Shown here: one piece after another, positions 1-64,000 of the stretch
Layout of the letters: every line of letters starts with the position of its first letter
Numbering within the stretch: the stretch's first letter is position 1
NCBI GenBank assembly: GCA_902572735.1
Contig: CACGGX010000005.1
Span: 10,136 to 74,135 of the forward strand
Direction: 5' to 3'
Source: an uncultured Alphaproteobacteria bacterium
GTDB taxonomy: Bacteria > Pseudomonadota > Alphaproteobacteria > HIMB59 > GCA-002718135
Length of the DNA stretch: 64,000 nucleotides
Translations under genes and position numbers: made by a program
Notes under the pieces: generated by a model
Seen by the model: the letters and a program-made list of their open reading frames with translations, nothing else
The model's database searches: none
Told to the model about the DNA's origin: nothing

Positions 1-2
1 CT

Positions 3-848
3 TATTTGTTAATGCATTCTGGTATTGGTGATAAAGAACATTTAAAAAAATTTGATAAAGAAATAATAATTGATAATTCTAATGTTGGAAGTAATCTTCA
101 GGATCATCTTGGGTTAGATTATTTATTTAAAACTCATCATCATTCACTAAATAAATCGTTAGGAACTTGGCCAGGCAGAATTACTTCTGTATTAAAATAT
201 ATTTATAATAGGAAAGGACCATTATCACTAAGTATTAATCAGTCTGGGGGATATGTAAATTGGAATTCAAAACATCATTATCCCAACTTGCAGATATATT
301 TCAATCCGTTGACTTATTCTATTACTCATAAAAATAAAAGACCTCTTCTAAAAACTGACAAATTTAATGGTTTTATTATTGGTTATAATTCTTGTCGACC
401 AAAAAGTTTGGGTAGAGTTGCTTTGAACTCTCCTAATTTTGAAGATGCTCCATTGATTGATCCAAATTTTCTATCACATGAAGAAGATATACATGATGTG
501 AAATGCGCAATTAATTTTTCTCAAGTTTTGGCGAATACAAATAGTATAAAAAAAATAAGAAATGAAAGTGTTACGCATGATCTTTTAAATGCTACTGAAG
601 AAGAAATGATTGATCACTTTAAATCTAATGCAGTTTCTATATATCACCCTTGTGGTACTTGTAAAATGGATGAAGATCCTAAAAAAGGAGTTGTTTCTGA
701 AAGATTAAAAGTTCATGGAATGGAGAATCTTTGGATTGCTGATGCATCTGTTTTTCCAAATATTACTTCTGGCAATATAAATGCCCCTGTAATGATGCTT
801 GCTAATCTTGGAAGTAAATTTATTATTGAGGATTTAAATAAGATTTAA
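3..848 (+). CDS. GMC-family FAD oxidoreductase (choline-dehydrogenase-like), C-terminal part; the 5' end lies outside the window
   Basis: The frame is open from the window edge. It carries the C-terminal GMC signature HPCGTCKM...VHGMENLWIADASVFP..SGNINAPVMMLA. Confidence 0.8.
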   Translation, partial: YLLMHSGIGDKEHLKKFDKEIIIDNSNVGSNLQDHLGLDYLFKTHHHSLNKSLGTWPGRITSVLKYIYNRKGPLSLSINQSGGYVNWNSKHHYPNLQIYFNPLTYSITHKNKRPLLKTDKFNGFIIGYNSCRPKSLGRVALNSPNFEDAPLIDPNFLSHEEDIHDVKCAINFSQVLANTNSIKKIRNESVTHDLLNATEEEMIDHFKSNAVSIYHPCGTCKMDEDPKKGVVSERLKVHGMENLWIADASVFPNITSGNINAPVMMLANLGSKFIIEDLNKI

Positions 849-851
849 TTT

Positions 852-1952
852 ATGAAAATAGTTAAACTTGAAACATTCACAAAACCTTATGTAAGTTTTG
901 TAAAAATAACAGTTGAGGATGGCTCAATTGGTTATGGTCAAATGTCAACTTATCATGCAGATATCACAGCTCAAATTTTTCATAAGCAAGTAGCACCTTG
1001 GGTTTTAGGAAAAGAATATTTTGATTTTGATGATTTAGAAGATTTTATCTTTGAAAGAGAGCATAAATTTCCAGGATCATATCTTTTACGTGCAATAGCT
1101 GGTTTAGATACAGCATTATGGGATTTGAAAGGTAAAATTGAAAGTAAGCCTGTTGTTTCATTGATAGGAGGATCTCCAGGAAATCTAAGAATTTATGGTT
1201 CATCAATGAAAAGAGATATTACACCAGATGATGAAGCTAATAGATTTAAAAAACTCTTTGATGAAAAAGGTGTTAATGCATTTAAATTTAGAGTTGGTTC
1301 TGAATGTGGAAGAGGAGCTGACGAATGGGAAGGAAGAACACCTAATATAGTAAAAACAATAAATTCATCTTTAGATGAAAGTGTAATTAAAATGGTCGAT
1401 GCAAATAGTTGTTATAGTTCTAATCAAGCAATAGAAATTGGCAAACTTTTAGAAGATAATAATGTTACTCATTTTGAGGAACCTTGTCCTTACTGGAAGC
1501 CAGAAGAAACAAAAAAAGTTACTCATAGTTTAAAGATAGACGTTACTGGGGGTGAGCAGGATTGTGACCTTAGAATTTGGAGAGATATGGTTAACAGAAA
1601 AATTGTAAATATTTTTCAGCCTGATGTTATGTATATGGGAGGATTGACCAAAGCTTTAAAAGTAGCTAAAATAATAGAAAATGGCGGTTTTATTTGTACC
1701 CCGCATACTGCTAATTTATCTTTAGTTACAATTTGTACAATGCATTTTTTAAAAGCAATAAATAACTCGGGACCCTATCTTGAATTTTCGATTGAGGGTA
1801 AAGATTATTATCCTTGGCAACAGAATTTATTTTTAGGAGATCCTTTTAAAATATCTAACGGAACAGTTAAAATTGAAGATACTCCTGGTTGGGGTGTCGA
1901 GATTAATCCTGACTGGCTAGAGAAATCAGAATATAAAAAGACAGAAATATAA
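852..1952 (+). CDS. Enolase-superfamily enzyme (mandelate racemase/muconate lactonizing family, sugar-acid dehydratase-like)
   Basis: Has the MKIVKLE..F N-terminal capping domain and the metal-ligand region VDANSCY...FEEPC...TGGEQD typical of MR/MLE members. Confidence 0.8.
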   Translation: MKIVKLETFTKPYVSFVKITVEDGSIGYGQMSTYHADITAQIFHKQVAPWVLGKEYFDFDDLEDFIFEREHKFPGSYLLRAIAGLDTALWDLKGKIESKPVVSLIGGSPGNLRIYGSSMKRDITPDDEANRFKKLFDEKGVNAFKFRVGSECGRGADEWEGRTPNIVKTINSSLDESVIKMVDANSCYSSNQAIEIGKLLEDNNVTHFEEPCPYWKPEETKKVTHSLKIDVTGGEQDCDLRIWRDMVNRKIVNIFQPDVMYMGGLTKALKVAKIIENGGFICTPHTANLSLVTICTMHFLKAINNSGPYLEFSIEGKDYYPWQQNLFLGDPFKISNGTVKIEDTPGWGVEINPDWLEKSEYKKTEI

Positions 1953-1956
1953 AAAA

Positions 1957-2616
1957 ATGATTAAAAATATAATTTTTGATTTTGATGGAGTAATAGTTGA
2001 TAGTGAAGTGTTAGCTTCTAAAGCTTTTGCTAAATATTTTAGTAAATTTGATCAATCAATTAAAGAGGAGCAATTTTACAAATATGCTGGAAAAAAAACA
2101 GTTGAAGTAATAGATTTATTATCTGCTAAATATAAGATTGAAAATAAAGAAAAATTTACAAACGAAATATTTGATATTGTTGCAGAAGTCTATTCCAAGG
2201 ATTTAAAACTGGTTCATGGAGCAAAAGATTTTATTAGTAAATCTGAAAAAAATCATTTCATTGGATCTAATAGTAATAAAGATAGAATTCTGGATGGATT
2301 AAAGCTTGTTGGCTTAGATAAATTTTTTTTAAGTGATCAGGTTTACTCATTTGATATGGTTAAAAGACCAAAACCTGATCCCGATATATACTTGAAGGTT
2401 GTAAATGATAATTCACTTAATATAAAAGAAACTGTCATAATTGAAGATAGTGAAGTAGGTGTTAAAGCAGCTACTGCTGCAGGAGTAAGGGTATTTGGAC
2501 TTACCGCAGGAAAACATTGGCACTCAAATAGAGATACAAATGAATTATTTGACAATGGTGCTTTGAATGTATTTAGTGATTATGAAAGTCTAGGTAGGGC
2601 AATAGAGGAGCTTTAA
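1957..2616 (+). CDS. HAD-superfamily hydrolase (beta-phosphoglucomutase-like subfamily IA)
   Basis: Motif I is IIFDFDGVIVDSE. A later IIEDSEVGVKAA matches motif IV. Confidence 0.8.
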   Translation: MIKNIIFDFDGVIVDSEVLASKAFAKYFSKFDQSIKEEQFYKYAGKKTVEVIDLLSAKYKIENKEKFTNEIFDIVAEVYSKDLKLVHGAKDFISKSEKNHFIGSNSNKDRILDGLKLVGLDKFFLSDQVYSFDMVKRPKPDPDIYLKVVNDNSLNIKETVIIEDSEVGVKAATAAGVRVFGLTAGKHWHSNRDTNELFDNGALNVFSDYESLGRAIEEL

Positions 2617-3075
2617 ATGGGGCCAGATGTAAAAGGAAATCCACTGTATATTTCAGTTTATCTTTTGATAGCCTCTTATATTATTGGAGAATTTATCTTT
2701 CCTAAATATCCACTTCTATATATTCTTAATCTTTTTGGATTATTAATTATTATTTTAATGCCGATTGTGTTTTTTTCCTCAAGAAACGCATTTAATGCAC
2801 ATGAAGAAAAATTACTTCCCCAAACTGAAACAAATAAAATTATAAAAACTGGAATTTATGCTTACTCTAGAAATCCTATTTATCTATGTTTTGTTTTATT
2901 TCATTTTGGTATGTTTCTTACTTTCGAAAACATTATGTATTTCCTTTGTTCTATAGGTTTGTTTTTTTGGTTAAATAATTTTGTAATTTATGAAGAGGAA
3001 AAATACTTACAAGATAAATTTGGTGATGAATTTGAAAGATATTGTAATTCAGTTAAAAGATGGATTTTTTTCTAA
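2617..3075 (+). CDS. Isoprenylcysteine carboxyl / phospholipid methyltransferase-family membrane protein
   Basis: Multi-TM protein with GIYAYSRNPIYLCF...EEEKYLQDKFGDEFERY, the ICMT/PEMT-type C-terminal motif. Confidence 0.65.
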   Translation: MGPDVKGNPLYISVYLLIASYIIGEFIFPKYPLLYILNLFGLLIIILMPIVFFSSRNAFNAHEEKLLPQTETNKIIKTGIYAYSRNPIYLCFVLFHFGMFLTFENIMYFLCSIGLFFWLNNFVIYEEEKYLQDKFGDEFERYCNSVKRWIFF

Positions 3076-3932
3076 TTAAAATTTAATGAAGAAATTTTAT
3101 GATTTTTTTCAAATTTAATAACAATCTGAGCTTTTTTATTTAGATCATTCATCATCCATTTAGTTATCTTTTCATAATGTTGAATAAAAAATTTAATTTC
3201 ACTTGGTTTCATTCTTTTTGATTTTTTACTTTTTGATTGATTAGTTTTTTCTTGTTTTAACCGCCATTTAAAAACATTATCAAAAGAGGAAGTTTTCAAA
3301 AAAATAAGTTCATCAAAAAGGTTAAATAATTTTTTATATTCTAATTTTAATTTATTATTATAAAAATTTCTCCATTGATATTTAGGGTCTTTAATTTTTT
3401 CTAAATTATTTATGTTTTTATGTAGAATTTTTTTTGGAATTTCGAAACTTCCACAACACCAACCTTCTAAGAAAAGAATATCGCATTTAGTTTTAGTTAT
3501 TCTTTTTGATTTAGAGGTGTCATCAATCAATTTATCAAATAGAGGAGTTGTGATGGGGTATTTGCCTTTATTGAATTGTTTTATATGTTTAATCAATTTT
3601 TTAATATCATGTGTTCCTGGAACACCTCTAGTTATTAATAATTGATGTATTTTTTTTGATAATAGTAATCGTTGTTTTTTTGATAAATAATAATTATCTA
3701 AACTAAGCAAAAGTATTTTCTTATTATAAAATTTTTCAATAGTTTTAGAGATGATATTTATAAATGATGATTTTCCGATACCTTGAGAGCCTCCAAATAG
3801 AAATTTTTTCGATTTACTAGAGCAAATATAATTTATTATTGGAATTAATTTATCCTCTATATACTTTTTGGAATATTTTTTATCATAAGTTTTGTGTATT
3901 TCTATTTGAATATAGTCTATTAATGCATTCAT
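3072..3932 (-). CDS. P-loop kinase of the PRK/uridine-kinase fold (D-glycerate 3-kinase / Tda10-like)
   Basis: Walker A is FGGSQGIGKSSF. Size and layout resemble plant/cyanobacterial-type glycerate kinases. Very K/N-rich. Confidence 0.5.
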   Translation of the reverse strand: MNALIDYIQIEIHKTYDKKYSKKYIEDKLIPIINYICSSKSKKFLFGGSQGIGKSSFINIISKTIEKFYNKKILLLSLDNYYLSKKQRLLLSKKIHQLLITRGVPGTHDIKKLIKHIKQFNKGKYPITTPLFDKLIDDTSKSKRITKTKCDILFLEGWCCGSFEIPKKILHKNINNLEKIKDPKYQWRNFYNNKLKLEYKKLFNLFDELIFLKTSSFDNVFKWRLKQEKTNQSKSKKSKRMKPSEIKFFIQHYEKITKWMMNDLNKKAQIVIKFEKNHKISSLNFN

Positions 3933-3964
3933 TTAATATTTATTTATAAACAAAATACTTTTAC

Positions 3965-4558
3965 ATGAAATTTCTTTTTGATTTAGGTGGTGTTTTTTTT
4001 GATTGGGACCCCAATTATTTCTTTAAAAATGTGTTTGATGATGATGAAGAAAGAAAATATTTTTTAACTGAGGTGTGTAATGATCAATGGAACTTCCAAC
4101 AAGATGCTGGTAGATCTATTGCAGAAGCAGAGTTAGAGCTTATTCCTAAATTTCCACATTATGAAAATGAAATTAAAATGTATTACAAAAACCATCGTAA
4201 AATGATTAGAGGTACTTTTGAGGAGTCAATTAAGGTACTAAGACAACTTAAAGATAAAAATTATAAATGCTATGTTTTATCTAATTGGTCAGCAGAAACG
4301 TTTGAAGGAATACCAATAGATTATCCTTTTATGCAGTTATTTGATGGGCTACTTATATCTGGCGAAGATAAACTTATAAAACCTGATAGGGCTATTTATG
4401 AATTAGCGAAAAAACGCTTTAATTTAGATCCAGAAGAAACTGTATTTATTGATGATAAGTTAGAAAATATAGAGGCTGCTCAAAAAATGAATTTTAAGAC
4501 GATACATTTAACAAATCCAAAAAATATTGAAATGGAAATTAAAAAATTTCTAGTTTAA
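3965..4558 (+). CDS. HAD-superfamily hydrolase (subfamily IA variant 3)
   Basis: N-terminal FDLGGVFFDW (DxG variant of motif I), SNWS, and FIDDKLENIEAA as motif IV. Confidence 0.7.
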   Translation: MKFLFDLGGVFFDWDPNYFFKNVFDDDEERKYFLTEVCNDQWNFQQDAGRSIAEAELELIPKFPHYENEIKMYYKNHRKMIRGTFEESIKVLRQLKDKNYKCYVLSNWSAETFEGIPIDYPFMQLFDGLLISGEDKLIKPDRAIYELAKKRFNLDPEETVFIDDKLENIEAAQKMNFKTIHLTNPKNIEMEIKKFLV

Positions 4559-4581
4559 TACTTCAGAGGTTTTTTTAAAAT

Positions 4582-5733
4582 ATGAAAAATATGTTTGATA
4601 TTTTTATTATTGGCGGAGGTATTAATGGAGCAGGAATTGCACGTGATGCAAGTGGCAGAGGTCTTAAAGTTTATTTAGCAGAAAAGGGTAAGGTAGGATC
4701 AGCCACGTCTTCTTGGTCTTCAAAATTAATACATGGTGGATTAAGATATTTAGAAAATTATGAGTTCAAACTTGTAGCTGAGTCTCTTAGAGAAAGAGAA
4801 GTAATTACACAAATTGCCCCAGCAATTACAAAGCCTCTACCATTTGTTATTCCTCATACTAAAAAATTAAGATCTAAATTGTTAATTAGACTTGGATTAT
4901 TTTTATATGATAATCTTGGTGGTAAAACAAAAATCCCTAAATCATCCAAAATCATTTTTGCAAAGCAATATCAAAATATTTTACAATCTAAATTTACAGA
5001 GGGTTTTCGTTATTATGATGTTCAAGTAGATGATAAAAAATTAGTAGAAATGAATATTGATGATGCAAAAAAAAAGGGTGCCATTATTGAAGAAGATACA
5101 AAAGTAATAAATGCGAACAGAATAGATAATTATTGGGAGATAACGCTCAATAATAATGAAAAAATTAAATCAAAAATATTAATTAATGCTGCAGGGCCTT
5201 GGATAAATGAAATTGTCAATAATGTTCTCAAAATTAATGCAAAAAAATCTATCAGATTAGTCAGAGGTAGTCATATCATCACTAAAAAATTATATGATGA
5301 GGAAGTTGCGTTTACTTTACAAAATGAGGATAATAGAATTGTTTTCGTAATTCCTTATAAAGGTGAGTATTCTCTTATTGGTACTACTGAAGTTGATGTT
5401 GATACACCAGATAACCCCTCTATATCAAATGAAGAAAAAATTTATTTAATTAATACTATTAATAATCATTTTATTAAGCAAATTTCTCAAGAAGATATAG
5501 TTGAGACTTACTCTGGAATACGTCCTTTAATTGAAGATTTTAAAGAGGCTACAAAAGTTACGAGAGATTATATATTTGATTTAAATGAGGATAACTCTCA
5601 GGCCCCACTATTAAATATTTACGGAGGAAAGCTCACGACATATAGAAAATTGGCTGAAAATGTTCTTCTCGCTCTTAATAAATATATTCCTGTAAATAAA
5701 AAAAATTCTTGGACTGCTAAGCAAAAACTATAA
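4582..5733 (+). CDS. glpD: FAD-dependent glycerol-3-phosphate dehydrogenase, short form that ends where the canonical C-terminal domain would begin
   Basis: DIFIIGGGINGAGIARDASGRGLKV...SSKLIHGGLRYLE...GGKLTTYRKLAE aligns with GlpD. The ORF stops at ...WTAKQKL. Confidence 0.8.
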   Translation: MKNMFDIFIIGGGINGAGIARDASGRGLKVYLAEKGKVGSATSSWSSKLIHGGLRYLENYEFKLVAESLREREVITQIAPAITKPLPFVIPHTKKLRSKLLIRLGLFLYDNLGGKTKIPKSSKIIFAKQYQNILQSKFTEGFRYYDVQVDDKKLVEMNIDDAKKKGAIIEEDTKVINANRIDNYWEITLNNNEKIKSKILINAAGPWINEIVNNVLKINAKKSIRLVRGSHIITKKLYDEEVAFTLQNEDNRIVFVIPYKGEYSLIGTTEVDVDTPDNPSISNEEKIYLINTINNHFIKQISQEDIVETYSGIRPLIEDFKEATKVTRDYIFDLNEDNSQAPLLNIYGGKLTTYRKLAENVLLALNKYIPVNKKNSWTAKQKL

Positions 5734-5887
5734 TTGGTATCCCTCTTAAATAACTTTTCAAATTTGGTGGGCAGAAAAGTTTTATAAGAGGAATACTTCT
5801 TATAGGAGGAAATAATATGAACCCTCTGCCCAGAGGTATTTTAGTGTAAATTTGTGATATTCATTAAAAATTTTAAAAAAAAGGATG

Positions 5888-5913
5888 TATTGCCCCTAAT
5901 ATAAGGGGCAATA
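5888..5913 (-). terminator. Rho-independent terminator of the minus-strand ABC operon (also closes convergent glpD)
   Basis: A 10-bp perfect stem tattgcccct/aggggcaata with a 6-nt loop. An A8 run on the plus side gives a T-run on the minus strand after the hairpin. Confidence 0.7.
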
Positions 5914-5928
5914 ATTAATACGATTCTA

Positions 5929-7035
5929 TTATTTAAATGCTTGTCCTGAACTATCAAATAATTGGCATCTTCCAGCAGGGAAACCAACTTTTACAGTATC
6001 ACCAACTTTAATTTCTGAATGTCCTTCAGTTTCAGCAACTAGAGGCTCTCCATCTTTTTCAAGGTATAGGTAAGTAACGTCACCGAGTTTTTCAACAACA
6101 AATACTTTACTCTCCCACGAACCATCTGAATCACCATTTACCACTAAGTGTTCAGGTCTAATACCTAAACTTACAGAATCACCCTCTGATGATGATGCAG
6201 ACATTTTAGGAATTGATATTTTTGACATTCCCATAATATCAACTTCCGTAGCATCAGAACTTTTGCTTAAGATCTTACTTGAGATAAAGTTCATTTTTGG
6301 CGATCCAATAAATCCACCTACAAACATATTATTTGGTTTATCATAAAGTTCTAGTGGAGATCCTTTTTGTGAAACGATACCTGTATCAAGAACAACAATA
6401 TCATCAGCAAGTGTCATTGCTTCTGTCTGATCGTGTGTAACATAGATCATTGTTGCTTCTAGTTCATTATGAAGTTTTGCTAACTCAACTCTCATTTGAA
6501 CCCTTAATGCAGCATCAAGGTTTGAAAGTGGTTCATCAAATAAGAAAACTTTTGGCTTTCTTGTAATTGCTCTTCCAATAGCAACACGTTGTCTTTGACC
6601 ACCTGAAAGTTGTTTTGGCTTTCTCTGAAGATAATCTTCTATTTGAAGAATTCTTGCTGCCTCATTAACTCTTTCATTAATCTCATCTTTTGATCTTTTT
6701 TCTAATTTTAAACCAAAAGCCATATTATCAAATACAGTCATGTGAGGGTATAATGCATAAGATTGAAACACCATTGCAATATTTCTTTGCTTTGGTGGTA
6801 AATCATTAACTACCTGACCATCAATTGAAATTGTACCTGAATTTATATCTTCAAGTCCTGCTATCATTCTTAACATAGTTGATTTACCACAACCACTAGG
6901 TCCGACTAGAACTGTGAACGATTGACTTTTGATGTCTAGAGATACGTCTTTGATTACATGGACGTCTCCAAAATATTTATTTACAGTATTTATATTTATA
7001 TCTGCCACTTCATCCTCCTTTGAGCGATTTTTCAA
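5929..7035 (-). CDS. CUT1 sugar ABC transporter ATP-binding protein (MalK/UgpC/MsiK type)
   Basis: Walker A GPSGCGKST, signature LSGGQRQRVA, Walker B FLFDEPLSNLD, plus a C-terminal TOBE-like regulatory domain. Confidence 0.9.
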   Translation of the reverse strand: MKNRSKEDEVADININTVNKYFGDVHVIKDVSLDIKSQSFTVLVGPSGCGKSTMLRMIAGLEDINSGTISIDGQVVNDLPPKQRNIAMVFQSYALYPHMTVFDNMAFGLKLEKRSKDEINERVNEAARILQIEDYLQRKPKQLSGGQRQRVAIGRAITRKPKVFLFDEPLSNLDAALRVQMRVELAKLHNELEATMIYVTHDQTEAMTLADDIVVLDTGIVSQKGSPLELYDKPNNMFVGGFIGSPKMNFISSKILSKSSDATEVDIMGMSKISIPKMSASSSEGDSVSLGIRPEHLVVNGDSDGSWESKVFVVEKLGDVTYLYLEKDGEPLVAETEGHSEIKVGDTVKVGFPAGRCQLFDSSGQAFK

Positions 7036-7099
7036 GTGCTAAGATCACTATAATCTTGATATATTTTAGAACAAATTAAATTTTAAATCTATAAAAAAT

Positions 7100-7963
7100 T
7101 TAACCTTTTATACTACCAGCTGTTAATCCAGACATAATTCTGCCTTGTAAAAGAAGGGTAATTATTACCAAAGGAACTGTAACTATAACTGAAGCGGCCA
7201 TAATACTTCCCCATGGCACCTCATACTCTATAGTCCCATTGATAAGAGCTATACCTACAGTAATTGTTCTATCACTATTAGTAGCTGTAAAGGTCAGGGC
7301 AAAAAGAAATTCATTCCACACTGCAATCATTGCCATAATTGCTGTAGTAAAGATTGCTGGGGTCATAATTGGGAGAAAAATTTTTCTTAAAATAAGAAAC
7401 GAAGATGCGCCATCTACAATTGCTGCCTCTTCAATTTCCTTAGGAACTCCTTTCATAAAAGTAGTTAATACCCATACGGTAAAAGGTATATTAAACATAG
7501 TATATGTAAAACATAACCATAAGAGAGAAGTTACACCCTTGACCCTTAGATCAAAAATATTAAAATAGAAATCTTTAAAATTTAAAAATAGCTGATACAT
7601 GCCTGTTAGAACAGCTATTTGCGGAAACATTGAAATAGCTAGAATTACAAATAAAAACATGCTTCTGCCTTTAAAATTTACTCTACTTAATGACCAAGCA
7701 GCAAAATAAGAAATTGTAATTGAGATTGAAACAGTAACAGTTGCAACAAATAATGAATTTAGAATTGTCTGAGGGAAATTATGCTCAAATAAAAGATAAT
7801 TATAATTTTTTGGATTTATTTCTGTAGGGAAGAAATTTGGTTCAAAAACTGCTGAACTTCCCTCTAATGATGTCATGACAGAATAATAAAATGGAAAAAC
7901 ACAAAATATAATTACTATCATTTGAAGACTGTATTTAAATATTTTATCGTAAACTTTATTCAT
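7100..7963 (-). CDS. CUT1 sugar ABC transporter permease (UgpE/MalG-like)
   Basis: Six-TM protein with EAA loop EIEEAAIVDGASSFLILRKIFLP. Confidence 0.9.
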   Translation of the reverse strand: MNKVYDKIFKYSLQMIVIIFCVFPFYYSVMTSLEGSSAVFEPNFFPTEINPKNYNYLLFEHNFPQTILNSLFVATVTVSISITISYFAAWSLSRVNFKGRSMFLFVILAISMFPQIAVLTGMYQLFLNFKDFYFNIFDLRVKGVTSLLWLCFTYTMFNIPFTVWVLTTFMKGVPKEIEEAAIVDGASSFLILRKIFLPIMTPAIFTTAIMAMIAVWNEFLFALTFTATNSDRTITVGIALINGTIEYEVPWGSIMAASVIVTVPLVIITLLLQGRIMSGLTAGSIKG

Positions 7964-8877
7964 TATTCCATTTCATCCAATTTATGTAATCTTGTTCTTT
8001 GTATAAATATAACTGCTATTACGCCTATAATTAGTGTCAACATTGTAGAGGCGGCTGCGCCAAATCCGAAATGAGAATATTCAAACATTTCTCTTCTTGC
8101 ATATACTGTCATCGACATAATATCTTTGCTGCCAGCATTAATTAAGTAGATTAAATCAAATACTCGTAATGCATCCAATCCTCTAAATACTATAGCAACT
8201 GCAATAGCAGGAAGTATTAAAGGAAGAATTATATAATAAAATTGTGTAATTCCATTAGTCCCATCAACTTTTCCTGCCTCTAATACTTCGTTTGGAAGTG
8301 CTTTTAGTCCAGCATAAACTAAAATTGCAACAAATGGAGATGTTTTCCATGCATCAATAATGATAATAACAATCATGGATGTCTGGGGATCAGTTGTCCA
8401 AGCTTTACCTTGCTCAATAATGCCCATTCCAATAAGAATATAATTAAATATACCAAACTGATCTTGCAACATCCATTCAAACATTCTTGCACTAACTATT
8501 GTTGGTATTGCCCACGGTATTAAAACTGCTGCTCTAACAAACCATTTTAATTTATTTTCAATTAGCATAATGAGTGCGAAGCTAATTCCTAATATAACTT
8601 CAAGACTTACAGAAAAAACACTAAAAACTATTGTGTTTCTTACAGAGTTCCAAAATAAACTGTCTGCGAGAACCCCGTACCACATACCCTCATAGTTTTC
8701 TAAATAGTTTATGAAGCCAACATAATTTGGATCTAGAAAATTTTCTAACTCTGCATCAGTAAGGCTTAAATAAAGCGTACTAATTAATGGATATAAAGCA
8801 GAAGATAATAATACTATTGTTACAGGTATTAAAAAAATAAATGCTGTTCTTTTTCTTAATTCACTAACTGATTTCAT
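7963..8877 (-). CDS. CUT1 sugar ABC transporter permease (UgpA/MalF-like)
   Basis: EAA loop EVLEAGKVDGTNGITQFYYIILP. Overlaps the next permease by 1 nt. Confidence 0.9.
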   Translation of the reverse strand: MKSVSELRKRTAFIFLIPVTIVLLSSALYPLISTLYLSLTDAELENFLDPNYVGFINYLENYEGMWYGVLADSLFWNSVRNTIVFSVFSVSLEVILGISFALIMLIENKLKWFVRAAVLIPWAIPTIVSARMFEWMLQDQFGIFNYILIGMGIIEQGKAWTTDPQTSMIVIIIIDAWKTSPFVAILVYAGLKALPNEVLEAGKVDGTNGITQFYYIILPLILPAIAVAIVFRGLDALRVFDLIYLINAGSKDIMSMTVYARREMFEYSHFGFGAAASTMLTLIIGVIAVIFIQRTRLHKLDEME

Positions 8878-8894
8878 ACTTCAACATTAAAAAA

Positions 8895-8915
8895 AAGGGG
8901 ATATAAAATCCCCTT
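8895..8915 (-). other. Intra-operon stem-loop between the binding-protein and permease genes
   Basis: aaggggat-ataaa-atcccctt, an 8-bp perfect stem in the 56-nt spacer after the binding-protein gene. Confidence 0.55.
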
Positions 8916-8933
8916 AATTTTTATATATAATTA

Positions 8934-10190
8934 CTACCAGCCTTTGCCTTTAATTTTTTTCAAAGCTTTTTCAAGCTCAGCAACAGCTGTAGTACCATCT
9001 TTTTTACCAGTAATAACTTCATGTGCAGCAGTATAAAATGCTACTGTTACTTGAGGCCATTTACCTGAAGTTTGTGCTGATGGTCTAGGTAATAGAGCTT
9101 GAGACGGACCCTTTAGAAGAGGTAAAAGAGTATACGTTTCAGCATGCTCTTTATTGTCATAAATCTCTATATATACTGGAGGCATCGAATATTCTGCAAT
9201 AGTTGCATGCTGTGCATCTCTATTTGATAGAAATTTAACTAGATCAATAGCAACTTCTTGTTTTTCAGAATATTTTGACACTGCGTAACCCCAGCCACCC
9301 ATAGTACTTGTAGATTTACCATTAGGTCCTCTAGGTAGTTGAACAACATCAAATTTACCTTTTACAGCTGACTCATCTTTATTACTTAAGCTCCATGCAT
9401 AAGGCCAATTTCTCATGAAAACAGCATTACCTTGGTCCCAGATACCTCTTGCATCTTCTTCTTTATAACCAATAACACCTTCTGGAGAAATAGTTCCTAC
9501 CCATTTAGCAGCCATATCTAAAGCTGCAGCAGCATTAGGATTGTTAATAGAGATTGTTCCATCTTTCTCAACAATCATTCCACCGCCATGACTTGCAACC
9601 CACTCTAATGCATCACATGTTAGACCTTCATAGGCATTACCTTGCCATACAAAACCCCACATTTTGTCATTGCCAGCAGCTCTCTCTTTATCTTGAATAA
9701 ATTGAGCTGTTTCAGTCATTTCATCCCAAGTTTCAGGAACATCTCTATTATATTTTTCTAATAGATCTGTTCTGTAATATAACATTGGTATACCTACACT
9801 ATAAGGTAAACCAATTATTTCACCTTTAGCTGTAGTATATGCTGAAAGAACATTAGGCATTATTTCTAATTGCTCATCTAAATATGGTTTCAGATCAATT
9901 AGCTGTGTTCCAAATTCTCCAGCCCATACATTATCAACTTTATATATATCAACATCACTATTTTGTGCTGATAGCCAAGTTTTATATTGTACATATTGAT
10001 CAGAAGTACTTGCAGGCATTTCTAAAAAATTAACTTTATGTCCTGTCTTTTTTTCCCATTCAGCTGTTAACTCCATTGTCATTTGACCCTGAGATCCACC
10101 ACCTTGAGCGAAGTTTAATTCTATCGCAGTAGCGTTTAATGAAAAAATTAAAGCTAACGAAGCAAAAAAGGATAATACTATATTTTTCAT
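8934..10190 (-). CDS. Periplasmic sugar-binding protein, ABC family 1 (CUT1)
   Basis: Has a signal peptide (MKNIVLSFFASLALIFSLNATA). Size and the W/Y-rich pattern (FVWQGNAYEGLTCDALEW) are typical of disaccharide/oligosaccharide binding proteins. Confidence 0.85.
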   Translation of the reverse strand: MKNIVLSFFASLALIFSLNATAIELNFAQGGGSQGQMTMELTAEWEKKTGHKVNFLEMPASTSDQYVQYKTWLSAQNSDVDIYKVDNVWAGEFGTQLIDLKPYLDEQLEIMPNVLSAYTTAKGEIIGLPYSVGIPMLYYRTDLLEKYNRDVPETWDEMTETAQFIQDKERAAGNDKMWGFVWQGNAYEGLTCDALEWVASHGGGMIVEKDGTISINNPNAAAALDMAAKWVGTISPEGVIGYKEEDARGIWDQGNAVFMRNWPYAWSLSNKDESAVKGKFDVVQLPRGPNGKSTSTMGGWGYAVSKYSEKQEVAIDLVKFLSNRDAQHATIAEYSMPPVYIEIYDNKEHAETYTLLPLLKGPSQALLPRPSAQTSGKWPQVTVAFYTAAHEVITGKKDGTTAVAELEKALKKIKGKGW

Positions 10191-10292
10191 AATGTTTTCC
10201 TCCTAAATTTGATATTTCAAATATAAAAAAACGGTAATTTCGAAATAAAAAATAATCAAGAAATAATTGTATAAATTTAACAAATTTACTAT

Positions 10293-11597
10293 TTAATCTT
10301 GACAGTTTATAATAATTTCCGGGTTTTCTGCGTTTTCTGGTGTTAATTGAATTTCTTTTGGCCATTTAAAATTCTTTTTTAATAATGGATCATTTGTGTT
10401 TTCCATAAATTTTTTTAGATTTTTATTCAGTTCTTTATAGCTTTTTAACTTTTTATAATCTTTAATTGGGTTTCTTTCCAATGGATCTAGAAATAAATCA
10501 AAAAATTCCTCTTTATTTTTTCTCATTTTTTTCAAACCATGTTTTAATAAAAAACTTTTGGATACACTTTCATCAATATTAGACAGATTTAGTTTTTTCC
10601 TATTATTTAATCTTTTTAACAATCTAAATCTTTTTGATCTTATACTTCTACAAGGCTCTACTGATGTATGAATATTAACTTCAGAATAAACAAATTTTCT
10701 TTTTTTTGTTTTATATTTTTTATTAGGCAGAATGTATGGGTTTAAATATTTTGGTTTTTTAATTTCTAAAATTTTACATATTGTTGGAAAAATATCTATA
10801 TTAGAAGTTAAATCATCATAGACAACACCGCCTTCAAATACATTTTTAAGATATGCTATAAGAAATATTCCAGTTCCATGATCGTTTAAATTACATTTCA
10901 TTCCTGGCCAAGCAATACCATGATCGGTCGTTAAAAGTATTAGCGTATTATTTAATTTTTTCTTTTCTTTGAGAGTATCATAAATTTTTCCTATACCTCT
11001 ATCTATTTTCTCTAAAGAAGAATAAAATTTTGCCATATCTTCTCTCATTTGTTTATTATCTAAAAAAAGCTCAGGCGGTCTAATCCAATTAGGATTAAAA
11101 TTTTCTGATATTTTTTTTACATACTCCCTATGAGTATCAAAATATCCTATTGAAATAAAAAATGGCTTTTTAGAGTTATATTTTTTAATCCACTTTGAAG
11201 CAGTTGAAGATATTTTGATTGAGTCAGTTGTAGTTGTACAAAATGTTTTATTATATCCAAGTTCATTTACTTTTTTTTTATCTATTTCATGTTGAATACC
11301 AAATAACGCTGTTTCAAAATCTTTATTTTTTAAATAATTTGATAAGTGTAGACTGTAATCATGTAATCTACTACCTCTATGAGCCAAACCATACATCCCA
11401 TTTTGATGAGGATATAAACCTGTCATTAACGAACTTCTGCTTGGCGAGCAAGTGGGTGCAGCAGTAAAAAAATTTCTATATACGCTACCCTTATTTGCTA
11501 TTTTTTGAATATTATTTGTTTTAGCGTTGTATCCATATGGAGAAATATATCTTCCAGTATCATGTGTATGTATTAAAACTATATTTATGTTCTTCAT
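10293..11597 (-). CDS. Cys-type sulfatase (formylglycine-dependent arylsulfatase family), no signal peptide
   Basis: Sulfatase signature APTCSPSRSSLMTGLYPHQNG (C-x-P-x-R). N-terminus is MKNINIVLIHTHDTG with no leader. LLTTDHG is also present. Confidence 0.85.
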   Translation of the reverse strand: MKNINIVLIHTHDTGRYISPYGYNAKTNNIQKIANKGSVYRNFFTAAPTCSPSRSSLMTGLYPHQNGMYGLAHRGSRLHDYSLHLSNYLKNKDFETALFGIQHEIDKKKVNELGYNKTFCTTTTDSIKISSTASKWIKKYNSKKPFFISIGYFDTHREYVKKISENFNPNWIRPPELFLDNKQMREDMAKFYSSLEKIDRGIGKIYDTLKEKKKLNNTLILLTTDHGIAWPGMKCNLNDHGTGIFLIAYLKNVFEGGVVYDDLTSNIDIFPTICKILEIKKPKYLNPYILPNKKYKTKKRKFVYSEVNIHTSVEPCRSIRSKRFRLLKRLNNRKKLNLSNIDESVSKSFLLKHGLKKMRKNKEEFFDLFLDPLERNPIKDYKKLKSYKELNKNLKKFMENTNDPLLKKNFKWPKEIQLTPENAENPEIIINCQD

Positions 11598-13093
11598 TTA
11601 ATAAAAAAGGGTGAGGTCCAACATATTTGATTATTTTTTTGCTTTATTTTTATATAAACATTATCATCTTTTTTTAATGGTAGTGTAATTTTTTTTTGAA
11701 AATTCCATTCTTTGAAGTTAGGAATTTTGTTAAATAAAATTGCCGGTGTATCTATTTCTCCTAAATTAAAAGAAACAGATCCTTTAAATAAATCTTTTGT
11801 TAAAATATCAAATTTTTTATTATTGGTTAAAGCTGTTATTTGCGAATTTTTTTTTAATTTTGCTAATATTGTAAATCCGCTTGTTTCATTAGTATAATTA
11901 TTACTATTTCCAGATGTTAAAAATTTAAATTTGATTTTATTTTTAAATTTTTTTACTTCTGGAATGAAAAAAGAATACTTACTTTTTTTATCTAAAGGAG
12001 AAACAATTTCTGGTCCTCTAAATTTATTTTCAATTGTAATTATATCAATATTTTTAAATAGAATTTCTCCTTTCCAAAGAAATTCTTTATTTCTTTCTCC
12101 CCAACCAAAATCTATATTTATAATTGATATATTTTTTTTATTTTTAATATTTTTTTGATCATTACAATTAAATCTTTTAAATAAACTTGTATTCTTTATT
12201 ATATCTATGTATTCTATTGGAAATCTACCTTCTACATTTATATCTAATAAATTACTTTTTTTAATCTTTACATCAGAGCCTAGAACTTTTTTATTTAAGT
12301 ATATATTTGGAATAATTTTATCACCAGTTAAAGCAAACGTTTTTCTTTCATTTATTGATTTAAATATCGAGTTTCTATTTTTTGATTTAACCAAAACACC
12401 AAATCTTCCATGGCCATAACTTCCAGGAGATGCGCTATGGTGATCAGTATTAGCAATAAATCCCAGTTTAATTTTATTCTCTAAAGCATATTTAATGGTA
12501 TTTTGATAATTTCTAGGACCCATTGAATGTAAAAAAGGATATTCCGCTTGATCATTTTCAGAACAACCATGCATAGAATATAGTTCAACAACTGGTGAAA
12601 CACCTTCTTCAAAAATGTCCCAGTTAACTCCTCGTCGTCCTTGTTTATAGGATAGGTGATGTGGCATAAAAATATAATTTTTTATTTTATTTTTTTTAAA
12701 TTTCTTTTTTAAAATATCAATTTGATCAACTAGCAGTTCATGTTTTTTTATATCCTTAAATACAATTGTTTGATCACCATATTTATTTGAATGCACTTCA
12801 TATCCTGGATATATAATAATTCCCTTTTCTTTTTTGATTGTTTCTAAAATTTTATTCCAATTTTTTTTGAGTTTTTTAAAACCAACTTTATGAAAATCAA
12901 TGATATGTTTTATTGAGGGGTCTTTAGTATTCATATCAGGCCAACCAGCATGACCTGTAATTGAAACAAAATCTAGGGATAATTTTGAAAATGCAATTGC
13001 TCTTTCTAAACTACCATGAGCATAAGAGATATTACAATGATTATGTAAATCACCAAAAAGAATTAATTCAGTATTTTTTGATTTTGTTTTCAA
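11594..13093 (-). CDS. PHP-fold (polymerase/histidinol-phosphatase-like) metal-dependent hydrolase with a beta-rich C-terminal domain
   Basis: N-terminal GDLHNHCNISYAHG. Later His clusters are ITGHAGW, MPHHLSY, SMHGCSE and NTDHHS. A 4-nt ATGA overlap couples it to the sulfatase gene. Confidence 0.6.
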   Translation of the reverse strand: MKTKSKNTELILFGDLHNHCNISYAHGSLERAIAFSKLSLDFVSITGHAGWPDMNTKDPSIKHIIDFHKVGFKKLKKNWNKILETIKKEKGIIIYPGYEVHSNKYGDQTIVFKDIKKHELLVDQIDILKKKFKKNKIKNYIFMPHHLSYKQGRRGVNWDIFEEGVSPVVELYSMHGCSENDQAEYPFLHSMGPRNYQNTIKYALENKIKLGFIANTDHHSASPGSYGHGRFGVLVKSKNRNSIFKSINERKTFALTGDKIIPNIYLNKKVLGSDVKIKKSNLLDINVEGRFPIEYIDIIKNTSLFKRFNCNDQKNIKNKKNISIINIDFGWGERNKEFLWKGEILFKNIDIITIENKFRGPEIVSPLDKKSKYSFFIPEVKKFKNKIKFKFLTSGNSNNYTNETSGFTILAKLKKNSQITALTNNKKFDILTKDLFKGSVSFNLGEIDTPAILFNKIPNFKEWNFQKKITLPLKKDDNVYIKIKQKNNQICWTSPFFIK

Positions 13094-14276
13094 TTAATCT
13101 TCCTTTTTTTGCTATCGATTTATTTATCATATCTATTATTTTTAAAGATTTGATCCCATTTTCAGCTGAAACTTCTGATTTCCCTTTTTTTAAATAGTTT
13201 ATATAACTTTTCAGTAATTTTATATCTGCACCATAATGTGATGTATTATGATAATTATCTTTCGCATCAATACGTTTAAATTTTTTTCCATTATCATATG
13301 TTATTTCAATTATACCTGTTGATCTGATAAGTTTTAATTTACCTTTTATGCCAATAACTTCTAGTGTTTCTTGATCTTCAGCTGCTGGACCAAAACAGGA
13401 AAAATTTATATTTCCAATTACCTCATTTTCAAAATTAATATTACAAGAAAAATGAGAAAGAATATCACTTCCCTCAGCCCACACACAATGATCGTCTATT
13501 TGTCTTTCATCATTTAATGATGAATAATTATTTTTAAATTTTTTTAAGTTTTCTCTCGAATCACCCAATGCTTCATATCTTCGATAGTTACATTTTTCAA
13601 AACAATCTTTACATCTTATATTTTTATTTTTTTTTGAGGTAAAATGTGAATGTCTACTTCCAAAACTTGAAAGAGATACAACTTCTGAATTTGAAAACCA
13701 TCTTAAAACATCAACATGATGAGAACACTTATCATTTATGCCACCACCAGAGAACTTATTGTACCTATGCCAAGTCTGAAAATATCTTGTATAGGGTACG
13801 ATAGAATTAAGTTGAACTAAATACACATCTCCAATTAGTTTTTTATTGTAAATTAAATCCCAAGCTTTAATCCATGAAGTTTCATATCTTCTAGTAAATG
13901 ACATTAAAAATTGAAATTTGTTTCTTTTTTCAAGCTCAACAATTTCTTTAGCATGTTTTAAACTTACAGATATTGGCTTATCTAAAATAGATTTAATTTT
14001 TTTTTCTGCTGCAAGTTTTGCATGTTTGTAATGTTGGTCTGTATGAGAAGTAATTATTAAACCATCCAATTTTTCATTATTAACTAAACTCTTTGCATTT
14101 TTATAAATATTTATTTTATTATCATTAATTTTTTTTTTTACTTCGTTGCTTTTTTCTTCAATTAAATCACACAAAGCGACTATCTTTAATTTTTTTTTGA
14201 AATACTTATTAATAAGAAAAGAAAGGCTTGCGCCCCTTACTCCAACACCAATTATACCAATCTTAAATGACATCAT
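13068..14276 (-). CDS. Gfo/Idh/MocA-family NAD(P)-dependent oxidoreductase with a Cys-rich insertion
   Basis: Rossmann N-terminus FKIGIIGVGVRGAS and the DKP motif. Insertion is RCKDCFEKCNYRR (CxxCxxxC). Confidence 0.75.
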   Translation of the reverse strand: MMSFKIGIIGVGVRGASLSFLINKYFKKKLKIVALCDLIEEKSNEVKKKINDNKINIYKNAKSLVNNEKLDGLIITSHTDQHYKHAKLAAEKKIKSILDKPISVSLKHAKEIVELEKRNKFQFLMSFTRRYETSWIKAWDLIYNKKLIGDVYLVQLNSIVPYTRYFQTWHRYNKFSGGGINDKCSHHVDVLRWFSNSEVVSLSSFGSRHSHFTSKKNKNIRCKDCFEKCNYRRYEALGDSRENLKKFKNNYSSLNDERQIDDHCVWAEGSDILSHFSCNINFENEVIGNINFSCFGPAAEDQETLEVIGIKGKLKLIRSTGIIEITYDNGKKFKRIDAKDNYHNTSHYGADIKLLKSYINYLKKGKSEVSAENGIKSLKIIDMINKSIAKKGRLIENKIKKY

Positions 14277-14324
14277 TTTTTATAAACTCAAAAAAAAAAT
14301 GAATAAATAAAAAAGTAAAAAAAA

Positions 14325-15323
14325 TTATATATTTGGTACTTTTTTTTGAATAAAATAATTATTATCTTTATGTTGTTTTATTATTGCAGGAATTATTTCT
14401 TTATAAGCATCATATAAGCTAGTGTTAGCTTTAGGTAGCTGATCTTTTATTAAATTACTCAGTTTTGGTAAATTGTAAGAGGGTACAGATGGGAACATAT
14501 GATGTTCAACATGATATTCCATATGCCAATACAAAAAGCTAAATATAGGATTAAATCGTACTGATCTTGTTGTGTATCTATGATCCTTTATATCTTCTGG
14601 AAGTCCTAAATGCTGAGTCATGTTAAATATATTAATGATGTTACCCCAGTATCTTGGGAAGAAAATTAATAGTGCCGGAAGAGGATTCATTAGATAGAAA
14701 GATAAAGCAAAAGATGAAACCCATAATAATACATGTATTCTAGAAATGAGTCGACATTTTGCTATTTCATTTTGAGGTATACAATCTCTCATTACAGGAG
14801 TCGTAAATCCTAAAGCATGTTTAATGATTTCGTACTTAAATGAATGTTTAAAATATATTAACTCGTAAAATGGGATAAAGCTAAATAGAAAACTTCTTAA
14901 ACTTGGATATTGATGGAACAAAGCAGCTTCGAAATCATGAGGATCACTCACTGAGGATGTATTACTATGATGTCTGAAATGACTCCAAGTCCATCTTGTG
15001 GGCTCAAAGTCAGTCATAAAAGAACCAATTTGGTAAAAAATTTCATTTAAATACTTCGACTTAAATGCTGTTCTATGACCACACTCATGCCAAATTGGAT
15101 TACTAGAATAAAAAAGAATACCATAAAGCCATAGCCACAAGACTACCCACCAAGTCCCCCATGTCATTACTGACATGTAACCAAAGAAAAATAAAAGAAT
15201 GAAATATAGAGTTACGTGTCGTAAACCTTTTAAATCACTTTTTTTTGATAATTGTTTTAAATCTTTTTTACTTATTTCAGCCCTAAACCATTTGTCATCA
15301 ACATTATCTAATTTTTCTACCAT
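14325..15323 (-). CDS. Membrane di-iron 'fatty acid desaturase'-family protein (paralog 1)
   Basis: Three His boxes, HECGHR, HFRHH and HVEHHMFP, with TM segments between them. Confidence 0.8.
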   Translation of the reverse strand: MVEKLDNVDDKWFRAEISKKDLKQLSKKSDLKGLRHVTLYFILLFFFGYMSVMTWGTWWVVLWLWLYGILFYSSNPIWHECGHRTAFKSKYLNEIFYQIGSFMTDFEPTRWTWSHFRHHSNTSSVSDPHDFEAALFHQYPSLRSFLFSFIPFYELIYFKHSFKYEIIKHALGFTTPVMRDCIPQNEIAKCRLISRIHVLLWVSSFALSFYLMNPLPALLIFFPRYWGNIINIFNMTQHLGLPEDIKDHRYTTRSVRFNPIFSFLYWHMEYHVEHHMFPSVPSYNLPKLSNLIKDQLPKANTSLYDAYKEIIPAIIKQHKDNNYFIQKKVPNI

Positions 15324-15483
15324 ATCTACTTATACAATTAATATGAGAATATTTTAATACAAAAATTAGCTATTTTTTGTCACAATTAAGAAATTAAATA
15401 AAAATAAAATTTCTAGATTTAATATCAAATTTCCAAATTTATTGATTTTTTTTTCTTTTTAGATACGATATTCAAAAATCATT

Positions 15484-16203
15484 ATGAAAATAGATAAAAC
15501 ACAATTTGAACAAAATGGATACCTCGTTTTACCAAACATTGTTCCTAAGTCGACTTTAATTAAACTTAATAAAAACGCAGATCAAATGATAAAGGATTTT
15601 AAAAAAAGAATTAATAGAGAGCAATCAAATAATAATAGAAAAAAATTTGGCGATATTAGTCAAAATGGAAAAATTTTTTTTGCTAATCAATGCGAATACT
15701 ATTCTCATATAAACGCTTACGCTAAAGGTAAATTTATTAGAAAAATTGCCTCAAAACTTTTAGGTAATAAAATTTATTTGTTTAATGAACAGTTAGTAAA
15801 TAAAAATCCTAATACTCCTAGTTCATTTAGTTGGCATCAAGATTCAGGTTATATTCATTTCAAACATAAACCATATATATCTATTTGGCTTGCTCTGACA
15901 GATACTACAGAAAAAAATGGAGCATTAAGTATTATCCCAATAAACTTAAAAAAAATCAAGAATGCGAAGACACATATATGGCAAAACAAATCAAAAGATT
16001 TAGGAATCAAAGTTAATGATAAAAAAGCTGTTCAACTTTGTGTTAGTGCCGGAACATTAGTAATTTTTTCAAGTCTAACACCTCATTCCTCTGGGGCAAA
16101 TATTACTAAAAAAAATCGTAAAGCTTATTTATCTCAATATTCATCAGAGCATATTATAGATCCTTTTAATGGAATTCAAAGAGGTCGAGCATATTTAATG
16201 TAG
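15484..16203 (+). CDS. Phytanoyl-CoA dioxygenase (PhyH)-family Fe(II)/2-oxoglutarate oxygenase
   Basis: FEQNGYLVLPNIV start, WHQDSGY (HxD facial-triad region) and the distal LTPHSSGAN. Confidence 0.7.
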   Translation: MKIDKTQFEQNGYLVLPNIVPKSTLIKLNKNADQMIKDFKKRINREQSNNNRKKFGDISQNGKIFFANQCEYYSHINAYAKGKFIRKIASKLLGNKIYLFNEQLVNKNPNTPSSFSWHQDSGYIHFKHKPYISIWLALTDTTEKNGALSIIPINLKKIKNAKTHIWQNKSKDLGIKVNDKKAVQLCVSAGTLVIFSSLTPHSSGANITKKNRKAYLSQYSSEHIIDPFNGIQRGRAYLM

Positions 16204-16274
16204 TATTATTATAATTTAAAAGCTTTTATTATTTATAGAAATTATAAATTTAATTTTTTGAATTTGTAAAAAAG

Positions 16275-17345
16275 TTAATTAATATCAATCCAATGACCCA
16301 ATTCACTACTTTCATAACATTTATCAAGTATATTTTGAATTTCAGCACCTCGATCAAAATCGGGTTCATGATTTGTATTGCTTTCAATAGATTCAATAAA
16401 TCTTTCAAAATTAGTAGGTGAAGGAGGGCAGTTAATTTCCTCCCATTTTAATTTATCTTTCTTACTTGAAAATTCTCGTTCAGTATCATTAGTAAACATA
16501 AATTTATTACCCTCATTAATAGGATCGTCAAATTCAATTTTAACGGCACCTTTATCCCCAAATATTCTTAGCTCTAATCTATTTGAATAACCAGTTGCAA
16601 ATCTAGTTGCATTAATAGTGCCGATTGCACCATTATCAAATTCTACCATAGATAGAAAAGTATCATTTGCATCTAATATATAATCTTTAATTTTTTCTCC
16701 CTTTGAATGAAAGGTTTTTAGAAAAGAATTCAGTTTTTTGATCTTTCCAATCGGCCGAGAAGCAAAATCAAATATATGAACACCAATATCACCTAATGTA
16801 CCTTTGCTGCCATGATTTGTGGATAATCTCCAAAGCCATTTATCTTGTTCTTTCCAATTGCCCCAGTAGTTTGATGTTAGCCAAGATTGATTATAATTAG
16901 CATCCATATGCATAATATTACCAATTTTACCTTCTTTAACCATCTTGCAAAGTTCTTGATATCCAGATGAATTACGATAACTAAAGTTGACCATGTTAAT
17001 AAGGTTTTTACCTTTAAGTGCATCACACATTAATTTAGCATCAGCATAATTTTCAGCTAGTGGTTTCTCACAAAAAATATGTTTATTTTTTTCTATTGCT
17101 TTAATTGATATTTCTTTATGAAAAGCATCAGGTGTTGTGTTCGAAATTGCATCTACATCTGATTGTTCTAAAAGTTCATCGACACTATTATATCTATGAT
17201 CAATATTAAATTTATCACAAAACTCATTTAATCTATCATTATTTACATCACATGCCGCAACAACATCTGAATTTTTATTATCTTTAAAAGCACTTGCATG
17301 CCATTCAGCTATTCCACCTGTACCAACAATGCCAACTTTAATCAT
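16275..17345 (-). CDS. Gfo/Idh/MocA-family oxidoreductase (ThuB-like)
   Basis: MIKVGIVGTGGIAEWH Rossmann motif and the CEKPLA motif. A 4-nt overlap couples it to the ThuA-like gene. Confidence 0.8.
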   Translation of the reverse strand: MIKVGIVGTGGIAEWHASAFKDNKNSDVVAACDVNNDRLNEFCDKFNIDHRYNSVDELLEQSDVDAISNTTPDAFHKEISIKAIEKNKHIFCEKPLAENYADAKLMCDALKGKNLINMVNFSYRNSSGYQELCKMVKEGKIGNIMHMDANYNQSWLTSNYWGNWKEQDKWLWRLSTNHGSKGTLGDIGVHIFDFASRPIGKIKKLNSFLKTFHSKGEKIKDYILDANDTFLSMVEFDNGAIGTINATRFATGYSNRLELRIFGDKGAVKIEFDDPINEGNKFMFTNDTEREFSSKKDKLKWEEINCPPSPTNFERFIESIESNTNHEPDFDRGAEIQNILDKCYESSELGHWIDIN

Positions 17346-18127
17346 TTTTTATAATTATGATCTACTTGATATCCTTTTACCTCAATTGGCTCAACTGGTG
17401 TTTTTCTCTCCATATTGTCTATACCCTTAGCAATTCTATCAATCCAAATCCCGGATGTTTTTTCAGGACAAACCCAATGAACAGAATTTTTTATTACCCT
17501 TTGAACATCTTTATTATAATAAACAGGGTATGACTCGTGACCTGGTCTAAAATAAAATATTTTACCATTACCTCTTTTATAACAAAGGCCTGATCTAAAA
17601 ACTTCACCACCTTCAAACCAACTTACAAATACTGTTTCATCTGGTGCTGGAACTTGAAAAGGTTCTCCATACATCTCAGTCATATCAATTTCAAAATATT
17701 CTCCCAAACCCTCGGCAATAGGGTGGCCTGGGTTACAAACCCAAACTCTTTCCTTTTCTCCTCTTTCTGCCCATCTAATGTTTGCAGTTGTACCCATCAT
17801 TCTTTTAAATATTTTTGAATGATGACCAGAGTGAAGTACCAAAAGTCCCATTCCCTCTAAAACTCTTTGTTGTATCCGATCTACAATTTTATCTTCTACA
17901 AGATTATGAGCTTTGTGACCCCACCACATTAAAACATCAGTTTTGTCTAATAGTTCTTCACTTAACCCGTGATCTTTTTCTTCCAAAGTTGCTGTTGAAA
18001 TATTCAAACTTTTATCGTCAGATAAAAAATCTTTAATACAACCATGAATACCTTTTGGATAAATTGATTTTACATGTTCATCTTCTTGCTCGTGTACAAA
18101 TTCATTCCAAATTACTAAATTGAGCAT
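17342..18127 (-). CDS. ThuA-domain protein (trehalose-utilisation-like, class-I amidotransferase-like fold)
   Basis: About 260 aa. Pattern VIWNEFVHE...DVLMWWGH.AH..V...LLVLHSGH.SK is typical of ThuA. Confidence 0.65.
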   Translation of the reverse strand: MLNLVIWNEFVHEQEDEHVKSIYPKGIHGCIKDFLSDDKSLNISTATLEEKDHGLSEELLDKTDVLMWWGHKAHNLVEDKIVDRIQQRVLEGMGLLVLHSGHHSKIFKRMMGTTANIRWAERGEKERVWVCNPGHPIAEGLGEYFEIDMTEMYGEPFQVPAPDETVFVSWFEGGEVFRSGLCYKRGNGKIFYFRPGHESYPVYYNKDVQRVIKNSVHWVCPEKTSGIWIDRIAKGIDNMERKTPVEPIEVKGYQVDHNYKK

Positions 18128-18128
18128 G

Positions 18129-19103
18129 CTACCTTACCCTTCCGCCATGAAATCTATGTCCTAAAATTGCTAATATAATTATTAATCCGTTAAAGAATTG
18201 TCTCCATACTCCGCTCATACCCATAGCCACAACACCAACTTCCATATAAGCTATAACTCCAACTCCAAAAACAGCCCCAACTATAGTTCCAACACCACCC
18301 CAAGTAGGTGTACCTCCAATAAACACTGCAGCCAGAGCAAGTAATAAGTAGCCAAATCCTTGAGTTGGCCACCAAGTAAAATTAATTAAACAAGAAAATA
18401 TTCCTGCAAGCGCCGCACCTAATCCAACATACATAAACGCGCTAATTCTTACCCAGTTAACATTAATTCCCATTTGTGCTGCTGAGTCTGGATTGTCTCC
18501 TACATGATGAATATGAATTCCAAAAACGTGTTTTCTGTAAAGATAATAGGAAAAAATTGTAAACAACGCAGCCCAGTACACTTGCATTGGAACACCGAAA
18601 AGTTTTCCAACTAATACATCGTAGATCCAGTGATCAGAAATTTCCATAAAAGAAATTGATTTACTATCACTAGCTACAAACAAAAAACCTCTTATAAAAA
18701 ATAATGCTCCAAGAGAAGCAACCAAAGATGAAAGGCGTCCGTAAACAACCAAGCATCCCATTAGTATGCCAACTACTGCTCCAGAAAGTATTCCTATAAG
18801 AATACATAATAATGGATCAAGTCCTGCTTTTAATAAAAGAGCAAAAATGTATGCTGACAATCCAAAAGTAGATGCAAAAGACAAGTCTATTTCTCCTGCA
18901 GTAACTAAAAAAACAAGAGGTATAACCATAAACATAATTACTGGAAGCATTACAAAAACAGATTGATGTAAATTTGGTCTCATCATTACTTCTGGAGCTC
19001 CAATTAGGAAAACCAACATTAAAATTATAAAGTAACCTAAGCTTCCTAATGCTCTTCCATTTTTTCCAATTAAATTTTTAAATGTATTTTCTTTGGTACT
19101 CAT
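18129..19103 (-). CDS. CUT2 (ribose-type) sugar ABC transporter permease
   Basis: A 324-aa polytopic protein with RbsC/branched-chain type topology. Confidence 0.85.
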   Translation of the reverse strand: MSTKENTFKNLIGKNGRALGSLGYFIILMLVFLIGAPEVMMRPNLHQSVFVMLPVIMFMVIPLVFLVTAGEIDLSFASTFGLSAYIFALLLKAGLDPLLCILIGILSGAVVGILMGCLVVYGRLSSLVASLGALFFIRGFLFVASDSKSISFMEISDHWIYDVLVGKLFGVPMQVYWAALFTIFSYYLYRKHVFGIHIHHVGDNPDSAAQMGINVNWVRISAFMYVGLGAALAGIFSCLINFTWWPTQGFGYLLLALAAVFIGGTPTWGGVGTIVGAVFGVGVIAYMEVGVVAMGMSGVWRQFFNGLIIILAILGHRFHGGRVR

Positions 19104-19849
19104 TAATGTTTACTCACTGCATCTTTCATAACTTTCATAAGTGCTTCAGGACCCTCAATATCATTTTTATTTAATTGATGAACTACTTCACCTCTGTCTA
19201 AAACAATAAATCTATCAGAAATATCATAGACATGATAAATATTATGACCAATAAATAAAACTGATCTTCCAGATTTTTTAACATTATCTACAAAGTCAAA
19301 AACTTTTTGAGTCTCAATGAGTGAAAGGGCTGTTGTTGGCTCATCCAATACAATTAATTCTGCATTGTTATATATTGCTCTTGCTATTGCTACTCCTTGT
19401 CTTTCACCACCCGATAAATTACCAACAGGTGATTCAGCATCAATTAGTTTTGATGTAAATCCAATTTCTCTAATTAATTTGTTTGCTTCTCTTACTTGTT
19501 CTTTTTCTCTTATAAAACCAAATCTATGTTTTAATTCTTTGCCCATAAAAATATTCCACACTATCGATTGCTGTGGACATAAGGCTCTGTCTTGGAAAAC
19601 AGTTTCTATTCCAGCCTCTCTGGCTTTTGAGGCATTCCAATTTTTAACTTCATTTCCTCTAATTATAATTTGTCCATCATCCGGAGCATGAACACCAACT
19701 AACGTTTTGATTAAGGTGGATTTACCAGCTCCATTATCTCCAATAAGTCCAACAACTTCTCCAACATCAACTTTTATTGATGCTTTTTTTAATGCTGTTA
19801 TTCCGCCAAAACTTTTGGAAACATTTTTAAGTTCTATTATTGCGCTCAT
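19103..19849 (-). CDS. Sugar ABC transporter ATP-binding protein, single-cassette (half-size for CUT2)
   Basis: Walker A GDNGAGKST, signature LSGGERQGVA, Walker B LDEPTTAL. Only one nucleotide-binding domain in 248 aa. Confidence 0.9.
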   Translation of the reverse strand: MSAIIELKNVSKSFGGITALKKASIKVDVGEVVGLIGDNGAGKSTLIKTLVGVHAPDDGQIIIRGNEVKNWNASKAREAGIETVFQDRALCPQQSIVWNIFMGKELKHRFGFIREKEQVREANKLIREIGFTSKLIDAESPVGNLSGGERQGVAIARAIYNNAELIVLDEPTTALSLIETQKVFDFVDNVKKSGRSVLFIGHNIYHVYDISDRFIVLDRGEVVHQLNKNDIEGPEALMKVMKDAVSKH

Positions 19850-19855
19850 ATATGT

Positions 19856-19882
19856 AGCTGATCTACTTACAGTAGATCAGCT
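19856..19882 (-). other. Intra-operon stem-loop after the binding-protein gene
   Basis: agctgatctact-tac-agtagatcagct, a 12-bp perfect stem in the 46-nt spacer. Confidence 0.6.
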
Positions 19883-19895
19883 CTGTTTGATATAT

Positions 19896-20885
19896 TTATC
19901 TTAAACCTGCGTTAGCAAGTTCCATTACTGATTTGTAATTCTCAGTATGTACAAATCCTGCACCAGTATCTTGATTTAATGCTCCAGTTCCAAGAACTTT
20001 CATTTGACATAAAGCAAGTACAGGTAGGTAGCCTTGTAAGAATGGTTGTTGATCAGAAGTTAAATGAACATAACCGTTTTCAAAAGCCGTCATGATTTGT
20101 GGACTAGTATCAAAGCCGATTTGCAATAATTCTCCTGGACCATATCCAGCAGCTTTAGCATATGCTTCAGCATTTCCTAGTTTTTGACCACCATCATGTA
20201 CAATAATTTTTGTATCAGGATTTGCAGCTAGTGCAGCTGAAAATACAGGGATTGCAAGATTTGGATCAGTTGCTTGTTCTGGAGTACCATCTAGAACTAC
20301 AACGTTCATTCCATGTTCTTCAAAAATTATTCTAGCACCATCTTCTCTTTGCGCTCTAGAATAATCTCCAATTGGAACCATTACGATAGCAGTATCACCA
20401 GCTTTAAGATCAAATCTTCTAATTGCTTCTCTTGCTAATTCTTTACCTTGAGTTGCAAGATTTGCACCAACGTATCCACCTCCATAAGCAGCTCTTACTG
20501 CAGGAACATCAACGTTTTGATACATCATTAAGATACCAGCTTCACTAGCCATTTTAGCTAGAGGCATAATTGCATCATCACCAGGGTGACCCATCATACC
20601 AATACCATCAACGCCAGCACCAATTGCTTCTCTTAGTTGTTGAATCATTCTGTCTGATTGCCATTCTGAATAAAGAATTTCTGCATCAGCACCAGTATCT
20701 CTGATAGCATTTTCTGCACCAGTTTGAACTATTCCTGCGAAACCATCGCCTTCAGCTCCACCAGCAAAGAAGTGAATTCTTACATCACTACACCATCCAT
20801 CACCTAAGTTTTTATCAATAGCATAAACTGAACCACTGAAAGAAAAAACGAAGAGTGTTGATAATAAAATTTTTAATATTTTCAT
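19896..20885 (-). CDS. Periplasmic sugar-binding protein (CUT2 / Peripla_BP_4 type)
   Basis: Signal peptide MKILKILLSTLFVFSFSGSVYA. About 330 aa, LacI/RbsB-fold-like. Confidence 0.8.
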   Translation of the reverse strand: MKILKILLSTLFVFSFSGSVYAIDKNLGDGWCSDVRIHFFAGGAEGDGFAGIVQTGAENAIRDTGADAEILYSEWQSDRMIQQLREAIGAGVDGIGMMGHPGDDAIMPLAKMASEAGILMMYQNVDVPAVRAAYGGGYVGANLATQGKELAREAIRRFDLKAGDTAIVMVPIGDYSRAQREDGARIIFEEHGMNVVVLDGTPEQATDPNLAIPVFSAALAANPDTKIIVHDGGQKLGNAEAYAKAAGYGPGELLQIGFDTSPQIMTAFENGYVHLTSDQQPFLQGYLPVLALCQMKVLGTGALNQDTGAGFVHTENYKSVMELANAGLR

Positions 20886-20947
20886 TATTCCTCCCTTGAA
20901 TAAATATAATGTAAGTGAACTTAAAAAATTAAATTAGTAATGTCAAC

Positions 20948-22384
20948 CTAGTAGAGTCTTTTACTAATCCTTTTGGTCTGACCGTGACTATAAACCCCAT
21001 CTACGCCACCATCTCTTCCATAACCTGATCTTTTGTAACCACCACCTGGAAGATTATTTCCATCAACAAACCAATCGTTTTGCCAAATTATTCCTGCTTG
21101 AACTCTATCAGCAGTCCATTTTGCTTTTTGGTCATCTGAGGTAAATACTCCAGAAGCAAGACCGTATTTTGTTGAATTAGCTATACTTATTGCTTCTTCT
21201 TCATCTTCAAAATCAAATATTGATGTTACTGGACCAAATATTTCTTCTTGAGCAATTGTTGCATCAACTTTGACATTATCAAAAATAGTTGGTTGGTAAA
21301 AATTACCATCATCTCTCTCAGCTTTATCTCCACCTATGGTTAAAGTTGCACCAGATTGTACGCCAGATTTTACATAATTTGAGACTCTTTGCATTTGATC
21401 AGTTGATATTAAAGGTGTTACTTCAGTTCCTTCCTCATCACCTGCGCCTATTTTTAATTTTTGCGTTTTTGCAATTAGCTTTGTCATATATTCATCTTTA
21501 ATTTTAGGATGAACAATAACTCTAGACATTGCTACACATATTTGTCCTGCATTTGGTTTAAAAATTCCCTTAACTGTACTATCAACAGCTTTATCGATGT
21601 CAGCATCAGGATAAATTATTGCTGCAGATTTCCCACCTAATTCAAAATGTGTTGGGACAATTCTATCTGCTGTCTCTTTTAATATCTCTGAAGCAACTTC
21701 AGGCGATCCAGTAAAGACAATATAATCACTTCCAGGATGTTGAACTAATTTTCGACCAGTTGTTTCTCCATAACCGTGAACAATATTTATAATTCCTTTT
21801 GGAACACCAACATCCTCAAATATTTGACCATAAAAATTAGAAGATATAGGACAAAGTTCGGGAGGTTTTATTACGATGGTATTTCCGACAATCCAATTCT
21901 GCGCAACCATTCCTGAGAATATAGAAACAGGATAATTCCATGGAACTATTTGAAGCGCTACACCAAAAGGCTCTAAAACTACATAGTTTAATGTATCATG
22001 ACCAGATGGAATTAATTTATTTTCTATTTTATCCGTTAGTCCGGCATAAAAATCAAATGTGTCCGCAGCACCTTTAAATTCATCTACACATTGTTTTATA
22101 GTTTTCCCATTTTCTTGACTTAGAAGTTTTCCACCTTCATCTTTTCGCTCTCTTAATTTTTGAGCTATGGCTCTCATCATTTTTGACTTTTCTTTAGCAT
22201 CCATGTCTACTAAAATTCTTTTATCGAATGCTTTTTTTGCAGCTTGAAAAGCTAAATCAATTTCTTGATCTAATGCTTCATCAATATTACCTACTATTTT
22301 TTGATTAGCAGGATTTAGAACAGGAATGTTTTTTTTTGATAATGAATCAATAAATTTACCGTCAATAAAATTTCTCAACTCCAT
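20948..22384 (-). CDS. NAD(P)-dependent aldehyde dehydrogenase
   Basis: ELGGKSA (catalytic Glu region), GQICVAMSR (catalytic Cys), EEIFGPV. Confidence 0.9.
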   Translation of the reverse strand: MELRNFIDGKFIDSLSKKNIPVLNPANQKIVGNIDEALDQEIDLAFQAAKKAFDKRILVDMDAKEKSKMMRAIAQKLRERKDEGGKLLSQENGKTIKQCVDEFKGAADTFDFYAGLTDKIENKLIPSGHDTLNYVVLEPFGVALQIVPWNYPVSIFSGMVAQNWIVGNTIVIKPPELCPISSNFYGQIFEDVGVPKGIINIVHGYGETTGRKLVQHPGSDYIVFTGSPEVASEILKETADRIVPTHFELGGKSAAIIYPDADIDKAVDSTVKGIFKPNAGQICVAMSRVIVHPKIKDEYMTKLIAKTQKLKIGAGDEEGTEVTPLISTDQMQRVSNYVKSGVQSGATLTIGGDKAERDDGNFYQPTIFDNVKVDATIAQEEIFGPVTSIFDFEDEEEAISIANSTKYGLASGVFTSDDQKAKWTADRVQAGIIWQNDWFVDGNNLPGGGYKRSGYGRDGGVDGVYSHGQTKRISKRLY

Positions 22385-22430
22385 ATTATTAAGTAATTAA
22401 AGCTAAAGTATAAGCTGTGTCAAGAACAGT

Positions 22431-23441
22431 TTAATTATTTGGAACTTGAACCGGAATAAAATAATCTGGATTTTTAGACTTCTTTATAACTGCAGGTATA
22501 ATTTCTTTATAAGCTTGGTATAAAGTTTGTGGTTCTGGCATTTGATCTTTTATAACTTCGTATAATTTAGGAAGATTATATGAAGGTATCATAGGAAACA
22601 TATGGTGTTCAATATGGTATTCCATCTTCCAATAAATAAAACTAAAAATCGGATTAAGTCTAACCGATCTTGTTGATAGTCGGTGATCCTTGGCATTTTC
22701 TTTTAGACCCATGTGTTGAGTCACACCCCAGAGACCATTAATGCCAAAGAATTTTGGAATTAAAAATAAAAATATTGGAAGAAAGGTAGAGAAGTAAATT
22801 GAAGCAGCTATTATTGTGACCCATAGTAAGACAAAAATTCTAGAACTGTTAATACAATCTTTGATTTTATCTTCTGGAATACAATCTTTCATTACATTGG
22901 TTTGAATACCTAAAGCATGTTTTATAATTTCTACATAAAGAGATTTATGAATAGTGAAAAAACCAATTCCGGGAATAAAATTTAAAATAAAACTTAAAAA
23001 TGTATGTTTAGCAAAAATACTCCCATCAACTTCATAGTCATGAGGGTCAACCGAAGCGGTATAGCTGTGGTGAAGAGAATGGCTCCACTTCCATCTAACA
23101 GGTTCAAAATTATTCATAAAACTAGCAATGTTATAGAAGAATTTATTTAACCTTCTATTTTTAAAAGCGGTTCCATGACCACACTCATGCCATATAGCGT
23201 CAGCTCCACCCCACATCGTGCAATAAGCAAGATACGCAGGCACAAACCATAAGCTATTCCATGTATATAGGCATAATGAACACAGGGTCCCTAATGATAG
23301 TACATAAATAATAATATGTTTCCAACCTTCAAAATCTGACCTTTTGGATAGGTTTTTGAGTGTTTTTCTATCAATGTTAGCCTTAAACCATTCCTCTGAA
23401 ATATTGTTTATCCCTGTTTGAATTTTTTTTGTCTCTGACAT
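22431..23441 (-). CDS. Membrane di-iron 'fatty acid desaturase'-family protein (paralog 2)
   Basis: His boxes HECGHG, HSLHH and HIEHHMFP. Collinear with the 14325..15323 product along its full length. Confidence 0.8.
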   Translation of the reverse strand: MSETKKIQTGINNISEEWFKANIDRKTLKNLSKRSDFEGWKHIIIYVLSLGTLCSLCLYTWNSLWFVPAYLAYCTMWGGADAIWHECGHGTAFKNRRLNKFFYNIASFMNNFEPVRWKWSHSLHHSYTASVDPHDYEVDGSIFAKHTFLSFILNFIPGIGFFTIHKSLYVEIIKHALGIQTNVMKDCIPEDKIKDCINSSRIFVLLWVTIIAASIYFSTFLPIFLFLIPKFFGINGLWGVTQHMGLKENAKDHRLSTRSVRLNPIFSFIYWKMEYHIEHHMFPMIPSYNLPKLYEVIKDQMPEPQTLYQAYKEIIPAVIKKSKNPDYFIPVQVPNN

Positions 23442-23552
23442 ATTTTGAATATAAATAATAAATATTTCATATTTTTCCAGTAAAAATCTCTTATTTATTT
23501 TATAACAAATGCGAAATATTTAGGTTATTGAGACAATGATTTTTAAAAATTT

Positions 23553-24848
23553 ATGAATCTTACAATAGTTGGTACTGGTTACGTAGGTTTAGTTACGGGA
23601 GCATGTTTTGCTGAATTTGGTTACTCTGTAACATGTATTGATAAAGATAATGAACGTCTCGAAAAGCTTAAATCTGGTATGTGTCCATTTTTTGAACCTG
23701 GAATGGATGAACTTTTAGATAAGCACATTAATAAAACAAAATTATTATCCTTTGCTTCTAGTGTAAAAAGTAATTTAGATAATGCAGATATTATATTTAT
23801 AACTGTTGGAACTCCTACACGAAGATTGGAGGATGAAGCTGATCTAAGTTTTGTATGGCAAGTTGCAGAAGAAATTTCTGAAAATATAAAAAAATATTGT
23901 TTAGTTGTAACTAAATCAACAGTACCAGTTGGAACCACAAGAGAAGTAAAAAAAATTATTTCAAATAAAGTTGACCAAAAATTTTTTGATGTAGTTTCTA
24001 ATCCTGAATTTTTGCGAGAAGGATCTGCAATTGATGATTTCATCAGGCCAGATAGAGTTGTGATAGGAACAGATAATCAAAAATCTGAAAATATAATGAG
24101 AGAACTTTATAGACCATTATTTCTGAAAGAAACCCCAATTATAGCTACATCAATAGAAACTTCTGAAATAATCAAATATGCATCCAATAGTTTTCTTGCA
24201 ACAAAAATTGCTTTCATAAATGAAGTTGCTGACTTATGTGAAGTAGTGGGAGCTGATGTTCAGCAAGTAGCACGTGGAATGGGTATAGATAAAAGAATTG
24301 GATCTAAATTTTTAAATGCAGGACCTGGGTTTGGCGGCTCGTGTTTTCCAAAGGATGTCAAAGCTTTTGCTTCAACAGCTAAAAAGAAAAATATTGATCT
24401 ATCAATAATTAACGCCGTAAATAAATCAAATCAAGATCGTATAAATAAAATTTCAAATAAAATTATTTCAAAAATAAAAAATAATTCTACAGTTACTTTT
24501 CTTGGTCTAAGCTTTAAACCTAATACAGATGACGTAAGGGATTCTACATCGATGAAAATTGCATCAACAATTTTTGAAAAAGGAATTAAAGTTCAATGTT
24601 ATGATCCTGAAGCAATGGATAATGCTAAAAAAGAGAATTCTAATCTTATCTTATTTAACTCTGCATACGAAGCTTGTGAAGGGTCGTCTGCAATAATTAT
24701 TGGAACAGAATGGAATGAATTCAGAGCATTAAATTTTGAAAAAATATCCAAATTATTAAAAGAAAAAATTATTTTTGATCTAAGAAATATTTATATTCCA
24801 GAAAATTTAAAAGAAATGGGATATGAATACTATGGAACAGGTAAATAA
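23553..24848 (+). CDS. ugd: UDP-glucose 6-dehydrogenase
   Basis: IVGTGYVGLVTGACFAEFG, catalytic GGSCFPKD, and a C-terminal UDP-binding domain. Confidence 0.9.
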   Translation: MNLTIVGTGYVGLVTGACFAEFGYSVTCIDKDNERLEKLKSGMCPFFEPGMDELLDKHINKTKLLSFASSVKSNLDNADIIFITVGTPTRRLEDEADLSFVWQVAEEISENIKKYCLVVTKSTVPVGTTREVKKIISNKVDQKFFDVVSNPEFLREGSAIDDFIRPDRVVIGTDNQKSENIMRELYRPLFLKETPIIATSIETSEIIKYASNSFLATKIAFINEVADLCEVVGADVQQVARGMGIDKRIGSKFLNAGPGFGGSCFPKDVKAFASTAKKKNIDLSIINAVNKSNQDRINKISNKIISKIKNNSTVTFLGLSFKPNTDDVRDSTSMKIASTIFEKGIKVQCYDPEAMDNAKKENSNLILFNSAYEACEGSSAIIIGTEWNEFRALNFEKISKLLKEKIIFDLRNIYIPENLKEMGYEYYGTGK

Positions 24849-26238
24849 ATTGGAAATTGAGAATTTCGATCATGAAGTTTTAAGAGAGTATGATATCCGA
24901 GGTGTAGTTGGTAACAATATCAATCAAAACACCGCATATACTATTGGGAGAACATTTGCCTACACAGTAATTAATCGATTAAAATCTAACATAATTGCTA
25001 CAGGTTACGATGGAAGATTAACCTCACCAGATTTACATAAAGCACTATGTGAAGGTTTAAAAGATTCAGGTGCTAAAGTAATTAATATTGGTATGGGGCC
25101 GACACCTATGACTTACTTTGCTCATTACTATCTTAATGCTGATGCTGCTATTATGGTAACAGGCTCTCATAATCCCTCAGAATACAATGGCTTTAAAATG
25201 GTTTTAAATAAGCATTCTTTTTATGCCGAAGACATTCAAAGCCTTCAAAAATTAATTGATCAAAATGATTTAAAATTAATCGAAGGTGAGATCATTAATC
25301 AAGATATTAAAATTGAATATACCAAAAGATTATTACAAAATATTAATCTCAATAAAAAAATAAAAATTGCTTGGGATATTGGTAATGGTGCAATGGGAGC
25401 TGTCATTAAAGAAGTTGCAAACAATTTAAATAATTCAGAAAATATATTAATTAATGAAGAAGTTGATGGAAATTTCCCTAATCATCATCCAGATCCAACT
25501 GTTCCAAAAAATATGGAGCAATTAATAAAGTCAGTCAAAGATAACAGTTGTGACATAGGTCTAGCTTTTGATGGAGATGGAGATCGTTTGGGTGTTGTAG
25601 ACAACTTAGGGAATTTAGTTTGGGCAGATCAGTACATGTTATTACTATGCACAGAAATTGCTAACTTATACGATAACCCAAAAATAATTATGGATGTTAA
25701 ATGTAGTAAAGTTTTTTTTGATGAAGCAAAAAAACTTAATTGCGATCCTATTATGTCGAAAACGGGACATTCTCCAATAAAAGAAAAAATGAAAGAATTA
25801 AAATCGCCTTTATCAGGAGAAATGAGTGGTCATGTATGTTATGCTGATGATTTTTATGGTTATGATGATGCAATGTATGTTGCATTACGCTTATTGCGAA
25901 TATTATGTAATCAAGAAAAATCCTTGAATGAGTTAATTAATATATATCCTAAAACTTATTCAACGCCAGAAACAAGGTTTGATGTAGATGAAACAAAAAA
26001 ATTTTTAATAATTGAAGAAATAAAAGAAAGAATAATAAATACAGAAGGTAAAATAATAGATATTGACGGTATAAGAGTCGAAAATGATGATGGATGGTTT
26101 CTAATGAGAGCTAGTAATACCCAAAACCAACTAACTTGTAGAGCAGAGTCTACTTCTCAAGAAGGTCTTAAGTCTTTGATAGCAATTATCGAAAATCAGT
26201 TATCTTTAAGTGGTGTAAATTATAAGTTTACAGTCTAA
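24823..26238 (+). CDS. Phosphomannomutase/phosphoglucomutase
   Basis: Active-site TGSHNPSEYNGFK and metal loop FDGDGDRLG. The start is uncertain (24823 or 24832). Confidence 0.9.
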   Translation: MNTMEQVNKLEIENFDHEVLREYDIRGVVGNNINQNTAYTIGRTFAYTVINRLKSNIIATGYDGRLTSPDLHKALCEGLKDSGAKVINIGMGPTPMTYFAHYYLNADAAIMVTGSHNPSEYNGFKMVLNKHSFYAEDIQSLQKLIDQNDLKLIEGEIINQDIKIEYTKRLLQNINLNKKIKIAWDIGNGAMGAVIKEVANNLNNSENILINEEVDGNFPNHHPDPTVPKNMEQLIKSVKDNSCDIGLAFDGDGDRLGVVDNLGNLVWADQYMLLLCTEIANLYDNPKIIMDVKCSKVFFDEAKKLNCDPIMSKTGHSPIKEKMKELKSPLSGEMSGHVCYADDFYGYDDAMYVALRLLRILCNQEKSLNELINIYPKTYSTPETRFDVDETKKFLIIEEIKERIINTEGKIIDIDGIRVENDDGWFLMRASNTQNQLTCRAESTSQEGLKSLIAIIENQLSLSGVNYKFTV

Positions 26239-27340
26239 CAAAACAATCACGATTATATTTTTTCAGTCTTTTACAGGCTGTATACGCTTCTTTTTTAGTA
26301 AAATTTTCAAATCTAGATTCATAAAGTTGTTTACCGCTAACTTTTATCAGCACAACATTTGAAATTTTATCTGTAGTCGAAACTGGATATTTACTCTTAA
26401 TTAATTTGATTTGTTTTTCTGCATTATTTCTATACTTAAATGTTCCAACAACAATGGAATAAGCATTTTTTTTCTTTTCAATTTTTTGGTTTGCAGTCTC
26501 GTCTTTTTTAACTATTTTTTTATTACTACTTTTTGTCTTAATATTTAATTCAGCAAATTCTTTATCCATTATTATTTTTAAAGATTTGTTCCGTTGGCTT
26601 CCTGTATCACCTCCAAAAATAATTCCTATTAATCTCTTATCATCTCTAACAGCAGAAAAAGCTAACTGAAAACCAGATGCTTTTATATATCCAGTTTTAA
26701 TTCCATCAGCGCCATCGTAGCTTAACATTAATTTATTATGCGTTTTGTAAGTCTTACCCTTATAAGTAAATTTTGTTTTGCTAAACAATTTATATTCTTC
26801 TGGAAAATTTGAAATTAGTGCATGTGAAAGTTTTGCTATATCTCTTGCAGTTGTTAATTGTGCTCTATTGGGAAGACCTGACGCATTTTTAAATGTTGTA
26901 TTATTCATGCCTAAATTTTTTGCATAGCGTGTCATAAGTTTAGCGAACTCTTTTTCACTGCCTGATATATTTTCAGAAACTACAGTTGCTACATCATTTG
27001 CTGATTTAATTATAAGTGCATTAATTGCATCTCTAACTTTTATACTTGATCCTGCTTCTAAATAAAGTTTGCTTGGTGATCTTGAAGCAGCAATATTTGA
27101 TACACTTAATTGACTATCATAACTAAGCTTTCCTTTATTAATATAATCAAACACTATGTAGAGAGTCATTATTTTTGTTAAGGATGCTGGATAATTCCTC
27201 GTATCGGCGTTAATTTCGAATAATACTTCTTCTGTGTCAAAATCAATAACGATTGCTGCTTTTTTAGCAAAAAGATTTGATGAAAAACCTAATATTAAAA
27301 AGCTATTTAAAATTATGATTAATAATAAATTTTTTTTCAT
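26228..27340 (-). CDS. D-alanyl-D-alanine carboxypeptidase (S11, PBP5/6-like) with a C-terminal SPOR domain
   Basis: Signal peptide, then SLTK (SxxK), SAND (SxN) and KTG. The C-terminal YSIVVGTFKYRNNAEK... is SPOR-like. Confidence 0.85.
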   Translation of the reverse strand: MKKNLLLIIILNSFLILGFSSNLFAKKAAIVIDFDTEEVLFEINADTRNYPASLTKIMTLYIVFDYINKGKLSYDSQLSVSNIAASRSPSKLYLEAGSSIKVRDAINALIIKSANDVATVVSENISGSEKEFAKLMTRYAKNLGMNNTTFKNASGLPNRAQLTTARDIAKLSHALISNFPEEYKLFSKTKFTYKGKTYKTHNKLMLSYDGADGIKTGYIKASGFQLAFSAVRDDKRLIGIIFGGDTGSQRNKSLKIIMDKEFAELNIKTKSSNKKIVKKDETANQKIEKKKNAYSIVVGTFKYRNNAEKQIKLIKSKYPVSTTDKISNVVLIKVSGKQLYESRFENFTKKEAYTACKRLKKYNRDCFVRL

Positions 27341-27423
27341 TTTTTCTTGATTAACATAAGATTTTCGATGCTTTCAAACAGAAAAATACTTTAAAATATT
27401 CTAAAACATATTATTTAAGAAAT

Positions 27424-27759
27424 ATGGCAAATGAAGATCAAAATAATAACAATAATAAGGACGATTTTCAAAGAGGCCTTTTATTAGATACAAAGCCTAA
27501 GACAAAAAAACCATCCATGTATAATGTTCTACTTTTAAATGATGACTATACCCCAATGGAGTTTGTTGTTATGGTGTTAGAAAAAATATTTAATAAAAAA
27601 CAAGAGGAGGCTACACAAATCATGCTCCATGTTCACAAAAATGGTATTGGTGTTTGTGGAACATTTACTTATGAAGTGGCTGAGTCTAAATGTAAATCAG
27701 TAATGGATATGGCAAAAAAAAATGAACATCCTTTACAATGCACAATGGAAAAAAGTTAA
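27424..27759 (+). CDS. clpS: ATP-dependent Clp protease adaptor ClpS
   Basis: [21 protein letters not shown] core. Sits directly upstream of clpA. Confidence 0.95.
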
Positions 27760-30032
27760 TGCTGTCACAAAATTTAGAAAAAACATTAAGAGAAGCGTAT
27801 CAACTAGCGACTACTTATAAGCATGAGTATGTAACTCTAGAGCATTTATTATTTTCTCTTTTGGAAGATCAAGATGCAATCAGTGTTCTTAAGGCGTGCG
27901 CAGTAGATATTTCAAATTTAAAAGAAAGTGTTGAGAAATTTATTATTAATGATTTAGAAAATCTTAAAGAGAACTTTACTGGAGAGCCAAAATTAACAAA
28001 TGGTTTTCAAAGAGTTTTACAAAGAGCTGCTATTCACGTGCAATCGAGTGGGAGAGAGAGTGTTACAGGAGCTAACATGATTGTAGCTTTATTTTCTGAG
28101 AAAGAAAGCCATGCAGTATATTTTCTTCATCAACAAAATATGAGCAGATTAGATGCTGTTCAATATATTTCACATGGTATTTCTAAAAGTAATGAAAGTT
28201 TTGAAAATGAAGAATTTGTAGATAGTCAAACAAATGACAATAATGAACAACAAAAACCGAAAAGTGCTTTAGGTCAGTTTTGTATTAACTTAAATGAAAA
28301 ATCAAAAGATGGTAAAATTGATAAGCTAATTGGGAGAAGCAAAGAGCTAGATAGAACAATTCAAATTTTATGCAGAAGACAAAAAAATAATCCTTTATTT
28401 GTTGGAGACCCTGGTGTTGGGAAAACAGCAATTGCTGAAGGACTGGCAAAAAGAATTACAGAAAAAAAAGTACCTAAAATTATGGAGGACGCAATTATAT
28501 ATTCACTGGATATGGGCGCTCTACTTGCAGGTACAAGATACAGAGGTGATTTTGAAGAAAGATTAAAAGCAGTTCTTAAAGAATTACAAAAAAAAGACAA
28601 AGCTGTTTTATTTATAGATGAAATCCATACTGTTATTGGTGCAGGAGCTACCAGTGGAGGATCAATGGATGCCAGTAATTTATTAAAACCCTCTCTAGGC
28701 AATGGTACTCTTAAATGCATTGGGTCAACTACTTATAAGGAGTTTAAAAACTATTTTGAAAAAGATAGAGCTTTGGTCAGAAGATTCCAAAAAATTGATG
28801 TTAAAGAACCATCAAAAGATGAGACAATCAAAATTCTTGAAGGTTTAAAAACTTACTATGAAGAACATCATAATATTAAATATTCACCTGAAGCAATTAT
28901 TAGCGCTGTTGAATTATCAAATAAATATATAGGTGATAGGAAACTTCCTGATAAAGCCATTGATGTCATTGACGAAGCAGGTGCATCCCAATATTTATTG
29001 CCTGAAGAGAAAAGAAAGAAAATTATTCTATCAAAAGATATAGAAGCAGTTGTTGCCTTAATGGCAAGAATTCCAACAAAATCTGTTAATCAAAGTGATA
29101 AGAATAGTTTAAAAAATTTAGAAAGAGATTTGAAAAATTTCGTATTTGGTCAAGACAAAGCTATTGAGGAACTTTCATCTTCTATAAAGTTAGCAAGAGC
29201 AGGGCTTAGGGAAGATGGTAAACCAATAGGCTCCTATTTATTTTCTGGACCTACTGGAGTTGGAAAGACTGAGGTAGCTAAACAGCTAAGTAATACACTT
29301 GGTATTAAACTTCTTAGATTTGATATGTCAGAATATATGGAGCGTCATACCGTTAGTAGACTTATTGGAGCTCCTCCAGGTTATGTTGGTTTCGATCAAG
29401 GGGGATTATTAACAGATGGTGTAGATCAAAATCCTCATTGCGTACTGCTTTTAGATGAAATTGAAAAAGCTCATTTTGATTTATTCAATATACTACTTCA
29501 AGTAATGGATTATGGAAAACTGACTGACCATAATGGCAAGACTATAGATTTTAGAAATGTTATACTAATTATGACAACAAATGCTGGTGCAATTGATGTA
29601 TCTAAAAACAAAATAGGATTTAATGCAAAAAGATCTAACGATGATAGTAGTGATGCAATTAATAGAATTTTTTCACCCGAATTTAGAAATCGAATTGATT
29701 CAATAATTCATTTTAATCATTTATCTAAAAATATAGTACTTTCTATCGTAGATAAGTTCATCATAGAAATTGAGGCTCAACTTGAAGATAAAGGTGTTTC
29801 ATTATCAATTAATAAGGAAGCAAAAGAATTATTAGCCGAAGAAGGTTATGATGAGGTTTATGGTGCAAGAGAATTGGGAAGAGTAATACAAGAAAAAGTC
29901 AAAAAACCTATGGCTGAAGAATTAATTTTTGGAAAATTATCTAAGGGTGGTCATGTAGAAATAACATGCAAGGATAAAAAAATTAGTTTTGAATTTTCAA
30001 ATAAGCAAGAAGTTAAAAAAGAACTTGCTTAA
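27759..30032 (+). CDS. clpA: ATP-dependent Clp protease ATP-binding subunit ClpA
   Basis: Two AAA+ modules (GDPGVGKTA and GPTGVGKTE). [10 protein letters not shown] matches the canonical ClpA N-terminus. That start overlaps the clpS stop (TAATG), so I prefer it to the upstream in-frame ATG at 27738. Confidence 0.95.
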   Translation: MLSQNLEKTLREAYQLATTYKHEYVTLEHLLFSLLEDQDAISVLKACAVDISNLKESVEKFIINDLENLKENFTGEPKLTNGFQRVLQRAAIHVQSSGRESVTGANMIVALFSEKESHAVYFLHQQNMSRLDAVQYISHGISKSNESFENEEFVDSQTNDNNEQQKPKSALGQFCINLNEKSKDGKIDKLIGRSKELDRTIQILCRRQKNNPLFVGDPGVGKTAIAEGLAKRITEKKVPKIMEDAIIYSLDMGALLAGTRYRGDFEERLKAVLKELQKKDKAVLFIDEIHTVIGAGATSGGSMDASNLLKPSLGNGTLKCIGSTTYKEFKNYFEKDRALVRRFQKIDVKEPSKDETIKILEGLKTYYEEHHNIKYSPEAIISAVELSNKYIGDRKLPDKAIDVIDEAGASQYLLPEEKRKKIILSKDIEAVVALMARIPTKSVNQSDKNSLKNLERDLKNFVFGQDKAIEELSSSIKLARAGLREDGKPIGSYLFSGPTGVGKTEVAKQLSNTLGIKLLRFDMSEYMERHTVSRLIGAPPGYVGFDQGGLLTDGVDQNPHCVLLLDEIEKAHFDLFNILLQVMDYGKLTDHNGKTIDFRNVILIMTTNAGAIDVSKNKIGFNAKRSNDDSSDAINRIFSPEFRNRIDSIIHFNHLSKNIVLSIVDKFIIEIEAQLEDKGVSLSINKEAKELLAEEGYDEVYGARELGRVIQEKVKKPMAEELIFGKLSKGGHVEITCKDKKISFEFSNKQEVKKELA

Positions 30033-31162
30033 TTTTTGAACGGGAGAAAATCATCTAGTCTTTCTTTCTGACTATCAATTAACTGACTTTCATTATCAAG
30101 AAAATTTTGAATTGCCTTGCTGAATTCTTGATCTTTAATCCAATGCGCACTCCATGTTTTAGTTGGAACATATCCTCTCTGTAACTTATGCTCACCTTGA
30201 GCACCAGCCTCAACTATTTTAATGTTATTTCTGATGGCATATTCTATTGCTTGATAGTAACAAAGCTCAAAATGTAAAAAGGGAACTTCATATTTTGACC
30301 CCCATAAACGTCCATACAAATGAGTTTTGCTTATAAAATTAATTGCAGAGGCAACCATTTTGTCTTCTTGAAAGGCCATTATCAGTAAAATGTTATTTTT
30401 GAAATTATCTAATATTTCAAAGAAAAATTCTTTAGTTAAATACGTGGATCCCCATTTTCTTCCAGTAGTATCTAAGTAACAATCGTAAAAAAAACTTATA
30501 TGTTCTTCTTTAATATCATCTCCATTAAGTAATTTTACTTGTAAATTATTTTTTTCAATACATTGTCTTTCCCGTCTAATTATTTTTCTTTTTCTAGAAG
30601 ATAGGTCATTTAAAAAATCTTCAAATTTTTTATATTCATTATTATGCCAATGGAACTGTATCCCTGATCTAATCATAATATTCTCAACATCATTCCAATT
30701 AGATGCATCATTAACAAAATTAAAATGCAGGGAAGAAACATTTATTTTTTTAGCTTCTTCTATAATATTCTTAATTACTTGAACTTGTTTTTTCTTTTTA
30801 TCTTTAACTGACTTATTTAAAACAATTCTATCACCAGTAACAGGTGTAAACGGTATTGCAGATTGAAGTTTTGGATAATAATTTATTCCATATCGATGAT
30901 AAGCATCAGCCCAAGAATGATCAAAGATATATTCTCCAAACGAATGGTTCTTTATGTAAAGAGGACATAATGAAATAATTTTATCATTTTCTTTTTCTAT
31001 ATAATGATATGGTTGCCAACCTGTTTTGGTATTTGCACTTTTACTCTCTTCTAATGCGTGAAGAAATTCATATTGCAAGAATGGATGATCATTTCCAACA
31101 CATTCATTCCAGTCTGATTTTTTAATATCATTAAGAGAAGAGCAAAAAAAATATTTACTCAT
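30029..31162 (-). CDS. FemAB-like / DUF482 GNAT-fold protein
   Basis: W.ECVG.DHPFLQYEFLHALEES...GW.P and a later EAGAQGEHKL.RGY pattern, as in the conserved alphaproteobacterial family. Confidence 0.65.
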   Translation of the reverse strand: MSKYFFCSSLNDIKKSDWNECVGNDHPFLQYEFLHALEESKSANTKTGWQPYHYIEKENDKIISLCPLYIKNHSFGEYIFDHSWADAYHRYGINYYPKLQSAIPFTPVTGDRIVLNKSVKDKKKKQVQVIKNIIEEAKKINVSSLHFNFVNDASNWNDVENIMIRSGIQFHWHNNEYKKFEDFLNDLSSRKRKIIRRERQCIEKNNLQVKLLNGDDIKEEHISFFYDCYLDTTGRKWGSTYLTKEFFFEILDNFKNNILLIMAFQEDKMVASAINFISKTHLYGRLWGSKYEVPFLHFELCYYQAIEYAIRNNIKIVEAGAQGEHKLQRGYVPTKTWSAHWIKDQEFSKAIQNFLDNESQLIDSQKERLDDFLPFKN

Positions 31163-31172
31163 ATTAAATTTA

Positions 31173-31637
31173 TTATTTGATTTTAATGATGGCGTCTATT
31201 TCAACAGAAATATTTAGAGGAAGCGCATTTGAACCAACTGCAAATCTTGAGTGTCTTCCTTTGTCACCAAAAATATTCACTAATAAATCTGATGCTCCAT
31301 TTATGATTTTTGGTTGATCAGTAAAGTTATCATTGCAATTTACAAAACCTCCAAGTTTTAAAAAAGAATCTAGTCTGTCCCAATCACCATCTATCGATGT
31401 TTTAAGAGCTGCAATAATATTAATGCAACAAGTTTCAGCAGCTTTTATTCCTTCTTCTTCAGAAATATCTACACCAACTTTTCCACTATAAAGAATTTTA
31501 CCATCAATTACGGGCCCTTGACCAGATACATAAACGGTATTATCTGCAATCTTAAAGGGTACGTAATTTGCAATTGGTGTTGGCATATCTGGAATTTTTA
31601 GATCTAATTTCTTGATATTTTCTTCAAAGATGTGCAT
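31173..31637 (-). CDS. RidA/YjgF-family (reactive intermediate deaminase-like) protein
   Basis: VYVSGQGP...R.AVG...LP....VEIDAI. I prefer the start at internal Met15 of the tracked ORF. Confidence 0.75.
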   Translation of the reverse strand: MHIFEENIKKLDLKIPDMPTPIANYVPFKIADNTVYVSGQGPVIDGKILYSGKVGVDISEEEGIKAAETCCINIIAALKTSIDGDWDRLDSFLKLGGFVNCNDNFTDQPKIINGASDLLVNIFGDKGRHSRFAVGSNALPLNISVEIDAIIKIK

Positions 31638-31681
31638 TACATATATATAAAACAATTTGGGTGAAGGTAAAGAAAACAAAT

Positions 31682-32248
31682 ATGAATAAACTTAAAAAAC
31701 TATTTATTTTCATCTTCATATTCTCAATATTCTTAAAAGGGGGGATTTCAATGGCTGATGAAAAGAAAGATACTATTCATATGACACTTAAAGATGGTGT
31801 TGTTGTAATAGAGACAAAACCAAACGTAGCACCAAAACATGTAAAACAAATCAAACAACTTATTGAAGAAGGACAATATGATGGAGTGGTTTTTCATAGA
31901 GTTATAGATGGCTTTATGGCTCAAACCGGTGATGTAGAATTTGGAAATTCAAGTAATGATAATTTCAACTTATCAAGAGCAGGCACAGGTGGATCAAAAC
32001 TTCCAGATATTGAAGCAGAATTTTCTTCTGAGAATCATGGAAGAGGGGCAGTATCAATGGCAAGAGCTCAAAATCCAAATAGCGCCAATAGTCAATTTTT
32101 CATTTGTTTTAATGATTGCTCTTTTTTAGATGGTCAATATACCGTTTGGGCTCAAGTTACTGAAGGTATGGAGTATGTTGATAATATCACAAGAGGCGAA
32201 CCACCTGCTGATCCAGATAAAATAATTAAAATGGAGATTGTAAAATAA
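31682..32248 (+). CDS. Periplasmic cyclophilin-type peptidyl-prolyl cis-trans isomerase
   Basis: Signal peptide, then FHRVIDGFMAQTGD...SQFFICF...LDGQYTVWAQV. I prefer the start at Met8 of the tracked ORF. Confidence 0.9.
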   Translation: MNKLKKLFIFIFIFSIFLKGGISMADEKKDTIHMTLKDGVVVIETKPNVAPKHVKQIKQLIEEGQYDGVVFHRVIDGFMAQTGDVEFGNSSNDNFNLSRAGTGGSKLPDIEAEFSSENHGRGAVSMARAQNPNSANSQFFICFNDCSFLDGQYTVWAQVTEGMEYVDNITRGEPPADPDKIIKMEIVK

Positions 32249-32252
32249 TTAG

Positions 32253-33335
32253 ATGTTTGTTGCTGACTTGCATAATGATCTTGTGCAAAGAGTTATTGAA
32301 GGTGAAGATGTTACAAAGCTAACATCGAATGGGCATACGGACATACCAAGGTTACTTAAATCTGAAATTGATTTAGAGATTTTAATTATTTGGGTATCTA
32401 GCAATGCTAAAGAACCAAATTTTTTTAAGAGAGCTGATAAAATGTATGATGAGATTGAAAGAATTTCATCACATGAAGAAATTGTCATCCCCAAAAAAAT
32501 CTCAGACATTAATGAAGGAATAGATAAAAATAAGACAATGTTTCCAATTTCAATGGAAGGTGGAGAGGGCTTAGAAAATGATATCAATAATTTATATCAT
32601 TTTATTAAAAGAGGGCTTTTCTATTTTGGCCCAACTTGGAATCATTCTTTGGATTGGGTTTCATCAAATTATGATGAGACATACAATTTGTCAAAACTTA
32701 AAAGCCATGGCTTAAATGAATTTGGGAAAGAGGTTATTTACATTTGCCAAGATAATAATGTGTTAATCGATGTTTCTCACATTGGAGAGAAAAGTTTTTG
32801 GGACATTGCATCAATAAGTACCAAACCTTTTATTGCCTCACATTCTAGCGTGTATAATTTGTGTCCACATTTTCGTAATTTAAAAGATGATCAAATTGAA
32901 GCTATCAAAAAATCAAAAGGATTAATTGGTTTAAATCCATATCCTTTTTTTATTGATAAATCTTTTAAAGAAAGAGAATCAAAAGAAAGGAATAAATATC
33001 TTGATGAATTAAATTATATTGAAAGAAAATATTCCAATAAAACTTCTCAATGGATAGCAAAACAACATTTTCTTCAAAAAAAATTAGCAGAAATATGCCC
33101 AAGTATAGAAGTATTTGTTGATCATATTGAATATGTAATTAATCAAATAGGTATTGATTATGTAGGAATAGGCAGCGACTATGACGGGCTTGATTGTCTA
33201 CCTCATTCATGGAATGATTGTTTAGATCATATGATAATTCAAGAGTCTTTAGAAAAAAGAGGTTATAAATATTTAGAGATTGAAAAAATTATGGGAAAAA
33301 ATATTTTAAGAGTTCTAGAAGAAATCTACAATTAG
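32253..33335 (+). CDS. Membrane-dipeptidase (M19, renal dipeptidase) family protein
   Basis: ADLHNDL, DVSH, ASHS and GIGSDYDG metal-ligand motifs. Confidence 0.85.
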   Translation: MFVADLHNDLVQRVIEGEDVTKLTSNGHTDIPRLLKSEIDLEILIIWVSSNAKEPNFFKRADKMYDEIERISSHEEIVIPKKISDINEGIDKNKTMFPISMEGGEGLENDINNLYHFIKRGLFYFGPTWNHSLDWVSSNYDETYNLSKLKSHGLNEFGKEVIYICQDNNVLIDVSHIGEKSFWDIASISTKPFIASHSSVYNLCPHFRNLKDDQIEAIKKSKGLIGLNPYPFFIDKSFKERESKERNKYLDELNYIERKYSNKTSQWIAKQHFLQKKLAEICPSIEVFVDHIEYVINQIGIDYVGIGSDYDGLDCLPHSWNDCLDHMIIQESLEKRGYKYLEIEKIMGKNILRVLEEIYN

Positions 33336-33923
33336 CAAAATACCAATTAAAACTAAAATAAATCCTGATATTTTTTGTATTATACCTTGCCTTTTTTGGA
33401 AAAAATCATTCATTCCATAACTTGTCACAACAAGGGAAACAATAATGTACCAAACTCCATCAATAACGGAAGCAGTTACAACAAGAATTGAATGTGAAAA
33501 AAAAGAGGCATCAATTTTTACAAATTGAGAAAAGACAGCTGAAAACCATATAAGAATTTTGGGATTAAAAATTGCTATCAAAAATCCTTGTAGGAAAGAA
33601 TTAATACTTTTTTGTTCCTTAAGTTTATCTATGTTCTCATTTTTTTTAAATATAAATTGAAAACCTAAATATAATAAAAAAAGAATTCCAATTATTTGAA
33701 TTAATTGAAATAATAATTCGTTTGCTGTTAAAATAATTGATAATCCAGTAACTGCAAATATAGCATACATCCCCATTCCTAATCCATGACCAACAGCAGT
33801 CATAAAGCCAGCAAATCTATTAATTATAATACTATTTCTTATAATTAATGCTAAACTTGGACCCGGAGACATTGCTCCTGCAACACAGACAGTAGCAAAC
33901 TGAAGCCAAAATATAAAAGTCAC
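33315..33923 (-). CDS. LysE/RhtB-family amino-acid efflux protein
   Basis: About 200 aa, six TM segments, N-terminal GAMSPGPS motif. Confidence 0.8.
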   Translation of the reverse strand: MTFIFWLQFATVCVAGAMSPGPSLALIIRNSIIINRFAGFMTAVGHGLGMGMYAIFAVTGLSIILTANELLFQLIQIIGILFLLYLGFQFIFKKNENIDKLKEQKSINSFLQGFLIAIFNPKILIWFSAVFSQFVKIDASFFSHSILVVTASVIDGVWYIIVSLVVTSYGMNDFFQKRQGIIQKISGFILVLIGILLIVDFF

Positions 33924-34658
33924 TTAATTATTTGTTAGGGTTAAATATTTTTTTATTGTTTCTTGTAAGCCAAATTCAAAAGTATCACAGATGAGGGCAT
34001 GACCAATAGATACTTCTTTAACATTATTTATTTTATCTAAAAAAAACTTTAAATTTTCTAAATTTAAATCATGACCAGCATTTAATTCAATTTTTGGAAA
34101 CTCTTTTTTTAGATAGTTTGTTACACCAATATAATCTTTAATTGCTTTTTCCTTATTTTCATTAAAGGTATGAGCATAATCAAAAGTATAAAGTTCTACT
34201 CTATCAGTTTGTATTAGTTCTAAATTTTCCAGTGTTTTTATAGATGGGTTAATAAATATTGAAACGCGAATATCATTTTTTTTAAATTCACTAACTATGT
34301 CTGTTAATAAATTTTTATTATTTTCGCAGTCCCAACCAAAAGAAGAGGTCAATGCGCCAGGTGGATCTGGGACTAAAGTTACTTGATCTGGTTTAACTTC
34401 AATTACTTTTTTGACAAAAAAATCTGATGGATATCCTTCTACATTAAATTCTTTATTTTCAAATTTTGATAATAAATTTTTTAAGGGTTCAAGGTCAGAA
34501 AATTTTGCGTGTCTTTCATCAGGACGGGGATGGACTGTAATTCCATCAGCACCATAGTCTAGACATTTATTACTAATATCAATTAAGTTTGGTAAATCAG
34601 AACCTCTAGCATTTCTTACTAAAGCAAATTTGTTAACATTAACACTTAGTGCAGTCAT
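33924..34658 (-). CDS. pdxJ: Pyridoxine 5'-phosphate synthase
   Basis: LSVNVNKFALVRNARG...DGITVHPRPDERH...NVEG...NAGHDLN. I prefer the start at Met15 of the tracked ORF. Confidence 0.9.
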   Translation of the reverse strand: MTALSVNVNKFALVRNARGSDLPNLIDISNKCLDYGADGITVHPRPDERHAKFSDLEPLKNLLSKFENKEFNVEGYPSDFFVKKVIEVKPDQVTLVPDPPGALTSSFGWDCENNKNLLTDIVSEFKKNDIRVSIFINPSIKTLENLELIQTDRVELYTFDYAHTFNENKEKAIKDYIGVTNYLKKEFPKIELNAGHDLNLENLKFFLDKINNVKEVSIGHALICDTFEFGLQETIKKYLTLTNN

Positions 34659-34666
34659 TTTAATAA

Positions 34667-35323
34667 CTAAATAATTTTTCCATATGTTTTCATCATCCAT
34701 TCATTGACCTTTGGATGATTGTAGATTTCTTTCCTTAATGTTTTTAATCTTTCATAAGGCTCTAAAATATTTGTTGGAACTCCATCTAAAAGGCCTGATG
34801 TTAGCCAACCGAGTAATCTCCAAATTGCTAGATCAGCAATAGAAATATTTTTACCAACAAAAAAACTAGACTCCTCATTTTTTTTAAGCAAGTTTTCAAG
34901 AAATTGAAACCATTTCGGCAGATGTTTTGTAGATAATATTTTTCTTGCTAATTCTAATCGATCCTTTTCTTTATCTCTGCCAGATAGAGTGACGAGATAG
35001 TTAATATCTTGTGCTGCATCAATAATTTGATCTATTTGAGCTGCTTCAAAATCATTATCTTTTGGATATAAACCTGATAATTTTCCACAAAATCTTGCAA
35101 TGGCACCTGTTTGAGCAATAATTTTACCATCAACATCTAATATTGGTAATTGCTTAAAAGGAGCAATTTGCTTATTCGGCAATAACCCTGTTGCTTTGAG
35201 GTCATCAATTTCTTTTCCTTCTACACGATAATCATTAAAGGGAATATCTCCTATAAATAAAGCCAGTCTTGAAACTTCTGCTCTCCAAAAAGGTATCTTA
35301 AAATAGTATAAAGTAATTTCCAT
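34667..35323 (-). CDS. Glutathione S-transferase
   Basis: Thioredoxin-like N-domain (LP.L.VDGK.I.QT.AI.RF) followed by a helical C-domain. Confidence 0.75.
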   Translation of the reverse strand: MEITLYYFKIPFWRAEVSRLALFIGDIPFNDYRVEGKEIDDLKATGLLPNKQIAPFKQLPILDVDGKIIAQTGAIARFCGKLSGLYPKDNDFEAAQIDQIIDAAQDINYLVTLSGRDKEKDRLELARKILSTKHLPKWFQFLENLLKKNEESSFFVGKNISIADLAIWRLLGWLTSGLLDGVPTNILEPYERLKTLRKEIYNHPKVNEWMMKTYGKII

Positions 35324-35358
35324 ATTGATTATTTATTTTTTTTACATGATACACAGAT

Positions 35359-35760
35359 ATGTTCAAAAAAAATATAAATAATTTAATCATTATTATTAAT
35401 ATTATTTTCTTCTCCTACTATGCTATTCAACTTTTAGTATTTACTGATGAATTTGCTTTGAACAACTTAGGTTTCTTTAATCATGCGGTAGCGGGATTGT
35501 CAGAGATTATTGGTATAATTTTTTTAGCTTTTGCCTTATCTTTTATAAGTATAATTTTTCGAGGTATAGAAAAACAATCTCCACTTATTTACTGTATTTT
35601 TACAATACAATTTTTAGTATCAATTAATTTTTGGAGGTATGTAATTACAAATAGTCCAGGTGAAACAAATTTGGATATTATTTCCATTAATGCCATGTTT
35701 TTTTCATTTGTTACTATTTTAAATTTACTATTAATAATCAAAAATTTTAAAAGAATTTAA
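35359..35760 (+). CDS. Small 4-TM membrane protein, unknown function
   Basis: Hydrophobic 133-aa ORF. Shares an F-x3-N-[LI]-G-F motif with the 37038..37439 product. Confidence 0.55.
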   Translation: MFKKNINNLIIIINIIFFSYYAIQLLVFTDEFALNNLGFFNHAVAGLSEIIGIIFLAFALSFISIIFRGIEKQSPLIYCIFTIQFLVSINFWRYVITNSPGETNLDIISINAMFFSFVTILNLLLIIKNFKRI

Positions 35761-35802
35761 TATAATTAAATTTAAATAAGAATATATGTTTGAATAATTT
35801 TT

Positions 35803-36978
35803 ATGAATATAGATATACTTAGTAATAAAATTGAAAATATATTTAATAAACACAAGATACCTTCTTTATCTGTAATAATCACAAATAAGAATAAAAATAT
35901 TTTTGAACAATATCATGGTTATAATCATTTAGAAAAACAGATTCCTTTTAATGAAAATTCAATTGTAAGAATTGCATCTATGACCAAGCCAATTACATCG
36001 TTGTGTATTTTTCAATTAATTGAAAGAAACTTAATCAGTTTAGAAACAAATATAGAAGATATTGATAAACGTTTTTCAGATATAAAAATTGTTCAATTGA
36101 TAGGTGATAAACCTGAGTATTCAAAAGCTAATACTAAAATTAAAATTAAACATTTATTAAATCATACTTCTGGATATGGTTATCAATTCCTAAATCCTGA
36201 AATTAAATTTCTTGTTGATCAAAAGATATTGCAAGATATACAAAATGATGGTGAAGATTTTCTAGATGCTCCTATTTTATTTGAACCTGGCACCAGATGG
36301 AATTATGGTATCAGTACGGACCTACTTGGTTACATAATTGAAAAATTAACTAATAAAAAATTAGATGAGTATATGAAAGAAAATTTATTTGACCAACTTG
36401 GTATGAAAAACACTACATTTAGCTTAGATGAAAGTAAATATAATAATTTAGCTTATATTTATGACTATATAGATAATAACATTACCATCAATAAAAGCAT
36501 CGCTAAATATCAAGATGAAAGAGTAGGCAGATCTTTTCACTTGGGAGGAGGAGGATTAACCTCAACTACACAAGATTATGCAAAATTTATGCGTTTATTT
36601 TTAAACAATGATAATAGTGTTATCTCTGAAAATTCAATAAATTTGATGAAGTCCAATCAAATTGGTAAGCTTAAAGTTGAAACTATCGCATCTGTTGATC
36701 AAGAATTGTCAGCATCATTAGATCATGACGATAGTATCGAAAATAAATTTAGTTATGGTTTTATGATTAATAAGGACAATACCCTTGAAGGTAGACCAAA
36801 GGGAAGTATTTCATGGTCGGGTATCTTTAATAGTTTTTTCTGGATTGATTTTGAAAATCAAATTGGGTGTGCAATATTTATGCAAATGTTACCTTACATG
36901 AATGTAGCATCTTTAAAAACATTTTCAGAAATAGAGACAAGTATCTATGAAAATATTAAAAATCAAAATTCAAAATAG
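35803..36978 (+). CDS. Serine hydrolase of the class-C beta-lactamase / esterase family
   Basis: SxxK nucleophile motif in RIASMTKPITS, YGIS, and HLGGGGL near the C-terminal part. Confidence 0.8.
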   Translation: MNIDILSNKIENIFNKHKIPSLSVIITNKNKNIFEQYHGYNHLEKQIPFNENSIVRIASMTKPITSLCIFQLIERNLISLETNIEDIDKRFSDIKIVQLIGDKPEYSKANTKIKIKHLLNHTSGYGYQFLNPEIKFLVDQKILQDIQNDGEDFLDAPILFEPGTRWNYGISTDLLGYIIEKLTNKKLDEYMKENLFDQLGMKNTTFSLDESKYNNLAYIYDYIDNNITINKSIAKYQDERVGRSFHLGGGGLTSTTQDYAKFMRLFLNNDNSVISENSINLMKSNQIGKLKVETIASVDQELSASLDHDDSIENKFSYGFMINKDNTLEGRPKGSISWSGIFNSFFWIDFENQIGCAIFMQMLPYMNVASLKTFSEIETSIYENIKNQNSK

Positions 36979-37037
36979 AAAAATCACAGAGAATCTAAAA
37001 TTTATAGTTTATAATATGCTTAAATAAGGGAGATTTT

Positions 37038-37439
37038 ATGATTGAATCAGCTGGAGGCATGATACCTTTTATATGTCATGTTTTTCTAATTTTATTTGGC
37101 GGTTTTTTTGGTTTAAATTTAGCGTTCAACAAAAATTTTGTACAAAGTAATATTGGTTTTCCATCCAAGGATGCAATGTATATGGGTAGACCTCTAGGGT
37201 TTATGATGACTGGTATGGTATTGATGTTGATTGCAACATTATTCCAAATTGGTAGCTTTACTTCAGCAAATGAAGTTTTGGGGGTTTTGTTTATTTTTAC
37301 TTTTTTAGCTTTTTGTTATAATCTTGCTACAACTTTGAAAATATTAGAAAGTTTTGATGGTAATGATTGGCCAATAAAACATGCTATAAGACCATTAATA
37401 CCAATGGTAGTGATTTTAATACGTTATTTTACTTTATAA
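37038..37439 (+). CDS. Small 4-TM membrane protein, unknown function
   Basis: Hydrophobic 133-aa ORF, the same length as the 35359..35760 product. Confidence 0.55.
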   Translation: MIESAGGMIPFICHVFLILFGGFFGLNLAFNKNFVQSNIGFPSKDAMYMGRPLGFMMTGMVLMLIATLFQIGSFTSANEVLGVLFIFTFLAFCYNLATTLKILESFDGNDWPIKHAIRPLIPMVVILIRYFTL

Positions 37440-37450
37440 AATAAATAAAT

Positions 37451-37474
37451 TTAGCACTTTTATAAGAGTGCTAA
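37451..37474. terminator. Hairpin between the convergent membrane-protein gene and tRNA-Thr
   Basis: ttagcact-tttataag-agtgctaa, an 8-bp perfect stem. Confidence 0.5.
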
Positions 37475-37479
37475 AACAC

Positions 37480-37554
37480 TGGTGCTGATACCGAGAATCG
37501 AACTTGGATCTGACCGTTACCAACGGCCTGTAATAACCATTATACTATATCAGC
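37480..37554 (-). tRNA. tRNA-Thr (anticodon GGU), CCA encoded
   Basis: The reverse complement reads GCTGATA..GGCCG-TTGGTAA-CGGTC..TTCGATT..TATCAGC-A-CCA. It has a 7-bp acceptor stem and a 7-nt anticodon loop with GGT, and is 75 nt long. The T stem has one A.C mismatch. Confidence 0.85.
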
Positions 37555-37600
37555 TCAATGTTAGTAATATCAGAAATTAAATTAATGAAAAGATTTGTAA

Positions 37601-37622
37601 TTAGCGGATGAATGTCCGCTAA
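37601..37622. terminator. Hairpin downstream of the 204-aa orphan gene
   Basis: ttagcgga-tgaatg-tccgctaa, an 8-bp perfect stem. A T-rich run follows on the plus strand only, so strand assignment is ambiguous. Confidence 0.35.
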
Positions 37623-37659
37623 TTATCTTTTTAAATTATATCGTTTTATTTGAGTTTAA

Positions 37660-38274
37660 CTATTCCCAAGTTGTTTCTAGTATCCTAACAAGACTCATAC
37701 CCCTCGGCTCCACCTCATCAAGAAAGTTTTTATGATTAGACCAAAAATCATCTCCATTGAGTTTGTCTTGCGCTAATCCATATTCCTTCATAGTATTGAA
37801 ACGAACACCAAATCCGAAGGAGTTATTATCTTTTCCATTCATTCTTCCTACAGACCCTCCTGTTGCTCCACTATCCATCCAAGCCTTAATAAATATATCA
37901 CCTTTTTCTTTAATTAAGTTTATATCTTTATGATAAAACATCCATTGTGCAAATACAGGTTTAATTCCTGCATCTGAGGGCATGTTATGTATCAATGGTT
38001 CATAAAAATTATTTGCTTCCCATTTAGTGTCAGAAAAATATGGCTCCATATCTTTTGCCCAATTTTCATCATTTGATAATTGATCATCAATTTCCCCAAA
38101 ATGAGCATAATTTTCATACCCTATAGTTGTTGTATAAAAACCATTATCCCTACCTAGATGATTTGCAATTGATGACCCAATAGCTCCATACTTTTTAAAA
38201 TATTCAGCTGCAGTCTTAAAAGCATTAATAGCATGCACGTTTGAAATACTGTACGTCCAATTTCCTACAATCAT
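37660..38274 (-). CDS. Hypothetical protein with two tandem ~95-aa alpha+beta repeats
   Basis: Long ORF with RBS-like aggagg upstream (read on the minus strand: aaaggaggtaaaatg). I recognise no family. Confidence 0.6.
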   Translation of the reverse strand: MIVGNWTYSISNVHAINAFKTAAEYFKKYGAIGSSIANHLGRDNGFYTTTIGYENYAHFGEIDDQLSNDENWAKDMEPYFSDTKWEANNFYEPLIHNMPSDAGIKPVFAQWMFYHKDINLIKEKGDIFIKAWMDSGATGGSVGRMNGKDNNSFGFGVRFNTMKEYGLAQDKLNGDDFWSNHKNFLDEVEPRGMSLVRILETTWE

Positions 38275-38472
38275 TTTACCTCCTTTAATTTAATTACAGT
38301 AAATTTAAGGAATATTATGAAATTGTTAAAAAAATATTAAAAGTTTTTTTTTAAATAGTATTTTTTAAATCAAAAATTAAGCTATGCTTAATTATTTGAT
38401 AAAAATTAAATATATTTTTTTTAAAATTAAATTAGAATGATTATAAAATAATTACTGCTTTAATACTTTTAT

Positions 38473-39324
38473 ATGAATAAAAAAAAAATTACACTAGGAT
38501 ATTGGAGTACAAAAGGACTTGGATCTGCATCAAGACAAATGATTATTTATGCAGGTGTTCCTCTAATAGCAAAAATTTATAAAGTACTTCCTAAAGAAGA
38601 GAATAATCAGATTATATATGAGGGAAGTTCATGGCATGATAATGATAAAATTGATTTAAAGAAAAAAAATAGTTTAATTAATCTACCATACTTAAAATAT
38701 TTTAAGGATGATAAAGAATTCATAATATCTCATTCCAATACTTGTCTTACTTTTTTGGGTAAAGAATTTGGTATGTTTGGTGAGACGCAAGAGGAAGAGC
38801 TGGAGTGTGAGCAGTTACTTCAAGAAACTGTAGATCTAAGATCAATTGTAACAAGATTTGCTTATACCCATTTTAATTCTAAAGATGAAGAATTACTAGC
38901 GGCTAAAGAAGTTTACAATACCGCATTTGAAAATTCTAATTCTGGTAAACTTCAAAAATTTGAACATTGGCTTTCTTCAAAAGAGAAAAGCAAAACAAAA
39001 TTATTTTTAGTAGGTAATAAAATTTCTTCTCCAGACTTTAACCTTTTTGATACTTTAGATCTTTATTGTGAGTTTTTACTTTATTATAATTTTGTTGAAA
39101 ATGCAGATAAAAATAATGTTTTTGCTTTGCTTAAATATCCTCAGATTTCAGATTTTTTTAATAATTTTAAACAACTTCCCAAAATGCAAAAATATTTTGA
39201 ATCTGAATTATATAAACTTCCATTTACAAACAAAGGTGCAAAATTTGGATCAGGTAAAAGTGGTATTACTTGGAACCCAAGTATTGATACTGATACAACA
39301 CCAGATGAAATAATTGTTGAATAA
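38473..39324 (+). CDS. Glutathione S-transferase-like protein with mu-class-like motifs and a C-terminal extension
   Basis: ITLGYWSTKGLG, NLPYL, ISHSNTCLTFLGKEFGMFGETQEEE, VGNKISSPDFNLFDTLDL and YPQISDFFNNF are collinear with the mu-class GST motifs LGYWDIRGL, NLPYL, QSNAI...CGETEEE, AGNKITFVDF..D.LDL and FPNLKDFISRF. Confidence 0.7.
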   Translation: MNKKKITLGYWSTKGLGSASRQMIIYAGVPLIAKIYKVLPKEENNQIIYEGSSWHDNDKIDLKKKNSLINLPYLKYFKDDKEFIISHSNTCLTFLGKEFGMFGETQEEELECEQLLQETVDLRSIVTRFAYTHFNSKDEELLAAKEVYNTAFENSNSGKLQKFEHWLSSKEKSKTKLFLVGNKISSPDFNLFDTLDLYCEFLLYYNFVENADKNNVFALLKYPQISDFFNNFKQLPKMQKYFESELYKLPFTNKGAKFGSGKSGITWNPSIDTDTTPDEIIVE

Positions 39325-39350
39325 AAATATAAAATTTATAAAGTAATTTT

Positions 39351-39956
39351 ATGGAAGAAGTAAATTTTTGGTTTTCAATAGGAAGTACTTACACGTATTT
39401 AACAGTCAATAGGTTGCATAAGGTTGCAGAAAAAGAAAACATCAAATTTAATTGGCATCCTTTTAGTGTAAGAAAAATTATGATGGATATGGATAACATT
39501 CCATTCACGCCACCAGCCAAAAAAATAAAATCAGATTACATGTGGAGAGATATTGAAAGACGAGCAAAATTTTACGGTTTTGAAGCTAAGGTACCAGCAC
39601 CATATCCATTAAAAGAATTTGATTTAGCAAATCAAATTGCAATTCTTGGAATGAATGAAGGGTGGGGAGTTGATTATGTTTATAAAACATATCAAAGATG
39701 GTTTCAGCAAGGAAAAGAACCAGCTACACAGCCAAACTTAAACGAAATATTTAAAGAGCTTAACTTAGATGCAGAAGAAACTATAAAGAAAGCTAATGAG
39801 AAGGAAATAAAGGATAAATATCTAAGCAATACTGAATATGCATACAAAAAAGGAGTTTTTGGGAGTCCTTCCTTTATATATCAAGGTAAGGAAGTATTTT
39901 GGGGAGATGATAGACTTGAAGATTGTATTAAATGGATTAGGTTACAAGGTAAGTAA
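39351..39956 (+). CDS. 2-hydroxychromene-2-carboxylate isomerase / DsbA-like (kappa-GST-related) protein
   Basis: FWFSIGSTYTYL start and C-terminal GVFGSPSFIY.GKEVFWGDDRLE, typical of the HCCA isomerase family. Confidence 0.75.
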   Translation: MEEVNFWFSIGSTYTYLTVNRLHKVAEKENIKFNWHPFSVRKIMMDMDNIPFTPPAKKIKSDYMWRDIERRAKFYGFEAKVPAPYPLKEFDLANQIAILGMNEGWGVDYVYKTYQRWFQQGKEPATQPNLNEIFKELNLDAEETIKKANEKEIKDKYLSNTEYAYKKGVFGSPSFIYQGKEVFWGDDRLEDCIKWIRLQGK

Positions 39957-39962
39957 ATTAAT

Positions 39963-40079
39963 ATGAAGTTTCTAAATTTTATTTTTCCAAAAGGTCAATG
40001 GTCATTAACTAGAGTGGCAATACTATTTCTAATATTTATGATCCTTGATTTTATTGTTGTTTATTACAAAATTATATAA
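39963..40079 (+). CDS. Possible 38-aa single-TM peptide
   Basis: ATG ORF MKFLNFIFPKGQWSLTRVAILFLIFMILDFIVVYYKII fills the spacer. There is no other support. Confidence 0.25.
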   Translation: MKFLNFIFPKGQWSLTRVAILFLIFMILDFIVVYYKII

Positions 40080-40090
40080 GACTTAAATTA

Positions 40091-41905
40091 GTGGCTAGTG
40101 ATTTATTATTTTCTTTAAGAGATGTAGAAATCAAATTTGGCAAAAAAGTAATTTTCCAAGATCTAAACTTAAATTTACACAAGGGCGATATTATTGCGCT
40201 TGTTGGCAAAAATGGTGTTGGCAAAACTACATTAATGAAGACTATTTATGGTGATCAAGATTTAGATGCTGGGGAATTATGGAATTACCCTGGTCTCAAA
40301 GTTGGATATTTCAATCAAAAATTTGAAAAATTAAATAACAAAACCATAGAAGAGAATTTTGCAGACTTACTTAATCAACAAAATAAGCATTTTGTTGATA
40401 TATTTTGCAATAAACTCAATTTAGATAAACTTGCTAATGTTGAAGATCTTTCAGGAGGTCAAAAAAGAAAAGTTTATTTAATTCGATCTTTATTAAAAGA
40501 CTCCGATGTTTTGTTATTAGATGAGCCAACCAACCATTTAGATTTGCAATGCATCGAATGGCTAGAAAGTTATTTACGCAATTTAAATAAGACAATTATA
40601 TGTGTCAGTCATGATAGAACTTTTCTCAGTAACTTTACGAATAAAGTTTTTTGGATAGATAGAGGAAAATTACGGGTAAGCCCAAGAGGATTTAAGGATT
40701 TTGATAAATGGTCAGAGGAGTTACTCGATCAAGAATATAGAGAATTAAGAAATAGAAAGCAATTTGTTAATATTGAACTCGAGTGGGCAAATAAAGGAGT
40801 AAAGGCCCGAGTTAAGCGAAATGAAAAAAGATTAAAAAGAGCGAAAGAATTAAAAGCGCAATTAGAAAAAGATGAAGCTTCTTATAGAAGTGCAATTAAA
40901 TCTTTAAGACCTCAAGTTTCTAAAAAATCAACTGATCAATCGAAATTTATTGCTGAACTTCAAGAAGTGTTTGTGAAATATCCAAATCAAAGTGAATTTG
41001 TTTTTAAAAATTTATCCATTAAAATTTCAAAAAATGATCGTATCGGTCTATTAGGGAATAATGGAAGTGGTAAATCAACTTTTCTTCGTACCATCCTTAA
41101 TGAAATAAAAATTTCTAAAGGTAAAATCAAGCTGAAAAAAAATTTAGAATTTTCTTATTTTGATCAAATGCGTAATGATCTTAATGGCAGAAAATCTATT
41201 AAAGATATCTTAGTTCCCTCAGGAGGAGACTATTTAAAAGTTCAAGGAAAAGATAGGCATGTTTGCAGTTACGTGAAAGATTTTCAGTTTGATCCTAAAA
41301 ATGTCAATCATACGATACAAACATTATCAGGTGGAGAACAGAATAGATTACTTTTGGCAAAAGTTTTAGCTAATCCGAAGACTGGACTTATATTAGATGA
41401 GCCAACAAATGACCTAGATTTAGAAACATTAGATCTATTAACTGAAATGTTATCCAATTATAATGGAACTTTATTAATAGTATCGCATGACCGAGATTTT
41501 TTAGATCAAACTGTAAATAAAATTCTACATTTCAAAGAGGATGGAAATGTTTCATTGTTTTTTGGTGGATACAGTGATTTTTTAAAATCTGAAAATCAAC
41601 AAGTTACTAAAAATAAAGAAACTAAAAAATCACGTTCAGAAAACAACAAAGTAAAAAGTTCTAAAGCTAAATTATCATATAAGTTTCAATATGAATTAGA
41701 GCAATTACCAAACCAAATAAAAAATATTCAACAAGAATTAGAAGATATTAAAAATGAATTAAAGGATACAAACCTATATTTGGAAAATTTTGAACGCTAT
41801 CAAGACATAACGTCCAAAATGGAAATTCTTAATAGTGATCTCAATACAAAAGAGAATAGATGGTTTGAATTAATTAAAATGGAAGAGGATTTAGTTAGTA
41901 ATTAA
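40091..41905 (+). CDS. ABC-F family ATPase (Uup-like, no membrane domain)
   Basis: Two ABC cassettes (GKNGVGKTT/LSGGQKRK and GNNGSGKST/LSGGEQNR), a charged linker and a C-terminal coiled coil. GTG start. Confidence 0.9.
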   Translation: MASDLLFSLRDVEIKFGKKVIFQDLNLNLHKGDIIALVGKNGVGKTTLMKTIYGDQDLDAGELWNYPGLKVGYFNQKFEKLNNKTIEENFADLLNQQNKHFVDIFCNKLNLDKLANVEDLSGGQKRKVYLIRSLLKDSDVLLLDEPTNHLDLQCIEWLESYLRNLNKTIICVSHDRTFLSNFTNKVFWIDRGKLRVSPRGFKDFDKWSEELLDQEYRELRNRKQFVNIELEWANKGVKARVKRNEKRLKRAKELKAQLEKDEASYRSAIKSLRPQVSKKSTDQSKFIAELQEVFVKYPNQSEFVFKNLSIKISKNDRIGLLGNNGSGKSTFLRTILNEIKISKGKIKLKKNLEFSYFDQMRNDLNGRKSIKDILVPSGGDYLKVQGKDRHVCSYVKDFQFDPKNVNHTIQTLSGGEQNRLLLAKVLANPKTGLILDEPTNDLDLETLDLLTEMLSNYNGTLLIVSHDRDFLDQTVNKILHFKEDGNVSLFFGGYSDFLKSENQQVTKNKETKKSRSENNKVKSSKAKLSYKFQYELEQLPNQIKNIQQELEDIKNELKDTNLYLENFERYQDITSKMEILNSDLNTKENRWFELIKMEEDLVSN

Positions 41906-41912
41906 GAGACTA

Positions 41913-42701
41913 TTAATACGCGCTAGTATTATCAGATTTAGTATCTACATCTTTCAATTCTTTTAATAAACTTTCAGCATGTGATGTCATCATTCTAAAA
42001 TCAGAAAGTAAAGTGGTAAATTGGAAACCATAATCCATCATTTCTTTCATATACTTAACTGATCCATTATGGATACCGGCAATCTTTCCTTTTTCTTTAG
42101 CTTTTTTTGCAATCATTTTAATATTTGAAAATACTGGATCTTCACGAACATCAAATTTAGGCGGTAAGCCATATGAAGAACTCATATCTGCAGGCCCAAT
42201 ATAAATACCAGTCAAATTTGGAACTGAAAGAATGGTATCTAGGTTCTCCACTGCTTGTTTCGTTTCGATCATTGCTAAACTTACAATATTATCATTTGCG
42301 TGTTGATAGTAATCTGAACCATAAACTACTTGCGCTCTCATTGGACCAAAGCTTCTTTGACCTATTGGAGGATAATAACAATATGAAACAAACTTTTCAC
42401 AGTCCTCTTTAGTATTAATCATTGGTGCAATAATTCCTTGAATACCTAAATCTAACATTTTCATAATTATACCTGGCTCGTTCCATGGAACTCTTGTCAT
42501 AGGTACAGTATCACTATTTGTTAATCCTTGGATCATCGCAATTGAACTTGAATAATCATTCTGGCCATGCTGCATATCGATAGTTACTGAATCCCAACCC
42601 ATTTTACCAAAGGCTTCAGCAGTAAAAGAATTCGGTATGGACAACCATGCATTTATTGAAGCTTTGTTTTGCTTCCAAATATCAAATAATTTATTTTTCA
42701 T
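41913..42701 (-). CDS. HpcH/HpaI-family 2-keto-3-deoxy-acid aldolase
   Basis: W.SIPNSFTAEAFGKMGWDSVTIDMQHG...RVPWNEP...ETK.A..N.D.I pattern. Confidence 0.8.
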   Translation of the reverse strand: MKNKLFDIWKQNKASINAWLSIPNSFTAEAFGKMGWDSVTIDMQHGQNDYSSSIAMIQGLTNSDTVPMTRVPWNEPGIIMKMLDLGIQGIIAPMINTKEDCEKFVSYCYYPPIGQRSFGPMRAQVVYGSDYYQHANDNIVSLAMIETKQAVENLDTILSVPNLTGIYIGPADMSSSYGLPPKFDVREDPVFSNIKMIAKKAKEKGKIAGIHNGSVKYMKEMMDYGFQFTTLLSDFRMMTSHAESLLKELKDVDTKSDNTSAY

Positions 42702-42779
42702 AATTACAGTTGAAATTTGTTCATATATTAAAATCTATATTTATTATACTTAAATAATATTTATTTTATAAAACTAAAT

Positions 42780-42893
42780 ATGAAAAAATTTTTAATATGG
42801 ACTCTGATTATAATATTTTTCATCTTAGTTTTTTATTTTTCCTTCAACTATTTTATAGGATTAATACGAGACCAAATGATTTTTTTGCTATAA
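42780..42893 (+). CDS. Possible 37-aa single-TM peptide
   Basis: ATG ORF MKKFLIWTLIIIFFILVFYFSFNYFIGLIRDQMIFLL in the aldolase-gntR spacer. No other support. Confidence 0.2.
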   Translation: MKKFLIWTLIIIFFILVFYFSFNYFIGLIRDQMIFLL

Positions 42894-42957
42894 TAAAATA
42901 TCACAATCCATATTATTTCTACTTACATTTCAGAAAAATTCCTTTGAACTGAATTCA

Positions 42958-42973
42958 ACTTATTATAATAAGT
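42958..42973. promoter_or_regulatory. Candidate GntR/HutC operator O1: perfect 16-bp palindrome ACTTATTATAATAAGT
   Basis: Self-complementary by hand check. Ends 7 nt before the gntR-family ATG. An identical copy lies at 43670..43685. Confidence 0.6.
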
Positions 42974-42980
42974 AGTTAGA

Positions 42981-43670
42981 ATGACAAATATCCCAAAATA
43001 TAAAAAAATATATGACCAAATAGTAAAATTAATTCTTACTAACGAATGGCCTGTTGGCTCTAACATGAAGTCAGAAAGTGAATTAATCAAAACATTTGGT
43101 GTTAGTAGATTAACAATTAGAAATGTACTTAATATTTTAGAAAACGAAGGCAGAATTAAAAGAAGTAGAGGTAGAGCAACAGTAATATTAGATAAGCTTT
43201 TAAAAAATCCATTTAATTCTGAAATAAAAGATTTTTCAGTCACACTTAATGCTGACTATAAACTTTTGGATGTTCAAGTTATAAAAAATAATTTCACAAA
43301 AAAATTTAAAAATTCTTCCTCACTTTATTATATTAAGAGATTAAGAAGACTTAAAAATAATGAAGTATATTTAATTAGCAGAGCCTATATTCCAATTGAA
43401 ATAGTTGGTAAGAATGTAGATAAAAAAATATTTAAAGATAAAAATCTACTAGATGTTTTAATGAATGATTTTAAAATCAATATAAAAAAGAGTAATCAGG
43501 AAGTTTCTGCAGTTAATTTAAGTAAAAACGACTCAGGTTTATTCAATACTGCAAAAGGATATCCAGCAATTTCAAATACATGGAATCTTTATGATATTTC
43601 CAATAGATTAGTATTAATTGATCAAGAGTTTACAGTTAGGCCAATAAAAGTAGAGAATTTATATCAATAA
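42981..43670 (+). CDS. GntR-family transcriptional regulator, HutC subfamily (wHTH + UTRA effector domain)
   Basis: Y..I...I......W..GS.MKSESELIKTFGVSRLTIRNVLNILENEGRI.R..G, followed by an ~150-aa UTRA-like domain. Confidence 0.85.
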   Translation: MTNIPKYKKIYDQIVKLILTNEWPVGSNMKSESELIKTFGVSRLTIRNVLNILENEGRIKRSRGRATVILDKLLKNPFNSEIKDFSVTLNADYKLLDVQVIKNNFTKKFKNSSSLYYIKRLRRLKNNEVYLISRAYIPIEIVGKNVDKKIFKDKNLLDVLMNDFKINIKKSNQEVSAVNLSKNDSGLFNTAKGYPAISNTWNLYDISNRLVLIDQEFTVRPIKVENLYQ

Positions 43671-43686
43671 CTTATTATAATAAGTT
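43669..43686. promoter_or_regulatory. Candidate GntR/HutC operator O2: the same palindrome extended to 18 bp (AACTTATTATAATAAGTT)
   Basis: Overlaps the regulator's stop codon and lies 59 nt upstream of the binding-protein ATG. Confidence 0.6.
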
Positions 43687-43744
43687 GATTAACTTTCTTG
43701 AAATTATTATAAATAATTATTTTATATATTTATATTAAGGAGGA

Positions 43745-45073
43745 ATGATGAATAAAATTTTAAACATATTCTTATCTTTTGTTCTTACTGCATTTTTTGC
43801 AACTTCAACGTTTGCTGCTACAAAAGTAGTCTGGTGGATGGAAAGTGACGCAACAACTGACCCAGTAGTACAAGAATTATTTGTTGACGCATTTAATGCT
43901 GAACATGATGATATTGAATTAGAAGTTGTTTTTAAAGAAGATATCAACGATACAATTAGACCAGCTCTTCTTTCTGGAAGTGGTCCTGATATTTTTGATA
44001 CACCTGGTGCATCTTACATAAAAATTTATCAAGATGCTGGACTCGTGAAATCATTGCAAGAGTATGCTGATCAATATGGTTGGCAAGATAAACTTTTAGA
44101 ATGGGCTTACAATTCAGGTGTGTTTAGTGGTGAACTATACTCAATTCCAAAAAACTATGAAACAATGATTTATTTTTATAATAAAACTTTGTTCGAAGAA
44201 AACGGATGGAGTCTTCCTAATAATTTAGAAGAGCTTGAAGCATTAGCTGCAAAAATAAAAGCTAAGGGCATGAACCCTTATGCGTACGGATCTACTGGTT
44301 GGCAGCCAACACATGAGCACTTAGTAGGTAACTATTTTAACACTTATGCTGGACCAGATAATGTTTACAAAGCATTGATTGGTGAAAAAAAATGGACTGA
44401 TCCAGAATTTGTAGAGTCAATTGAACTTTTAAGAAAACACATGGTCGATGATGGTTATTGGTCTGGTGGTTTAGAGACATATTACTCTCTAGGTTGGGAT
44501 GACTTCAATGGTGAATTTGTTAACAGAGAATCAGCAATGTTAATGATCGGAACTTGGGGCTTCAATGTAACTGCTACAAACTTTGCTGAAAGTTCTGATG
44601 ATTGGGATTGGGCTGCTTTGCCTATACTTCATCCTCAAGCAGGAGATAGACCAAATTATCAACTTGCAACAGGTGGAACAATGTCAGTAAATGCTGCATC
44701 TAAAAATCCTGAAGCTGCTGCAAAGGTTATTGATTGGATTCTATCAGATAGAGCAAGAGTTCTTAGTGTAACTGGTCAATTAGGCTACGGCGCATGGTTG
44801 ATGCCACTACATTATGAAGACAGTGACTTTGATCCAAATATTGATCCAAGACAAAAAAGATTCTTAACTGAATTTGCTGAAGCTACAGGATCTGGAAATT
44901 ATGGTTACACGACATGGACTTTCTATCCTAATGATCCAGGTGTTCACATTTGGAAAGATATGGAAGTTGTTTGGGCAGGAGATATTACTCCGCTTGAGTT
45001 CATGGAAGAATCACAAAGACTATGGGACAAAGCACGTGAAGACGATGCATTAGTTCCAGTTGGAAAAAGATAA
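43745..45073 (+). CDS. Periplasmic sugar-binding protein, ABC family 1 (CUT1)
   Basis: Strong RBS aaggagga and signal peptide ...AFFATSTFAATK. A 442-aa W/Y-rich family-1 binding-protein pattern. Confidence 0.85.
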   Translation: MMNKILNIFLSFVLTAFFATSTFAATKVVWWMESDATTDPVVQELFVDAFNAEHDDIELEVVFKEDINDTIRPALLSGSGPDIFDTPGASYIKIYQDAGLVKSLQEYADQYGWQDKLLEWAYNSGVFSGELYSIPKNYETMIYFYNKTLFEENGWSLPNNLEELEALAAKIKAKGMNPYAYGSTGWQPTHEHLVGNYFNTYAGPDNVYKALIGEKKWTDPEFVESIELLRKHMVDDGYWSGGLETYYSLGWDDFNGEFVNRESAMLMIGTWGFNVTATNFAESSDDWDWAALPILHPQAGDRPNYQLATGGTMSVNAASKNPEAAAKVIDWILSDRARVLSVTGQLGYGAWLMPLHYEDSDFDPNIDPRQKRFLTEFAEATGSGNYGYTTWTFYPNDPGVHIWKDMEVVWAGDITPLEFMEESQRLWDKAREDDALVPVGKR

Positions 45074-45088
45074 TTCCAATTTATTTTC

Positions 45089-45115
45089 AATAAGGGGAAT
45101 TTTATTCCCCTTATT
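45089..45115 (+). other. Intra-operon stem-loop after the binding-protein gene
   Basis: aataaggggaat-ttt-attccccttatt, a 12-bp perfect stem 16 nt after the stop codon. Confidence 0.6.
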
Positions 45116-45132
45116 TTAAAAATATAAAAAAT

Positions 45133-46011
45133 ATGCCAAAGTTTTTGACTAATATAAATGCGATTTCATGGTATTTTTTAATGCCAGTATTGTTCATACA
45201 TTTCTTTGTTATAGCTTTTCCATCTATACTTAGCTTACTCTTATGCTTAACTGATTGGAATGGTTTTGGAAAAATAAACTATGTAGGTTTAGAAAATTTT
45301 GAAGAATTATTTAGGGATAGAATTTTCAAAAAGGCTGTCTATCACAATTTCATATGGACAATAATGTTTTTAACTATTCCAGTAATTGTCGCTTTAATCA
45401 TAGCTTATCTCTTAACTGGAATTAAAAGAGGGCAACTTTTTTACAGACTCGTTTATTTTTTCCCTTATATTTTAGCAAGTATAGTTAATTGTTTAATTTG
45501 GAGATATATCTTTCATCCAAAACATGGATTGGGCGGATGGTTTGAAAACCAAGGAATTGATTTTCTCTCAAAGTCACCTTTTGCTATGAAAGAGACAGCG
45601 TTATACGCCGTTGCCTGGGTTGACATGTGGCACTTCTGGGGTTTCTTAGTTATCATTTATTTAACTGGAATGTATCAAGTAGATGAATCTCTTTATGAGG
45701 CTGCAGATATTGAAGGAGCAACGAAATTTCAAAAATTTAGATACATAACTATACCAATGATAAGACCAATTTTTATATTATCTTTAATCATTATAATTAT
45801 TTGGTCTGTTCCAACATTTGATTATGTTTACATTTTAACAATGGGAGGCCCAGCATATAGCTCAGAAGTTGTAGCTAATCATCTATACTCTCAAGCGTTT
45901 CAGCGAATGAATGTTGGTTATGCATCTACTATAGGTGTGATGATGTTCTTCTATGTCGGTATAATAGTTGGCTTTTTTGCACTTTTAAGGCGTTTGGGTT
46001 GGGAGGTATAA
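45133..46011 (+). CDS. CUT1 sugar ABC transporter permease (MalF/UgpA-like)
   Basis: EAA loop ESLYEAADIEGATKFQKFRYITIP. Six TM segments. Confidence 0.9.
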   Translation: MPKFLTNINAISWYFLMPVLFIHFFVIAFPSILSLLLCLTDWNGFGKINYVGLENFEELFRDRIFKKAVYHNFIWTIMFLTIPVIVALIIAYLLTGIKRGQLFYRLVYFFPYILASIVNCLIWRYIFHPKHGLGGWFENQGIDFLSKSPFAMKETALYAVAWVDMWHFWGFLVIIYLTGMYQVDESLYEAADIEGATKFQKFRYITIPMIRPIFILSLIIIIIWSVPTFDYVYILTMGGPAYSSEVVANHLYSQAFQRMNVGYASTIGVMMFFYVGIIVGFFALLRRLGWEV

Positions 46012-46020
46012 AAATCACAA

Positions 46021-46863
46021 ATGGCGACTGCAAGATTTAGACAAAGATCTAGTTATATAAACCATTCTATTTTATTTTTTATGGCCTTAACTATTATATT
46101 GCCATTACTAGTTTTAATTTTTAACTCTATAAAACCTGTTGAGGAATTTGGTACTAATCCTTTAGGTTTCCCAACTGAAATAAGATTGATGAATTACTAT
46201 GATGCTTGGGTAAATGGAAACTATACTCAAATATTTTTTAACTCAATGACTCTTGTTGTGGGAACGTTAATTTTAAATTTAACAGTTTCCGGACTTGCTG
46301 CATTTAGTTTAGCCGCTTTAAATCCTAGAGGCATTCAAACAGTTGTTGTTGGTTTATATCTATTAGTTGGAATTAGTATACCCGCACAATTATATATTTT
46401 ACCATTATTTCTTATGTGGAAAAGCTTGTATCTTCTGGACACAAGGATTGGGTTAATTATTATTTATAGTGCCTTAAATGCACCCTTTGCAACTTTTTTA
46501 ATTCGATCCTATATGCTTCAATTACCAACTGAACTTTTTGAAGCTGCGAAACTAGATGGAGCTTCAACAATGCAATTATTTACGCGAGTAGCGTTACCAT
46601 TATCTTGGCCTGTATTTTTAACTACAGCTTTAATTGTATCATTAAATGTTTGGAACGAATTTTTATTTGCAATCACATTTATCATAACGGATGATTACAA
46701 ACCTATTTCGTCTATATTATTTGCTTTCCAAAGTAGATTTGCAAATGATTATGGGTTGGTAAGCGCAGCTTCAATTTTAATGGCTGCACCAATTGCTATT
46801 TTATTTATGTTTTTCCAAAGAAGGTTTATTGCTGGTTTAACGAGTGGAGCAACTAAAGGTTAA
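46021..46863 (+). CDS. CUT1 sugar ABC transporter permease (MalG/UgpE-like)
   Basis: EAA loop ELFEAAKLDGASTMQLFTRVALP. Six TM segments. Confidence 0.9.
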   Translation: MATARFRQRSSYINHSILFFMALTIILPLLVLIFNSIKPVEEFGTNPLGFPTEIRLMNYYDAWVNGNYTQIFFNSMTLVVGTLILNLTVSGLAAFSLAALNPRGIQTVVVGLYLLVGISIPAQLYILPLFLMWKSLYLLDTRIGLIIIYSALNAPFATFLIRSYMLQLPTELFEAAKLDGASTMQLFTRVALPLSWPVFLTTALIVSLNVWNEFLFAITFIITDDYKPISSILFAFQSRFANDYGLVSAASILMAAPIAILFMFFQRRFIAGLTSGATKG

Positions 46864-46885
46864 TATTTAAAACGGGAGTAATTAA

Positions 46886-49048
46886 ATGGACCTAAATAAG
46901 ACTTTTGAAGATAAAGTATACGCAGGTGTATTAGGAAAAATCATTGGCGTTTACTTAGGCCGTCCTTTTGAAGGTTGGTATTACGACCGAATAATGAAAG
47001 AACTTGGTCCAATTAATTATTATGTAAATGATAAATTAGATTTTCCCATTCATGTAACAGATGATGATTTAACAGGAACATTTAGATTTATTAATGCTTT
47101 GAAGCATTTTAATTTTGATAAAAATATTACCGCAAAACAAATTGGTCAAACCTGGTTAAATTATTGTTTGGAAAATCAGACTGTGCTTGCATGGGCTGGA
47201 AAAGGTATCTTAACTGAAGAAAGTGCTTTCATGAATTTGAAACAAGGTATTCATGCTCCTGAAAGTGGTTCTATTAAAATGAATGGAAAAGTAATTGCTG
47301 AGCAAATAGGTGCTCAAATATTTATTGATGGATGGGGAATGGTCTCGCCAGGAGATCCCGAGCAAGCAGTTGAATTAGCAAAAAAAGCTGGCAGTGTAAG
47401 TCATGATGGTGAATCTGTTTACGGTGCTCAAGTGGTAGCTGCAATGGAAGCATATTCTTTTATTGAAAATGATATTAAAAAAATAATTGAAAACAGTAAA
47501 AAGTTTGTTCCTTCTGACTCGACAATTTACAAACTTATTTCTGATATTCAAGATTGGAGTTCAGGTAATTTAGACTGGGAGCAAGCAAGAACTAAAATTG
47601 AAGATAAATATGGTTATGCAAAATTTCCAGGTAATTGTCATATCGTTCCTAATCATGCTTTAATTATTCTCGCACTACTTTTTGGTGATGATAATTTTCA
47701 AAAATCTTTAATGATTGTAAATACTGCTGGCTGGGATACTGATTGTAACTCGGGTAATGTTGGATGTATTTTAGGAATCAAAAATGGCCTAGAAGGTATT
47801 AAAGATGGTCCAGACTATATTACGCCTGTTAACGATATAATATATTTACCTACCGCATATGGCTCGGAAACAATGACCGATGCCTTAATAGAAAGTCAGA
47901 ATATTATTAATATTACGAGAAGAATGAATGGGCTAGAAAGTAAGTCTATAAAAAATAACGCAAGATATAATTTTGAGATGGAAACATCGACACAAGGTTG
48001 GATGGTAGATAAATCAAATGATAATAATTTAAACACTAAAATTTCAAATGTTGATTATAAATCTAATATTGGACAGAGAGCTCTAGAGATAAATTTTACT
48101 GACTTATCTTTTGGTTTATCAAGTGAAATTTATGTAGAAAGTTTTTTTCCTGAATGGTTTACAAGGTTAGAAGGTTATCAATTCCAAAGATACTTTCATT
48201 ATGATTATGTAGCTTGCCCAACCGTATATAGTGGACAAAAAATTAAGACAGAATTGATCTCAGATACTGATAAAGATTTAAAAATTAATTTATTTATCAA
48301 ATATTGGGGTGCCGATGATAAGCTCATTAAAGTATCATCTGATGATTTTAATATTAAGAATAAAGAAAGTAAAATTATAGAATGGATTGTACCTGATACT
48401 TTATCAAATCCAATTGGCCAGATTGGTATTAGTATTAACTCAGATAATAATAATAATGGCAAAATTCTAATGAATTATTTAGATATTTCTGGAACACCTA
48501 AAATGACATTCAAAAGACCTGATCACATAGATGAATATACAAGAGGTATTTTTTATAAAGAACAGCCTTACGGTCAATTATGGAAAAGGGCTTGGGTGAA
48601 TGATGTAGATAAATGGCAGTTTAGATGGCAAGAAGCTTTTAAAATTGTAAGAGGTATTGGAAGGGGCCACATTATGACTGGAAGTGAGATATGGAAAGAT
48701 TATACAATCTCATCAAAGATATCCATTCCACTGGCATCTGCTGCTGGTCTGATACTAAGATCTCAAGGTTTAAAAAGATATTATTCTCTTGAGCTCACTT
48801 CTGACAAAAAGTTAAAAATAAATAAAATGGAGTATGAATTAAAAACTCTAAAAGAAATAGATTTTGATTTAGAATTTTTTAAAGATTACAATTTAAAATT
48901 CAAAGTTAAAGGCAATCATTTACAAGGTTTTGTCGATGATAAATTAATGATTGAGGTTGAAGATAATGAAAATTCATTTGAACAAGGGATGATTGGTTTC
49001 ATAACTGAAAATGGAGCTATTCAGAGTGAATCAATTTCAATAGAATAA
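46886..49048 (+). CDS. ADP-ribosylglycohydrolase (ARH)-fold protein fused to CBM-like and ConA/LamG-like domains (paralog A)
   Basis: The N-terminal ~340 aa carry GVLGKIIGVYLGRPFE, VTDDDLTGT and NTAGWDTDCNSGNVGCILG (the ARH di-metal motifs). The C-terminal ~380 aa are beta-rich. No signal peptide. Confidence 0.75.
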   Translation: MDLNKTFEDKVYAGVLGKIIGVYLGRPFEGWYYDRIMKELGPINYYVNDKLDFPIHVTDDDLTGTFRFINALKHFNFDKNITAKQIGQTWLNYCLENQTVLAWAGKGILTEESAFMNLKQGIHAPESGSIKMNGKVIAEQIGAQIFIDGWGMVSPGDPEQAVELAKKAGSVSHDGESVYGAQVVAAMEAYSFIENDIKKIIENSKKFVPSDSTIYKLISDIQDWSSGNLDWEQARTKIEDKYGYAKFPGNCHIVPNHALIILALLFGDDNFQKSLMIVNTAGWDTDCNSGNVGCILGIKNGLEGIKDGPDYITPVNDIIYLPTAYGSETMTDALIESQNIINITRRMNGLESKSIKNNARYNFEMETSTQGWMVDKSNDNNLNTKISNVDYKSNIGQRALEINFTDLSFGLSSEIYVESFFPEWFTRLEGYQFQRYFHYDYVACPTVYSGQKIKTELISDTDKDLKINLFIKYWGADDKLIKVSSDDFNIKNKESKIIEWIVPDTLSNPIGQIGISINSDNNNNGKILMNYLDISGTPKMTFKRPDHIDEYTRGIFYKEQPYGQLWKRAWVNDVDKWQFRWQEAFKIVRGIGRGHIMTGSEIWKDYTISSKISIPLASAAGLILRSQGLKRYYSLELTSDKKLKINKMEYELKTLKEIDFDLEFFKDYNLKFKVKGNHLQGFVDDKLMIEVEDNENSFEQGMIGFITENGAIQSESISIE

Positions 49049-49073
49049 ATTTTAATTTAAAAAAGGATGGGTT

Positions 49074-51233
49074 ATGAAACTAGATAAGACTTATGAAGAA
49101 AAAGTATACGCTGGAGTGCTCGGTAAATTAATTGGTGTGTATTTAGGCCGTCCTTTTGAGCAGTGGTCACATGAAAGGATTATGGAAGAGCTAGGTGAAA
49201 TTAATTACTATGTTAATGAGCAATTAAATGTCCCATTAGTTGTAACAGACGATGATATAACTGGAACATTTACATTTCTCCGTGCTCTAAGAGAAAATAA
49301 TTATGACCCTAATATAAGTCCAAAACAAATTGGTCAGTCTTGGCTTAATAATTTAATTGAGAACAAAACAGTTTTATGGTGGGGAGGAAGAGGTCATTCA
49401 GCTGAAGATACTGCATATCAAAATTTAAAAGCTGGAATAGAAGCTCCTATGAGTGGATCAATAGAAACAAATGGTAAAGTAGTTGCGGAACAAATAGGTG
49501 CGCAAATATTTATTGACGGTTGGGCTTTAGTCACTCCTGGTGATCCAGAAAAAGCAGCAGATCTTGCAAGAAGAGCAGGAAGTGTCAGTCATGACGGGGA
49601 AGCAATCTATGGTGCTCAGATGGTTGCAGCTATGGAGTCACTAGCATTTGTTGAGACTGATATTAACAAAATTATTGATGAGTCAAAAAAATATATCCCA
49701 AATAGTTCTCTTATTTATAAACTGATTGGTGAACTTCAAAATATGAGAGCTGGGAATAATGATTGGATGCAGGCAAGAGAGTTTCAAGCTGAAACATATG
49801 GATATGACAAATATCTTGGTGGATGTCATATGATACCTAACCATGCAATAATTATACTGTCACTATTATTTGGTGATGATGATCTTCAAAAAACTCTTAT
49901 GATAGTAAATACCGCTGGTCATGACACTGATTGTAATTCTGGTAACGTTGGTTGCATTATGGGCATTAAAAATGGTCTTGAAGGCTTAATGAATGGTCCA
50001 GATTATTTAACACCTATACAAGATAGAATGTATTGTCCGACTGCTAACGGAGGTGAAACACAAACTGATGCCTTAACAGAAGCTTATAAGGTTATTAATA
50101 CTGCTAAAAAAATGAATAAAGAAGAAACTGTTGAGCCTAAAAATGGTTCAAGATTTCATTTTGAAATGCCTGGTTCTGTTCAAGGTTGGAGATCAAGTTT
50201 TAAAAATAACAAAAATATTTCAACTATTGTCCAAAATACTGAGTATGAGAGTAGTATAGGAAAAAGAGCATTAGAAATTAAATTTGACAGAGTCGCGCCT
50301 GGTGTTTGTTCTGAGGCTGTTGTTGATACTTTTTTTCCTCAGGAATTGTATGAGTTAACAGGGTCTGCAAGAGAAAGATTTTTTCAAAGTTATAACTTTA
50401 TTTCCTGTCCACTTTTATATTCAGGACAAAATATAGAAAGTGAAATCATTTTTAAGTCGAATTCTCAAAAACCAATTACGGTTACATGTTTTATCAATGT
50501 TTTTGGAGAAGAGGATAATTATGAAAGAATAAATTCTGAAAGTGTTGTGCTTTTTCCTGATAAATCACAAAAACTTAAATGGAAAATTCCTTCAACAGAA
50601 GGCAATCCTATTACACAAGTTGGTTTTTCTATAGAATCAGATGAAGCAAATTCTGGAAGTTTAATTTTAAATTATTTAACTTTCACTGGTGAGCCAAATT
50701 GTAAATTTTCTAAACCTAACCATATTGGAAAACATAAAAGGGGTGTTAAATTTTCAAATGCTAAAATGTGGAAAGCTAGTTGGGTCGATGCTCTAGATAA
50801 ATGGGATAGTGGAGAGAGAACTTTTAGAGTCTGTAAAGATAGTGGTAGAGGAATGTTAATTACAGGAACTGATTTATGGAAAAACTATAAAGTTACTTCC
50901 GATATTGCAATTCAGCGAGTAAAAACAGGCGGTCTTGCTGTGAGAGTGCAAGGATTAAATAGATATTATGGTTTAGTGATTAGTGCATCAAATAAACTTC
51001 AATTAATAAAAGTAATTAATGAGCCAAAAGTGTTAAAAGAAATAGATTTTGATCTTGAATATTATAAAGATTACAAATTATCTCTTAAAGTCGAGGATAA
51101 TAAATTGTCTGGTTATCTTGATAACAAAGTTGTTTTAGAGTTCACTGATAATTCTGATGTGCTTGAAAATGGAGCTATGGGATTAATTGTTGAAGATGGA
51201 ACTATGGTGACTGATGAAGTCATTGTAGAATAA
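49074..51233 (+). CDS. ADP-ribosylglycohydrolase (ARH)-fold protein fused to CBM-like and ConA/LamG-like domains (paralog B)
   Basis: Collinear with paralog A: 46 of the first 64 residues are identical by hand count. Same motifs: VTDDDITGT and NTAGHDTDCNSGNVGCIMG. Confidence 0.75.
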   Translation: MKLDKTYEEKVYAGVLGKLIGVYLGRPFEQWSHERIMEELGEINYYVNEQLNVPLVVTDDDITGTFTFLRALRENNYDPNISPKQIGQSWLNNLIENKTVLWWGGRGHSAEDTAYQNLKAGIEAPMSGSIETNGKVVAEQIGAQIFIDGWALVTPGDPEKAADLARRAGSVSHDGEAIYGAQMVAAMESLAFVETDINKIIDESKKYIPNSSLIYKLIGELQNMRAGNNDWMQAREFQAETYGYDKYLGGCHMIPNHAIIILSLLFGDDDLQKTLMIVNTAGHDTDCNSGNVGCIMGIKNGLEGLMNGPDYLTPIQDRMYCPTANGGETQTDALTEAYKVINTAKKMNKEETVEPKNGSRFHFEMPGSVQGWRSSFKNNKNISTIVQNTEYESSIGKRALEIKFDRVAPGVCSEAVVDTFFPQELYELTGSARERFFQSYNFISCPLLYSGQNIESEIIFKSNSQKPITVTCFINVFGEEDNYERINSESVVLFPDKSQKLKWKIPSTEGNPITQVGFSIESDEANSGSLILNYLTFTGEPNCKFSKPNHIGKHKRGVKFSNAKMWKASWVDALDKWDSGERTFRVCKDSGRGMLITGTDLWKNYKVTSDIAIQRVKTGGLAVRVQGLNRYYGLVISASNKLQLIKVINEPKVLKEIDFDLEYYKDYKLSLKVEDNKLSGYLDNKVVLEFTDNSDVLENGAMGLIVEDGTMVTDEVIVE

Positions 51234-51236
51234 GTT

Positions 51237-52220
51237 ATGAAATATAGAAAATTTGGCTCACTGGATTGGAATGTTTCCGAAGTTGGTTTAGGTTGTTGGC
51301 AAATAGGAGCTGATTGGGGGAATGTAACTGAAGACAGTGCTCAAGAAATTTTAAAATCATCGTATGAAAATGGTGTAAACTTCTTCGATACAGCTGATGT
51401 CTACGGAATGGGTAGAAGTGAAAAATTTGTAGGCGATTTCCTTAAATCAGTATCTGATAGAATTTATGTAGCAACAAAAGCAGGAAGACAAATAAATCCC
51501 CATGTTGCTGAGGGATACTATGATAAAGCTTTAATGGAGTCTTACGTAGATCAATCTTTATTAAACCTTAATGTGGAAACGATTGATCTTTTACAAATGC
51601 ATTGTCCTCCAACAGAAGTGTATTCATCTAACAACACATTTGAAATGTTAGATTATTTAGTGAGTAAAGGTAAAATTCAAAATTATGGTTTTAGTGTTCA
51701 AACAGTTGACGAGGCTCTTGAATGCATCAAACGACCAAATACAAAATCTATTCAGGTTATTTTCAATATTTTCAGACAAAAACCTGCTGAAAAATTATTT
51801 AAAATTGCAAAAGAAAAAAAAGTTGCAATTATTGTTAGAGTACCCCTTGCAAGTGGATTATTAACTGGAAAGTTTAATAAAGATTCATCATTTGCTCCTG
51901 ATGATCATCGTAATTACAATATTAATGGAGATGCGTTTGATGTAGGTGAAACATTTTCAGGCGTAAATTTTAATAAGGCATTAGAAGCTGTTGATGAATT
52001 AAAAAATATATTACCAGAAGGTATTACGTTATCACAGTTATCACTTAAATGGATTCTAATGCATGATGCTGTTAGTATTGTCATTCCTGGTGCTAAAAAT
52101 AAAGATCATGTAGGTCTGAATACTTCTTCTTCAGAATTAGATACTATTTCTTCTTTAATGAATGAAATAAATAGTGTTTACACAAAATATTTTTTTGATG
52201 ATGTTCATCATCGTTGGTAA
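51237..52220 (+). CDS. Aldo/keto reductase
   Basis: GLGCWQIG..WG, FFDTADVYG (catalytic Asp/Tyr region), LLQMHCP, and the C-terminal VIPGAKN. Confidence 0.9.
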   Translation: MKYRKFGSLDWNVSEVGLGCWQIGADWGNVTEDSAQEILKSSYENGVNFFDTADVYGMGRSEKFVGDFLKSVSDRIYVATKAGRQINPHVAEGYYDKALMESYVDQSLLNLNVETIDLLQMHCPPTEVYSSNNTFEMLDYLVSKGKIQNYGFSVQTVDEALECIKRPNTKSIQVIFNIFRQKPAEKLFKIAKEKKVAIIVRVPLASGLLTGKFNKDSSFAPDDHRNYNINGDAFDVGETFSGVNFNKALEAVDELKNILPEGITLSQLSLKWILMHDAVSIVIPGAKNKDHVGLNTSSSELDTISSLMNEINSVYTKYFFDDVHHRW

Positions 52221-53374
52221 AAATATTTGTGTCAGAGGAAATTAAAATATTTAGAAGGGCAACGCTTGCTTCAGTAATCACTTCAACTTATCCCATGATA
52301 GTTGTTGGCTGTTATTTTGGTGTTACGCCTTGGATTTTTAATAGATTATCCATAGATGAATCTGATTTCAGTTTTGCGATACTGCTTTTTGGTATCTTCT
52401 TTATTATCTCTAATCAGATAGCAGGTCGTATACTTGTACCAAAGTATGGAACAAAATTAATTATGTCTCTAGCTTTTCCATTGGTTACCTTTTCTACCTT
52501 TTTAGCTATTATTTCTTCTTCATATTTTTATTTTTTATTAACATTTATACCAGCTGGAATTGGATGGGGAGCATCTGGACCAATAGGAGGAATACATAGT
52601 CAATTAATTGAAAAACATTTTAAAAAAATTATTACACCTTACTATGCTATGGGTTTCAATTTAGGTATTTTAGTTGGCGGTTCATTAGCAGGTATAATTA
52701 TGAGAAATAATTATGAGCCTTATTTATTTTTTGGAATTTTATCTTTTCTATCACTATTTGTTTCTATTTTTGTATATTTGTTCGGATTACCTCGAAATTT
52801 AGATTTTAGAGGTGAAGGAGAAAAATTCAAAATTCCAGAGACTAATGTTCTTTTATTTGGATTTTTATTATTTTTTGTGTTCGGTTCAGGTGGAATAATT
52901 ATGGATTGGTCAACATTATGGTTATCAAAAGATTTAAATGCTCCTCTTTACTTAGCTAGTATGGGATTAATATTTTTCAGTATTGGAGGTATTTTTGCTA
53001 ATCTATTTTCAAATTCTTTGATTAAATTATTTACAGAAAAAGTTGTTGGTTGCCATTTTGTAATGATTGGAGCATCAATAATGTTTTTATCCTTATTAAC
53101 TAATAATTTTTATATTATTCTTGCAGTTCTAAGTCTTTATGGATTTGCCATAGCTAATTTAGTTCCAATTGTGATTAGACAAGCAGTCAAACAGTCCTCA
53201 GAGAGTATTCCTATGACAGTTACCAATCTTATTACAATTGGATTATCCTCAACAATGATTATGCCAGCAGCAATTGGCTTTTTAGCTGAAACCTTTTCGC
53301 TTACTTTAAATATGTATTTATTGTGTATTATAGTCTTTACTTCTGGGGTTGTTTTTTTACTAAAGTTTAAATAA
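52214..53374 (+). CDS. MFS-type transporter (12 TM); start uncertain (TTG at 52214 or GTG at 52229)
   Basis: About 12 hydrophobic segments in two halves separated by a charged loop (PRNLDFRGEGEKFK). Confidence 0.7.
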   Translation: MVKIFVSEEIKIFRRATLASVITSTYPMIVVGCYFGVTPWIFNRLSIDESDFSFAILLFGIFFIISNQIAGRILVPKYGTKLIMSLAFPLVTFSTFLAIISSSYFYFLLTFIPAGIGWGASGPIGGIHSQLIEKHFKKIITPYYAMGFNLGILVGGSLAGIIMRNNYEPYLFFGILSFLSLFVSIFVYLFGLPRNLDFRGEGEKFKIPETNVLLFGFLLFFVFGSGGIIMDWSTLWLSKDLNAPLYLASMGLIFFSIGGIFANLFSNSLIKLFTEKVVGCHFVMIGASIMFLSLLTNNFYIILAVLSLYGFAIANLVPIVIRQAVKQSSESIPMTVTNLITIGLSSTMIMPAAIGFLAETFSLTLNMYLLCIIVFTSGVVFLLKFK

Positions 53375-53380
53375 ATTTAA

Positions 53381-54187
53381 ATGAATAAATTAAAAATATC
53401 TCAAGTTCAATTCCAAGCAAGTCACGTCCCAGCTTTAAATGCAAAAATTATTGAAAAAAGTTTTAATAATACATTAAAATTTAAACCTCACTTAATTTGC
53501 ACACCAGAATGCTCGAACATCATTACTAATGATAAAAGTTATTTAATTTTTAACGCACCATACCAAAATACATGCCCAGTTTTGAAGATGGCAAAAGATT
53601 TTGCTAAGAAAAATAAAGTAAATATAAATCTAGGTTCTTTACTTTTAAGAATTAAAAACAAAAGTAAATTGGTTAATAGATCTTTTTTTATAAACAATTA
53701 TGGAGTCATAAAAAAAACATATGATAAGATACATATGTTTGATGTTGAAATTAATAACAAAGAAAAACATCAGGAATCATCTTTGTTCAAAGCTGGTAAT
53801 AAAATAATTTTTACAAAAATTAATAATATTAAATTAGGAATGACAATTTGTTATGATTTACGATTTCCTAATTTATATAGGCAACTTGCTAAAAAAGATT
53901 GTTCAATTATTTTAGTTCCTGCTGCTTTTACTAGACCAACTGGGAAAGATCATTGGGAGGTTTTGAATAGATCAAGAGCTATAGAGAATAATTTATTTAT
54001 TGTGGCAACAGGTATGTGTGGAAATCATCATATGAAAAGAAAGACTTATGGGCATTCTCTTTTGGTAGATCCTTGGGGTAAAATTATAAATAGCACTAAA
54101 AATAAACCTGCAGTCATTAACTCAACTATTAATATTTCTGATGTAAATAAAATAAGAAAAAAAATTCCTTCTTTAAAATATGAGTAA
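53381..54187 (+). CDS. Carbon-nitrogen hydrolase (nitrilase superfamily, Nit/omega-amidase-like)
   Basis: Glu-Lys-Cys triad contexts are present: TPECSN, YDKIHMFD and MTICYDLRFP. Confidence 0.8.
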   Translation: MNKLKISQVQFQASHVPALNAKIIEKSFNNTLKFKPHLICTPECSNIITNDKSYLIFNAPYQNTCPVLKMAKDFAKKNKVNINLGSLLLRIKNKSKLVNRSFFINNYGVIKKTYDKIHMFDVEINNKEKHQESSLFKAGNKIIFTKINNIKLGMTICYDLRFPNLYRQLAKKDCSIILVPAAFTRPTGKDHWEVLNRSRAIENNLFIVATGMCGNHHMKRKTYGHSLLVDPWGKIINSTKNKPAVINSTINISDVNKIRKKIPSLKYE

Positions 54188-54803
54188 TTTTAAATCACTA
54201 GTTTCTGGCGTTGGCAATTTGAGTAAAACAACAAAATATTATGATGATTGGTCAGAAAATTATGATGCAACACTCAAGTTATGGAATTATCAAGCACCTA
54301 AAAAGAGCATTAAATTTTTAAAAGAAACGATTAATATCAAACCAAAAAATATCTTAGACTTAGCATGTGGAACTGGTTTATTTGGTGCTGAATTAAAAAA
54401 AGTTTATCCAAAAAGTCATATTTATGGTTCAGATATTTCAAAAAAAAGCCTGAAAATTTCATCAGGAAAAAAAATTTATAAAAAATTACAAATAAAAAAT
54501 TTTGAACAATTACATCATTATAAAATAAAATTTGATCTCATTTCCCTGATTGGCTCCATGACGTATTGCAAAAACTTTGACAAATTTTTTGCTAATATTA
54601 ATAAAAATATTAAAGAAAAAGGCTTTGTACTATTTACCCATAGAATAGATTTATGGGAGAAACAGGATTTTTTAAGTATTTTAAAAAAACATCAAAAGTC
54701 ATTAAAAATCAATAAAATTTCTAGACCATTAAATTATCTACCTTTGAACAATGATTTCAAAAATAAAATAAAAATAAAAATTGTTTTATTACAAAAATAT
54801 TAA
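54180..54803 (+). CDS. Class I SAM-dependent methyltransferase
   Basis: Motif I ILDLACGTGLFG. Overlaps the preceding gene by 8 nt. Confidence 0.75.
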   Translation: MSNFKSLVSGVGNLSKTTKYYDDWSENYDATLKLWNYQAPKKSIKFLKETINIKPKNILDLACGTGLFGAELKKVYPKSHIYGSDISKKSLKISSGKKIYKKLQIKNFEQLHHYKIKFDLISLIGSMTYCKNFDKFFANINKNIKEKGFVLFTHRIDLWEKQDFLSILKKHQKSLKINKISRPLNYLPLNNDFKNKIKIKIVLLQKY

Positions 54804-54894
54804 AATTTAGGCTTTTTAATTAAAAAATTTGAGCCAAAACCGAGAATCGGGTATTTATATCTTAGGTTTATTTTCTATCCATAAACCAACGATG

Positions 54895-54930
54895 AAAAGA
54901 AGGGATATTCGCCGTGTCCCTTCTTTTTTT
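54895..54930. terminator. Bidirectional rho-independent terminator
   Basis: aaaagaaggga-(11 nt loop)-tcccttctttt followed by further T residues. The A-run on the left and T-run on the right fit the convergent methyltransferase and mntR genes. Confidence 0.7.
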
Positions 54931-54967
54931 ATACACTAGATAAAATTGATTTGGCAATAAATTAAAT

Positions 54968-55384
54968 TTATTTTTTCGAGTTAAAATTATCCATTTTTCG
55001 AAGTGTCTTTTCACTAACATGATGCTCTATTCCTTCAGCATCTTCTGAAGCTGTATTCTTGTCTAAACCAAGATTTAGTAAAAAATTGAATACAATATTA
55101 TGCCTTTTTTTTGACTCACTTGCTATTTTTTGACCTTTAAAAGTTAAAAAAATTGATCGATAGGGTTCTCTTTTAATGAAACCCTGTGTTTGTAATCTTT
55201 GTATTGTTTTATTGGCTGTGGCTTGTGCAATACCCAAGCTTTCAGCAATATCAACAATACGAGCTTCACCTTTGGAATTTAAAAGTTCTGCAATTAGTTC
55301 TAAATAATCTTCAGTATTTTCTGTTTTATGAGCATTTCGGACTTTGCTGAAAGACATCCTTTTTTTTAGCATAAAAATCAACAA
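54968..55384 (-). CDS. mntR: DtxR-family manganese-responsive repressor MntR; start uncertain (alternative internal Met codons)
   Basis: EDYLELIAEL....GEARIVDIAESLGIAQATANKTIQRL...G.I...PYR.IFLT.KG.KIA.ES.KRH.IV.NFL..LG........DAEGIEHHVS..TL is collinear with E. coli MntR. Confidence 0.85.
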   Translation of the reverse strand: MLIFMLKKRMSFSKVRNAHKTENTEDYLELIAELLNSKGEARIVDIAESLGIAQATANKTIQRLQTQGFIKREPYRSIFLTFKGQKIASESKKRHNIVFNFLLNLGLDKNTASEDAEGIEHHVSEKTLRKMDNFNSKK

Positions 55385-55400
55385 AAATTAACAGAAAATG

Positions 55401-55430
55401 TAGCCATAGCTATATTTATTAGCTATATAT
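55401..55430. promoter_or_regulatory. Candidate MntR operator in the divergent mntR / Mn-transporter spacer
   Basis: gtagccATAGCTATatttatTAGCTATAtata. TAGCTATA occurs twice, 13 nt apart, and ATAGCTAT is palindromic. Confidence 0.4.
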
Positions 55431-55437
55431 ACATTCA

Positions 55438-56586
55438 ATGAATGCTCTAATTAACGCTATTAATGAAAAAACAAAGGTCATTCTTGAGAATGATGGAAGG
55501 TTATTAAAGAAATCTTTCTTTGGTTTATTATTACTTTCTCTTGTTTTTCAAGGAGGAGAGTTTGGAGAAGTTATACGATCATCAATGATAGATGCTTATA
55601 TCCAGGTATCTGTTTTTGTTGGATTTACTCTATTTGTTTTTATTGGCTTGGATAGTTTAACAAAATTTGATGTTAAATATTTTTTATCTAAGACACAAAA
55701 GTTCCATGTCGGTATAGCTGCTTTTTTAGGTGCAATACCTGGATGTGGTGGAGCTATAATAGTTGTAACGCAATATATCCAGGGCCGTATTTCTTTCGGA
55801 TCCTTAGTTGCTGTGTTAACAGCAACAATGGGTGATGCAGCTTTTTTAATACTTGCTATTGAGCCCACAACAGGACTTTTAATATTTGGTATTGGAATAA
55901 TTGTTGGATCAATTTCAGGTTATATAATTGATTTTATTCATGGCATAAATTTTATGCAATCAGAGACAAAAATAAAAGTTGAATTTGAAAAAATAAATAA
56001 AACTTTTGTATCGAATTTTAATTTCTTTTGGCTTTTTTTATTTATCCCTGGTTTTATTTTAGGTATTCTAGTTGCATTCCAGATAGAATTTTCACCAGCT
56101 TACAACTCACTTTTAGTTTTTGTAGCATCTGCTGGAGCAATACTTTCAATATTTATGTGGTCATTAAATCCATTAAGTGATTTTCAATGCTCAACTGACA
56201 AAAGTAGAGGATTATTATCAAGAGTAGTAGATACAACTAATTTTGTAACCACCTGGGTCATCAGTGGTTTTCTTGTTTTTGAAATATTTATGTACTTTAC
56301 AAGTTTAGATTTAAAAATATTTTTTGATTTATGGCTACCGTTTGTTCCATTGGTAGCAATTCTATTTGGTTTTTTACCTGGTTGTGGACCGCAAGTTGTT
56401 GTAGCAACGTTTTATCTAAATGGCTTTATTCCTCTTTCTGCTGAGCTTGGTAATGCTATTTCAAATGATGGTGATGCTTTATTCCCAGCAATTGCTCTTG
56501 CCCCAAAAGCTGCGATTTTAGCAACCCTTTATAGTGCAATTCCTGCGTTAGTTGTTGCCTACGGATATTTTTACCTATTTGAGTAA
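55438..56586 (+). CDS. Putative manganese transporter (MntX-like permease family) with an internal two-fold repeat
   Basis: Polytopic. [14 protein letters not shown]...[13 protein letters not shown] in the first half mirrors [14 protein letters not shown]...[14 protein letters not shown] in the second half. Divergent from mntR. Confidence 0.6.
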
Positions 56587-56590
56587 AATC

Positions 56591-56737
56591 TTGAAGAAAA
56601 ACTTACCATCAAAAGTTTGTATTGTTTGCAATAAGCCTTTCTCTTGGAGAAAAAAATGGGAAAGAGATTGGAAGAATGTTTTATATTGTTCTAAGAAATG
56701 CTCTAAAAATGGATTAAAAAAAAATAATAATAATTAA
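56591..56737 (+). CDS. DUF2256-type small zinc-ribbon protein
   Basis: [36 protein letters not shown] prefer the in-frame TTG at 56591 because the longer tracked ORF overlaps the transporter gene. Confidence 0.6.
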
Positions 56738-56746
56738 ATCTTATTT

Positions 56747-56896
56747 ATGACAGATAAATTAAATAAAGAAAAAGATACACATCAAGCAAAAGATGATTCT
56801 AAAAAAGAAATACGCTTAACGAGATTAAAAAGGTTAGAAAAAAAACTGAAATCAAATATTTTAAAAAGAAAACAAGCTATTAGCAAAAATGGATAA
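56747..56896 (+). CDS. Possible 49-aa highly basic protein
   Basis: ATG ORF MTDKLNKEKDTHQAKDDSKKEIRLTRLKRLEKKLKSNILKRKQAISKNG fills the spacer exactly and overlaps the murA start by 8 nt. Confidence 0.3.
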   Translation: MTDKLNKEKDTHQAKDDSKKEIRLTRLKRLEKKLKSNILKRKQAISKNG

Positions 56897-58145
56897 ATTA
56901 ATAATAAAAGGAGGTTCAAAAATTTCTGGATCAGTTAATGTTCACGGTTCAAAAAATTCTGCACTACCGATTATAGTATCTTCTCTTTTATCTAAAAAAA
57001 CTTTAAAACTCTCAAATGTACCTAATGTGGTTGATGTTTTAAATTTAATAAAATTACTGAAAAATTATGGTGTAAAAATTGAATACAAAAAAAATAAATT
57101 AAAAATAAATCCATCAAAAATTAAGAATCTATCAGCAGATTATGATGTTGTGCGAAAAATGAGAGCCTCCATATTGATTCTAGGTCCATTACTTTCTCGA
57201 TTTGGTGAGGCTAGAATATCTTTACCAGGAGGATGTGCTATCGGAACTAGGCCAATAGATATACATCTTGCTGGTTTATCAAAATTGGGAGCTAATTTTG
57301 AAATTCAAAATGGTTTTGTTGTTGGTAGTGTTAAATCACAATTAATTGGAAATAAAATTAAATTACCATTTCCAAGTGTAGGAGCAACTGAAAATATACT
57401 AATGGCCTCAGTATTGGCAAAAGGTGAAACTAAAATTTCTAATGCTGCAAGAGAACCAGAAATAGAAGATTTGTCAAAATGTCTTATAAAAATGGGTGCA
57501 AAAATTGAAGGTCATGGAACAAAAACTATTCTTGTACAAGGTGTAACAAATTTAAAAAAAGCAGAGCATGAGATAATTGCTGATAGAATTGTAGCTGGCA
57601 CATATATAATTGCAGCTTTAATGTTAAATTCAGCTTTAGAAATAAATAACTTTAACACTATTTATTTAAAATCCTTAATTGATATTTTAAAAAAAATGGG
57701 TGCAAAATTAAAAGTAAGTAAAAATTCGATAAAAGTCTCTAAAGGATCAAAACTAAAATCTACTAGTCTTTCAACTAGTCCATATCCAGGATTTCCCACC
57801 GATTTACAAGCTCAGTTAATGTCTCTTATGTGTATCTCTGATGGGAAGTCAAAAATTAAAGAAACAATTTTTGAAAATAGATTCATGCATGTTCCTGAAC
57901 TGAATCGATTAGGTGCGAATATTACAGTAGAAAAAGATACCGCTACAATAATAGGCAATCAAACATTTAAAGGAGCGCAGGTAATGGCTAGTGATTTACG
58001 AGCTAGTATAAGTTTAGTGTTAGCTGCTATGAATGCGAATGGTCAAACGACACTAAATCGTGTCTATCATCTTGATAGAGGCTATGAAAATATTGAAAAA
58101 ATATTAGGTAGTTTGGGAGCAAAAATAAAAAGACAGAAAAACTAA
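56889..58145 (+). CDS. murA: UDP-N-acetylglucosamine 1-carboxyvinyltransferase
   Basis: MDKLIIKGG.K.SG.V.V.GSKNSALP... and the catalytic loop LPGGCAIGTRPID. Confidence 0.95.
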   Translation: MDKLIIKGGSKISGSVNVHGSKNSALPIIVSSLLSKKTLKLSNVPNVVDVLNLIKLLKNYGVKIEYKKNKLKINPSKIKNLSADYDVVRKMRASILILGPLLSRFGEARISLPGGCAIGTRPIDIHLAGLSKLGANFEIQNGFVVGSVKSQLIGNKIKLPFPSVGATENILMASVLAKGETKISNAAREPEIEDLSKCLIKMGAKIEGHGTKTILVQGVTNLKKAEHEIIADRIVAGTYIIAALMLNSALEINNFNTIYLKSLIDILKKMGAKLKVSKNSIKVSKGSKLKSTSLSTSPYPGFPTDLQAQLMSLMCISDGKSKIKETIFENRFMHVPELNRLGANITVEKDTATIIGNQTFKGAQVMASDLRASISLVLAAMNANGQTTLNRVYHLDRGYENIEKILGSLGAKIKRQKN

Positions 58146-58191
58146 CTTTTTCTAGTTTTTTCTTTGATCACAATATAAAAGCCTGCAATTT

Positions 58192-58839
58192 ATGAGCAAA
58201 ATAGTTATTGCAGTACCAAGAGGCAGAATAACAAAAGAATGTAAAAACTTGTTACTTAAAACAAGTTTTGCCCCTGATCCTTTACTATTTGATAAAGATA
58301 CAAGAAAGTTAACTTTTAAATCTAAAAAAAGAAACATTGAGTATATCAAAGTAAGAGCCTTTGATGCATGTACATTTGTTGCATTTGGAGCTGCTCAAAT
58401 AGGAATAGCTGGTGAGGATGTAATTAATGAATTTGATTACTCAGAAATATATGCTCCGCTTGATTTAAATATTGGGCATTGTCGAATTTCTGTAGCTGCT
58501 TTGAAATCTTTATTAAAAAAAGAGGATCCAGAAACTTGGAGTAATATTAGAATTGCTACTAAATACCCAAATATTACTAAAAAATTTTTTTATAATAAGG
58601 GGATACAAGTAGAAATTATAAAACTAAGTGGATCTATGGAATTAGCCCCTTCTTTAAGTATGTGTAGAAGAATTGTAGATTTAGTTTCTACAGGAAAAAC
58701 ATTGAAAGAAAATGGTTTGACTGAAATTGAAGAAATAATGAAAATTCAATCTAAATTAATTGTCAATAGATCAGCTTATAAGACAAATATGAATGAGGTT
58801 TCAAAAATTATTTCTGAAATAGGTACTTTTGTTAAATGA
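58192..58839 (+). CDS. hisG: ATP phosphoribosyltransferase, short (HisZ-dependent) form
   Basis: IAVPRGR....C..LL, DLVSTGKTLKENGL. At 215 aa it lacks the C-terminal regulatory domain. Confidence 0.9.
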   Translation: MSKIVIAVPRGRITKECKNLLLKTSFAPDPLLFDKDTRKLTFKSKKRNIEYIKVRAFDACTFVAFGAAQIGIAGEDVINEFDYSEIYAPLDLNIGHCRISVAALKSLLKKEDPETWSNIRIATKYPNITKKFFYNKGIQVEIIKLSGSMELAPSLSMCRRIVDLVSTGKTLKENGLTEIEEIMKIQSKLIVNRSAYKTNMNEVSKIISEIGTFVK

Positions 58840-60116
58840 AAATAATAAAATTTAATAAAAATTTTTATAATCAATTTCAGACAAAGATTGAAAAAAGAAA
58901 TTCATTATCAAGTAAATCAATTCAAGAAGATGTAAAAAAAATAATTTATGATGTAAAAAAAAATGGCGATAAATCTCTAATTAAGTATGCAGCAAAATTT
59001 GATAAAGTTAAAATTAGTAAACAAGATCTTAGTTTAGATTTATCTAAAATAAAAATACAACCTAAAGTTGAGCCACAAATATTTAATAGTTTTAAAAAAG
59101 CTATAAAAAATATTTCATCATTTCACAAAAAACAATTACCTAAAAATATTACCTATACTAATAATGGTGCAACATTGAAATCTGTATGGAAGCCTATTGA
59201 TTCAGTTGGCTTGTACGTACCTGGAGGAAGGGCTTTTTATCCCTCATCTTTAATTATGAATGCAGTACCTGCAATCATAGCTGGAGTAAAAAGAATTGTT
59301 TGTATCACGCCACCAACTAAATCAATTAATCCATATTTTATAAAATTAATAAGGGAATTAGGTATTAAAGAAACATATTTTGTAGGAGGAGCTCAAGCTA
59401 TTAGTGCACTAACGTTTGGCACTCAAACTATTAAGCCAGTCAATAAAATATTTGGACCTGGTAATGCTTATGTAGCAGAGGCAAAAAAACAATTGTATGG
59501 AAAAGTAGGTATAGATTTGCTAGCAGGACCATCTGAAATAATAGTTGTTGCAAATAACAATAATAATCCAGATTGGGTAGCTTCAGATCTAATAGCTCAA
59601 GCAGAACATGATGAAAATGCACAAGCAATTTTAATTACGGATAGTAAAGATTTTGCAACTAAAGTCTTAAGTTCAATTAAAAAAATTAAAAAAGATTTAT
59701 CAAAAAAGAAAATAATTGAAAAAAGTTTAAATAATAATGGAATTATAGCTTTGGTCGATAATATAGAACTTGCTTCAGAAATCATAAATTTTGTTGCACC
59801 AGAACATTTACATATTCACATTTCTAATAATAAAAAATTATTATCGAATATAAATAATGCTGGCGGTATATTTTTAGGTGAATACTCTGTCGAAGCTTTT
59901 GGTGATTATATTGTAGGAACTAACCATGTATTGCCGACATCAGGAGCGGCAAAATTTTCATCAGGTCTAGGTGTTTTAGATTTTATGAAAAGAACCTCTG
60001 TTGTTGGTATGAATAAAAAATCTTTTAATGCTCTTTCGGAAGATACTGAAAAAATGTCAGGACTTGAAGGTCTAGATGGACACAAATTGTCAGTTAAAAT
60101 TAGACAAAAGAAATAA
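58836..60116 (+). CDS. hisD: Histidinol dehydrogenase
   Basis: GGAQAI.AL..GT....V.KI.GPGN.YV..AK, AGPSE, QAEHD, APEHL and GDY..G.NHVLPT. Confidence 0.95.
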   Translation: MKIIKFNKNFYNQFQTKIEKRNSLSSKSIQEDVKKIIYDVKKNGDKSLIKYAAKFDKVKISKQDLSLDLSKIKIQPKVEPQIFNSFKKAIKNISSFHKKQLPKNITYTNNGATLKSVWKPIDSVGLYVPGGRAFYPSSLIMNAVPAIIAGVKRIVCITPPTKSINPYFIKLIRELGIKETYFVGGAQAISALTFGTQTIKPVNKIFGPGNAYVAEAKKQLYGKVGIDLLAGPSEIIVVANNNNNPDWVASDLIAQAEHDENAQAILITDSKDFATKVLSSIKKIKKDLSKKKIIEKSLNNNGIIALVDNIELASEIINFVAPEHLHIHISNNKKLLSNINNAGGIFLGEYSVEAFGDYIVGTNHVLPTSGAAKFSSGLGVLDFMKRTSVVGMNKKSFNALSEDTEKMSGLEGLDGHKLSVKIRQKK

Positions 60117-60140
60117 TTTTTACTATAAGCTTATACAAAT

Positions 60141-60359
60141 ATGCCAAAAGAAGGATCGATTGAATTTCAAGGAGTTGTATTAGAACTTCTTCCAAATGCA
60201 ATGTTTAAAGTAAAATTAGAAAATGATCATGAAATTCTAGCTCACTCATCAGGAAAAATGAGAAAAAATAGAATAAGAGTATTAGCTGGTGATAAAGTGA
60301 CAGTAGAAATGACACCTTATGATTTAACAAAAGGCAGAATTACTTTTAGATGGAAATAA
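60141..60359 (+). CDS. infA: Translation initiation factor IF-1
   Basis: [49 protein letters not shown]. Confidence 0.97.
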
Positions 60360-60529
60360 AAAAATCTAAAAAAAATAATATCATTTCTTTAAAAAAAAAA
60401 TCTAAATGCCCAACATGTAAAAAGGTTTCTAAGGAACCATTTATACCTTTTTGTTCAAAAAAATGCGCTAGTCTTGATTTGATGAAATGGCTCACTGATG
60501 AACATGGGCTGCAAATAAAATCTGATTAA
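60350..60529 (+). CDS. yacG: YacG-like zinc-finger protein (DNA gyrase inhibitor family)
   Basis: Untracked 59-aa ORF overlapping the infA stop: ...[30 protein letters not shown]. This matches the C-P-x-C...PFCS.RC...DL..W pattern. Confidence 0.65.
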
Positions 60530-60581
60530 TTATCCTATTTTTAATTGAATTTAATTATAAATACTTTATCTGATGACTTGT

Positions 60582-60657
<76 letters not shown>

Positions 60658-60871
60658 CTTTTTTTTTGAGGGTAACTTTTTTGCTTTTTCAAAGATAAAC
60701 TACACAGCTTTTATTAGAGAAAAGTCTAAGTTTTGATAATTATTGGTTAGTTAATTAGGTCGTAAATGTTACCTTTTATTACCCTCGAAATGTTTTGTTT
60801 TATTTACGCTATTTAATCCTACAATTCTTGAAAATTAGACTCTTAAAAAATTTGTGTTAAAGTGTTCTAAT

Positions 60872-61846
60872 ATGACTAAAAAAATTTTAGTTTTTTCAAA
60901 TGGTGAAAAAATTGGAGATGGAATAATTAAATTACAACTTCTTCACGAAATTAAAACAAGACTTCCAGACTATAAATTATATTGGCTTACTAATAAGGGT
61001 AAAACTGTTTATTCAAGTACTCTTAAATTCATTGCAAGTAATTATATTGATGAGATTCTTGATCAAGCAAATCTTAGTCCATTTTTTTGGAATAAAATAT
61101 CAAAAAAATATAATTTAGAGAGTGATTTTTTTGATTATATTTTAGATACACAAAAATCAGTAATGAGAACTATAGCATTAAAACGAATCAAGCATAAAAA
61201 TTTTATTTCTGGATCAGCTAATGGTTTTTTTTCTTCTAAAAAATTTAAAAGTAACAAGAAAAGAAAGTATTATTTAAACTACATTTTAGATTTATTAGAT
61301 TTAATAGTTTTTAAAAAAAATAAAAGTGATTTTAAAATTCCAATAAGTGAAAATCTTGAAGGAATAATAAGTAATATTTTATTAAAACATAAAAGCTATG
61401 TAGGAATTGCACCTGGTGCAGGTGAAAAAAATAAGATTTGGTCTTTAGAAAAATACATCGAGTTATGTAACTATCTTCAAGTAAATAATAAGACTATAGT
61501 TTTTTTTATTGGACCTGATGAACTTTATTTAAAAGAAAAATTAAAAAATATATTTCCTCACTCAATATTTATCGAGGATCATATTACTGGATTTCAAAAT
61601 ATAGAAATTATTATGGCTACCACCAAATATTTACAATTAGCCATATCGAACGATAGCGGTGTTAGTCATATGTTGTCCACTGGATATTGCCCATTAATTA
61701 AACTGTTTGGTCCAAAAGATTCTACAAAATTTACTCCTGAAAATCCAAATCTATTTTCTATATCTTCAAGTGATTTTAACTCAAAAAATATCAATAAAAT
61801 ACCTGTCTCTAGAGTGATTGAAGAAATAGAAAAAGTTCTGATTTAA
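60872..61846 (+). CDS. Glycosyltransferase family 9 (LPS heptosyltransferase-like)
   Basis: KKILVFSNGEKIGDGI start, GIAPGAGEKNKIWSLEKY and SNDSGVSHM. I prefer the ATG at 60872 to the GTG at 60854. Confidence 0.75.
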   Translation: MTKKILVFSNGEKIGDGIIKLQLLHEIKTRLPDYKLYWLTNKGKTVYSSTLKFIASNYIDEILDQANLSPFFWNKISKKYNLESDFFDYILDTQKSVMRTIALKRIKHKNFISGSANGFFSSKKFKSNKKRKYYLNYILDLLDLIVFKKNKSDFKIPISENLEGIISNILLKHKSYVGIAPGAGEKNKIWSLEKYIELCNYLQVNNKTIVFFIGPDELYLKEKLKNIFPHSIFIEDHITGFQNIEIIMATTKYLQLAISNDSGVSHMLSTGYCPLIKLFGPKDSTKFTPENPNLFSISSSDFNSKNINKIPVSRVIEEIEKVLI

Positions 61847-61905
61847 AATTTCATATATTAGAAGGTAGACAAGTATATTTTTCATCATTACTTGTTTACT
61901 TTTAT

Positions 61906-62613
61906 ATGTTCAAATTTGATAAACTTGTATTTGGCGATGCAGGGTGGGGCGATGAATTTCTTATAGCAACACTCATGACTTTACTAGTAAGCATTTTATC
62001 AATGGGGTTAGGTCTTTTTTTAGCAATTATTACAGTTTGGGCAAAGATAATACAAAACAGAATAACAAGATTTATTGCAAATTTTTATACAACAGTAATA
62101 AGAGGTGTTCCTGAATTATTAGTTATCTATCTAATTTTCTTTGGCGGCAATGCTGTTGTTATGAGTATAGCTAAAGTATTTGGATATAATAAATATATAG
62201 AACTAAACGCACTTACAATTGCGACAATAGCCATTGCAGTAATATCAGCTACATATTCGAGTGAAGTTTTAAGAGCTTCTTATTTGGCTATATCTAAGGG
62301 TCAAATAGAAGCTGCAAGAGCACTGGGTATGAATAAATTTAGTATTTTTTTTAAAGTTATTTCGCCTCAAGTTATAAGACATGCTTTACCGGGAATAGGG
62401 AATGTATGGCAAATAACTCTTAAAGATACTTCCCTTATTTCCGTAACTGGTCTTGTTGAAATTATGCGTCAATCTAGAATATCTTCTAACGTTGAGCATT
62501 CACCTTTAACTTTCTTAATAACAGCCGCAATATTGTATTTATGTTTAACAACAATCTCTGGCAGGGTTTTTAAAACGCTAGAAGTAAATTATTCAAAAGG
62601 ATTTTCGACATGA
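61906..62613 (+). CDS. Polar amino-acid (His/Arg/opine-type) ABC transporter permease
   Basis: RGVPELLVIYLIFFG and EAA loop GQIEAARALGMNKFSIFFKVISPQ. Confidence 0.85.
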   Translation: MFKFDKLVFGDAGWGDEFLIATLMTLLVSILSMGLGLFLAIITVWAKIIQNRITRFIANFYTTVIRGVPELLVIYLIFFGGNAVVMSIAKVFGYNKYIELNALTIATIAIAVISATYSSEVLRASYLAISKGQIEAARALGMNKFSIFFKVISPQVIRHALPGIGNVWQITLKDTSLISVTGLVEIMRQSRISSNVEHSPLTFLITAAILYLCLTTISGRVFKTLEVNYSKGFST

Positions 62614-63320
62614 TTGAATATTTAAATAGTATTCAAAATTCTCTTATTTATAAAAATTTCTTTTTGGTCCTATCTGGCTTAGATAATACAATTTTATTAT
62701 TATTAATTTCATTACCACTTGGTTTTGTCTTAGCATTATTATTTGCTCTAGGAAGAGTTTCTAAAATTGCATTATTATCAAGAACAATTGCTAGTTATAT
62801 TTTTGTTATTAGAGGAACGCCTTTACTTGTTCAAATATATTTAATTTATTTTGGTTTAGGTTCAGTAAAATTTATTAGAGAAAGTTTTTTATGGTACGCA
62901 TTGAAAGAACCTTTTTGGTGCGGAGTAATAGCACTTACAATTAATACTGTTGCATATGGAGCAGAAATTTTTCGAGGTGGTATTCAATCAATTGAGAAAA
63001 GTCAGGTTGAATCAGGCCTATCTCTTGGGTTTGGAAAATTTTTACTTTTAAGAAAAATTATTCTACCTATTGCTATACGAAAAGTTCTACCGTCTTACGG
63101 TAATGAATTAATACTAATGGTTAAAGCAACCTCTTTAGTTAGTCTGACAACATACATGGAAATGACAGGTATTGCTAGAAAGATAATGGCTAAAACATTT
63201 GCACCTGTTGAAGCATTTATTGCTGCAGGAATTCTTTATCTTTTTTTAAATTTTCTAATGGTTCAATTTGTTAAATATTTAGAATGGAAATATAATCCAC
63301 ACTTAAGATTAAATAATTAA
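62610..63320 (+). CDS. Polar amino-acid ABC transporter permease (second subunit)
   Basis: RGTPLLVQIYLIYFG and EAA loop SQVESGLSLGFGKFLLLRKIILP. A 4-nt overlap with the preceding gene. Confidence 0.85.
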   Translation: MIEYLNSIQNSLIYKNFFLVLSGLDNTILLLLISLPLGFVLALLFALGRVSKIALLSRTIASYIFVIRGTPLLVQIYLIYFGLGSVKFIRESFLWYALKEPFWCGVIALTINTVAYGAEIFRGGIQSIEKSQVESGLSLGFGKFLLLRKIILPIAIRKVLPSYGNELILMVKATSLVSLTTYMEMTGIARKIMAKTFAPVEAFIAAGILYLFLNFLMVQFVKYLEWKYNPHLRLNN

Positions 63321-63766
63321 TTTCTAAATTTTTTATGACAAGTGCTGCAATTTGCAGCCATTGCTTTAATAGCATCACTTATCATCTCTTTATCTTCTAA
63401 TTCTATACTTAAAGATATCATTTCGATATCATCTACAAAGTTTTGGTTATATTCATTAAATGTCTCACGATCACTCCAAATATTATCACTAGCTCCTTCT
63501 GCTTGACTATTTTCAGGATAAAAATCTTTAAATTCAGATGCTGAATGAAGAAGAGTTTCATTAAGCTCCAACATTTCTTCATATTGATCTGAATTTATTA
63601 ATCTGTAAAGTTTCGATGATGTGCTTTTAATTTTTTGCATTATTGCCATTCTTTCGTTAACAACTTTTTCTAATGATTTGTCCTCTAAATTTACTTTGTG
63701 AGCTAAAACATATAAAGGAATGAATGAAATTAAAGTACTTATCGTTATTTTAAAGAATATACCCAT
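63317..63766 (-). CDS. Class II cytochrome c (cytochrome c' / c-556-like)
   Basis: Signal peptide, helical ~130-aa body, and a single heme motif CSTCH four residues from the C-terminal end region (AANCSTCHKKFRN). Confidence 0.75.
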   Translation of the reverse strand: MGIFFKITISTLISFIPLYVLAHKVNLEDKSLEKVVNERMAIMQKIKSTSSKLYRLINSDQYEEMLELNETLLHSASEFKDFYPENSQAEGASDNIWSDRETFNEYNQNFVDDIEMISLSIELEDKEMISDAIKAMAANCSTCHKKFRN

Positions 63767-64000
63767 TTTTTGTTATTATATTATGCAAGTAATTATGTCC
63801 TAATTTTGCATATTCAAGAGGGTTTGCTTTTTTAGGATCCTGCTCAGCTTCAATAATTAACCATTTCTGATATTTTGCATCATATAGTATCTTAATTAAT
63901 GGATCGTAATCGATGCAACCATCTCCAGGAACAGTGAAAACACCGTCTAAAAAAGACTCTCTAAAACTTAAGTCATCTTTAATAGATTTTAAAAAAACAT
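63750..64000 (-). CDS. Xylose-isomerase-like TIM-barrel protein (IolE/sugar-phosphate isomerase family), C-terminal part; the start lies outside the window
   Basis: My hand translation of the reverse strand gives an open frame ...FTVPGDGCIDYDPLIKILYDAKYQKWLIIEAEQDPKKANPLEYAKLGHNYLHNIITKNGYIL*. It is not in the ORF track because no start codon lies in the window. Confidence 0.6.
   Translation of the reverse strand, partial: VFLKSIKDDLSFRESFLDGVFTVPGDGCIDYDPLIKILYDAKYQKWLIIEAEQDPKKANPLEYAKLGHNYLHNIITKNGYIL

What the first reader, a model, noticed from the sequence alone, without database searches (positions are those of the whole stretch)
10293..15323. Leaderless Cys-type sulfatase coupled to a PHP-fold hydrolase, a Cys-rich Gfo/Idh/MocA enzyme and a desaturase-like protein, upstream of a sugar ABC importer
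Five minus-strand genes run head to tail into the CUT1 operon (8934..10190 onward). The sulfatase and PHP genes overlap by 4 nt, and the PHP and oxidoreductase genes overlap by 26 nt. The sulfatase has the full C-x-P-x-R signature (CSPSRSSLMTG) but starts MKNINIVLIHTHDTG with no signal peptide. That implies cytoplasmic desulfation of an imported sulfated sugar or similar small molecule. Formylglycine sulfatases need a maturase (FGE or a radical-SAM anSME), and none is encoded in this 64-kb window. The partner 499-aa protein combines a PHP-type His-cluster domain (GDLHNH..., MPHH, NTDHH) with a ~220-aa beta-rich C-terminal region that I cannot assign. If the host is SAR11-like, as I infer, sulfatases are, as far as I recall, uncommon in such streamlined genomes. 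I am not aware of this gene combination as a described pathway.
Basis: partly seen in the sequence, partly recalled or inferred. Interest (0 to 1): 0.7.

Follow-up and report, generated by a model that had tools for sequence, protein, structure and literature searches.

The report
SAR11 sulfated-sugar uptake and breakdown cassette
A SAR11 ocean bacterium carries a seven-gene unit, also found in many other bacteria, that most likely imports a sulfated sugar and breaks it down inside the cell; two of its conserved enzymes have never been characterised.

Summary
On the minus strand, a 402-aa Gfo/Idh/MocA oxidoreductase, a 499-aa PHP-fold metallohydrolase and a 434-aa leaderless Cys-type sulfatase are translationally coupled (26-nt and 4-nt overlaps). 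They run into a CUT1 sugar ABC importer that ends at a terminator hairpin. The host is Pelagibacteraceae (SAR11). No FGE or radical-SAM maturase is encoded in the 64 kb.

New here: this is not a SAR11 oddity. The same gene set recurs in several gene orders in marine Rhizobiales and Rhodobacterales, Sphingomonadales, Spirochaetota and Verrucomicrobiota. That set is the PHP-like protein, a GFO with four invariant cysteines, a leaderless S1 sulfatase and a CUT1 importer. Of 51 loci with full flanks, 42 have a sulfatase within 10 kb of the PHP gene. The desaturase and PhyH genes are SAR11-specific additions, not part of the core.

The sulfatase is closest to S1_8 sugar 2-O-sulfatases. The binding protein is closest to disaccharide alpha-glycoside binders. 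The GFO model is closest to NAD-dependent sulfoquinovosidases.

The best reading is cytoplasmic catabolism of an imported sulfated glycoside. The substrate and the roles of the PHP and GFO proteins are inferred, not shown. I found no paper describing this cassette.

The parts
13068..14276 (-). Gfo/Idh/MocA NAD-dependent oxidoreductase (402 aa) with an inserted C222-x2-C225-x3-C229...C264 four-cysteine motif
   Evidence: Pfam GFO_IDH_MocA N- and C-terminal domains. The four Cys are invariant, as are K100, D182 and H186, in 46 orthologues. Model pLDDT 91. Foldseek top hits are the NAD-dependent sulfoquinovosidases 8qc2/8qc3.
11594..13093 (-). PHP-fold metallohydrolase (499 aa). The N-terminal ~260 aa form a His-rich barrel and the C-terminal ~240 aa are beta-sandwich. 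It is a distant DUF3604 relative.
   Evidence: No Pfam hit; weak NCBIfam CehA/McbA match, 4e-6. Invariant D15, H17, H19, H48, E99, H101, H145, H146, H175, D217, H218, H219. Model pLDDT 87.8. Foldseek hits 2anu TM0559 and 3e38 BVU_3505. TTG start with a ribosome-binding site, overlapping the GFO gene by 26 nt.
10293..11597 (-). Leaderless Cys-type S1 (formylglycine) sulfatase, 434 aa, S1_8-like
   Evidence: PF00884 at 6e-31. Best solved relatives are the S1_8A galactose-2-sulfate sulfatase 9bb9 (4e-31) and SGSH. CSPSR motif. Family alignment A3. ATGA overlap with the PHP gene.
8934..10190 (-). CUT1 periplasmic solute-binding protein with a signal peptide
   Evidence: SBP_bac_1. E = 1e-101 to the Thermus alpha-glycoside/maltose-binding protein 6J9W, then MalE3, TMBP and SmoF. 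390-460 bits to the binding proteins of the Rhizobiales and Rhodobacterales cassettes.
8895..8915 (-). Palindromic hairpin between the binding-protein and permease genes (possible attenuator or mRNA stabiliser)
   Evidence: Terminator-like scan, 8 pairs. Pattern match only.
7963..8877 (-). ABC permease 1
   Evidence: BPD_transp_1; orthologous to the cassette permeases.
7100..7963 (-). ABC permease 2
   Evidence: BPD_transp_1.
5929..7035 (-). MalK-type ABC ATPase
   Evidence: ABC_tran, OB_MalK and TOBE_2 domains.
5888..5913 (-). Terminator-like hairpin (10 pairs plus a T run) closing the unit
   Evidence: Pattern match only.
14325..15323 (-). Membrane FA_desaturase-family di-iron protein. It is adjacent and co-directional, 48 nt upstream of the GFO gene, but is not part of the conserved cassette.
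   Evidence: PF00487. Absent from L010 and from all non-SAR11 cassettes. Paralogue at 22431-23441, 51% identical.

Best explanation
The region is a seven-gene catabolic cassette for a small sulfated glycoside, probably a disaccharide-sized alpha-glycoside carrying an O-sulfate.

Proposed steps:
1. The CUT1 ABC system binds the compound in the periplasm and imports it. The system comprises the binding protein, two permeases and a MalK-type ATPase.
2. In the cytoplasm, the leaderless S1_8-like sulfatase removes the sulfate ester. This requires its Cys50 to be converted to formylglycine by a maturase encoded elsewhere in the genome.
3. The translationally coupled pair of four-cysteine GFO oxidoreductase and PHP-fold metallohydrolase processes the sugar. 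The GFO oxidises a sugar hydroxyl with NAD+, as in glycoside 3-dehydrogenases and NAD-dependent sulfoquinovosidases. The PHP enzyme then hydrolyses or eliminates on the activated product, for example a keto-glycoside, a lactone or a remaining ester.

Shown: the gene set, the coupling, the absence of leader peptides, the folds, the conserved catalytic residues and the conservation of the gene set across phyla. Inferred: the substrate class, the order of steps and the chemistry of the GFO and PHP proteins.

The neighbouring desaturase and PhyH genes are not part of the unit.
For: - Operon anatomy: 26-nt and 4-nt overlaps, a 102-nt gap with AGGAGG before the binding-protein gene, and a terminator only after the ATPase gene.
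- Conservation: 564 relatives of the PHP protein were found in GTDB species genomes. In the 51 loci with at least 8 kb on both sides, 42 have a sulfatase within 10 kb, 39 have a related CUT1 binding protein, 33 have an adjacent four-Cys GFO and 25 have all three.
- The same parts occur in different orders in Martelella, Pelagisphaera, Sinorhizobium RAC02 and Devosia and a Spirochaeta MAG.
- Every cassette sulfatase in the Alphaproteobacteria starts directly at the first strand, so all are cytoplasmic, and all are Cys-type.
- Binding protein: E = 1e-101 to an alpha-glycoside disaccharide binder.
- GFO: K100, D182 and H186 are kept, many arginines are invariant (R129, R130, R164, R171, R318), and its best structural matches are NAD-dependent sulfoquinovosidases.
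- A 62%-identical sulfatase homologue sits next to a GH4 NAD-dependent glycosidase.
- GFO-PHP-transporter sets also exist without a nearby sulfatase (L026, L075, L088). This fits enzymes that act on the imported compound.
Against: - Nothing was assayed and no expression data were available.
- The PHP protein has no characterised relative. Its only structural matches are structural-genomics proteins of unknown function.
- The margin by which sulfoquinovosidases lead other GFO folds is small (TM 0.83-0.86 against 0.78-0.84).
- The sulfatase lacks the canonical Lys of the GKxH motif; its whole subfamily has GxQH instead.
- The SAR11 sulfatase is only about 25% identical to the Rhizobiales cassette sulfatases. 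The sulfatase component has therefore been exchanged during evolution rather than co-inherited.
- No glycoside hydrolase of a classical family and no sugar kinase lies in the SAR11 unit.
- No maturase was found.
Confidence: 0.6

Rival explanations
1. The PHP-fold protein is itself a formylglycine-independent, metal-dependent sulfatase or sugar-ester hydrolase. It removes a second sulfate (or another ester) from a doubly modified sugar, working beside the S1 sulfatase.
For: The parts mix and match. The 435-aa sulfatase family pairs with a ~501-aa sulfatase in Actibacterium and Paenibacillus. That ~501-aa sulfatase is 51% identical to the one that pairs with the PHP protein in Sinorhizobium. In SAR11 the PHP protein pairs with the 435-aa family. 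The PHP gene therefore occupies the slot that a second sulfatase holds elsewhere. PHP enzymes carry a trinuclear metal site built for phosphate-ester hydrolysis (family knowledge), and sulfate esters have the same geometry. All the ligand residues are invariant.
Against: No PHP-family sulfatase is known. The tight coupling to an NAD-dependent oxidoreductase is not explained by this reading. GFO-PHP pairs also occur without any sulfatase nearby.
Confidence: 0.15
2. The GFO and PHP proteins are a new maturation system that converts Cys50 of the sulfatase to formylglycine. This would explain why no FGE or anSME is seen.
For: No maturase is encoded in the window. The linked alphaproteobacterial sulfatases are all leaderless and Cys-type. 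The GFO carries an invariant four-Cys, possibly redox-active, metal site. The association holds with three different sulfatase subfamilies.
Against: GFO-PHP sets occur with transporters but with no sulfatase within about 10 kb (L026, L075, L088). In about 35 loci the transporter genes lie between GFO-PHP and the sulfatase gene, as expected for a substrate pathway. The Pelagisphaera locus has a radical-SAM gene of its own. The GFO keeps a sugar-dehydrogenase active site. A 64-kb window cannot show that a maturase is absent from the genome.
Confidence: 0.07
3. The 'sulfatase' is not a sulfatase. It would be an alkaline-phosphatase-superfamily phosphonate or phosphate monoester hydrolase, or an inactive relic, and the cluster would handle a non-sulfated sugar.
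For: The canonical Lys of the GKxH motif is missing. There is a weak secondary Pfam hit to Phosphodiest, 4e-14.
Against: The protein aligns over its full length to active S1_8 sulfatases. HxHD, CSPSR, H156-R157 (THR), D225-H226 (TDHG) and K234 are invariant across a large family (numbering as in alignment A3) that is under clear constraint. GxQH is a trait of the whole family, not decay. The 90%-identity cluster has 313 members, close to the 366 of the ClpA cluster.
Confidence: 0.08
4. The cluster scavenges sulfur by releasing sulfate for assimilation, rather than supplying carbon.
For: Many bacterial sulfatases are induced by sulfate starvation (own knowledge).
Against: Seawater holds about 28 mM sulfate, and cultured SAR11 lack assimilatory sulfate reduction (own knowledge). 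The cassette carries sugar-processing enzymes and, in Martelella, a PfkB sugar kinase.
Confidence: 0.03

Closest known systems
SulfAtlas S1_8 sulfatases (for example S1_8A galactose-2-sulfate 2-O-sulfohydrolase of Pseudoalteromonas distincta, PDB 9bb9; human SGSH)
   Same: Same fold, with an alignment over residues 5-404. It shares the Cys-x-Pro-x-Arg formylglycine motif and the metal and sulfate ligands, and it is similar in size. The nearest solved enzyme also acts on a free sugar rather than a polymer.
   Different: Only about 25-28% identical (estimated from the alignment). It is leaderless and so cytoplasmic, whereas the PUL enzymes are secreted. The GKxH lysine is replaced (GxQH) and the DD pair reads HD. 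SulfAtlas subfamily membership was not tested.
NAD+-dependent sulfoquinovosidases (SqgA, the prototypes of a new GH family proposed in PMC10755693) and GH109/GH4 redox glycosidases
   Same: These are the best structural matches of the GFO model. Equivalent Lys, Tyr, acid-x3-His and a C-terminal His can be proposed. Arginines occupy the loop that binds the anionic group in SqgA. A GH4 gene lies beside a 62% homologue of the sulfatase.
   Different: 16% identity. The GFO has a 45-aa insert with four invariant cysteines that SqgA lacks. It is always paired with a PHP-fold protein, which SqgA does not need. Sulfoquinovose is a sulfonate, not a sulfate ester.
Trehalose/alpha-glucoside uptake and 3-keto pathway (thuEFGK-thuAB of Sinorhizobium; Thermus alpha-glycoside-binding protein 6J9W)
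   Same: The importer is of the same CUT1 type, and the binding protein matches 6J9W at 1e-101. A GFO oxidoreductase acts on the imported sugar. ThuA- and ThuB-like genes lie directly upstream at 16275-18127.
   Different: The cassette adds a sulfatase and a PHP-fold enzyme and has no ThuA. The ThuA/ThuB-like genes belong to a separate CUT2 transporter unit.
PHP-family metal-dependent phosphoesterases (TM0559, BVU_3505, histidinol phosphatase, YcdX) and Pfam DUF3604
   Same: It has the (beta/alpha)7 barrel with HxH, H, E, H, H and DxH ligands. The two-domain layout resembles BVU_3505.
   Different: No Pfam PHP or DUF3604 hit at E <= 0.01 for the window protein. A profile search against PDB sequences finds only TM0559, at E = 0.03. 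No relative has a known substrate.

Membership tests
S1 formylglycine-dependent sulfatases (Pfam PF00884) | Sulfatase domain above the curated threshold | tested here: met
   108 bits against a cut-off of 25.
S1 formylglycine-dependent sulfatases (Pfam PF00884) | C/S-x-P/A-x-R signature at the N-terminal end of the first helix | tested here: met
   C50-S-P-S-R54, invariant in the family.
S1 formylglycine-dependent sulfatases (Pfam PF00884) | Full canonical set of active-site residues (Asp-Asp, Arg, Lys-x-His, His, Asp-His/Asn, Lys) | tested here: inconclusive
   D13, R54, H103, H156, D225-H226 and K234 are present (numbering as in alignment A3). The first Asp is His12, and the Lys of GKxH is Ile/Gln. 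Both changes are invariant across the whole 435-aa subfamily.
S1 formylglycine-dependent sulfatases (Pfam PF00884) | Cys converted to formylglycine; sulfate-ester hydrolysis | not testable with these tools
   Needs mass spectrometry and an enzyme assay. No maturase is encoded in the window.
SulfAtlas subfamily S1_8 | Placement within the S1_8 clade by the SulfAtlas HMM or tree | tested here: inconclusive
   The top solved hits are S1_8A (4e-31), SGSH (2e-23) and S1_8B (1e-16), ahead of S1_19 and the other solved sulfatases listed. JGI labels homologues N-sulfoglucosamine sulfohydrolase. No SulfAtlas model was available.
PHP superfamily | Distorted (beta/alpha)7 barrel with HxH...H...E...H...H...DxH metal ligands | tested here: met
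   H17, H19, H48, E99, H145/H146, H175, D217 and H219 are invariant. Foldseek probability is 1.00 to 2anu and 3e38.
Pfam DUF3604 (PF12228) | Match above the gathering score | tested here: not met
   No hit for the window protein at E <= 0.01. Homologues carry only faint or weak hits.
Gfo/Idh/MocA oxidoreductases | N-terminal Rossmann domain plus C-terminal alpha/beta domain, an EKP-type Lys and a D/E-x3-H motif | tested here: met
   PF01408, PF02894 and PF22725. G10-x-G12-x-R-G15, D99-K100-P101 and D182...H186 are invariant.
NAD-dependent sulfoquinovosidases (SqgA family) | Sequence membership, and glycosidase rather than dehydrogenase chemistry | not tested
   Only fold similarity was obtained: E = 3e-26, 16% identity. 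It is treated as 'works like', not 'is a member'.
CUT1 carbohydrate ABC importers | SBP_bac_1 binding protein, two BPD_transp_1 permeases and a MalK-type ATPase with a TOBE domain | tested here: met

The most novel reading that the evidence does not exclude
The four-cysteine GFO and the PHP-fold protein form a previously unrecognised two-enzyme module, widespread across bacterial phyla, that carries out a new reaction on sulfated sugars. That reaction would be either metal-dependent, formylglycine-independent desulfation or de-esterification, or an oxidation-assisted cleavage in which the PHP enzyme plays the part of the lyase or hydrolase. It would give SAR11 and many marine Alphaproteobacteria access to a pool of small sulfated carbohydrates that is not currently counted among their substrates.
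Probability: 0.3. Interest if true: 0.8.

Novelty: new variant of a known kind. Interest (0 to 1): 0.62.

Why it matters
SAR11 is the most abundant heterotroph in the ocean and is usually described as living on small, simple molecules. Sulfatases are not part of its textbook repertoire. A cytoplasmic sulfatase wired to a disaccharide-type importer points to small sulfated glycosides from algae as a SAR11 carbon source. The sulfatase cluster holds 313 metagenomic sequences at 90% identity, close to the 366 of a housekeeping ClpA cluster.

The same cassette in dozens of marine Rhizobiales and Rhodobacterales, Spirochaetes and Verrucomicrobia shows that two conserved enzyme families lack any known function: a PHP-like metallohydrolase and a four-cysteine GFO. 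It also gives them a clear context, which makes them directly testable. Finally, it raises a concrete question about how cytoplasmic Cys-type sulfatases are matured in streamlined genomes.

Tried and rejected
- Sequence searches of the PHP protein against PDB, as a single sequence and as a profile, gave nothing beyond TM0559 at E = 0.03.
- Pfam scans of longer, possibly fused relatives (P0222, 1327 aa; P0333; P0220) showed no informative extra domain.
- Literature searches found no description of the cassette. The terms were DUF3604; sulfatase with PHP domain, oxidoreductase and ABC transporter; cytoplasmic sulfatase; and sulfotrehalose. The marine sulfoquinovosidase paper mentions neither SAR11 nor sulfatases.
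- The sigma-70 promoter scan was uninformative: 69 sites against 77 expected.
- Rfam found only two tRNAs, with no riboswitch near the unit.
- The maturase search by motif and by Pfam over all ORFs was negative.
- I considered the desaturase as a member of the pathway and rejected it on synteny.
- I considered recent horizontal transfer because of the GC dip to 25% over 10-16 kb. I rejected it as the main explanation. The four enzymes are Lys/Asn/Ile-rich, as in an old AT-rich resident, and their closest relatives outside SAR11-like marine sequences are only 37-45% identical.
- Trehalose-2-sulfate was considered as a specific substrate. It fits a trehalose/maltose-type binder, an S1_8 2-O-sulfatase and the thuAB-like neighbours. 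Nothing places it in seawater, so it stays a candidate only.
- I could not check the geometry of the four cysteines because model coordinates are not returned.

Full report
**Observation**

| Gene | Coordinates | Length |
|---|---|---|
| Sulfatase | 10293-11597 | 434 aa |
| His-rich (PHP-like) protein | 11594-13093 | 499 aa, TTG start |
| Gfo/Idh/MocA (GFO) protein | 13068-14276 | 402 aa |
| FA_desaturase-family protein | 14325-15323 | 332 aa |

Downstream lie a CUT1 binding protein (8934-10190), two permeases (7963-8877 and 7100-7963) and a MalK-type ATPase (5929-7035). The stated interval therefore holds four genes, not five.

The 4-nt ATGA overlap between the PHP and sulfatase genes is real. 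So is the 26-nt overlap between the GFO and PHP genes; the PHP TTG start is preceded by AAGGAAGA. A 102-nt spacer with AGGAGG precedes the binding-protein gene. The only strong terminator-like hairpin follows the ATPase gene at 5913-5888, and a smaller palindrome sits after the binding-protein gene.

The sulfatase ORF is already maximal and starts four residues before its first strand, so it cannot carry a leader. The GFO and PHP proteins are leaderless too, whereas the binding protein has a typical signal peptide.

**Host**

The exact proteins are on record from an 82.8-kb NCBI contig. Members of their 90%-identity clusters are named Pelagibacteraceae. Seven GTDB species-level SAGs or MAGs of the GORG 'AG-' series carry the same syntenic block at 84-95% identity.

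The sulfatase cluster has 313 members, close to the 366 of the ClpA cluster from the same window. The cassette is therefore common in this SAR11 population. A 2025 SAR11 pangenome paper mentions sulfatases next to a TRAP transporter in flexible regions, so sulfatases are rare in SAR11 but not unheard of.

**The sulfatase**

Pfam Sulfatase scores 6e-31. The best solved relatives are S1_8A of Pseudoalteromonas distincta (9bb9, 4e-31, aligned over residues 5-404), human SGSH (S1_8) and S1_8B. [quoted passage not shown]

A database search shows a large family of proteins of about 435 aa, mostly leaderless, at 38-45% identity. They occur in Rhodobacteraceae, Paenibacillus, Alicyclobacillus, Halanaerobium, Lentisphaerae and others, and JGI labels many of them N-sulfoglucosamine sulfohydrolase.

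Within that family HxHD, CSPSR, LAHRG, GxQH, THR, TDHG and a Lys are invariant. The absence of the textbook Lys of GKxH is thus a family trait, not decay.

**The PHP-like protein**

It has no Pfam hit and only a weak NCBIfam CehA/McbA metallohydrolase match. An alignment with 43 homologues shows an invariant PHP ligand set: H17, H19, H48, E99, H145/H146, H175, D217 and H219.

The AlphaFold model is confident (pLDDT 87.8, pTM 0.91). It has an alpha/beta N-terminal half and an all-beta C-terminal half of about 240 aa. Foldseek finds only uncharacterised PHP proteins (TM0559 and the two-domain BVU_3505) and EndoQ. Sequence and profile searches of PDB find essentially nothing.

The family is moderate in size: 139 clusters at 50% identity with E < 1e-30. 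Homologues carry at most faint DUF3604 hits.

**The GFO protein**

It has standard N- and C-terminal GFO domains, and the catalytic Lys (DKP) and D182-x3-H186 are kept. A 45-aa insert carries C222-x2-C225-x3-C229 and C264, which are invariant in 46 orthologues from Alphaproteobacteria, Verrucomicrobiota, Planctomycetota and Bacteriovoracaceae.

The model is confident (pLDDT 91). Its best structural matches are the NAD-dependent sulfoquinovosidases SqgA (8qc2, 8qc3, 8qc5, 8zn9; E about 1e-25, TM 0.83-0.86). These lead inositol dehydrogenases and other GFO enzymes by only a small margin.

SqgA uses Lys107, Tyr136, Glu189/His193 and His321, and binds the sulfonate with Arg166 and Lys172. The window protein has invariant K100, Y131, D182/H186, H347, R164 and R171 at comparable spacings. 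This is a lead, not a test.

**Conservation of the gene set**

This is the main new result.

- Neighbourhoods with precomputed Pfam annotation show the same parts in other lineages:
  - Martelella: GntR, GFO, PHP, SBP, two permeases, ATPase, PfkB, sulfatase.
  - Pelagisphaera: GFO overlapping PHP, with several sulfatases nearby.
  - Sinorhizobium RAC02: GntR, PHP, SBP, two permeases, sulfatase, ATPase.
  - Devosia: PHP beside sulfatase, permeases and SBP.
  - A Spirochaeta MAG: GFO, LacI, sulfatase, PHP, SBP, permeases.
  - Limihaloglobus: PHP between sulfatases and a PL8 lyase.
- A scan of GTDB species genomes found 564 relatives, of which 80 loci were kept. My phmmer and jackhmmer maps of these loci give the following for the 51 loci with at least 8 kb on both sides:

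| Feature near the PHP gene | Loci (of 51) |
|---|---|
| Sulfatase within 10 kb | 42 |
| Related CUT1 binding protein | 39 |
| Adjacent four-Cys GFO | 33 |
| All three | 25 |
| None | 4 |

- About 35 marine Rhizobiales and Rhodobacterales loci share the order GFO-PHP-SBP-permease-permease-ATPase-(PfkB)-sulfatase.
- Their binding proteins score 390-460 bits against the window's, so the transporter is orthologous.
- Their sulfatases are all leaderless and Cys-type, with an SGSH-like GIIGKVHVGP motif, but are only about 25% identical to the SAR11 sulfatase. The sulfatase slot has been refilled during evolution while the module persisted.

**What does not belong**

L010, the 84%-identity SAR11 relative, goes directly from the ThuB-like gene to the GFO gene, with no PhyH or desaturase between them. 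No non-SAR11 cassette has these two genes either. The desaturase also has a 51%-identical paralogue at 22431-23441. It is a neighbour that may be co-transcribed, not a pathway member.

**Maturase**

No ORF of 120 aa or more in the window has an FGE-sulfatase or Radical_SAM domain. No ORF of 80 aa or more has a CxxxCxxC or GNVWEW-type motif. From established knowledge, E. coli matures Cys-type sulfatases without FGE by an unidentified route, so absence here is an open point and not a contradiction.

**Mechanism**

The importer's binding protein is closest to the Thermus alpha-glycoside/maltose binder 6J9W (1e-101). MalE3 and the trehalose/maltose binder TMBP follow, with the sulfoquinovosyl-glycerol binder SmoF at 4e-39. 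Taken with a cytoplasmic S1_8-like sulfatase, this points to a small sulfated glycoside that is taken up intact and desulfated inside the cell.

The translationally coupled GFO-PHP pair most likely acts in sequence on the sugar. First comes NAD-dependent oxidation, as in glycoside 3-dehydrogenases or SqgA-type redox glycosidases. A metal-dependent hydrolysis or elimination would follow. The alternative of a sugar 1-dehydrogenase plus lactonase is not excluded.

Two observations support the link to redox glycosidases. A 62%-identical sulfatase homologue lies next to a GH4 NAD-dependent glycosidase. GFO-PHP-transporter sets also occur without a sulfatase, which argues that the pair works on the imported molecule and not on the sulfatase.

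**Rivals**

- *PHP as a second, formylglycine-independent sulfatase or esterase.* In Actibacterium and Paenibacillus the 435-aa sulfatase family pairs with a ~501-aa sulfatase. That sulfatase is 51% identical to the one paired with the PHP protein in Sinorhizobium. The PHP gene thus sits where a second sulfatase sits elsewhere, which keeps this idea alive at about 0.15.
- *GFO-PHP as a new maturase.* This is less likely, about 0.07, for the reasons given above.
- *Pseudo-sulfatase or phosphonate-type enzyme* (about 0.08) and *sulfur scavenging* (about 0.03) are both unlikely.

**Novelty and verdict**

Each protein belongs to a known superfamily, and cytoplasmic handling of sulfated sugars is a known kind of process. 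I found no description in the searchable literature of the conserved module itself: a four-Cys GFO, a PHP-like hydrolase, a leaderless sulfatase and a CUT1 importer. Two of its families have no characterised member.

I rate it a new variant of a known kind, with interest about 0.6. Substrate and chemistry remain inferred.

Noticed in passing
window 22431-23441 (-) and 14325-15323 (-): There are two FA_desaturase-family membrane proteins, 51% identical, about 7 kb apart. The 90%-identity cluster of the one at 14325-15323 has 2919 members, so the family is very common in SAR11. Its substrate is unknown; there are weak NCBIfam matches to hydroxylases such as GntB and CrtR.
   Followed up: partly
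window 15484-16203 (+): A PhyH-family Fe/2-oxoglutarate dioxygenase is transcribed divergently from the desaturase. Both genes are absent from the SAR11 relative L010, so they behave as an inserted pair.
   Followed up: partly
window 16275-22384 (-): A second sugar unit lies directly upstream: a ThuB-like GFO (with a levoglucosan/inositol dehydrogenase-like match), ThuA, a CUT2-type ABC transporter (permease, ATPase, Peripla_BP_4) and an aldehyde dehydrogenase. It looks like a 3-keto-sugar pathway.
   Followed up: no
window 42981-53374 (+): This block holds a GntR regulator, a further CUT1 binding protein with two permeases, then two paralogous ~720-aa ADP-ribosylglycohydrolase-family proteins (one with a GH59-type C-terminal lectin domain), an aldo/keto reductase and an MFS transporter. 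It is an unusual, uncharacterised sugar-related cluster.
   Followed up: no
window 10001-16000: GC falls to about 25% over the four enzyme genes, against 30-34% in the flanking transporter genes. The enzymes are very Lys/Asn/Ile-rich.
   Followed up: partly
window 8895-8915: A perfect 8-bp-stem palindrome lies between the binding-protein and permease genes and matches the terminator pattern on both strands. It may set the binding-protein to permease expression ratio.
   Followed up: no
L090 6486-9290 and L092 6489-9308: In Actibacterium mucosum and Paenibacillus allorhizosphaerae, the closest named-organism relatives of the window sulfatase (45% and 42% identity) sit directly after a ~501-aa leaderless 'FDSLNRH...CMPARRD' sulfatase and next to a CUT1 binding protein. 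That ~501-aa sulfatase is 51% identical to the one paired with the PHP protein in Sinorhizobium RAC02 (L086).
   Followed up: partly
L091 8001-10824: A 62%-identical marine homologue of the sulfatase is followed by a 47-aa GFO fragment and a GH4 NAD/Mn-dependent glycosidase.
   Followed up: no
L088 994-5451: A Bacteriovoracaceae MAG has the four-Cys GFO and the PHP protein behind a sodium/solute symporter, with no sulfatase in the part of the contig read (about 7.5 kb downstream). A ferredoxin-reductase-type gene lies upstream.
   Followed up: no
P0222 (protein): This 1327-aa protein carries the PHP-like module at residues 826-1324. Its first ~825 residues have no Pfam match. It may be an informative fusion.
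   Followed up: partly
window 1-5733: Next to the cassette's 3' end lie a GMC oxidoreductase C-terminal fragment, an enolase-superfamily (MR_MLE) sugar-acid dehydratase-like gene, two HAD phosphatases, a PEMT/ICMT-type methyltransferase and a GlpD-like FAD oxidoreductase. Any link to the cassette is unknown.
   Followed up: no

Follow-up and report, generated by a model that had tools for sequence, protein, structure and literature searches.

The closest described counterparts of the genes analysed here come from the catabolism of rhizopine. MocDEF is presented, after the genetic model of Bahar et al. (1998), as the proposed demethylase of 3-O-methyl-scyllo-inosamine (rhizopine), and MocD, MocA, from which the Gfo/Idh/MocA family takes its name, and the CUT2-type MocB have been assigned since the 1990s to one rhizopine-catabolic locus (PMC13434037, PMC10107442, PMC6668481). 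In the searchable literature, no biochemical characterisation of any MocD-family enzyme was found, MocD included. In marine Bacteroidota, a cytochrome P450 6-O-methyl-D-galactose demethylase works with a ferredoxin and a ferredoxin reductase (PMC6292453, PMC9400963, PMC10033563).

The window considered here, i.e. the whole stretch of 64,000 nucleotides of SAR11 DNA that was analysed, carries on its minus strand two genes for predicted MocD-like membrane di-iron oxygenases, paralog A (14325..15323, 332 aa) and paralog B (22431..23441, 336 aa), which reach 112.8 and 122.8 bits, respectively, with the FA_desaturase family PF00487 (cut-off 29.7 bits). As claimed by a preliminary description of this DNA, whose reading frames and quoted motifs were all recovered, the two proteins are paralogous from end to end, with 51% identity in BLASTP (168/329, E 1e-118, residues 5-331 against 11-335). 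They have in common the N-terminus WF[RK]A.I..K.LK.LSK[KR]SD, the boxes HECGH, H..HH and H[VI]EHHMFP, and the tail Y.AYKEIIPA[IV]IK, and both contain the histidine clusters HExxH, HxxHH, QH and HxEHH of the FA_desaturase domain. Nine histidines (H85, H89, H121, H124, H125, H243, H276, H279 and H280) are invariant across the alignments of the marine clade to which the paralogs belong, and the same set except H124 is listed as invariant when rhizobial MocD-like and fused proteins are aligned as well.

Paralog A shares 38% identity with the MocD of the canonical-order moc locus of R. indicum (E 1e-78, residues 11-330), while paralog B shares 37-41% over its full length with rhizobial MocD-like genes (E 1e-69). 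The N-terminal segment W[YF]xxxIx[RK]KxxKxLxx[RK]SD, all the histidine boxes and the C-terminal tail are likewise common to both sides. By homology, A and B are thus marine relatives of rhizobial MocD, that is, predicted integral-membrane di-iron oxygenases of the MocD family and not lipid enzymes. They are no orthologues of the rhizobial proteins, since in the tree all six paralogs of this SAR11 genome fall into one marine clade (SH-aLRT 99), and the rhizobial MocD group forms a separate one (98). The premise of the preliminary description that such a family is unexpected in sugar-catabolic operons was mistaken, because MocD itself shares a single rhizopine locus with MocA and MocB.

Each paralog heads a minus-strand unit that also contains a Gfo/Idh/MocA dehydrogenase and an ABC importer, of the CUT1 type in the first unit and of the CUT2 type in the second, as had been described. 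In unit 1, paralog A is followed by a Cys-rich Gfo/Idh/MocA protein (13068-14276), a 499-aa protein whose sole match is a weak one to CehA/McbA metallohydrolases (11594-13093) and a sulfatase (10293-11597), the first and the last being assigned by Pfam, and then by the CUT1 binding protein (8934-10190), two permeases (7963-8877 and 7100-7963) and a MalK-type ATPase (5929-7035), assigned by Pfam and typed BLAST. Among solved sugar-binding proteins, the CUT1 binding protein matches the 6J9W series best (344 bits), and MalE3 and the trehalose/maltose-binding protein more weakly. Divergently from paralog A, the plus strand encodes a PhyH-family Fe(II)/2-oxoglutarate dioxygenase (15484..16203; PF05721, 95.7 bits); PhyH genes also adjoin other paralogs of the clade (5/6 loci of the C22 type) as well as a PanB-like/GH4 pair on another contig (C6).

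Unit 2 comprises, all on the minus strand, paralog B, an aldehyde dehydrogenase of 478 aa starting 46 nt downstream (20948..22384; PF00171, 494.6 bits), a CUT2-type periplasmic binding protein (19896..20885; PF13407), its ABC ATPase (19103-19849; PF00005) and permease (18129-19103; PF02653), a ThuA-family protein (17342..18127; PF06283, 111.6 bits) and a ThuB-like Gfo/Idh/MocA dehydrogenase (16275..17345; PF01408/PF22725/PF02894). The aldehyde dehydrogenase lies under all NCBIfam equivalog cut-offs (best BADH, 438.7 against 668.6), the top NCBIfam matches of the Gfo protein, levoglucosan dehydrogenase and IolG, are both far under theirs, and the binding protein matches solved sugar-binding proteins weakly (43 bits at most). 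A perfect 12-bp hairpin lies 3' of the binding-protein gene (19856..19882, from a terminator-like scan), promoter and terminator scans being uninformative in this AT-rich DNA.

The comparison of related loci supports the association of oxygenase and importer. An ABC-importer gene occurs within 8 genes of 128 of the 143 genes of the marine clade that were examined, a highly redundant sample which nevertheless covers several orders. This adjacency is a conserved functional link and not chance, in agreement with the preliminary description. The parallel architecture of the two units, on the other hand, is only partly real: the Gfo gene of unit 1 sits in a variable sulfatase cassette, made of the Gfo, 499-aa and sulfatase genes (10293..14276). 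Among 32 related loci, this cassette separates the 14325-type gene from the CUT1 genes in about 5; it was also seen once with no 14325-type gene. In most relatives, i.e. at least 27 related loci, the CUT1 genes follow the 14325-type gene immediately. Orthologues of paralog A were found only in SAR11 of the same genus; those of paralog B, 61-99% identical, are found in a conserved operon at 80 loci. This 22431-type operon, present in SAR11, MarineAlpha5, Rhodobacteraceae and Porticoccaceae and spread over several orders and two classes, runs from the oxygenase through the aldehyde dehydrogenase, sometimes a PanB-like gene, and the CUT2 genes to either ThuA and Gfo or, in their place at other loci, a GH4 glycosidase. 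Within its orthogroup, 13 of 84 loci have a divergent Rieske gene next to the oxygenase.

The remaining components of a moc-type system are found outside the window, in which neither MocE, ferredoxin reductase nor PanB-like genes occur, and none adjoins A or B. The only MocE-family Rieske ferredoxin gene found in the genome (TIGR02377, 137.4 bits against a cut-off of 136.15) is on contig C9, where it is flanked by two further paralogs and adjoins a ferredoxin reductase of the Pyr_redox_2/Reductase_C type, ferredoxin and reductase each being encoded once; electron supply to A and B is therefore assumed to occur in trans. Elsewhere in the family, the oxygenase is fused to a Rieske domain, to Rieske and FNR domains, to rubredoxin, or to rubredoxin and its reductase. 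Three divergent PanB-like genes are also present in the genome, all outside the window. Such partners score 86-102 bits against a panB equivalog cut-off of 207.55 and, from SAR11 to rhizobia, every one of them has the N-terminal GDS loop, the Asp of the D-x-P segment and the K-x-E segment, whose roles in PanB are those of the E. coli structure, deleted or replaced, whereas the latter half of the fold is preserved. With the sub-cut-off score and the loss of three segments, they were rejected as true PanB proteins, and a genuine panB is present on contig C1. The module of MocD, MocE, reductase and PanB-like protein also exists in Rhizobium etli, Sinorhizobium meliloti and R. indicum, in the last of which it is followed by purU, and in Marivivens MocD-like, MocE and PanB-like genes stand beside iolG and iolC, with no reductase annotated. 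These best-conserved partners (MocE ferredoxin, reductase, PanB-like protein and the GH4 alternative to ThuA and Gfo) had escaped the preliminary description, being either encoded beyond the window or absent from units 1 and 2.

The SAR11 system resembles mocCABRDEF in its MocE-family Rieske ferredoxin and pyridine-nucleotide-disulfide-type reductase, and in its association with Gfo/Idh/MocA, CUT2-type binding-protein and PanB-like genes. It differs from it in holding six oxygenase copies, in the absence of ferredoxin and reductase genes beside A or B, and in its other partners, namely aldehyde dehydrogenase, ThuA or GH4, and a CUT1 importer, so that the substrate would be another one. In the same line, the CUT2 binding protein shares 27% identity over 131 aa with the gene in the MocB position of locus L138, and the Gfo protein shares 22% over part of its length with that in the MocA position, a kinship too remote for rhizopine to be the substrate. 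Neither a MocR-type regulator nor a MocC/IolE-like gene was found in the window, and on these grounds its locus was rejected as a rhizopine (moc) locus.

On balance, the most likely role of A and B is an O2-dependent hydroxylation, probably an O-demethylation, of methylated sugars or cyclitols taken up by the cell, through a MocE-type electron chain. Electrons would pass from NAD(P)H to the FAD ferredoxin reductase, to the MocE-family Rieske [2Fe-2S] ferredoxin and to the nine-histidine di-iron centre, which would activate O2 and hydroxylate a C-H bond in whichever small, carbohydrate-like solute the adjacent ABC importer delivers. The likeliest target would be a methyl ether on a sugar, a cyclitol or a glycoside, whose hemiacetal product would break down to the free sugar and formaldehyde. 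The former may then enter the Gfo/Idh/MocA and ThuA pair, or GH4 in other genomes, and the one-carbon or aldehyde product may be taken by the aldehyde dehydrogenase or, elsewhere in the genome, by the PanB-derived protein. What the sequences themselves establish is the family to which A and B belong, the genes for the redox partners, the existence of fused proteins and the conservation of the operon; the reaction, the substrate, the use of one ferredoxin and reductase by all paralogs and the PanB-like role are what we infer. The published model for MocD, the closest named relative, is in keeping with the earlier suggestion that a methyl group of a sugar-like substrate is hydroxylated or removed with the help of O2. 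The P450 demethylase is a functional analogue: its three components use O2 to strip the methyl ether from an algal sugar with release of formaldehyde, and its genes lie beside sugar-utilisation and dehydrogenase genes, but the catalyst is unrelated, a soluble haem enzyme and not a membrane di-iron protein, with another ferredoxin type and no reported PanB-like partner. Against demethylation, the CUT1 binding protein that follows paralog A resembles binders of the maltose and trehalose/maltose types, whose ligands bear no methyl group.

The same oxygenase and electron chain could instead perform a C-hydroxylation, with a methyl or alkyl carbon of the imported solute as its target (the solute being, for instance, a 6-deoxy sugar, a C-methyl cyclitol or one with an alkyl aglycone), followed by oxidation to the acid by a dehydrogenase and the adjacent aldehyde dehydrogenase as in the AlkB/AlkJ/AlkH logic. 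The aldehyde dehydrogenase downstream of paralog B suits such a methyl-alcohol-aldehyde-acid route no less well than it suits demethylation; in 71 of the 84 22431-type loci it is found no farther than 2 genes from the oxygenase, and the operon also provides a Gfo-type dehydrogenase. Besides, the AF2 model of paralog B (pLDDT 88.4) matches desaturase-like and AlkB folds (Foldseek matches including 8sbb and 8f6t, TM about 0.5), and the wider family includes fusions to rubredoxin of the kind known from AlkB systems. At the sequence level, a profile search of PDB sequences matched neither the solved desaturases nor AlkB. Nonetheless, the five remaining paralog types have no aldehyde dehydrogenase at their loci, the sole functional model for a family member is an O-demethylation, and the widely conserved PanB-like partner together with purU of the canonical locus suggests a one-carbon product, which makes C-hydroxylation unlikely, though by no means negligible. 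As to AlkB and XylM themselves, the fold class, the nine-histidine di-iron site and the small soluble iron-sulfur electron donor are shared. AlkB is characterised by the motifs HELxHK, EHxxGHH, NYxEHYG and LQRHSDHH, all absent from the paralogs, which have instead HECGH and TQHxGL and a hydrophilic, sugar-uptake setting rather than a hydrocarbon one; their identity as AlkB alkane hydroxylases was rejected, the likeness being at fold level only. A separate AlkB-like gene, only about 19% identical, is located on contig C4.

It is quite improbable that the substrates are methylated solutes other than carbohydrates, for example amines or N-methylated osmolytes, with the sugar-type importers either carrying these or being unrelated. 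In single-copy order-level relatives, the MocD-like/PanB-like pair does have as neighbours genes for a protein of the glutamine synthetase family and for a Rieske ring-hydroxylating oxygenase rather than a sugar importer, and among NCBIfam models paralog B scores highest with that of the arginine hydroxylase GntB, at 51 bits far under its cut-off of 380. Sugar-type neighbours (CUT1 or CUT2 importers, Gfo/Idh/MocA, ThuA, GH4, lactonase and sugar-acid dehydratase) nevertheless surround the genes in the window and, for five of the six paralog types, at the majority of loci. Finally, that A and B would be ordinary membrane-lipid desaturases or hydroxylases accidentally placed beside sugar genes, as the Pfam family, the shared HxxxH, HxxHH, HxxHH pattern and public records naming relatives "fatty acid desaturase" or "stearoyl-CoA 9-desaturase" might suggest, is very hard to reconcile with a gene order that several orders and two classes share, with the presence of a Rieske ferredoxin and a reductase dedicated to the system, the fusion proteins, the MocD homology, scores of 23-46 bits with characterised lipid-desaturase equivalogs (DesA, DesB; cut-offs 500), and six copies in a streamlined genome, ill-suited to housekeeping.

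In this 1.3-Mb genome most of the six paralogs lie beside sugar importers, and among sampled alphaproteobacterial genomes 14 of 301 hold any copy at E 1e-40 or better. It is possible, if rather doubtful, that the six are substrate-specialised MocD-type O-demethylases served by one common ferredoxin/reductase pair, with a PanB-derived enzyme passing the one-carbon unit to tetrahydrofolate. If true, sugar methyl ethers would give this SAR11 genus entry to the sugar and a one-carbon energy source, and would amount to a sink, so far overlooked, for the methylated sugars of dissolved organic matter in the ocean.

The two genes with which this analysis is concerned, at 14325-15323 (-) and 22431-23441 (-) and hereafter named paralogs A and B, lie exactly where the preliminary description had placed them; both encode PF00487 proteins, which align over essentially their whole length (51% identity, E 1e-118) and in which every motif previously quoted is present. 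The two minus-strand units described around them are likewise borne out by Pfam annotation of the neighbouring genes. Unit 1, from 15323 down to 5929 (-), comprises the oxygenase-like gene A, a Gfo/Idh/MocA dehydrogenase, a 499-aa protein, a sulfatase, a CUT1 binding protein, two permeases and a MalK-type ATPase, while unit 2, from 23441 down to 16275 (-), comprises the oxygenase-like gene B, an aldehyde dehydrogenase, a CUT2 binding protein, an ATPase, a permease, ThuA and a Gfo/Idh/MocA dehydrogenase. In each unit, a gap of 46-48 nt parts the oxygenase-like gene from the next gene downstream. Between the two units, a PhyH-family dioxygenase is encoded on the plus strand, again according to Pfam. 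Besides, perfect hairpins at 19856-19882 and 8895-8915 are found inside the operons, 3' of both binding-protein genes, being consistent with differential mRNA stability favouring the binding protein. Promoter and terminator scans were uninformative, promoter-like sites being rarer in the actual than in the shuffled sequence.

The association of such genes with sugar catabolism had been presented as unexpected for the desaturase family. This premise does not hold, as a precedent nearly 30 years old exists in the rhizobial moc locus: the "MocA" of Gfo/Idh/MocA stems from the same locus as the membrane oxygenase MocD. The rhizopine catabolism genes are mocCABRDEF (PMC6668481), of which mocDEF form a single rhizopine-inducible unit (PMC10107442). 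A tblastn search against annotated plasmids returned 288 records, chiefly from Rhizobium and Sinorhizobium, with full-length matches of 37-41% identity (E 1e-69), one of them annotated as "hydrocarbon oxygenase MocD-like". In Rhizobium etli, the MocD-like gene is followed by genes for a MocE-like Rieske protein, an FAD reductase and a "ketopantoate hydroxymethyltransferase", and the same four genes are found on pSymB of Sinorhizobium meliloti. A locus of Rhizobium indicum shows the moc order, namely IolE-like, Gfo/Idh/MocA, binding protein, MocR-type regulator, MocD, MocE, reductase, a divergent PanB-family ("PanB-like") gene and purU, and its MocD shares 38% identity with paralog A (E 1e-78). 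A plasmid of a marine Marivivens carries a CUT2 importer, iolG and iolC next to its MocD-like, MocE and PanB-like genes. The alignment further shows that the features listed as shared by the two paralogs are hallmarks common to the whole MocD family. Judged from sequence, the window family is a marine, expanded variant of the MocD system, which is known from genetics. The window's binding protein and Gfo genes are no more than remote relatives of MocB and MocA.

The assembly holding the window (1.32 Mb, 83% complete, about 29% G+C) is assigned to SAR11, since GORG single-cell genomes with the label Pelagibacteraceae or uncultured Alphaproteobacteria contain near-identical loci. The assembly has seven PF00487 genes, six of which carry the N-terminal motif and show 41-52% identity to paralog B: the two in the window, a further two on contig C9, and single ones on C22 and C3. 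A second genome of the same genus, 96% complete, has six copies as well, and hits at E 1e-40 or better occur in only 14 genomes out of an even alphaproteobacterial sample of 301. The seventh PF00487 gene lies outside the window (contig C4, 9853-10872 (-); L003:1387-2406 in our locus set), is about 19% identical to the window paralogs and carries AlkB-type motifs (HELIHRK, EHIYGHH, NYIQHYGL and LHAEHH), which points to an enzyme akin to alkane hydroxylases in a SAR11 genome.

In terms of distance from lipid desaturases, a phmmer search against 1.84 billion cluster representatives gave only 2,532 matches at E 0.001 or better, 98 of which reach E 1e-30 or better, and the DesA and DesB equivalogs scored 23-46 bits against cut-offs of 500. 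Comparison of the family profile with PDB sequences gave chance hits only, and the AlphaFold model (pLDDT 88.4) matched desaturase-like subunits of the Ycf2-FtsHi complex and AlkB at the fold level only (TM 0.5-0.6). In a tree of 120 sequences, the six SAR11 paralogs belong to one marine clade (SH-aLRT 99), within which the subclade of paralog B and its orthologues includes Rhodobacteraceae and gammaproteobacterial sequences, and the rhizobial MocD group forms a separate clade nearby. The proposed phylogenetic placement is therefore supported as to clade membership but not as to rooting against proven lipid desaturases: the intended outgroups, "desaturases" of Nostoc and Phyllobacterium, landed within the wider family, and the branch to the AlkB-like gene on which the tree was rooted is very long.

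Conservation of the gene neighbourhoods was evaluated at 20 loci of relatives and 80 species-representative loci, with neighbours typed by BLAST against the Pfam-annotated proteins of the window's genome. The operon of paralog B orthologues is near-constant, with the oxygenase gene first, then the aldehyde dehydrogenase, in some cases a PanB-like gene, the CUT2 importer genes (binding protein, ATPase and permease), and either ThuA and Gfo or a GH4 glycosidase; upstream, a divergent Rieske ferredoxin gene is often found. It is carried by SAR11, MarineAlpha5, Rhodobacteraceae/Paracoccaceae bins, a Porticoccaceae bin and another gammaproteobacterial bin, and metagenome contigs with precomputed Pfam calls give the same picture. 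Orthologues of paralog A are confined to the same genus, and CUT1 genes directly follow them in at least 27 loci. Across the clade, an importer gene lies within eight genes in 128 of 143 members, a highly redundant sample that nevertheless covers several orders, and the link between oxygenase genes and importers is real. As regards the parallel architecture claimed for the two units, the importer association stands, whereas the Gfo gene of unit 1 owes its place in part to chance, as a member of a variable cassette: the Gfo/499-aa/sulfatase block (10293-14276), inserted here between the oxygenase and CUT1 genes, is present in only about 5 of 32 related loci, with one further occurrence where the oxygenase gene is missing, and resembles a mobile or variable insertion within an island of sugar-uptake genes. 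Its 499-aa protein has no more than a weak CehA/McbA metallohydrolase match.

The probable electron donors are encoded on contig C9, where the genes for a Pyr_redox_2/Reductase_C reductase and a Rieske protein of 105 aa lie between two paralogs. This Rieske protein scores 137.4 against the MocE ferredoxin family (curated cut-off 136.15) and is the sole MocE-family gene found in the genome. Since neither window paralog has a ferredoxin or reductase neighbour, both would have to draw in trans on the C9 pair. Moreover, distant family members (31-41% identity to paralog B) are fused to Rieske, Rieske and FNR-type reductase, rubredoxin, or rubredoxin and rubredoxin reductase domains; the existence of such fusions supports an electron path that would lead from a reductase through a small iron-sulfur protein to the di-iron centre. 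Single-chain systems are found among public metagenome proteins (P0134, P0220 and P0248), with the oxygenase, Rieske and FNR-type reductase in 760 aa, or the oxygenase, rubredoxin and rubredoxin reductase in 811-818 aa. The C9 cluster is completed by two PanB-like genes, by genes for an FA_hydroxylase-family protein, a lactonase and an IlvD/EDD dehydratase, and by a divergent CUT2 importer. The FA_hydroxylase-family gene (PF04116; C9, 59237-60244, outside the window) encodes a membrane protein of a second di-iron oxygenase type, in one operon with the two MocD-like genes and adjoining the lactonase and the IlvD/EDD sugar-acid dehydratase.

Of the clade's neighbours outside the window, the PanB-like gene is conserved most widely (38 of 143 genes, and 11 of 14 for one of the C9 paralog types), and it is present in all four rhizobial or Marivivens loci inspected. 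Unit 2 itself is devoid of it, while orthologous operons at 75% identity or less have it. That it could be the cell's real panB is rejected by its scores (86-102 bits against a cut-off of 207.55), by a genuine panB on contig C1 and by lost segments: from SAR11 to rhizobia, these proteins have lost the GDS loop, the Asp of the D-x-P segment and the K-x-E segment, have kept the second half of the fold and have gained a C-terminal extension. In the structure of E. coli PanB, Mg2+ and the oxo-acid are bound by the residues that are lost here. The PanB-like protein might capture the released one-carbon unit on tetrahydrofolate, an attractive guess based on the chemistry of the family and on purU in one locus. 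The canonical moc locus of R. indicum plasmid pPR12A203 has mocDEF, then PanB-like and purU (formyltetrahydrofolate deformylase) genes (L138:11681-13417); beside the marine loci, no purU was found. This folate link of the moc locus is not mentioned in the literature searched, in which we found no paper placing MocD together with a PanB-like enzyme and nothing relevant on a link between SAR11, desaturase-like genes, PanB and Rieske proteins; a survey of SAR11 binding proteins (PMC11485210) mentions none of these genes. A third PanB-like gene lies outside the window in a cluster on contig C6 (2735-7189), with two GH4-like genes, a PhyH-like dioxygenase, which might be the oxygenase of this cluster, an apparent ABC importer with a large 683-aa binding protein, and no MocD-like gene; the genes of this cluster are typed by BLAST only, at low identities.

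The best-supported reading takes the paralogs for monooxygenases of the MocD type whose substrate is a carbohydrate-like solute brought in by import, with methyl-ether removal as the most likely reaction. The main rival retains the same enzyme and has it perform C-hydroxylation leading to an aldehyde and then an acid, which would account for the tightly linked aldehyde dehydrogenase. Methylated amines are a minor rival as substrates, in favour of which the single copy of order-level relatives adjoins a glutamine-synthetase-family gene and a Rieske oxygenase. In one such relative with a complete 1.41-Mb genome (L035:7315-12127), a single MocD-like/PanB-like pair is flanked by a Gln-synt_C family gene on one side and, on the other, by a divergent gene for the alpha subunit of a Rieske ring-hydroxylating oxygenase, a context that looks like methylated-amine or one-carbon metabolism, not sugar uptake. 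Ordinary lipid desaturases are very unlikely, this reading being rejected on the NCBIfam scores, the conserved operon, the redox partners and the homology to MocD. The neighbouring genes point to no particular substrate: among solved structures, the CUT2 binding protein lacks a close relative, while that of the CUT1 importer is similar to binding proteins of the maltose and trehalose/maltose types, and both the binding protein and the Gfo gene are far from MocB and MocA.

Methylated sugars can block ordinary carbohydrate catabolism, and SAR11 is the most abundant ocean heterotroph. In the literature searched, the only characterised marine demethylation route is a cytochrome P450 system of Bacteroidota. 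The value of the present data lies in the six-fold SAR11 expansion, in an undescribed PanB-derived partner and in a possible, testable route for methylated sugars of the ocean. If the MocD-type family demethylates sugars, SAR11 would commit six genes of a 1.3-Mb genome to that job. This would correct the widespread mis-annotation of such genes as "fatty acid desaturase", "stearoyl-CoA desaturase" and "ketopantoate hydroxymethyltransferase", give a first biochemical context to MocD, in use only genetically since 1998, and make it possible to test which of the semi-labile carbohydrates are consumed by SAR11.

Follow-up and report, generated by a model that had tools for sequence, protein, structure and literature searches.

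The window (the whole 64,000-nt stretch of DNA analysed here, from a SAR11-type marine bacterium) contains two adjacent genes, ARH-A and ARH-B, which encode large proteins with an ADP-ribosylhydrolase (ARH) domain and lie directly downstream of a carbohydrate ABC importer. An earlier note on this DNA had described the gene order as GntR/UTRA regulator, binding protein, two permeases, ARH-A, ARH-B, and aldo-keto reductase, and this was borne out. Both ARH reading frames lie exactly at the coordinates claimed and are co-directional, with a gap of 25 nt. The features are as follows:

5929..7035, minus strand: MalK/UgpC-type ABC ATPase of another sugar-transporter operon (NF008653, UgpC subfamily, 463.6 bits vs. 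a cut-off of 432)
41913..42701, minus strand: HpcH/HpaI-family aldolase, divergent (PF03328, 6e-27)
42981..43670, plus strand: GntR-family regulator with UTRA effector domain (PF00392, 3.4e-13; PF07702, 3.3e-11)
43745..45073, plus strand: SBP_bac_1 (MalE/UgpB-type) carbohydrate ABC binding protein with a signal peptide and hydrophobic N-terminus (PF01547, 2.6e-31)
45094..45109, plus strand: terminator-like hairpin between the binding-protein and permease genes, GGGGAATTTTATTCCC followed by a T-rich tail (consensus scan only)
45133..46011, plus strand: ABC permease 1 (PF00528)
46021..46863, plus strand: ABC permease 2 (PF00528, 1.4e-18)
46886..49048, plus strand: ARH-A, 720 aa (PF03747, 3e-49)
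46886-47920, plus strand: ARH-A residues 1-345, catalytic ARH domain
47921-48565, plus strand: ARH-A residues about 346-560, CBM22-like β-sandwich
48566-49045, plus strand: ARH-A residues about 561-720, CBM66-like jelly roll
49074..51233, plus strand: ARH-B, 719 aa, same three domains as ARH-A (PF03747, 8.7e-50)
51237..52220, plus strand: aldo-keto reductase (AKR), 3 nt 3' of ARH-B (PF00248, 4.1e-59)
52214..53374, plus strand: MFS transporter, overlapping the AKR stop by 7 nt (PF07690, 6.7e-21)

ARH-A and ARH-B are collinear paralogs that align over their full length with 369/723 identities (51%) and 73% positives (BLASTP, E = 0), and the earlier hand count of 46 identities within the first 64 residues is exact. 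By domain, identity is 65% in the catalytic part and 38% and 40% in the two β-domains. Five of the six motifs quoted earlier fit both proteins as written, namely VTDDD[LI]TGT (residues 57-65), NTAG[WH]DTDCNSGNVGCI[LM]G (279-297), [RY][YF][NH]FEM..S.QGW (360-372), G.RALEI.F (396-404), and LKEIDFDLE... (655-686 in ARH-A, 654-685 in ARH-B); the sixth, W[KD].Y...S.I......GL..., occurs too, with a spacer two residues longer than quoted. A cytoplasmic location is supported for both proteins, which lack a signal peptide and have an acidic N-terminus with the ARH domain beginning at residue 14, whereas the binding protein clearly starts with a signal sequence. Independent single-cell genomes and metagenome contigs carry intact copies of both genes with 97%-100% conservation (L001-L004, L011, L081, L094, and L137).

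As anticipated for the N-terminus, PF03747 matches residues 14-307 of ARH-A (168.7 bits) and 14-305 of ARH-B (170.4 bits), in both cases taking in almost all of the model's 287 positions. In hhalign, the domain matches a set of canonical short ARHs, E. coli YegU among them (probability 99.8%, E 8e-28). The ARH motifs are kept, as E29, T58/D60/D61, and D284/D286/C287 align with the invariant E, T-D-D, and D-x-D-S of the canonical proteins, which are the only invariant acidic and threonine positions among the short ARHs aligned. In 27 sequences from seven phyla, 100 of the 345 catalytic-domain residues are invariant, all motif residues included, corresponding to 29% of positions vs. 6%-7% in the β-domains. 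The AlphaFold2 model of ARH-A (pLDDT 75.9, pTM 0.78; low confidence at residues 48-60, the T-D-D loop, and 93-147) agrees with the proposed three-part architecture, being helical at residues 1-347 and β-rich in blocks at about 360-545 and 585-720. Foldseek matched this model to the ARH-fold structures 1T5J, 6G1P, and 3G9D (MJ1187, ARH3, and DraG) with TM scores of 0.63-0.65, and by sequence MJ1187 is the only solved ARH detectable (E 5e-4). DraG, ARH1, and ARH3 are very remote relatives of the family but share its Glu, T-D-D, and D-x-D motifs; the family is too far from the solved ARHs for sugar specificity to be transferred. In ARH enzymes, two metals and the cis 2''/3''-OH groups of ribose position the substrate, and for all characterised fold members the site of action is C1'' of a ribose (PMC7050489).

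The middle domain, previously described as CBM-like, is a CBM22-like β-sandwich by structure match (4XUP_C, TM 0.65). The C-terminal domain matches the CBM66 structure 4AZZ (TM 0.75, rmsd 1.8 Å), and PF21708 (GH59 C-terminal lectin) was assigned to residues 587-700 of ARH-B with 30.5 bits (cut-off 27 bits). The suggested likeness to DUF1080 (3-keto-disaccharide hydrolase) did not hold up in Pfam, where ARH-A scores 15.3 bits vs. a cut-off of 26.8 and ARH-B has no match. At Pfam's threshold the domain does not qualify as DUF1080, and CBM66-like or GH59-lectin-like, in line with 4AZZ and PF21708, is the more fitting label.

The three domains come in one fixed arrangement, which is present in at least seven phyla. 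A search with residues 345-720 found 806 clusters among 1.84 billion representatives; the ~700-aa matches align at their own residues ~345-705, and the eight matches read (369-577 aa) have the same ARH architecture in fragmentary form or, in one copy, with an internal deletion. No characterised ortholog of ARH-A or ARH-B was found, as the earlier note had supposed, and the family is uncharacterised and widespread. The SAR11 copies are monophyletic with lineage-specific duplications, ARH-B being the first branch among them and the paralog type nearest to homologs outside SAR11. The SAR11 cassette occupies one site and contains 1, 2, or 4 ARH copies, and the view of the two proteins as a pair was not upheld.

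The binding protein scores below all NCBIfam equivalog cut-offs (best for NgcE, 83 bits vs. 399). Its nearest solved relatives bind xylo- or chito-oligosaccharides (4G68, 1.3e-21; 3VXB; 7EHP), while the SAR11 glucose binder 8HQQ reaches just 5.7e-6. The GntR/UTRA regulator is likely a local repressor of the cassette. A homolog with 76% identity is found in L015, and the gene is missing from the otherwise near-identical loci L001 and L002, where about 300 nt separate the HpcH and binding-protein genes. The hairpin downstream of the binding-protein gene may attenuate transcription; the consensus scan gave 12 terminator-like sites in the region vs. 5.4 ± 2.5 in shuffles. The cassette is ATPase-less, and the sole candidate energiser within the window is the ATPase at 5929..7035, which is 46% identical to an ATPase encoded near the ARH operon of L039 and may be shared with the ARH cassette.

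The AKR gene is probably co-transcribed with ARH-B and adjoins an ARH gene in about 20 SAR11-type contigs. Outside SAR11, L053 is the only one of 52 loci (from the 80 top-ranking of more than 566 candidates) with an AKR behind the ARH gene. The HpcH/HpaI aldolase is the conserved left flank of the insertion site in SAR11 loci, and in the marine contig L150 it lies directly beside the AKR with the cassette absent. Since the AKR is also present at this cassette-free site, its proposed action on a released carbonyl product is not established, and a functional link to the cassette is uncertain. The MFS gene is kept downstream at any ARH copy number, but it is doubtful that this transporter belongs to the ARH system; AKR, MFS transporter, and CN-hydrolase together look like the chromosomal backbone.

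Conservation of the link to the importer had been set beforehand as a refutation test, and the link was found in all SAR11 loci extending far enough, with orthologous binding-protein and two permease genes directly upstream. The comparison used the 80 best-ranked loci from more than 566 candidates, and the counts are not an unbiased census. With this proviso, 26 of the 52 non-SAR11 loci have the orthologous importer genes directly upstream, with permease 2 (36%-69% identity) immediately 5' of the ARH gene and permease 1 (41%-69%) in the equivalent position. These loci belong to Chloroflexota, Deinococcota, Armatimonadota, Bacillota, and other Alphaproteobacteria. In the same set of 52, a LacI regulator is present in 17-19 loci depending on how they are counted (top NCBIfam matches RbsR and CytR, both below cut-off), a PfkB sugar kinase adjoins the ARH gene in 11, and a second PF03747 gene in nine. 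Three of the kinases score as true ribokinases above the equivalog cut-off of 299.65 bits (L043, 344.6; L050, 373.2; L053, 356.3), and IUNH nucleoside hydrolases adjoin the ARH gene in L045, L053, and L070. No classical glycoside-hydrolase family recurs in the ARH neighbourhoods. With ribokinases, PfkB kinases, and nucleoside hydrolases as recurrent metabolic neighbours, the ribosyl half of the earlier hypothesis gained independent support.

We therefore propose, with moderate confidence, that ARH-A and ARH-B are cytoplasmic, divalent-metal-dependent glycosidases on the ARH fold that serve nutrient catabolism by releasing D-ribose from an imported glycoside or riboside; as part of this reading and held no more firmly, reversal of protein ADP-ribosylation would not be their role. 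The architecture, motif conservation, linkage to the importer across phyla, and kinase and nucleoside-hydrolase neighbours are observed; the further steps are proposals. The periplasmic binding protein would capture a di- or oligosaccharide-sized glycoside, and the two permeases would import it, with energy presumably supplied by a MalK-type ATPase that is encoded elsewhere and shared, such as that at 5929..7035. In the cytoplasm, the ARH domain would bind a cis-diol sugar, most probably D-ribofuranose, via a predicted two-metal centre (E29; T58-D61; D284/D286/C287) and hydrolyse the glycosidic bond at C1, presumably with some anomeric and O- or N-linkage specificity, yielding free ribose and an aglycone or second sugar. 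Conservation is far lower in the two β-domains than in the catalytic domain. Their inferred role is to shape or gate how the non-ribose part of the substrate is recognised, and the 1, 2, or 4 paralogs per SAR11 genome may cover different linkages or aglycones within one imported compound class. Outside SAR11, the operon-encoded ribokinase would phosphorylate the freed ribose.

An unlikely but substantial alternative is that the enzymes are glycosidases acting on an imported glycoside whose sugar is not ribose but fructofuranose, arabinofuranose, apiose, a mannose- or rhamnose-type 2,3-cis-diol, or an Amadori-type ketosamine. The binding protein is similar to oligosaccharide binders and unlike known nucleoside or ribose binders, which counts against ribose. 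So do the kinases, as a true ribokinase is found in just three of the 52 non-SAR11 loci (best 80 of more than 566), eight of the 11 PfkB kinases next to ARH genes score too low for ribokinase and have no assigned specificity, one of them being most similar to fructoselysine 6-kinase (152 bits), and no ribokinase was found in the 64-kb window or in the ±10 kb around the SAR11 loci. Informative neighbours are absent from half of these 52 loci, which also weakens the case for ribose. A different sugar would further agree with the C-terminal domain being nearest to CBM66 (4AZZ), a terminal-fructose-binding module, with the oxidoreductases (AKR, Gfo/Idh/MocA, Zn-ADH) close to some loci, and with the remoteness of the family from ribose-specific ARHs. 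Against it, all kinases that can be named confidently are ribokinases, nucleoside hydrolases co-occur at three loci, the LacI regulators score best as RbsR and CytR, and the characterised ARH-fold members all act at C1'' of a ribose (PMC7050489).

Less probable still is the salvage of ADP-ribose conjugates by the classical ARH reaction, with ADP-ribosylated small molecules, O-acyl-ADP-ribose, poly(ADP-ribose)-type ribosyl-ribose, or cyclic ADPR isomers as substrates. The PF03747 membership with intact catalytic motifs and the nucleoside hydrolase and ribokinase neighbours would fit, and the E. coli yegTUV operon combines an ARH with a nucleoside-type transporter and a PfkB kinase. B. thetaiotaomicron can grow on ADP-ribose in a rus-locus-dependent manner, but its own rus locus encodes a nucleoside hydrolase and not an ARH; ADP-ribosylglycohydrolase genes have been noted in other Bacteroidetes ribose-utilisation (rus) loci (bioRxiv 10.1101/574913). 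However, the importer is of the oligosaccharide/UgpB type, with nearest solved relatives that bind neutral oligosaccharides, phosphatase, Nudix, and pyrophosphatase genes do not recur in the neighbourhoods, and a single nucleotide ligand poorly explains two CBM-like domains and two to four diverged paralogs. The distance to ARH1, ARH3, and DraG also argues against it.

A regulatory role in protein de-ADP-ribosylation, as for DraG or Tri1, with an incidental or regulatory proximity to the transporter, is very improbable. Although PF03747 proteins canonically have this function and the catalytic motifs are intact, no ADP-ribosyltransferase partner stood out in the reading frames scanned in the window or in the recurrent neighbour families, no PADLOC defence match was obtained, and the 720-aa proteins have no NCBIfam DraG or Tri1 match; the link to one orthologous importer across phyla, the CBM-like domains, and the presence of one to four copies in a streamlined genome are likewise difficult to reconcile with such a role. 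Least probable of all are catalytically inert proteins that bind or sense the imported sugar in the cytoplasm, comparable to crystallin J1 and ADPRHL1, because, even if inactive ARH-fold members exist (reviewed in PMC7050489) and lectin-like domains could hold a ligand, the predicted metal and catalytic residues are all invariant over seven phyla and the catalytic domain is the most conserved part, the opposite of a degenerate active site.

If ARH-A and ARH-B indeed release ribose from an imported ribose-containing glycoside, this would point to a nutrient not so far recognised for the most abundant bacteria of the ocean.

The genes of the importer-ARH block and those flanking it are arranged in the window as follows.

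41913..42701, reverse strand, HpcH/HpaI-family aldolase gene (HpcH)
42701..43745, spacer between HpcH and the binding-protein gene, holding a GntR/UTRA regulator gene
43745..45073, binding protein (SBP)
45094..45109, forward strand, GC-rich hairpin followed by a T-rich tail, within the 59 nt that separate the SBP and permease genes (consensus match only)
45133..46011, permease
46021..46863, permease
46886..49048, forward strand, ARH-A
49074..51233, forward strand, ARH-B
51237..52220, aldo-keto reductase (AKR)
52214..53374, MFS transporter

The two ARH genes match the open reading frames that the earlier note had given, on the same strand and 25 nt apart, and encode proteins of 720 and 719 aa. 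They are collinear paralogs, as had been claimed (51% identity and 73% positives over the full length, E = 0), and the hand count of 46 identical residues among the first 64 proved exact. Five of the six sequence motifs quoted from them occur as written, while the sixth had been given a spacer two residues too short. Identity between ARH-A and ARH-B is 65% in the catalytic domain and 38%–40% in the β-domains. Both are intact, at 97%–100% conservation, in single-cell genomes and metagenome contigs of independent origin, and are thus real genes. Neither carries a signal peptide, in line with the earlier reading, and the binding protein has one.

The proposed three-part architecture is borne out by Pfam, an AlphaFold2 model and Foldseek matches. 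As anticipated, the N-terminus matches PF03747 over nearly the whole model (positions 2–286 of 287), at residues 14–307 of ARH-A (E = 3e-49, 168.7 bits) and 14–305 of ARH-B (E = 8.7e-50, 170.4 bits; cut-off 26.2); no NCBIfam model was found for either protein. The structural model of ARH-A, built from a 28-sequence alignment (pLDDT 75.9, pTM 0.78), is of moderate quality with weak catalytic loops, confidence being poor over residues 48–60, the T-D-D loop, and over 93–147 (pLDDT < 50). It is predicted to be helical up to residue 347, consistent with the compact all-α ARH fold and its core of ~13 helices, followed by β-rich blocks at ~360–545 and 585–720. The modeled N-terminal block resembles 1T5J (MJ1187), ARH3 (6G1P), and DraG (3G9D) with target-normalised TM-scores of 0.63–0.65, pointing to an all-helical fold held in common with the ARH3/ARH1/DraG group. 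The middle block has no Pfam match, and its similarity to the CBM22 module 4XUP_C (TM 0.65, rmsd 4.2 Å, 9% identity) is a fold-level likeness only.

For the C-terminal block, the best structural match of the model (residues ~585–720) is CBM66 of the Bacillus subtilis levanase SacC (4AZZ, 4B1L, 4B1M; 21%–23% identity), with a TM-score of 0.75 and an rmsd of 1.8 Å over 144 columns at 23% identity for 4AZZ_A. The lowest Foldseek E-value (9e-09) belongs to the lectin domain of galactocerebrosidase, 3ZR5. In phmmer searches, the similarity to CBM66 is weak (E = 0.017–0.022). In Pfam, the GH59 C-terminal lectin model PF21708 (cut-off 27) is passed by ARH-B (30.5 bits) and the homologous proteins P0079, P0117, and P0120, with ARH-A below it. 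The earlier note had likened this domain to DUF1080 (3-keto-disaccharide hydrolase, PF06439). The concanavalin-like jelly-roll superfold stands and is common to PF06439, PF21708, and the long-ARH C-terminus, but PF06439 itself is sub-threshold in ARH-A (15.3 vs. 26.8 bits) and absent from ARH-B, so that the last domain is better termed CBM66-like or lectin-like. There is also no sign of a 3-keto-glycoside pathway attached to the cassette. The comparison with CBM66 is one of fold and overall sequence: the levanase module sits on a secreted GH32 fructanase and binds the terminal fructose of levan, whereas here the domain is cytoplasmic and fused to an ARH.

The acidic ARH motifs, which had been read by eye as retained in both proteins, are recovered by profile–profile alignment. 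E29, T58-D59-D60-D61, and D284-T285-D286-C287 do not vary among the 27 sequences compared, which represent seven phyla. Against a profile of six short canonical ARHs, Escherichia coli YegU among them and the others from related loci, the long-ARH catalytic domain aligns with a probability of 99.8% (E = 8e-28, 297 aligned columns). E29 pairs with the canonical Glu, T58/D60/D61 with T-D-D, and D284/D286/C287 with D-x-D-S, which are the sole invariant acidic or Thr columns of the canonical set. We take these residues to correspond to E41, T76-D77-D78, and D314/D316/T317 of ARH3. At the sequence level, the ligand motif of a binuclear metal site is therefore present, with Cys rather than Thr/Ser at the last ligand position. 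All characterised ARHs require such a centre, and their substrate is positioned by this centre and by the cis 2''/3''-OH groups on the distal ribose (PMC7050489). Invariant positions in the 27 sequences amount to 100 of 345 in the catalytic, 16 of 215 in the middle, and 10 of 160 in the C-terminal domain, a pattern that fits a putatively active enzyme with faster-evolving accessory domains.

Compared with ARH3, ARH1, and DraG, the long ARHs keep the Glu-flap glutamate, T-D-D, and D-x-D-(S/T/C), and they likely share the same chemistry, in which two metals support hydrolysis of a cis-diol furanose at its anomeric carbon. They differ in being twice as long, with two added C-terminal β-sandwich domains, in carrying Cys287 where the second motif otherwise has Thr/Ser in third place, and in lying in sugar-import operons with kinases rather than beside transferases or nitrogenase regulators. 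No DraG-, Tri1- or ARH-type NCBIfam match was obtained for the 720-aa proteins. Thus, they are members of the ARH superfamily by fold and motifs, whereas their placement among functional ADP-ribosylhydrolases is unsupported, given that no transferase partner was noticed among the scanned window ORFs or the recurrent neighbours, the lack of an NCBIfam match, and the different context.

Judged by profile searches, the family lies extremely far from any solved ARH: when 18 catalytic domains were combined into a profile and searched against the PDB at E ≤ 10, MJ1187 was the only match, and ARH3 and DraG were not recovered. MJ1187 of Methanocaldococcus jannaschii (1T5J) is also the closest solved structure for a single sequence (E = 0.036, vs. 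5e-4 with the profile). Its GxPxE and GxDTD(S/C) motifs align with those of the long ARHs (Foldseek TM 0.64). Unlike them, it is a single-domain protein of 313 aa that lacks CBM-like modules; it has no assigned function.

At E ≤ 1e-5, a collection of 5.8 billion sequences contains > 7,000 matching proteins, and several marine clusters at 90% identity have 400–500 members each, so the genes are abundant in marine metagenomes. Counted with one genome per species, relatives are encoded on at least 566 stretches, of which the 80 best form our (biased) gene-context sample. These 80 include Chloroflexota, Deinococcota (Trueperaceae), Abditibacteriaceae, Chthonomonadaceae, Planctomycetota, Bacillota, Nitrospirales, and other Alphaproteobacteria, with proteins 42%–51% identical over the full length; Abditibacteriaceae and Chthonomonadaceae both belong to Armatimonadota in current taxonomy. 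The family spans at least seven phyla. Residues 345–720 alone retrieved 806 clusters from 1.84 billion representatives. Occurrence of the middle and C-terminal module in other architectures was considered and rejected, as the short hits inspected were fragments or one internally deleted copy of the ARH architecture. We therefore take the β-domains to be family-specific and the three-domain protein to be a single evolutionary unit. The open-access papers searched yielded no characterised ortholog, in agreement with the earlier note, and no paper on this architecture, on a 'ribofuranosidase', or on SAR11 ARHs beyond a 2007 gene list. There is no curated model for the family beyond the generic Pfam domain. 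Taken together, the long ARHs make up a family of ARH-fold enzymes whose three domains occur in a fixed, undescribed arrangement and which likely serve nutrient catabolism.

The earlier interpretation depended above all on whether the linkage to an ABC importer is conserved in related genomes, a check that it withstood. Outside SAR11 (a working label that here includes the window), this linkage is kept at half of the 52 loci with a long ARH.

Genes accompanying the long ARH at 52 non-SAR11 loci
26 of 52, orthologous SBP-permease-permease block directly upstream (SBP 33%–59% and permeases 36%–69% identical)
17–19 of 52, LacI-type regulator nearby (best NCBIfam matches RbsR and CytR, below cut-off)
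11 of 52, adjoining PfkB sugar kinase, mostly the next gene downstream
9 of 52, adjoining second, distant PF03747 gene
3 of 52, adjoining IUNH nucleoside hydrolase (L045, L053, L070)

Three of the adjoining PfkB kinases are true ribokinases (L043, 344.6 bits; L050, 373.2; L053, 356.3; cut-off 299.65), and the remaining eight have no ribokinase-level assignment. L053 has the order LacI-nucleoside hydrolase-SBP-permease-permease-ARH-ribokinase-AKR-Zn-dehydrogenase. Since no classical glycoside-hydrolase family recurs in these non-SAR11 neighbourhoods, the ARH protein appears to be the hydrolase of the operon. The second PF03747 proteins (L030, L038, L043, L047, L049, L054, L056, L057, L061) are ~370–440 aa long, or ~580 aa with an uncharacterised C-terminal extension, and their frequency indicates that multi-ARH operons are common outside SAR11 too. 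L034 also contains a 439-aa ORF (8606..9925) without a Pfam or NCBIfam match.

SAR11 loci that include enough sequence to either side have the order HpcH (reverse strand), [GntR]-SBP-permease-permease-ARH(n)-AKR-MFS-CN-hydrolase, with n = 1, 2 or 4. Except in L135, the SBP and both permeases lie directly upstream of the ARH, on its strand, in every SAR11 locus whose sequence reaches far enough in that direction. When metagenome contigs were scanned for the AKR, an ARH gene preceded it in ~20 SAR11-type contigs. In a neighbour-joining tree, the SAR11 copies form one clade in which the B type branches first, and the four-copy loci contain the A type three times; the long-ARH family is tandemly amplified in SAR11. 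Three loci bear on how the block came to lie where it does. In L150 (CEUM01001504.1, 1..1122), HpcH and the AKR are divergent neighbours 158 nt apart without the cassette, which represents the empty site. L135 reads HpcH-ARH-AKR, with a lone ARH and no transporter, and L142 has upstream of the AKR only a 58-aa remnant resembling the ARH C-terminus. Given these variants, the importer-ARH block behaves like a flexible cassette that has been inserted among genes of the backbone.

The cassette also varies internally. L001 and L002 have ~300 nt in the HpcH-SBP spacer and no regulator, though their ARH genes are 99%–100% identical to those of the window, and the SBP-permease block occurs in two allelic types (88%–94% and 97%–100% identical to the window) that assort independently of ARH copy number. 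The presence or absence of the regulator and this assortment suggest frequent recombination inside the cassette. Its G+C content is raised (0.316–0.346 across 44001..52000, vs. 0.27–0.28 in the flanks; 27%–35% in the window overall), for which strong constraint on the proteins or a foreign origin could be the cause. The hairpin at 45094..45109 could lead to higher expression of the binding protein than of the permeases. A promoter scan of the operon gave no informative signal (79 sites vs. 76.7 expected in this AT-rich DNA). The 6.7-kb contig of L004 (NYXO01000061.1) carries ARH-A, ARH-B, and AKR genes 98%–99% identical to those of the window in a MAG labelled 'Methanobacteriota archaeon', and is almost certainly a mis-binned SAR11 contig.

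The reductase had been proposed to act on the product released by the ARH proteins. It does lie directly 3' of ARH-B and is probably co-transcribed with it, as the gap is only 3 nt, but its functional tie to the cassette is uncertain: HpcH and the AKR adjoin in the cassette-free L150, so that both look like backbone. A non-phosphorylative sugar-acid route, with the AKR as aldose dehydrogenase and HpcH as aldolase, was rejected on the same grounds and because neither a lactonase nor a sugar-acid dehydratase was seen among the scanned window ORFs, which are part of the full set. These ORFs include no ribokinase either. As for the imported compound, the nearest solved relatives of the binding protein bind xylo- and chito-oligosaccharides, which by analogy suggests that its ligand is about as large as a di- or oligosaccharide. 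The similarity of the binding protein to the glucose binder already known from SAR11 (SAR11_0769/8HQQ) covers a partial stretch (E = 5.7e-6) and is too weak for the two to be equated.

The ARH operon contains no ATPase gene, and the MalK/UgpC-type ATPase of another sugar transporter in the window is a plausible shared energiser. Including the ARH cassette, there are three sugar importers in these 64 kb of a streamlined genome. The ATPase belongs to a second carbohydrate ABC operon (5929..15323), which might serve a sulfated-sugar or oxidative glycoside route.

5929..7035, reverse strand, MalK/UgpC-type ATPase
7100..8877, reverse strand, two ORFs in permease position (assigned by position)
8934..10190, reverse strand, SBP_bac_1 binding protein
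10293..11597, reverse strand, sulfatase-like protein
11594..13093, reverse strand, 499-aa ORF without a Pfam or NCBIfam match
13068..14276, reverse strand, Gfo/Idh/MocA oxidoreductase
14325..15323, reverse strand, fatty-acid-desaturase-family protein

The third gene set (16275..20885) includes a monosaccharide-type transporter and resembles 3-keto-sugar (ThuAB-type) catabolism.

16275..17345, reverse strand, levoglucosan-dehydrogenase-like Gfo/Idh/MocA enzyme
17342..18127, reverse strand, ThuA
18129..19103, reverse strand, BPD_transp_2 permease
19103..19849, reverse strand, ORF with ABC-ATPase similarity (tblastn)
19896..20885, reverse strand, Peripla_BP_4 binding protein

The core of the earlier interpretation holds, and we consider it quite probable that the long ARHs are catabolic glycosidases coupled to this importer. 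In the mechanism that we propose, a glycoside would be bound in the periplasm and imported, and the two-metal site of the cytoplasmic ARH would hydrolyse it at the anomeric carbon of a cis-diol sugar. D-ribofuranose would be the most probable sugar to be released, because the characterised members of the fold all act on C1'' of ribose and because the only confidently named metabolic neighbours are ribokinases and nucleoside hydrolases; even so, we give ribose as the product about an even chance. The divergent β-domains may help to recognise the remainder of the substrate, and such a role would account for the paralog arrays and for the second ARH gene that is often present. IUNH nucleoside hydrolases (PF01156), which hydrolyse ribosides with the assistance of a metal that chelates the 2',3'-diol of ribose, are a functional analogue, but they have an unrelated fold, use a single Ca2+, and are specific for β-N-ribosides.

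The main alternative is the same glycosidase role with a different sugar. It would accommodate the CBM66 resemblance of the C-terminal domain, the PfkB kinases without an assigned specificity, and the finding of no ribokinase in the SAR11 loci, whereas the neighbours that can be named with confidence speak for ribose. Salvage of ADP-ribose-type nucleotides is less likely than a change of sugar, and regulatory de-ADP-ribosylation is less likely again, as no transferase-like gene was noticed among the scanned window ORFs or the recurrent neighbours of the 52 loci. A non-catalytic role ranks below these, and an anti-phage or ADP-ribosylation conflict system was rejected, with no PADLOC match and no transferase neighbour noticed.

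Two known systems invite comparison with the catabolic glycosidase that we favour. In organisation, the closest counterpart is E. coli yegT-yegU-yegV with YegW/GgaR, itself an orphan system, which likewise combines a transporter, an ARH, a PfkB kinase, and a GntR-family repressor, the regulator type (GntR/UTRA) also found in the window. YegU aligns with the long-ARH catalytic domain in the profile comparison, while the pairwise match is at motif level only (E = 0.001). It differs from the long ARHs in having 334 aa and no β-domains, and YegT is an MFS nucleoside-type symporter instead of an ABC importer. GgaR has been reported as an ADP-glucose sensor (PMC10819704). The rus polysaccharide utilization loci of Bacteroidetes combine a ribokinase with variable ribose-releasing enzymes, including nucleoside hydrolases and ADP-ribosylglycohydrolases, the latter known by annotation only (bioRxiv 10.1101/574913). 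The same trio of ribokinase, ADP-ribosylglycohydrolase, and nucleoside hydrolase occurs in L053. Unlike the cassette, the rus loci rely on SusC/D outer-membrane import and a ribose-inducible regulator.

More tentatively, and at somewhat worse than even odds, we suggest that the 720-aa ARH-CBM22-like-CBM66-like proteins are the founders of a true glycoside-hydrolase family on the ADP-ribosylhydrolase fold. They would cleave phosphate-free ribofuranosides or other cis-diol glycosides imported as a carbon source by SAR11 and many soil and hot-spring bacteria, and the one-, two-, and four-copy arrays would point to an unrecognised, structurally diverse class of dissolved organic matter on which the most abundant heterotroph of the ocean draws. 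If true, the two-metal ARH fold would have been put to use as a glycosidase for nutrient catabolism, equipped with CBM-like accessory domains, which would widen a fold known almost only from the reversal of ADP-ribosylation. Since the family spans seven or more phyla with only a generic Pfam domain as its model, a single characterisation would annotate thousands of genes, and might also shed light on related orphans, among them E. coli yegTUV and the ARH genes in ribose-utilisation loci of Bacteroidetes. Although SAR11 genomes are streamlined to an extreme and hold few carbohydrate-active enzymes, some lineages devote 4.3 to 8.7 kb to two to four ARH copies behind a dedicated high-affinity importer. 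The identity of the substrate would define a new carbon route from dissolved organic matter to SAR11.
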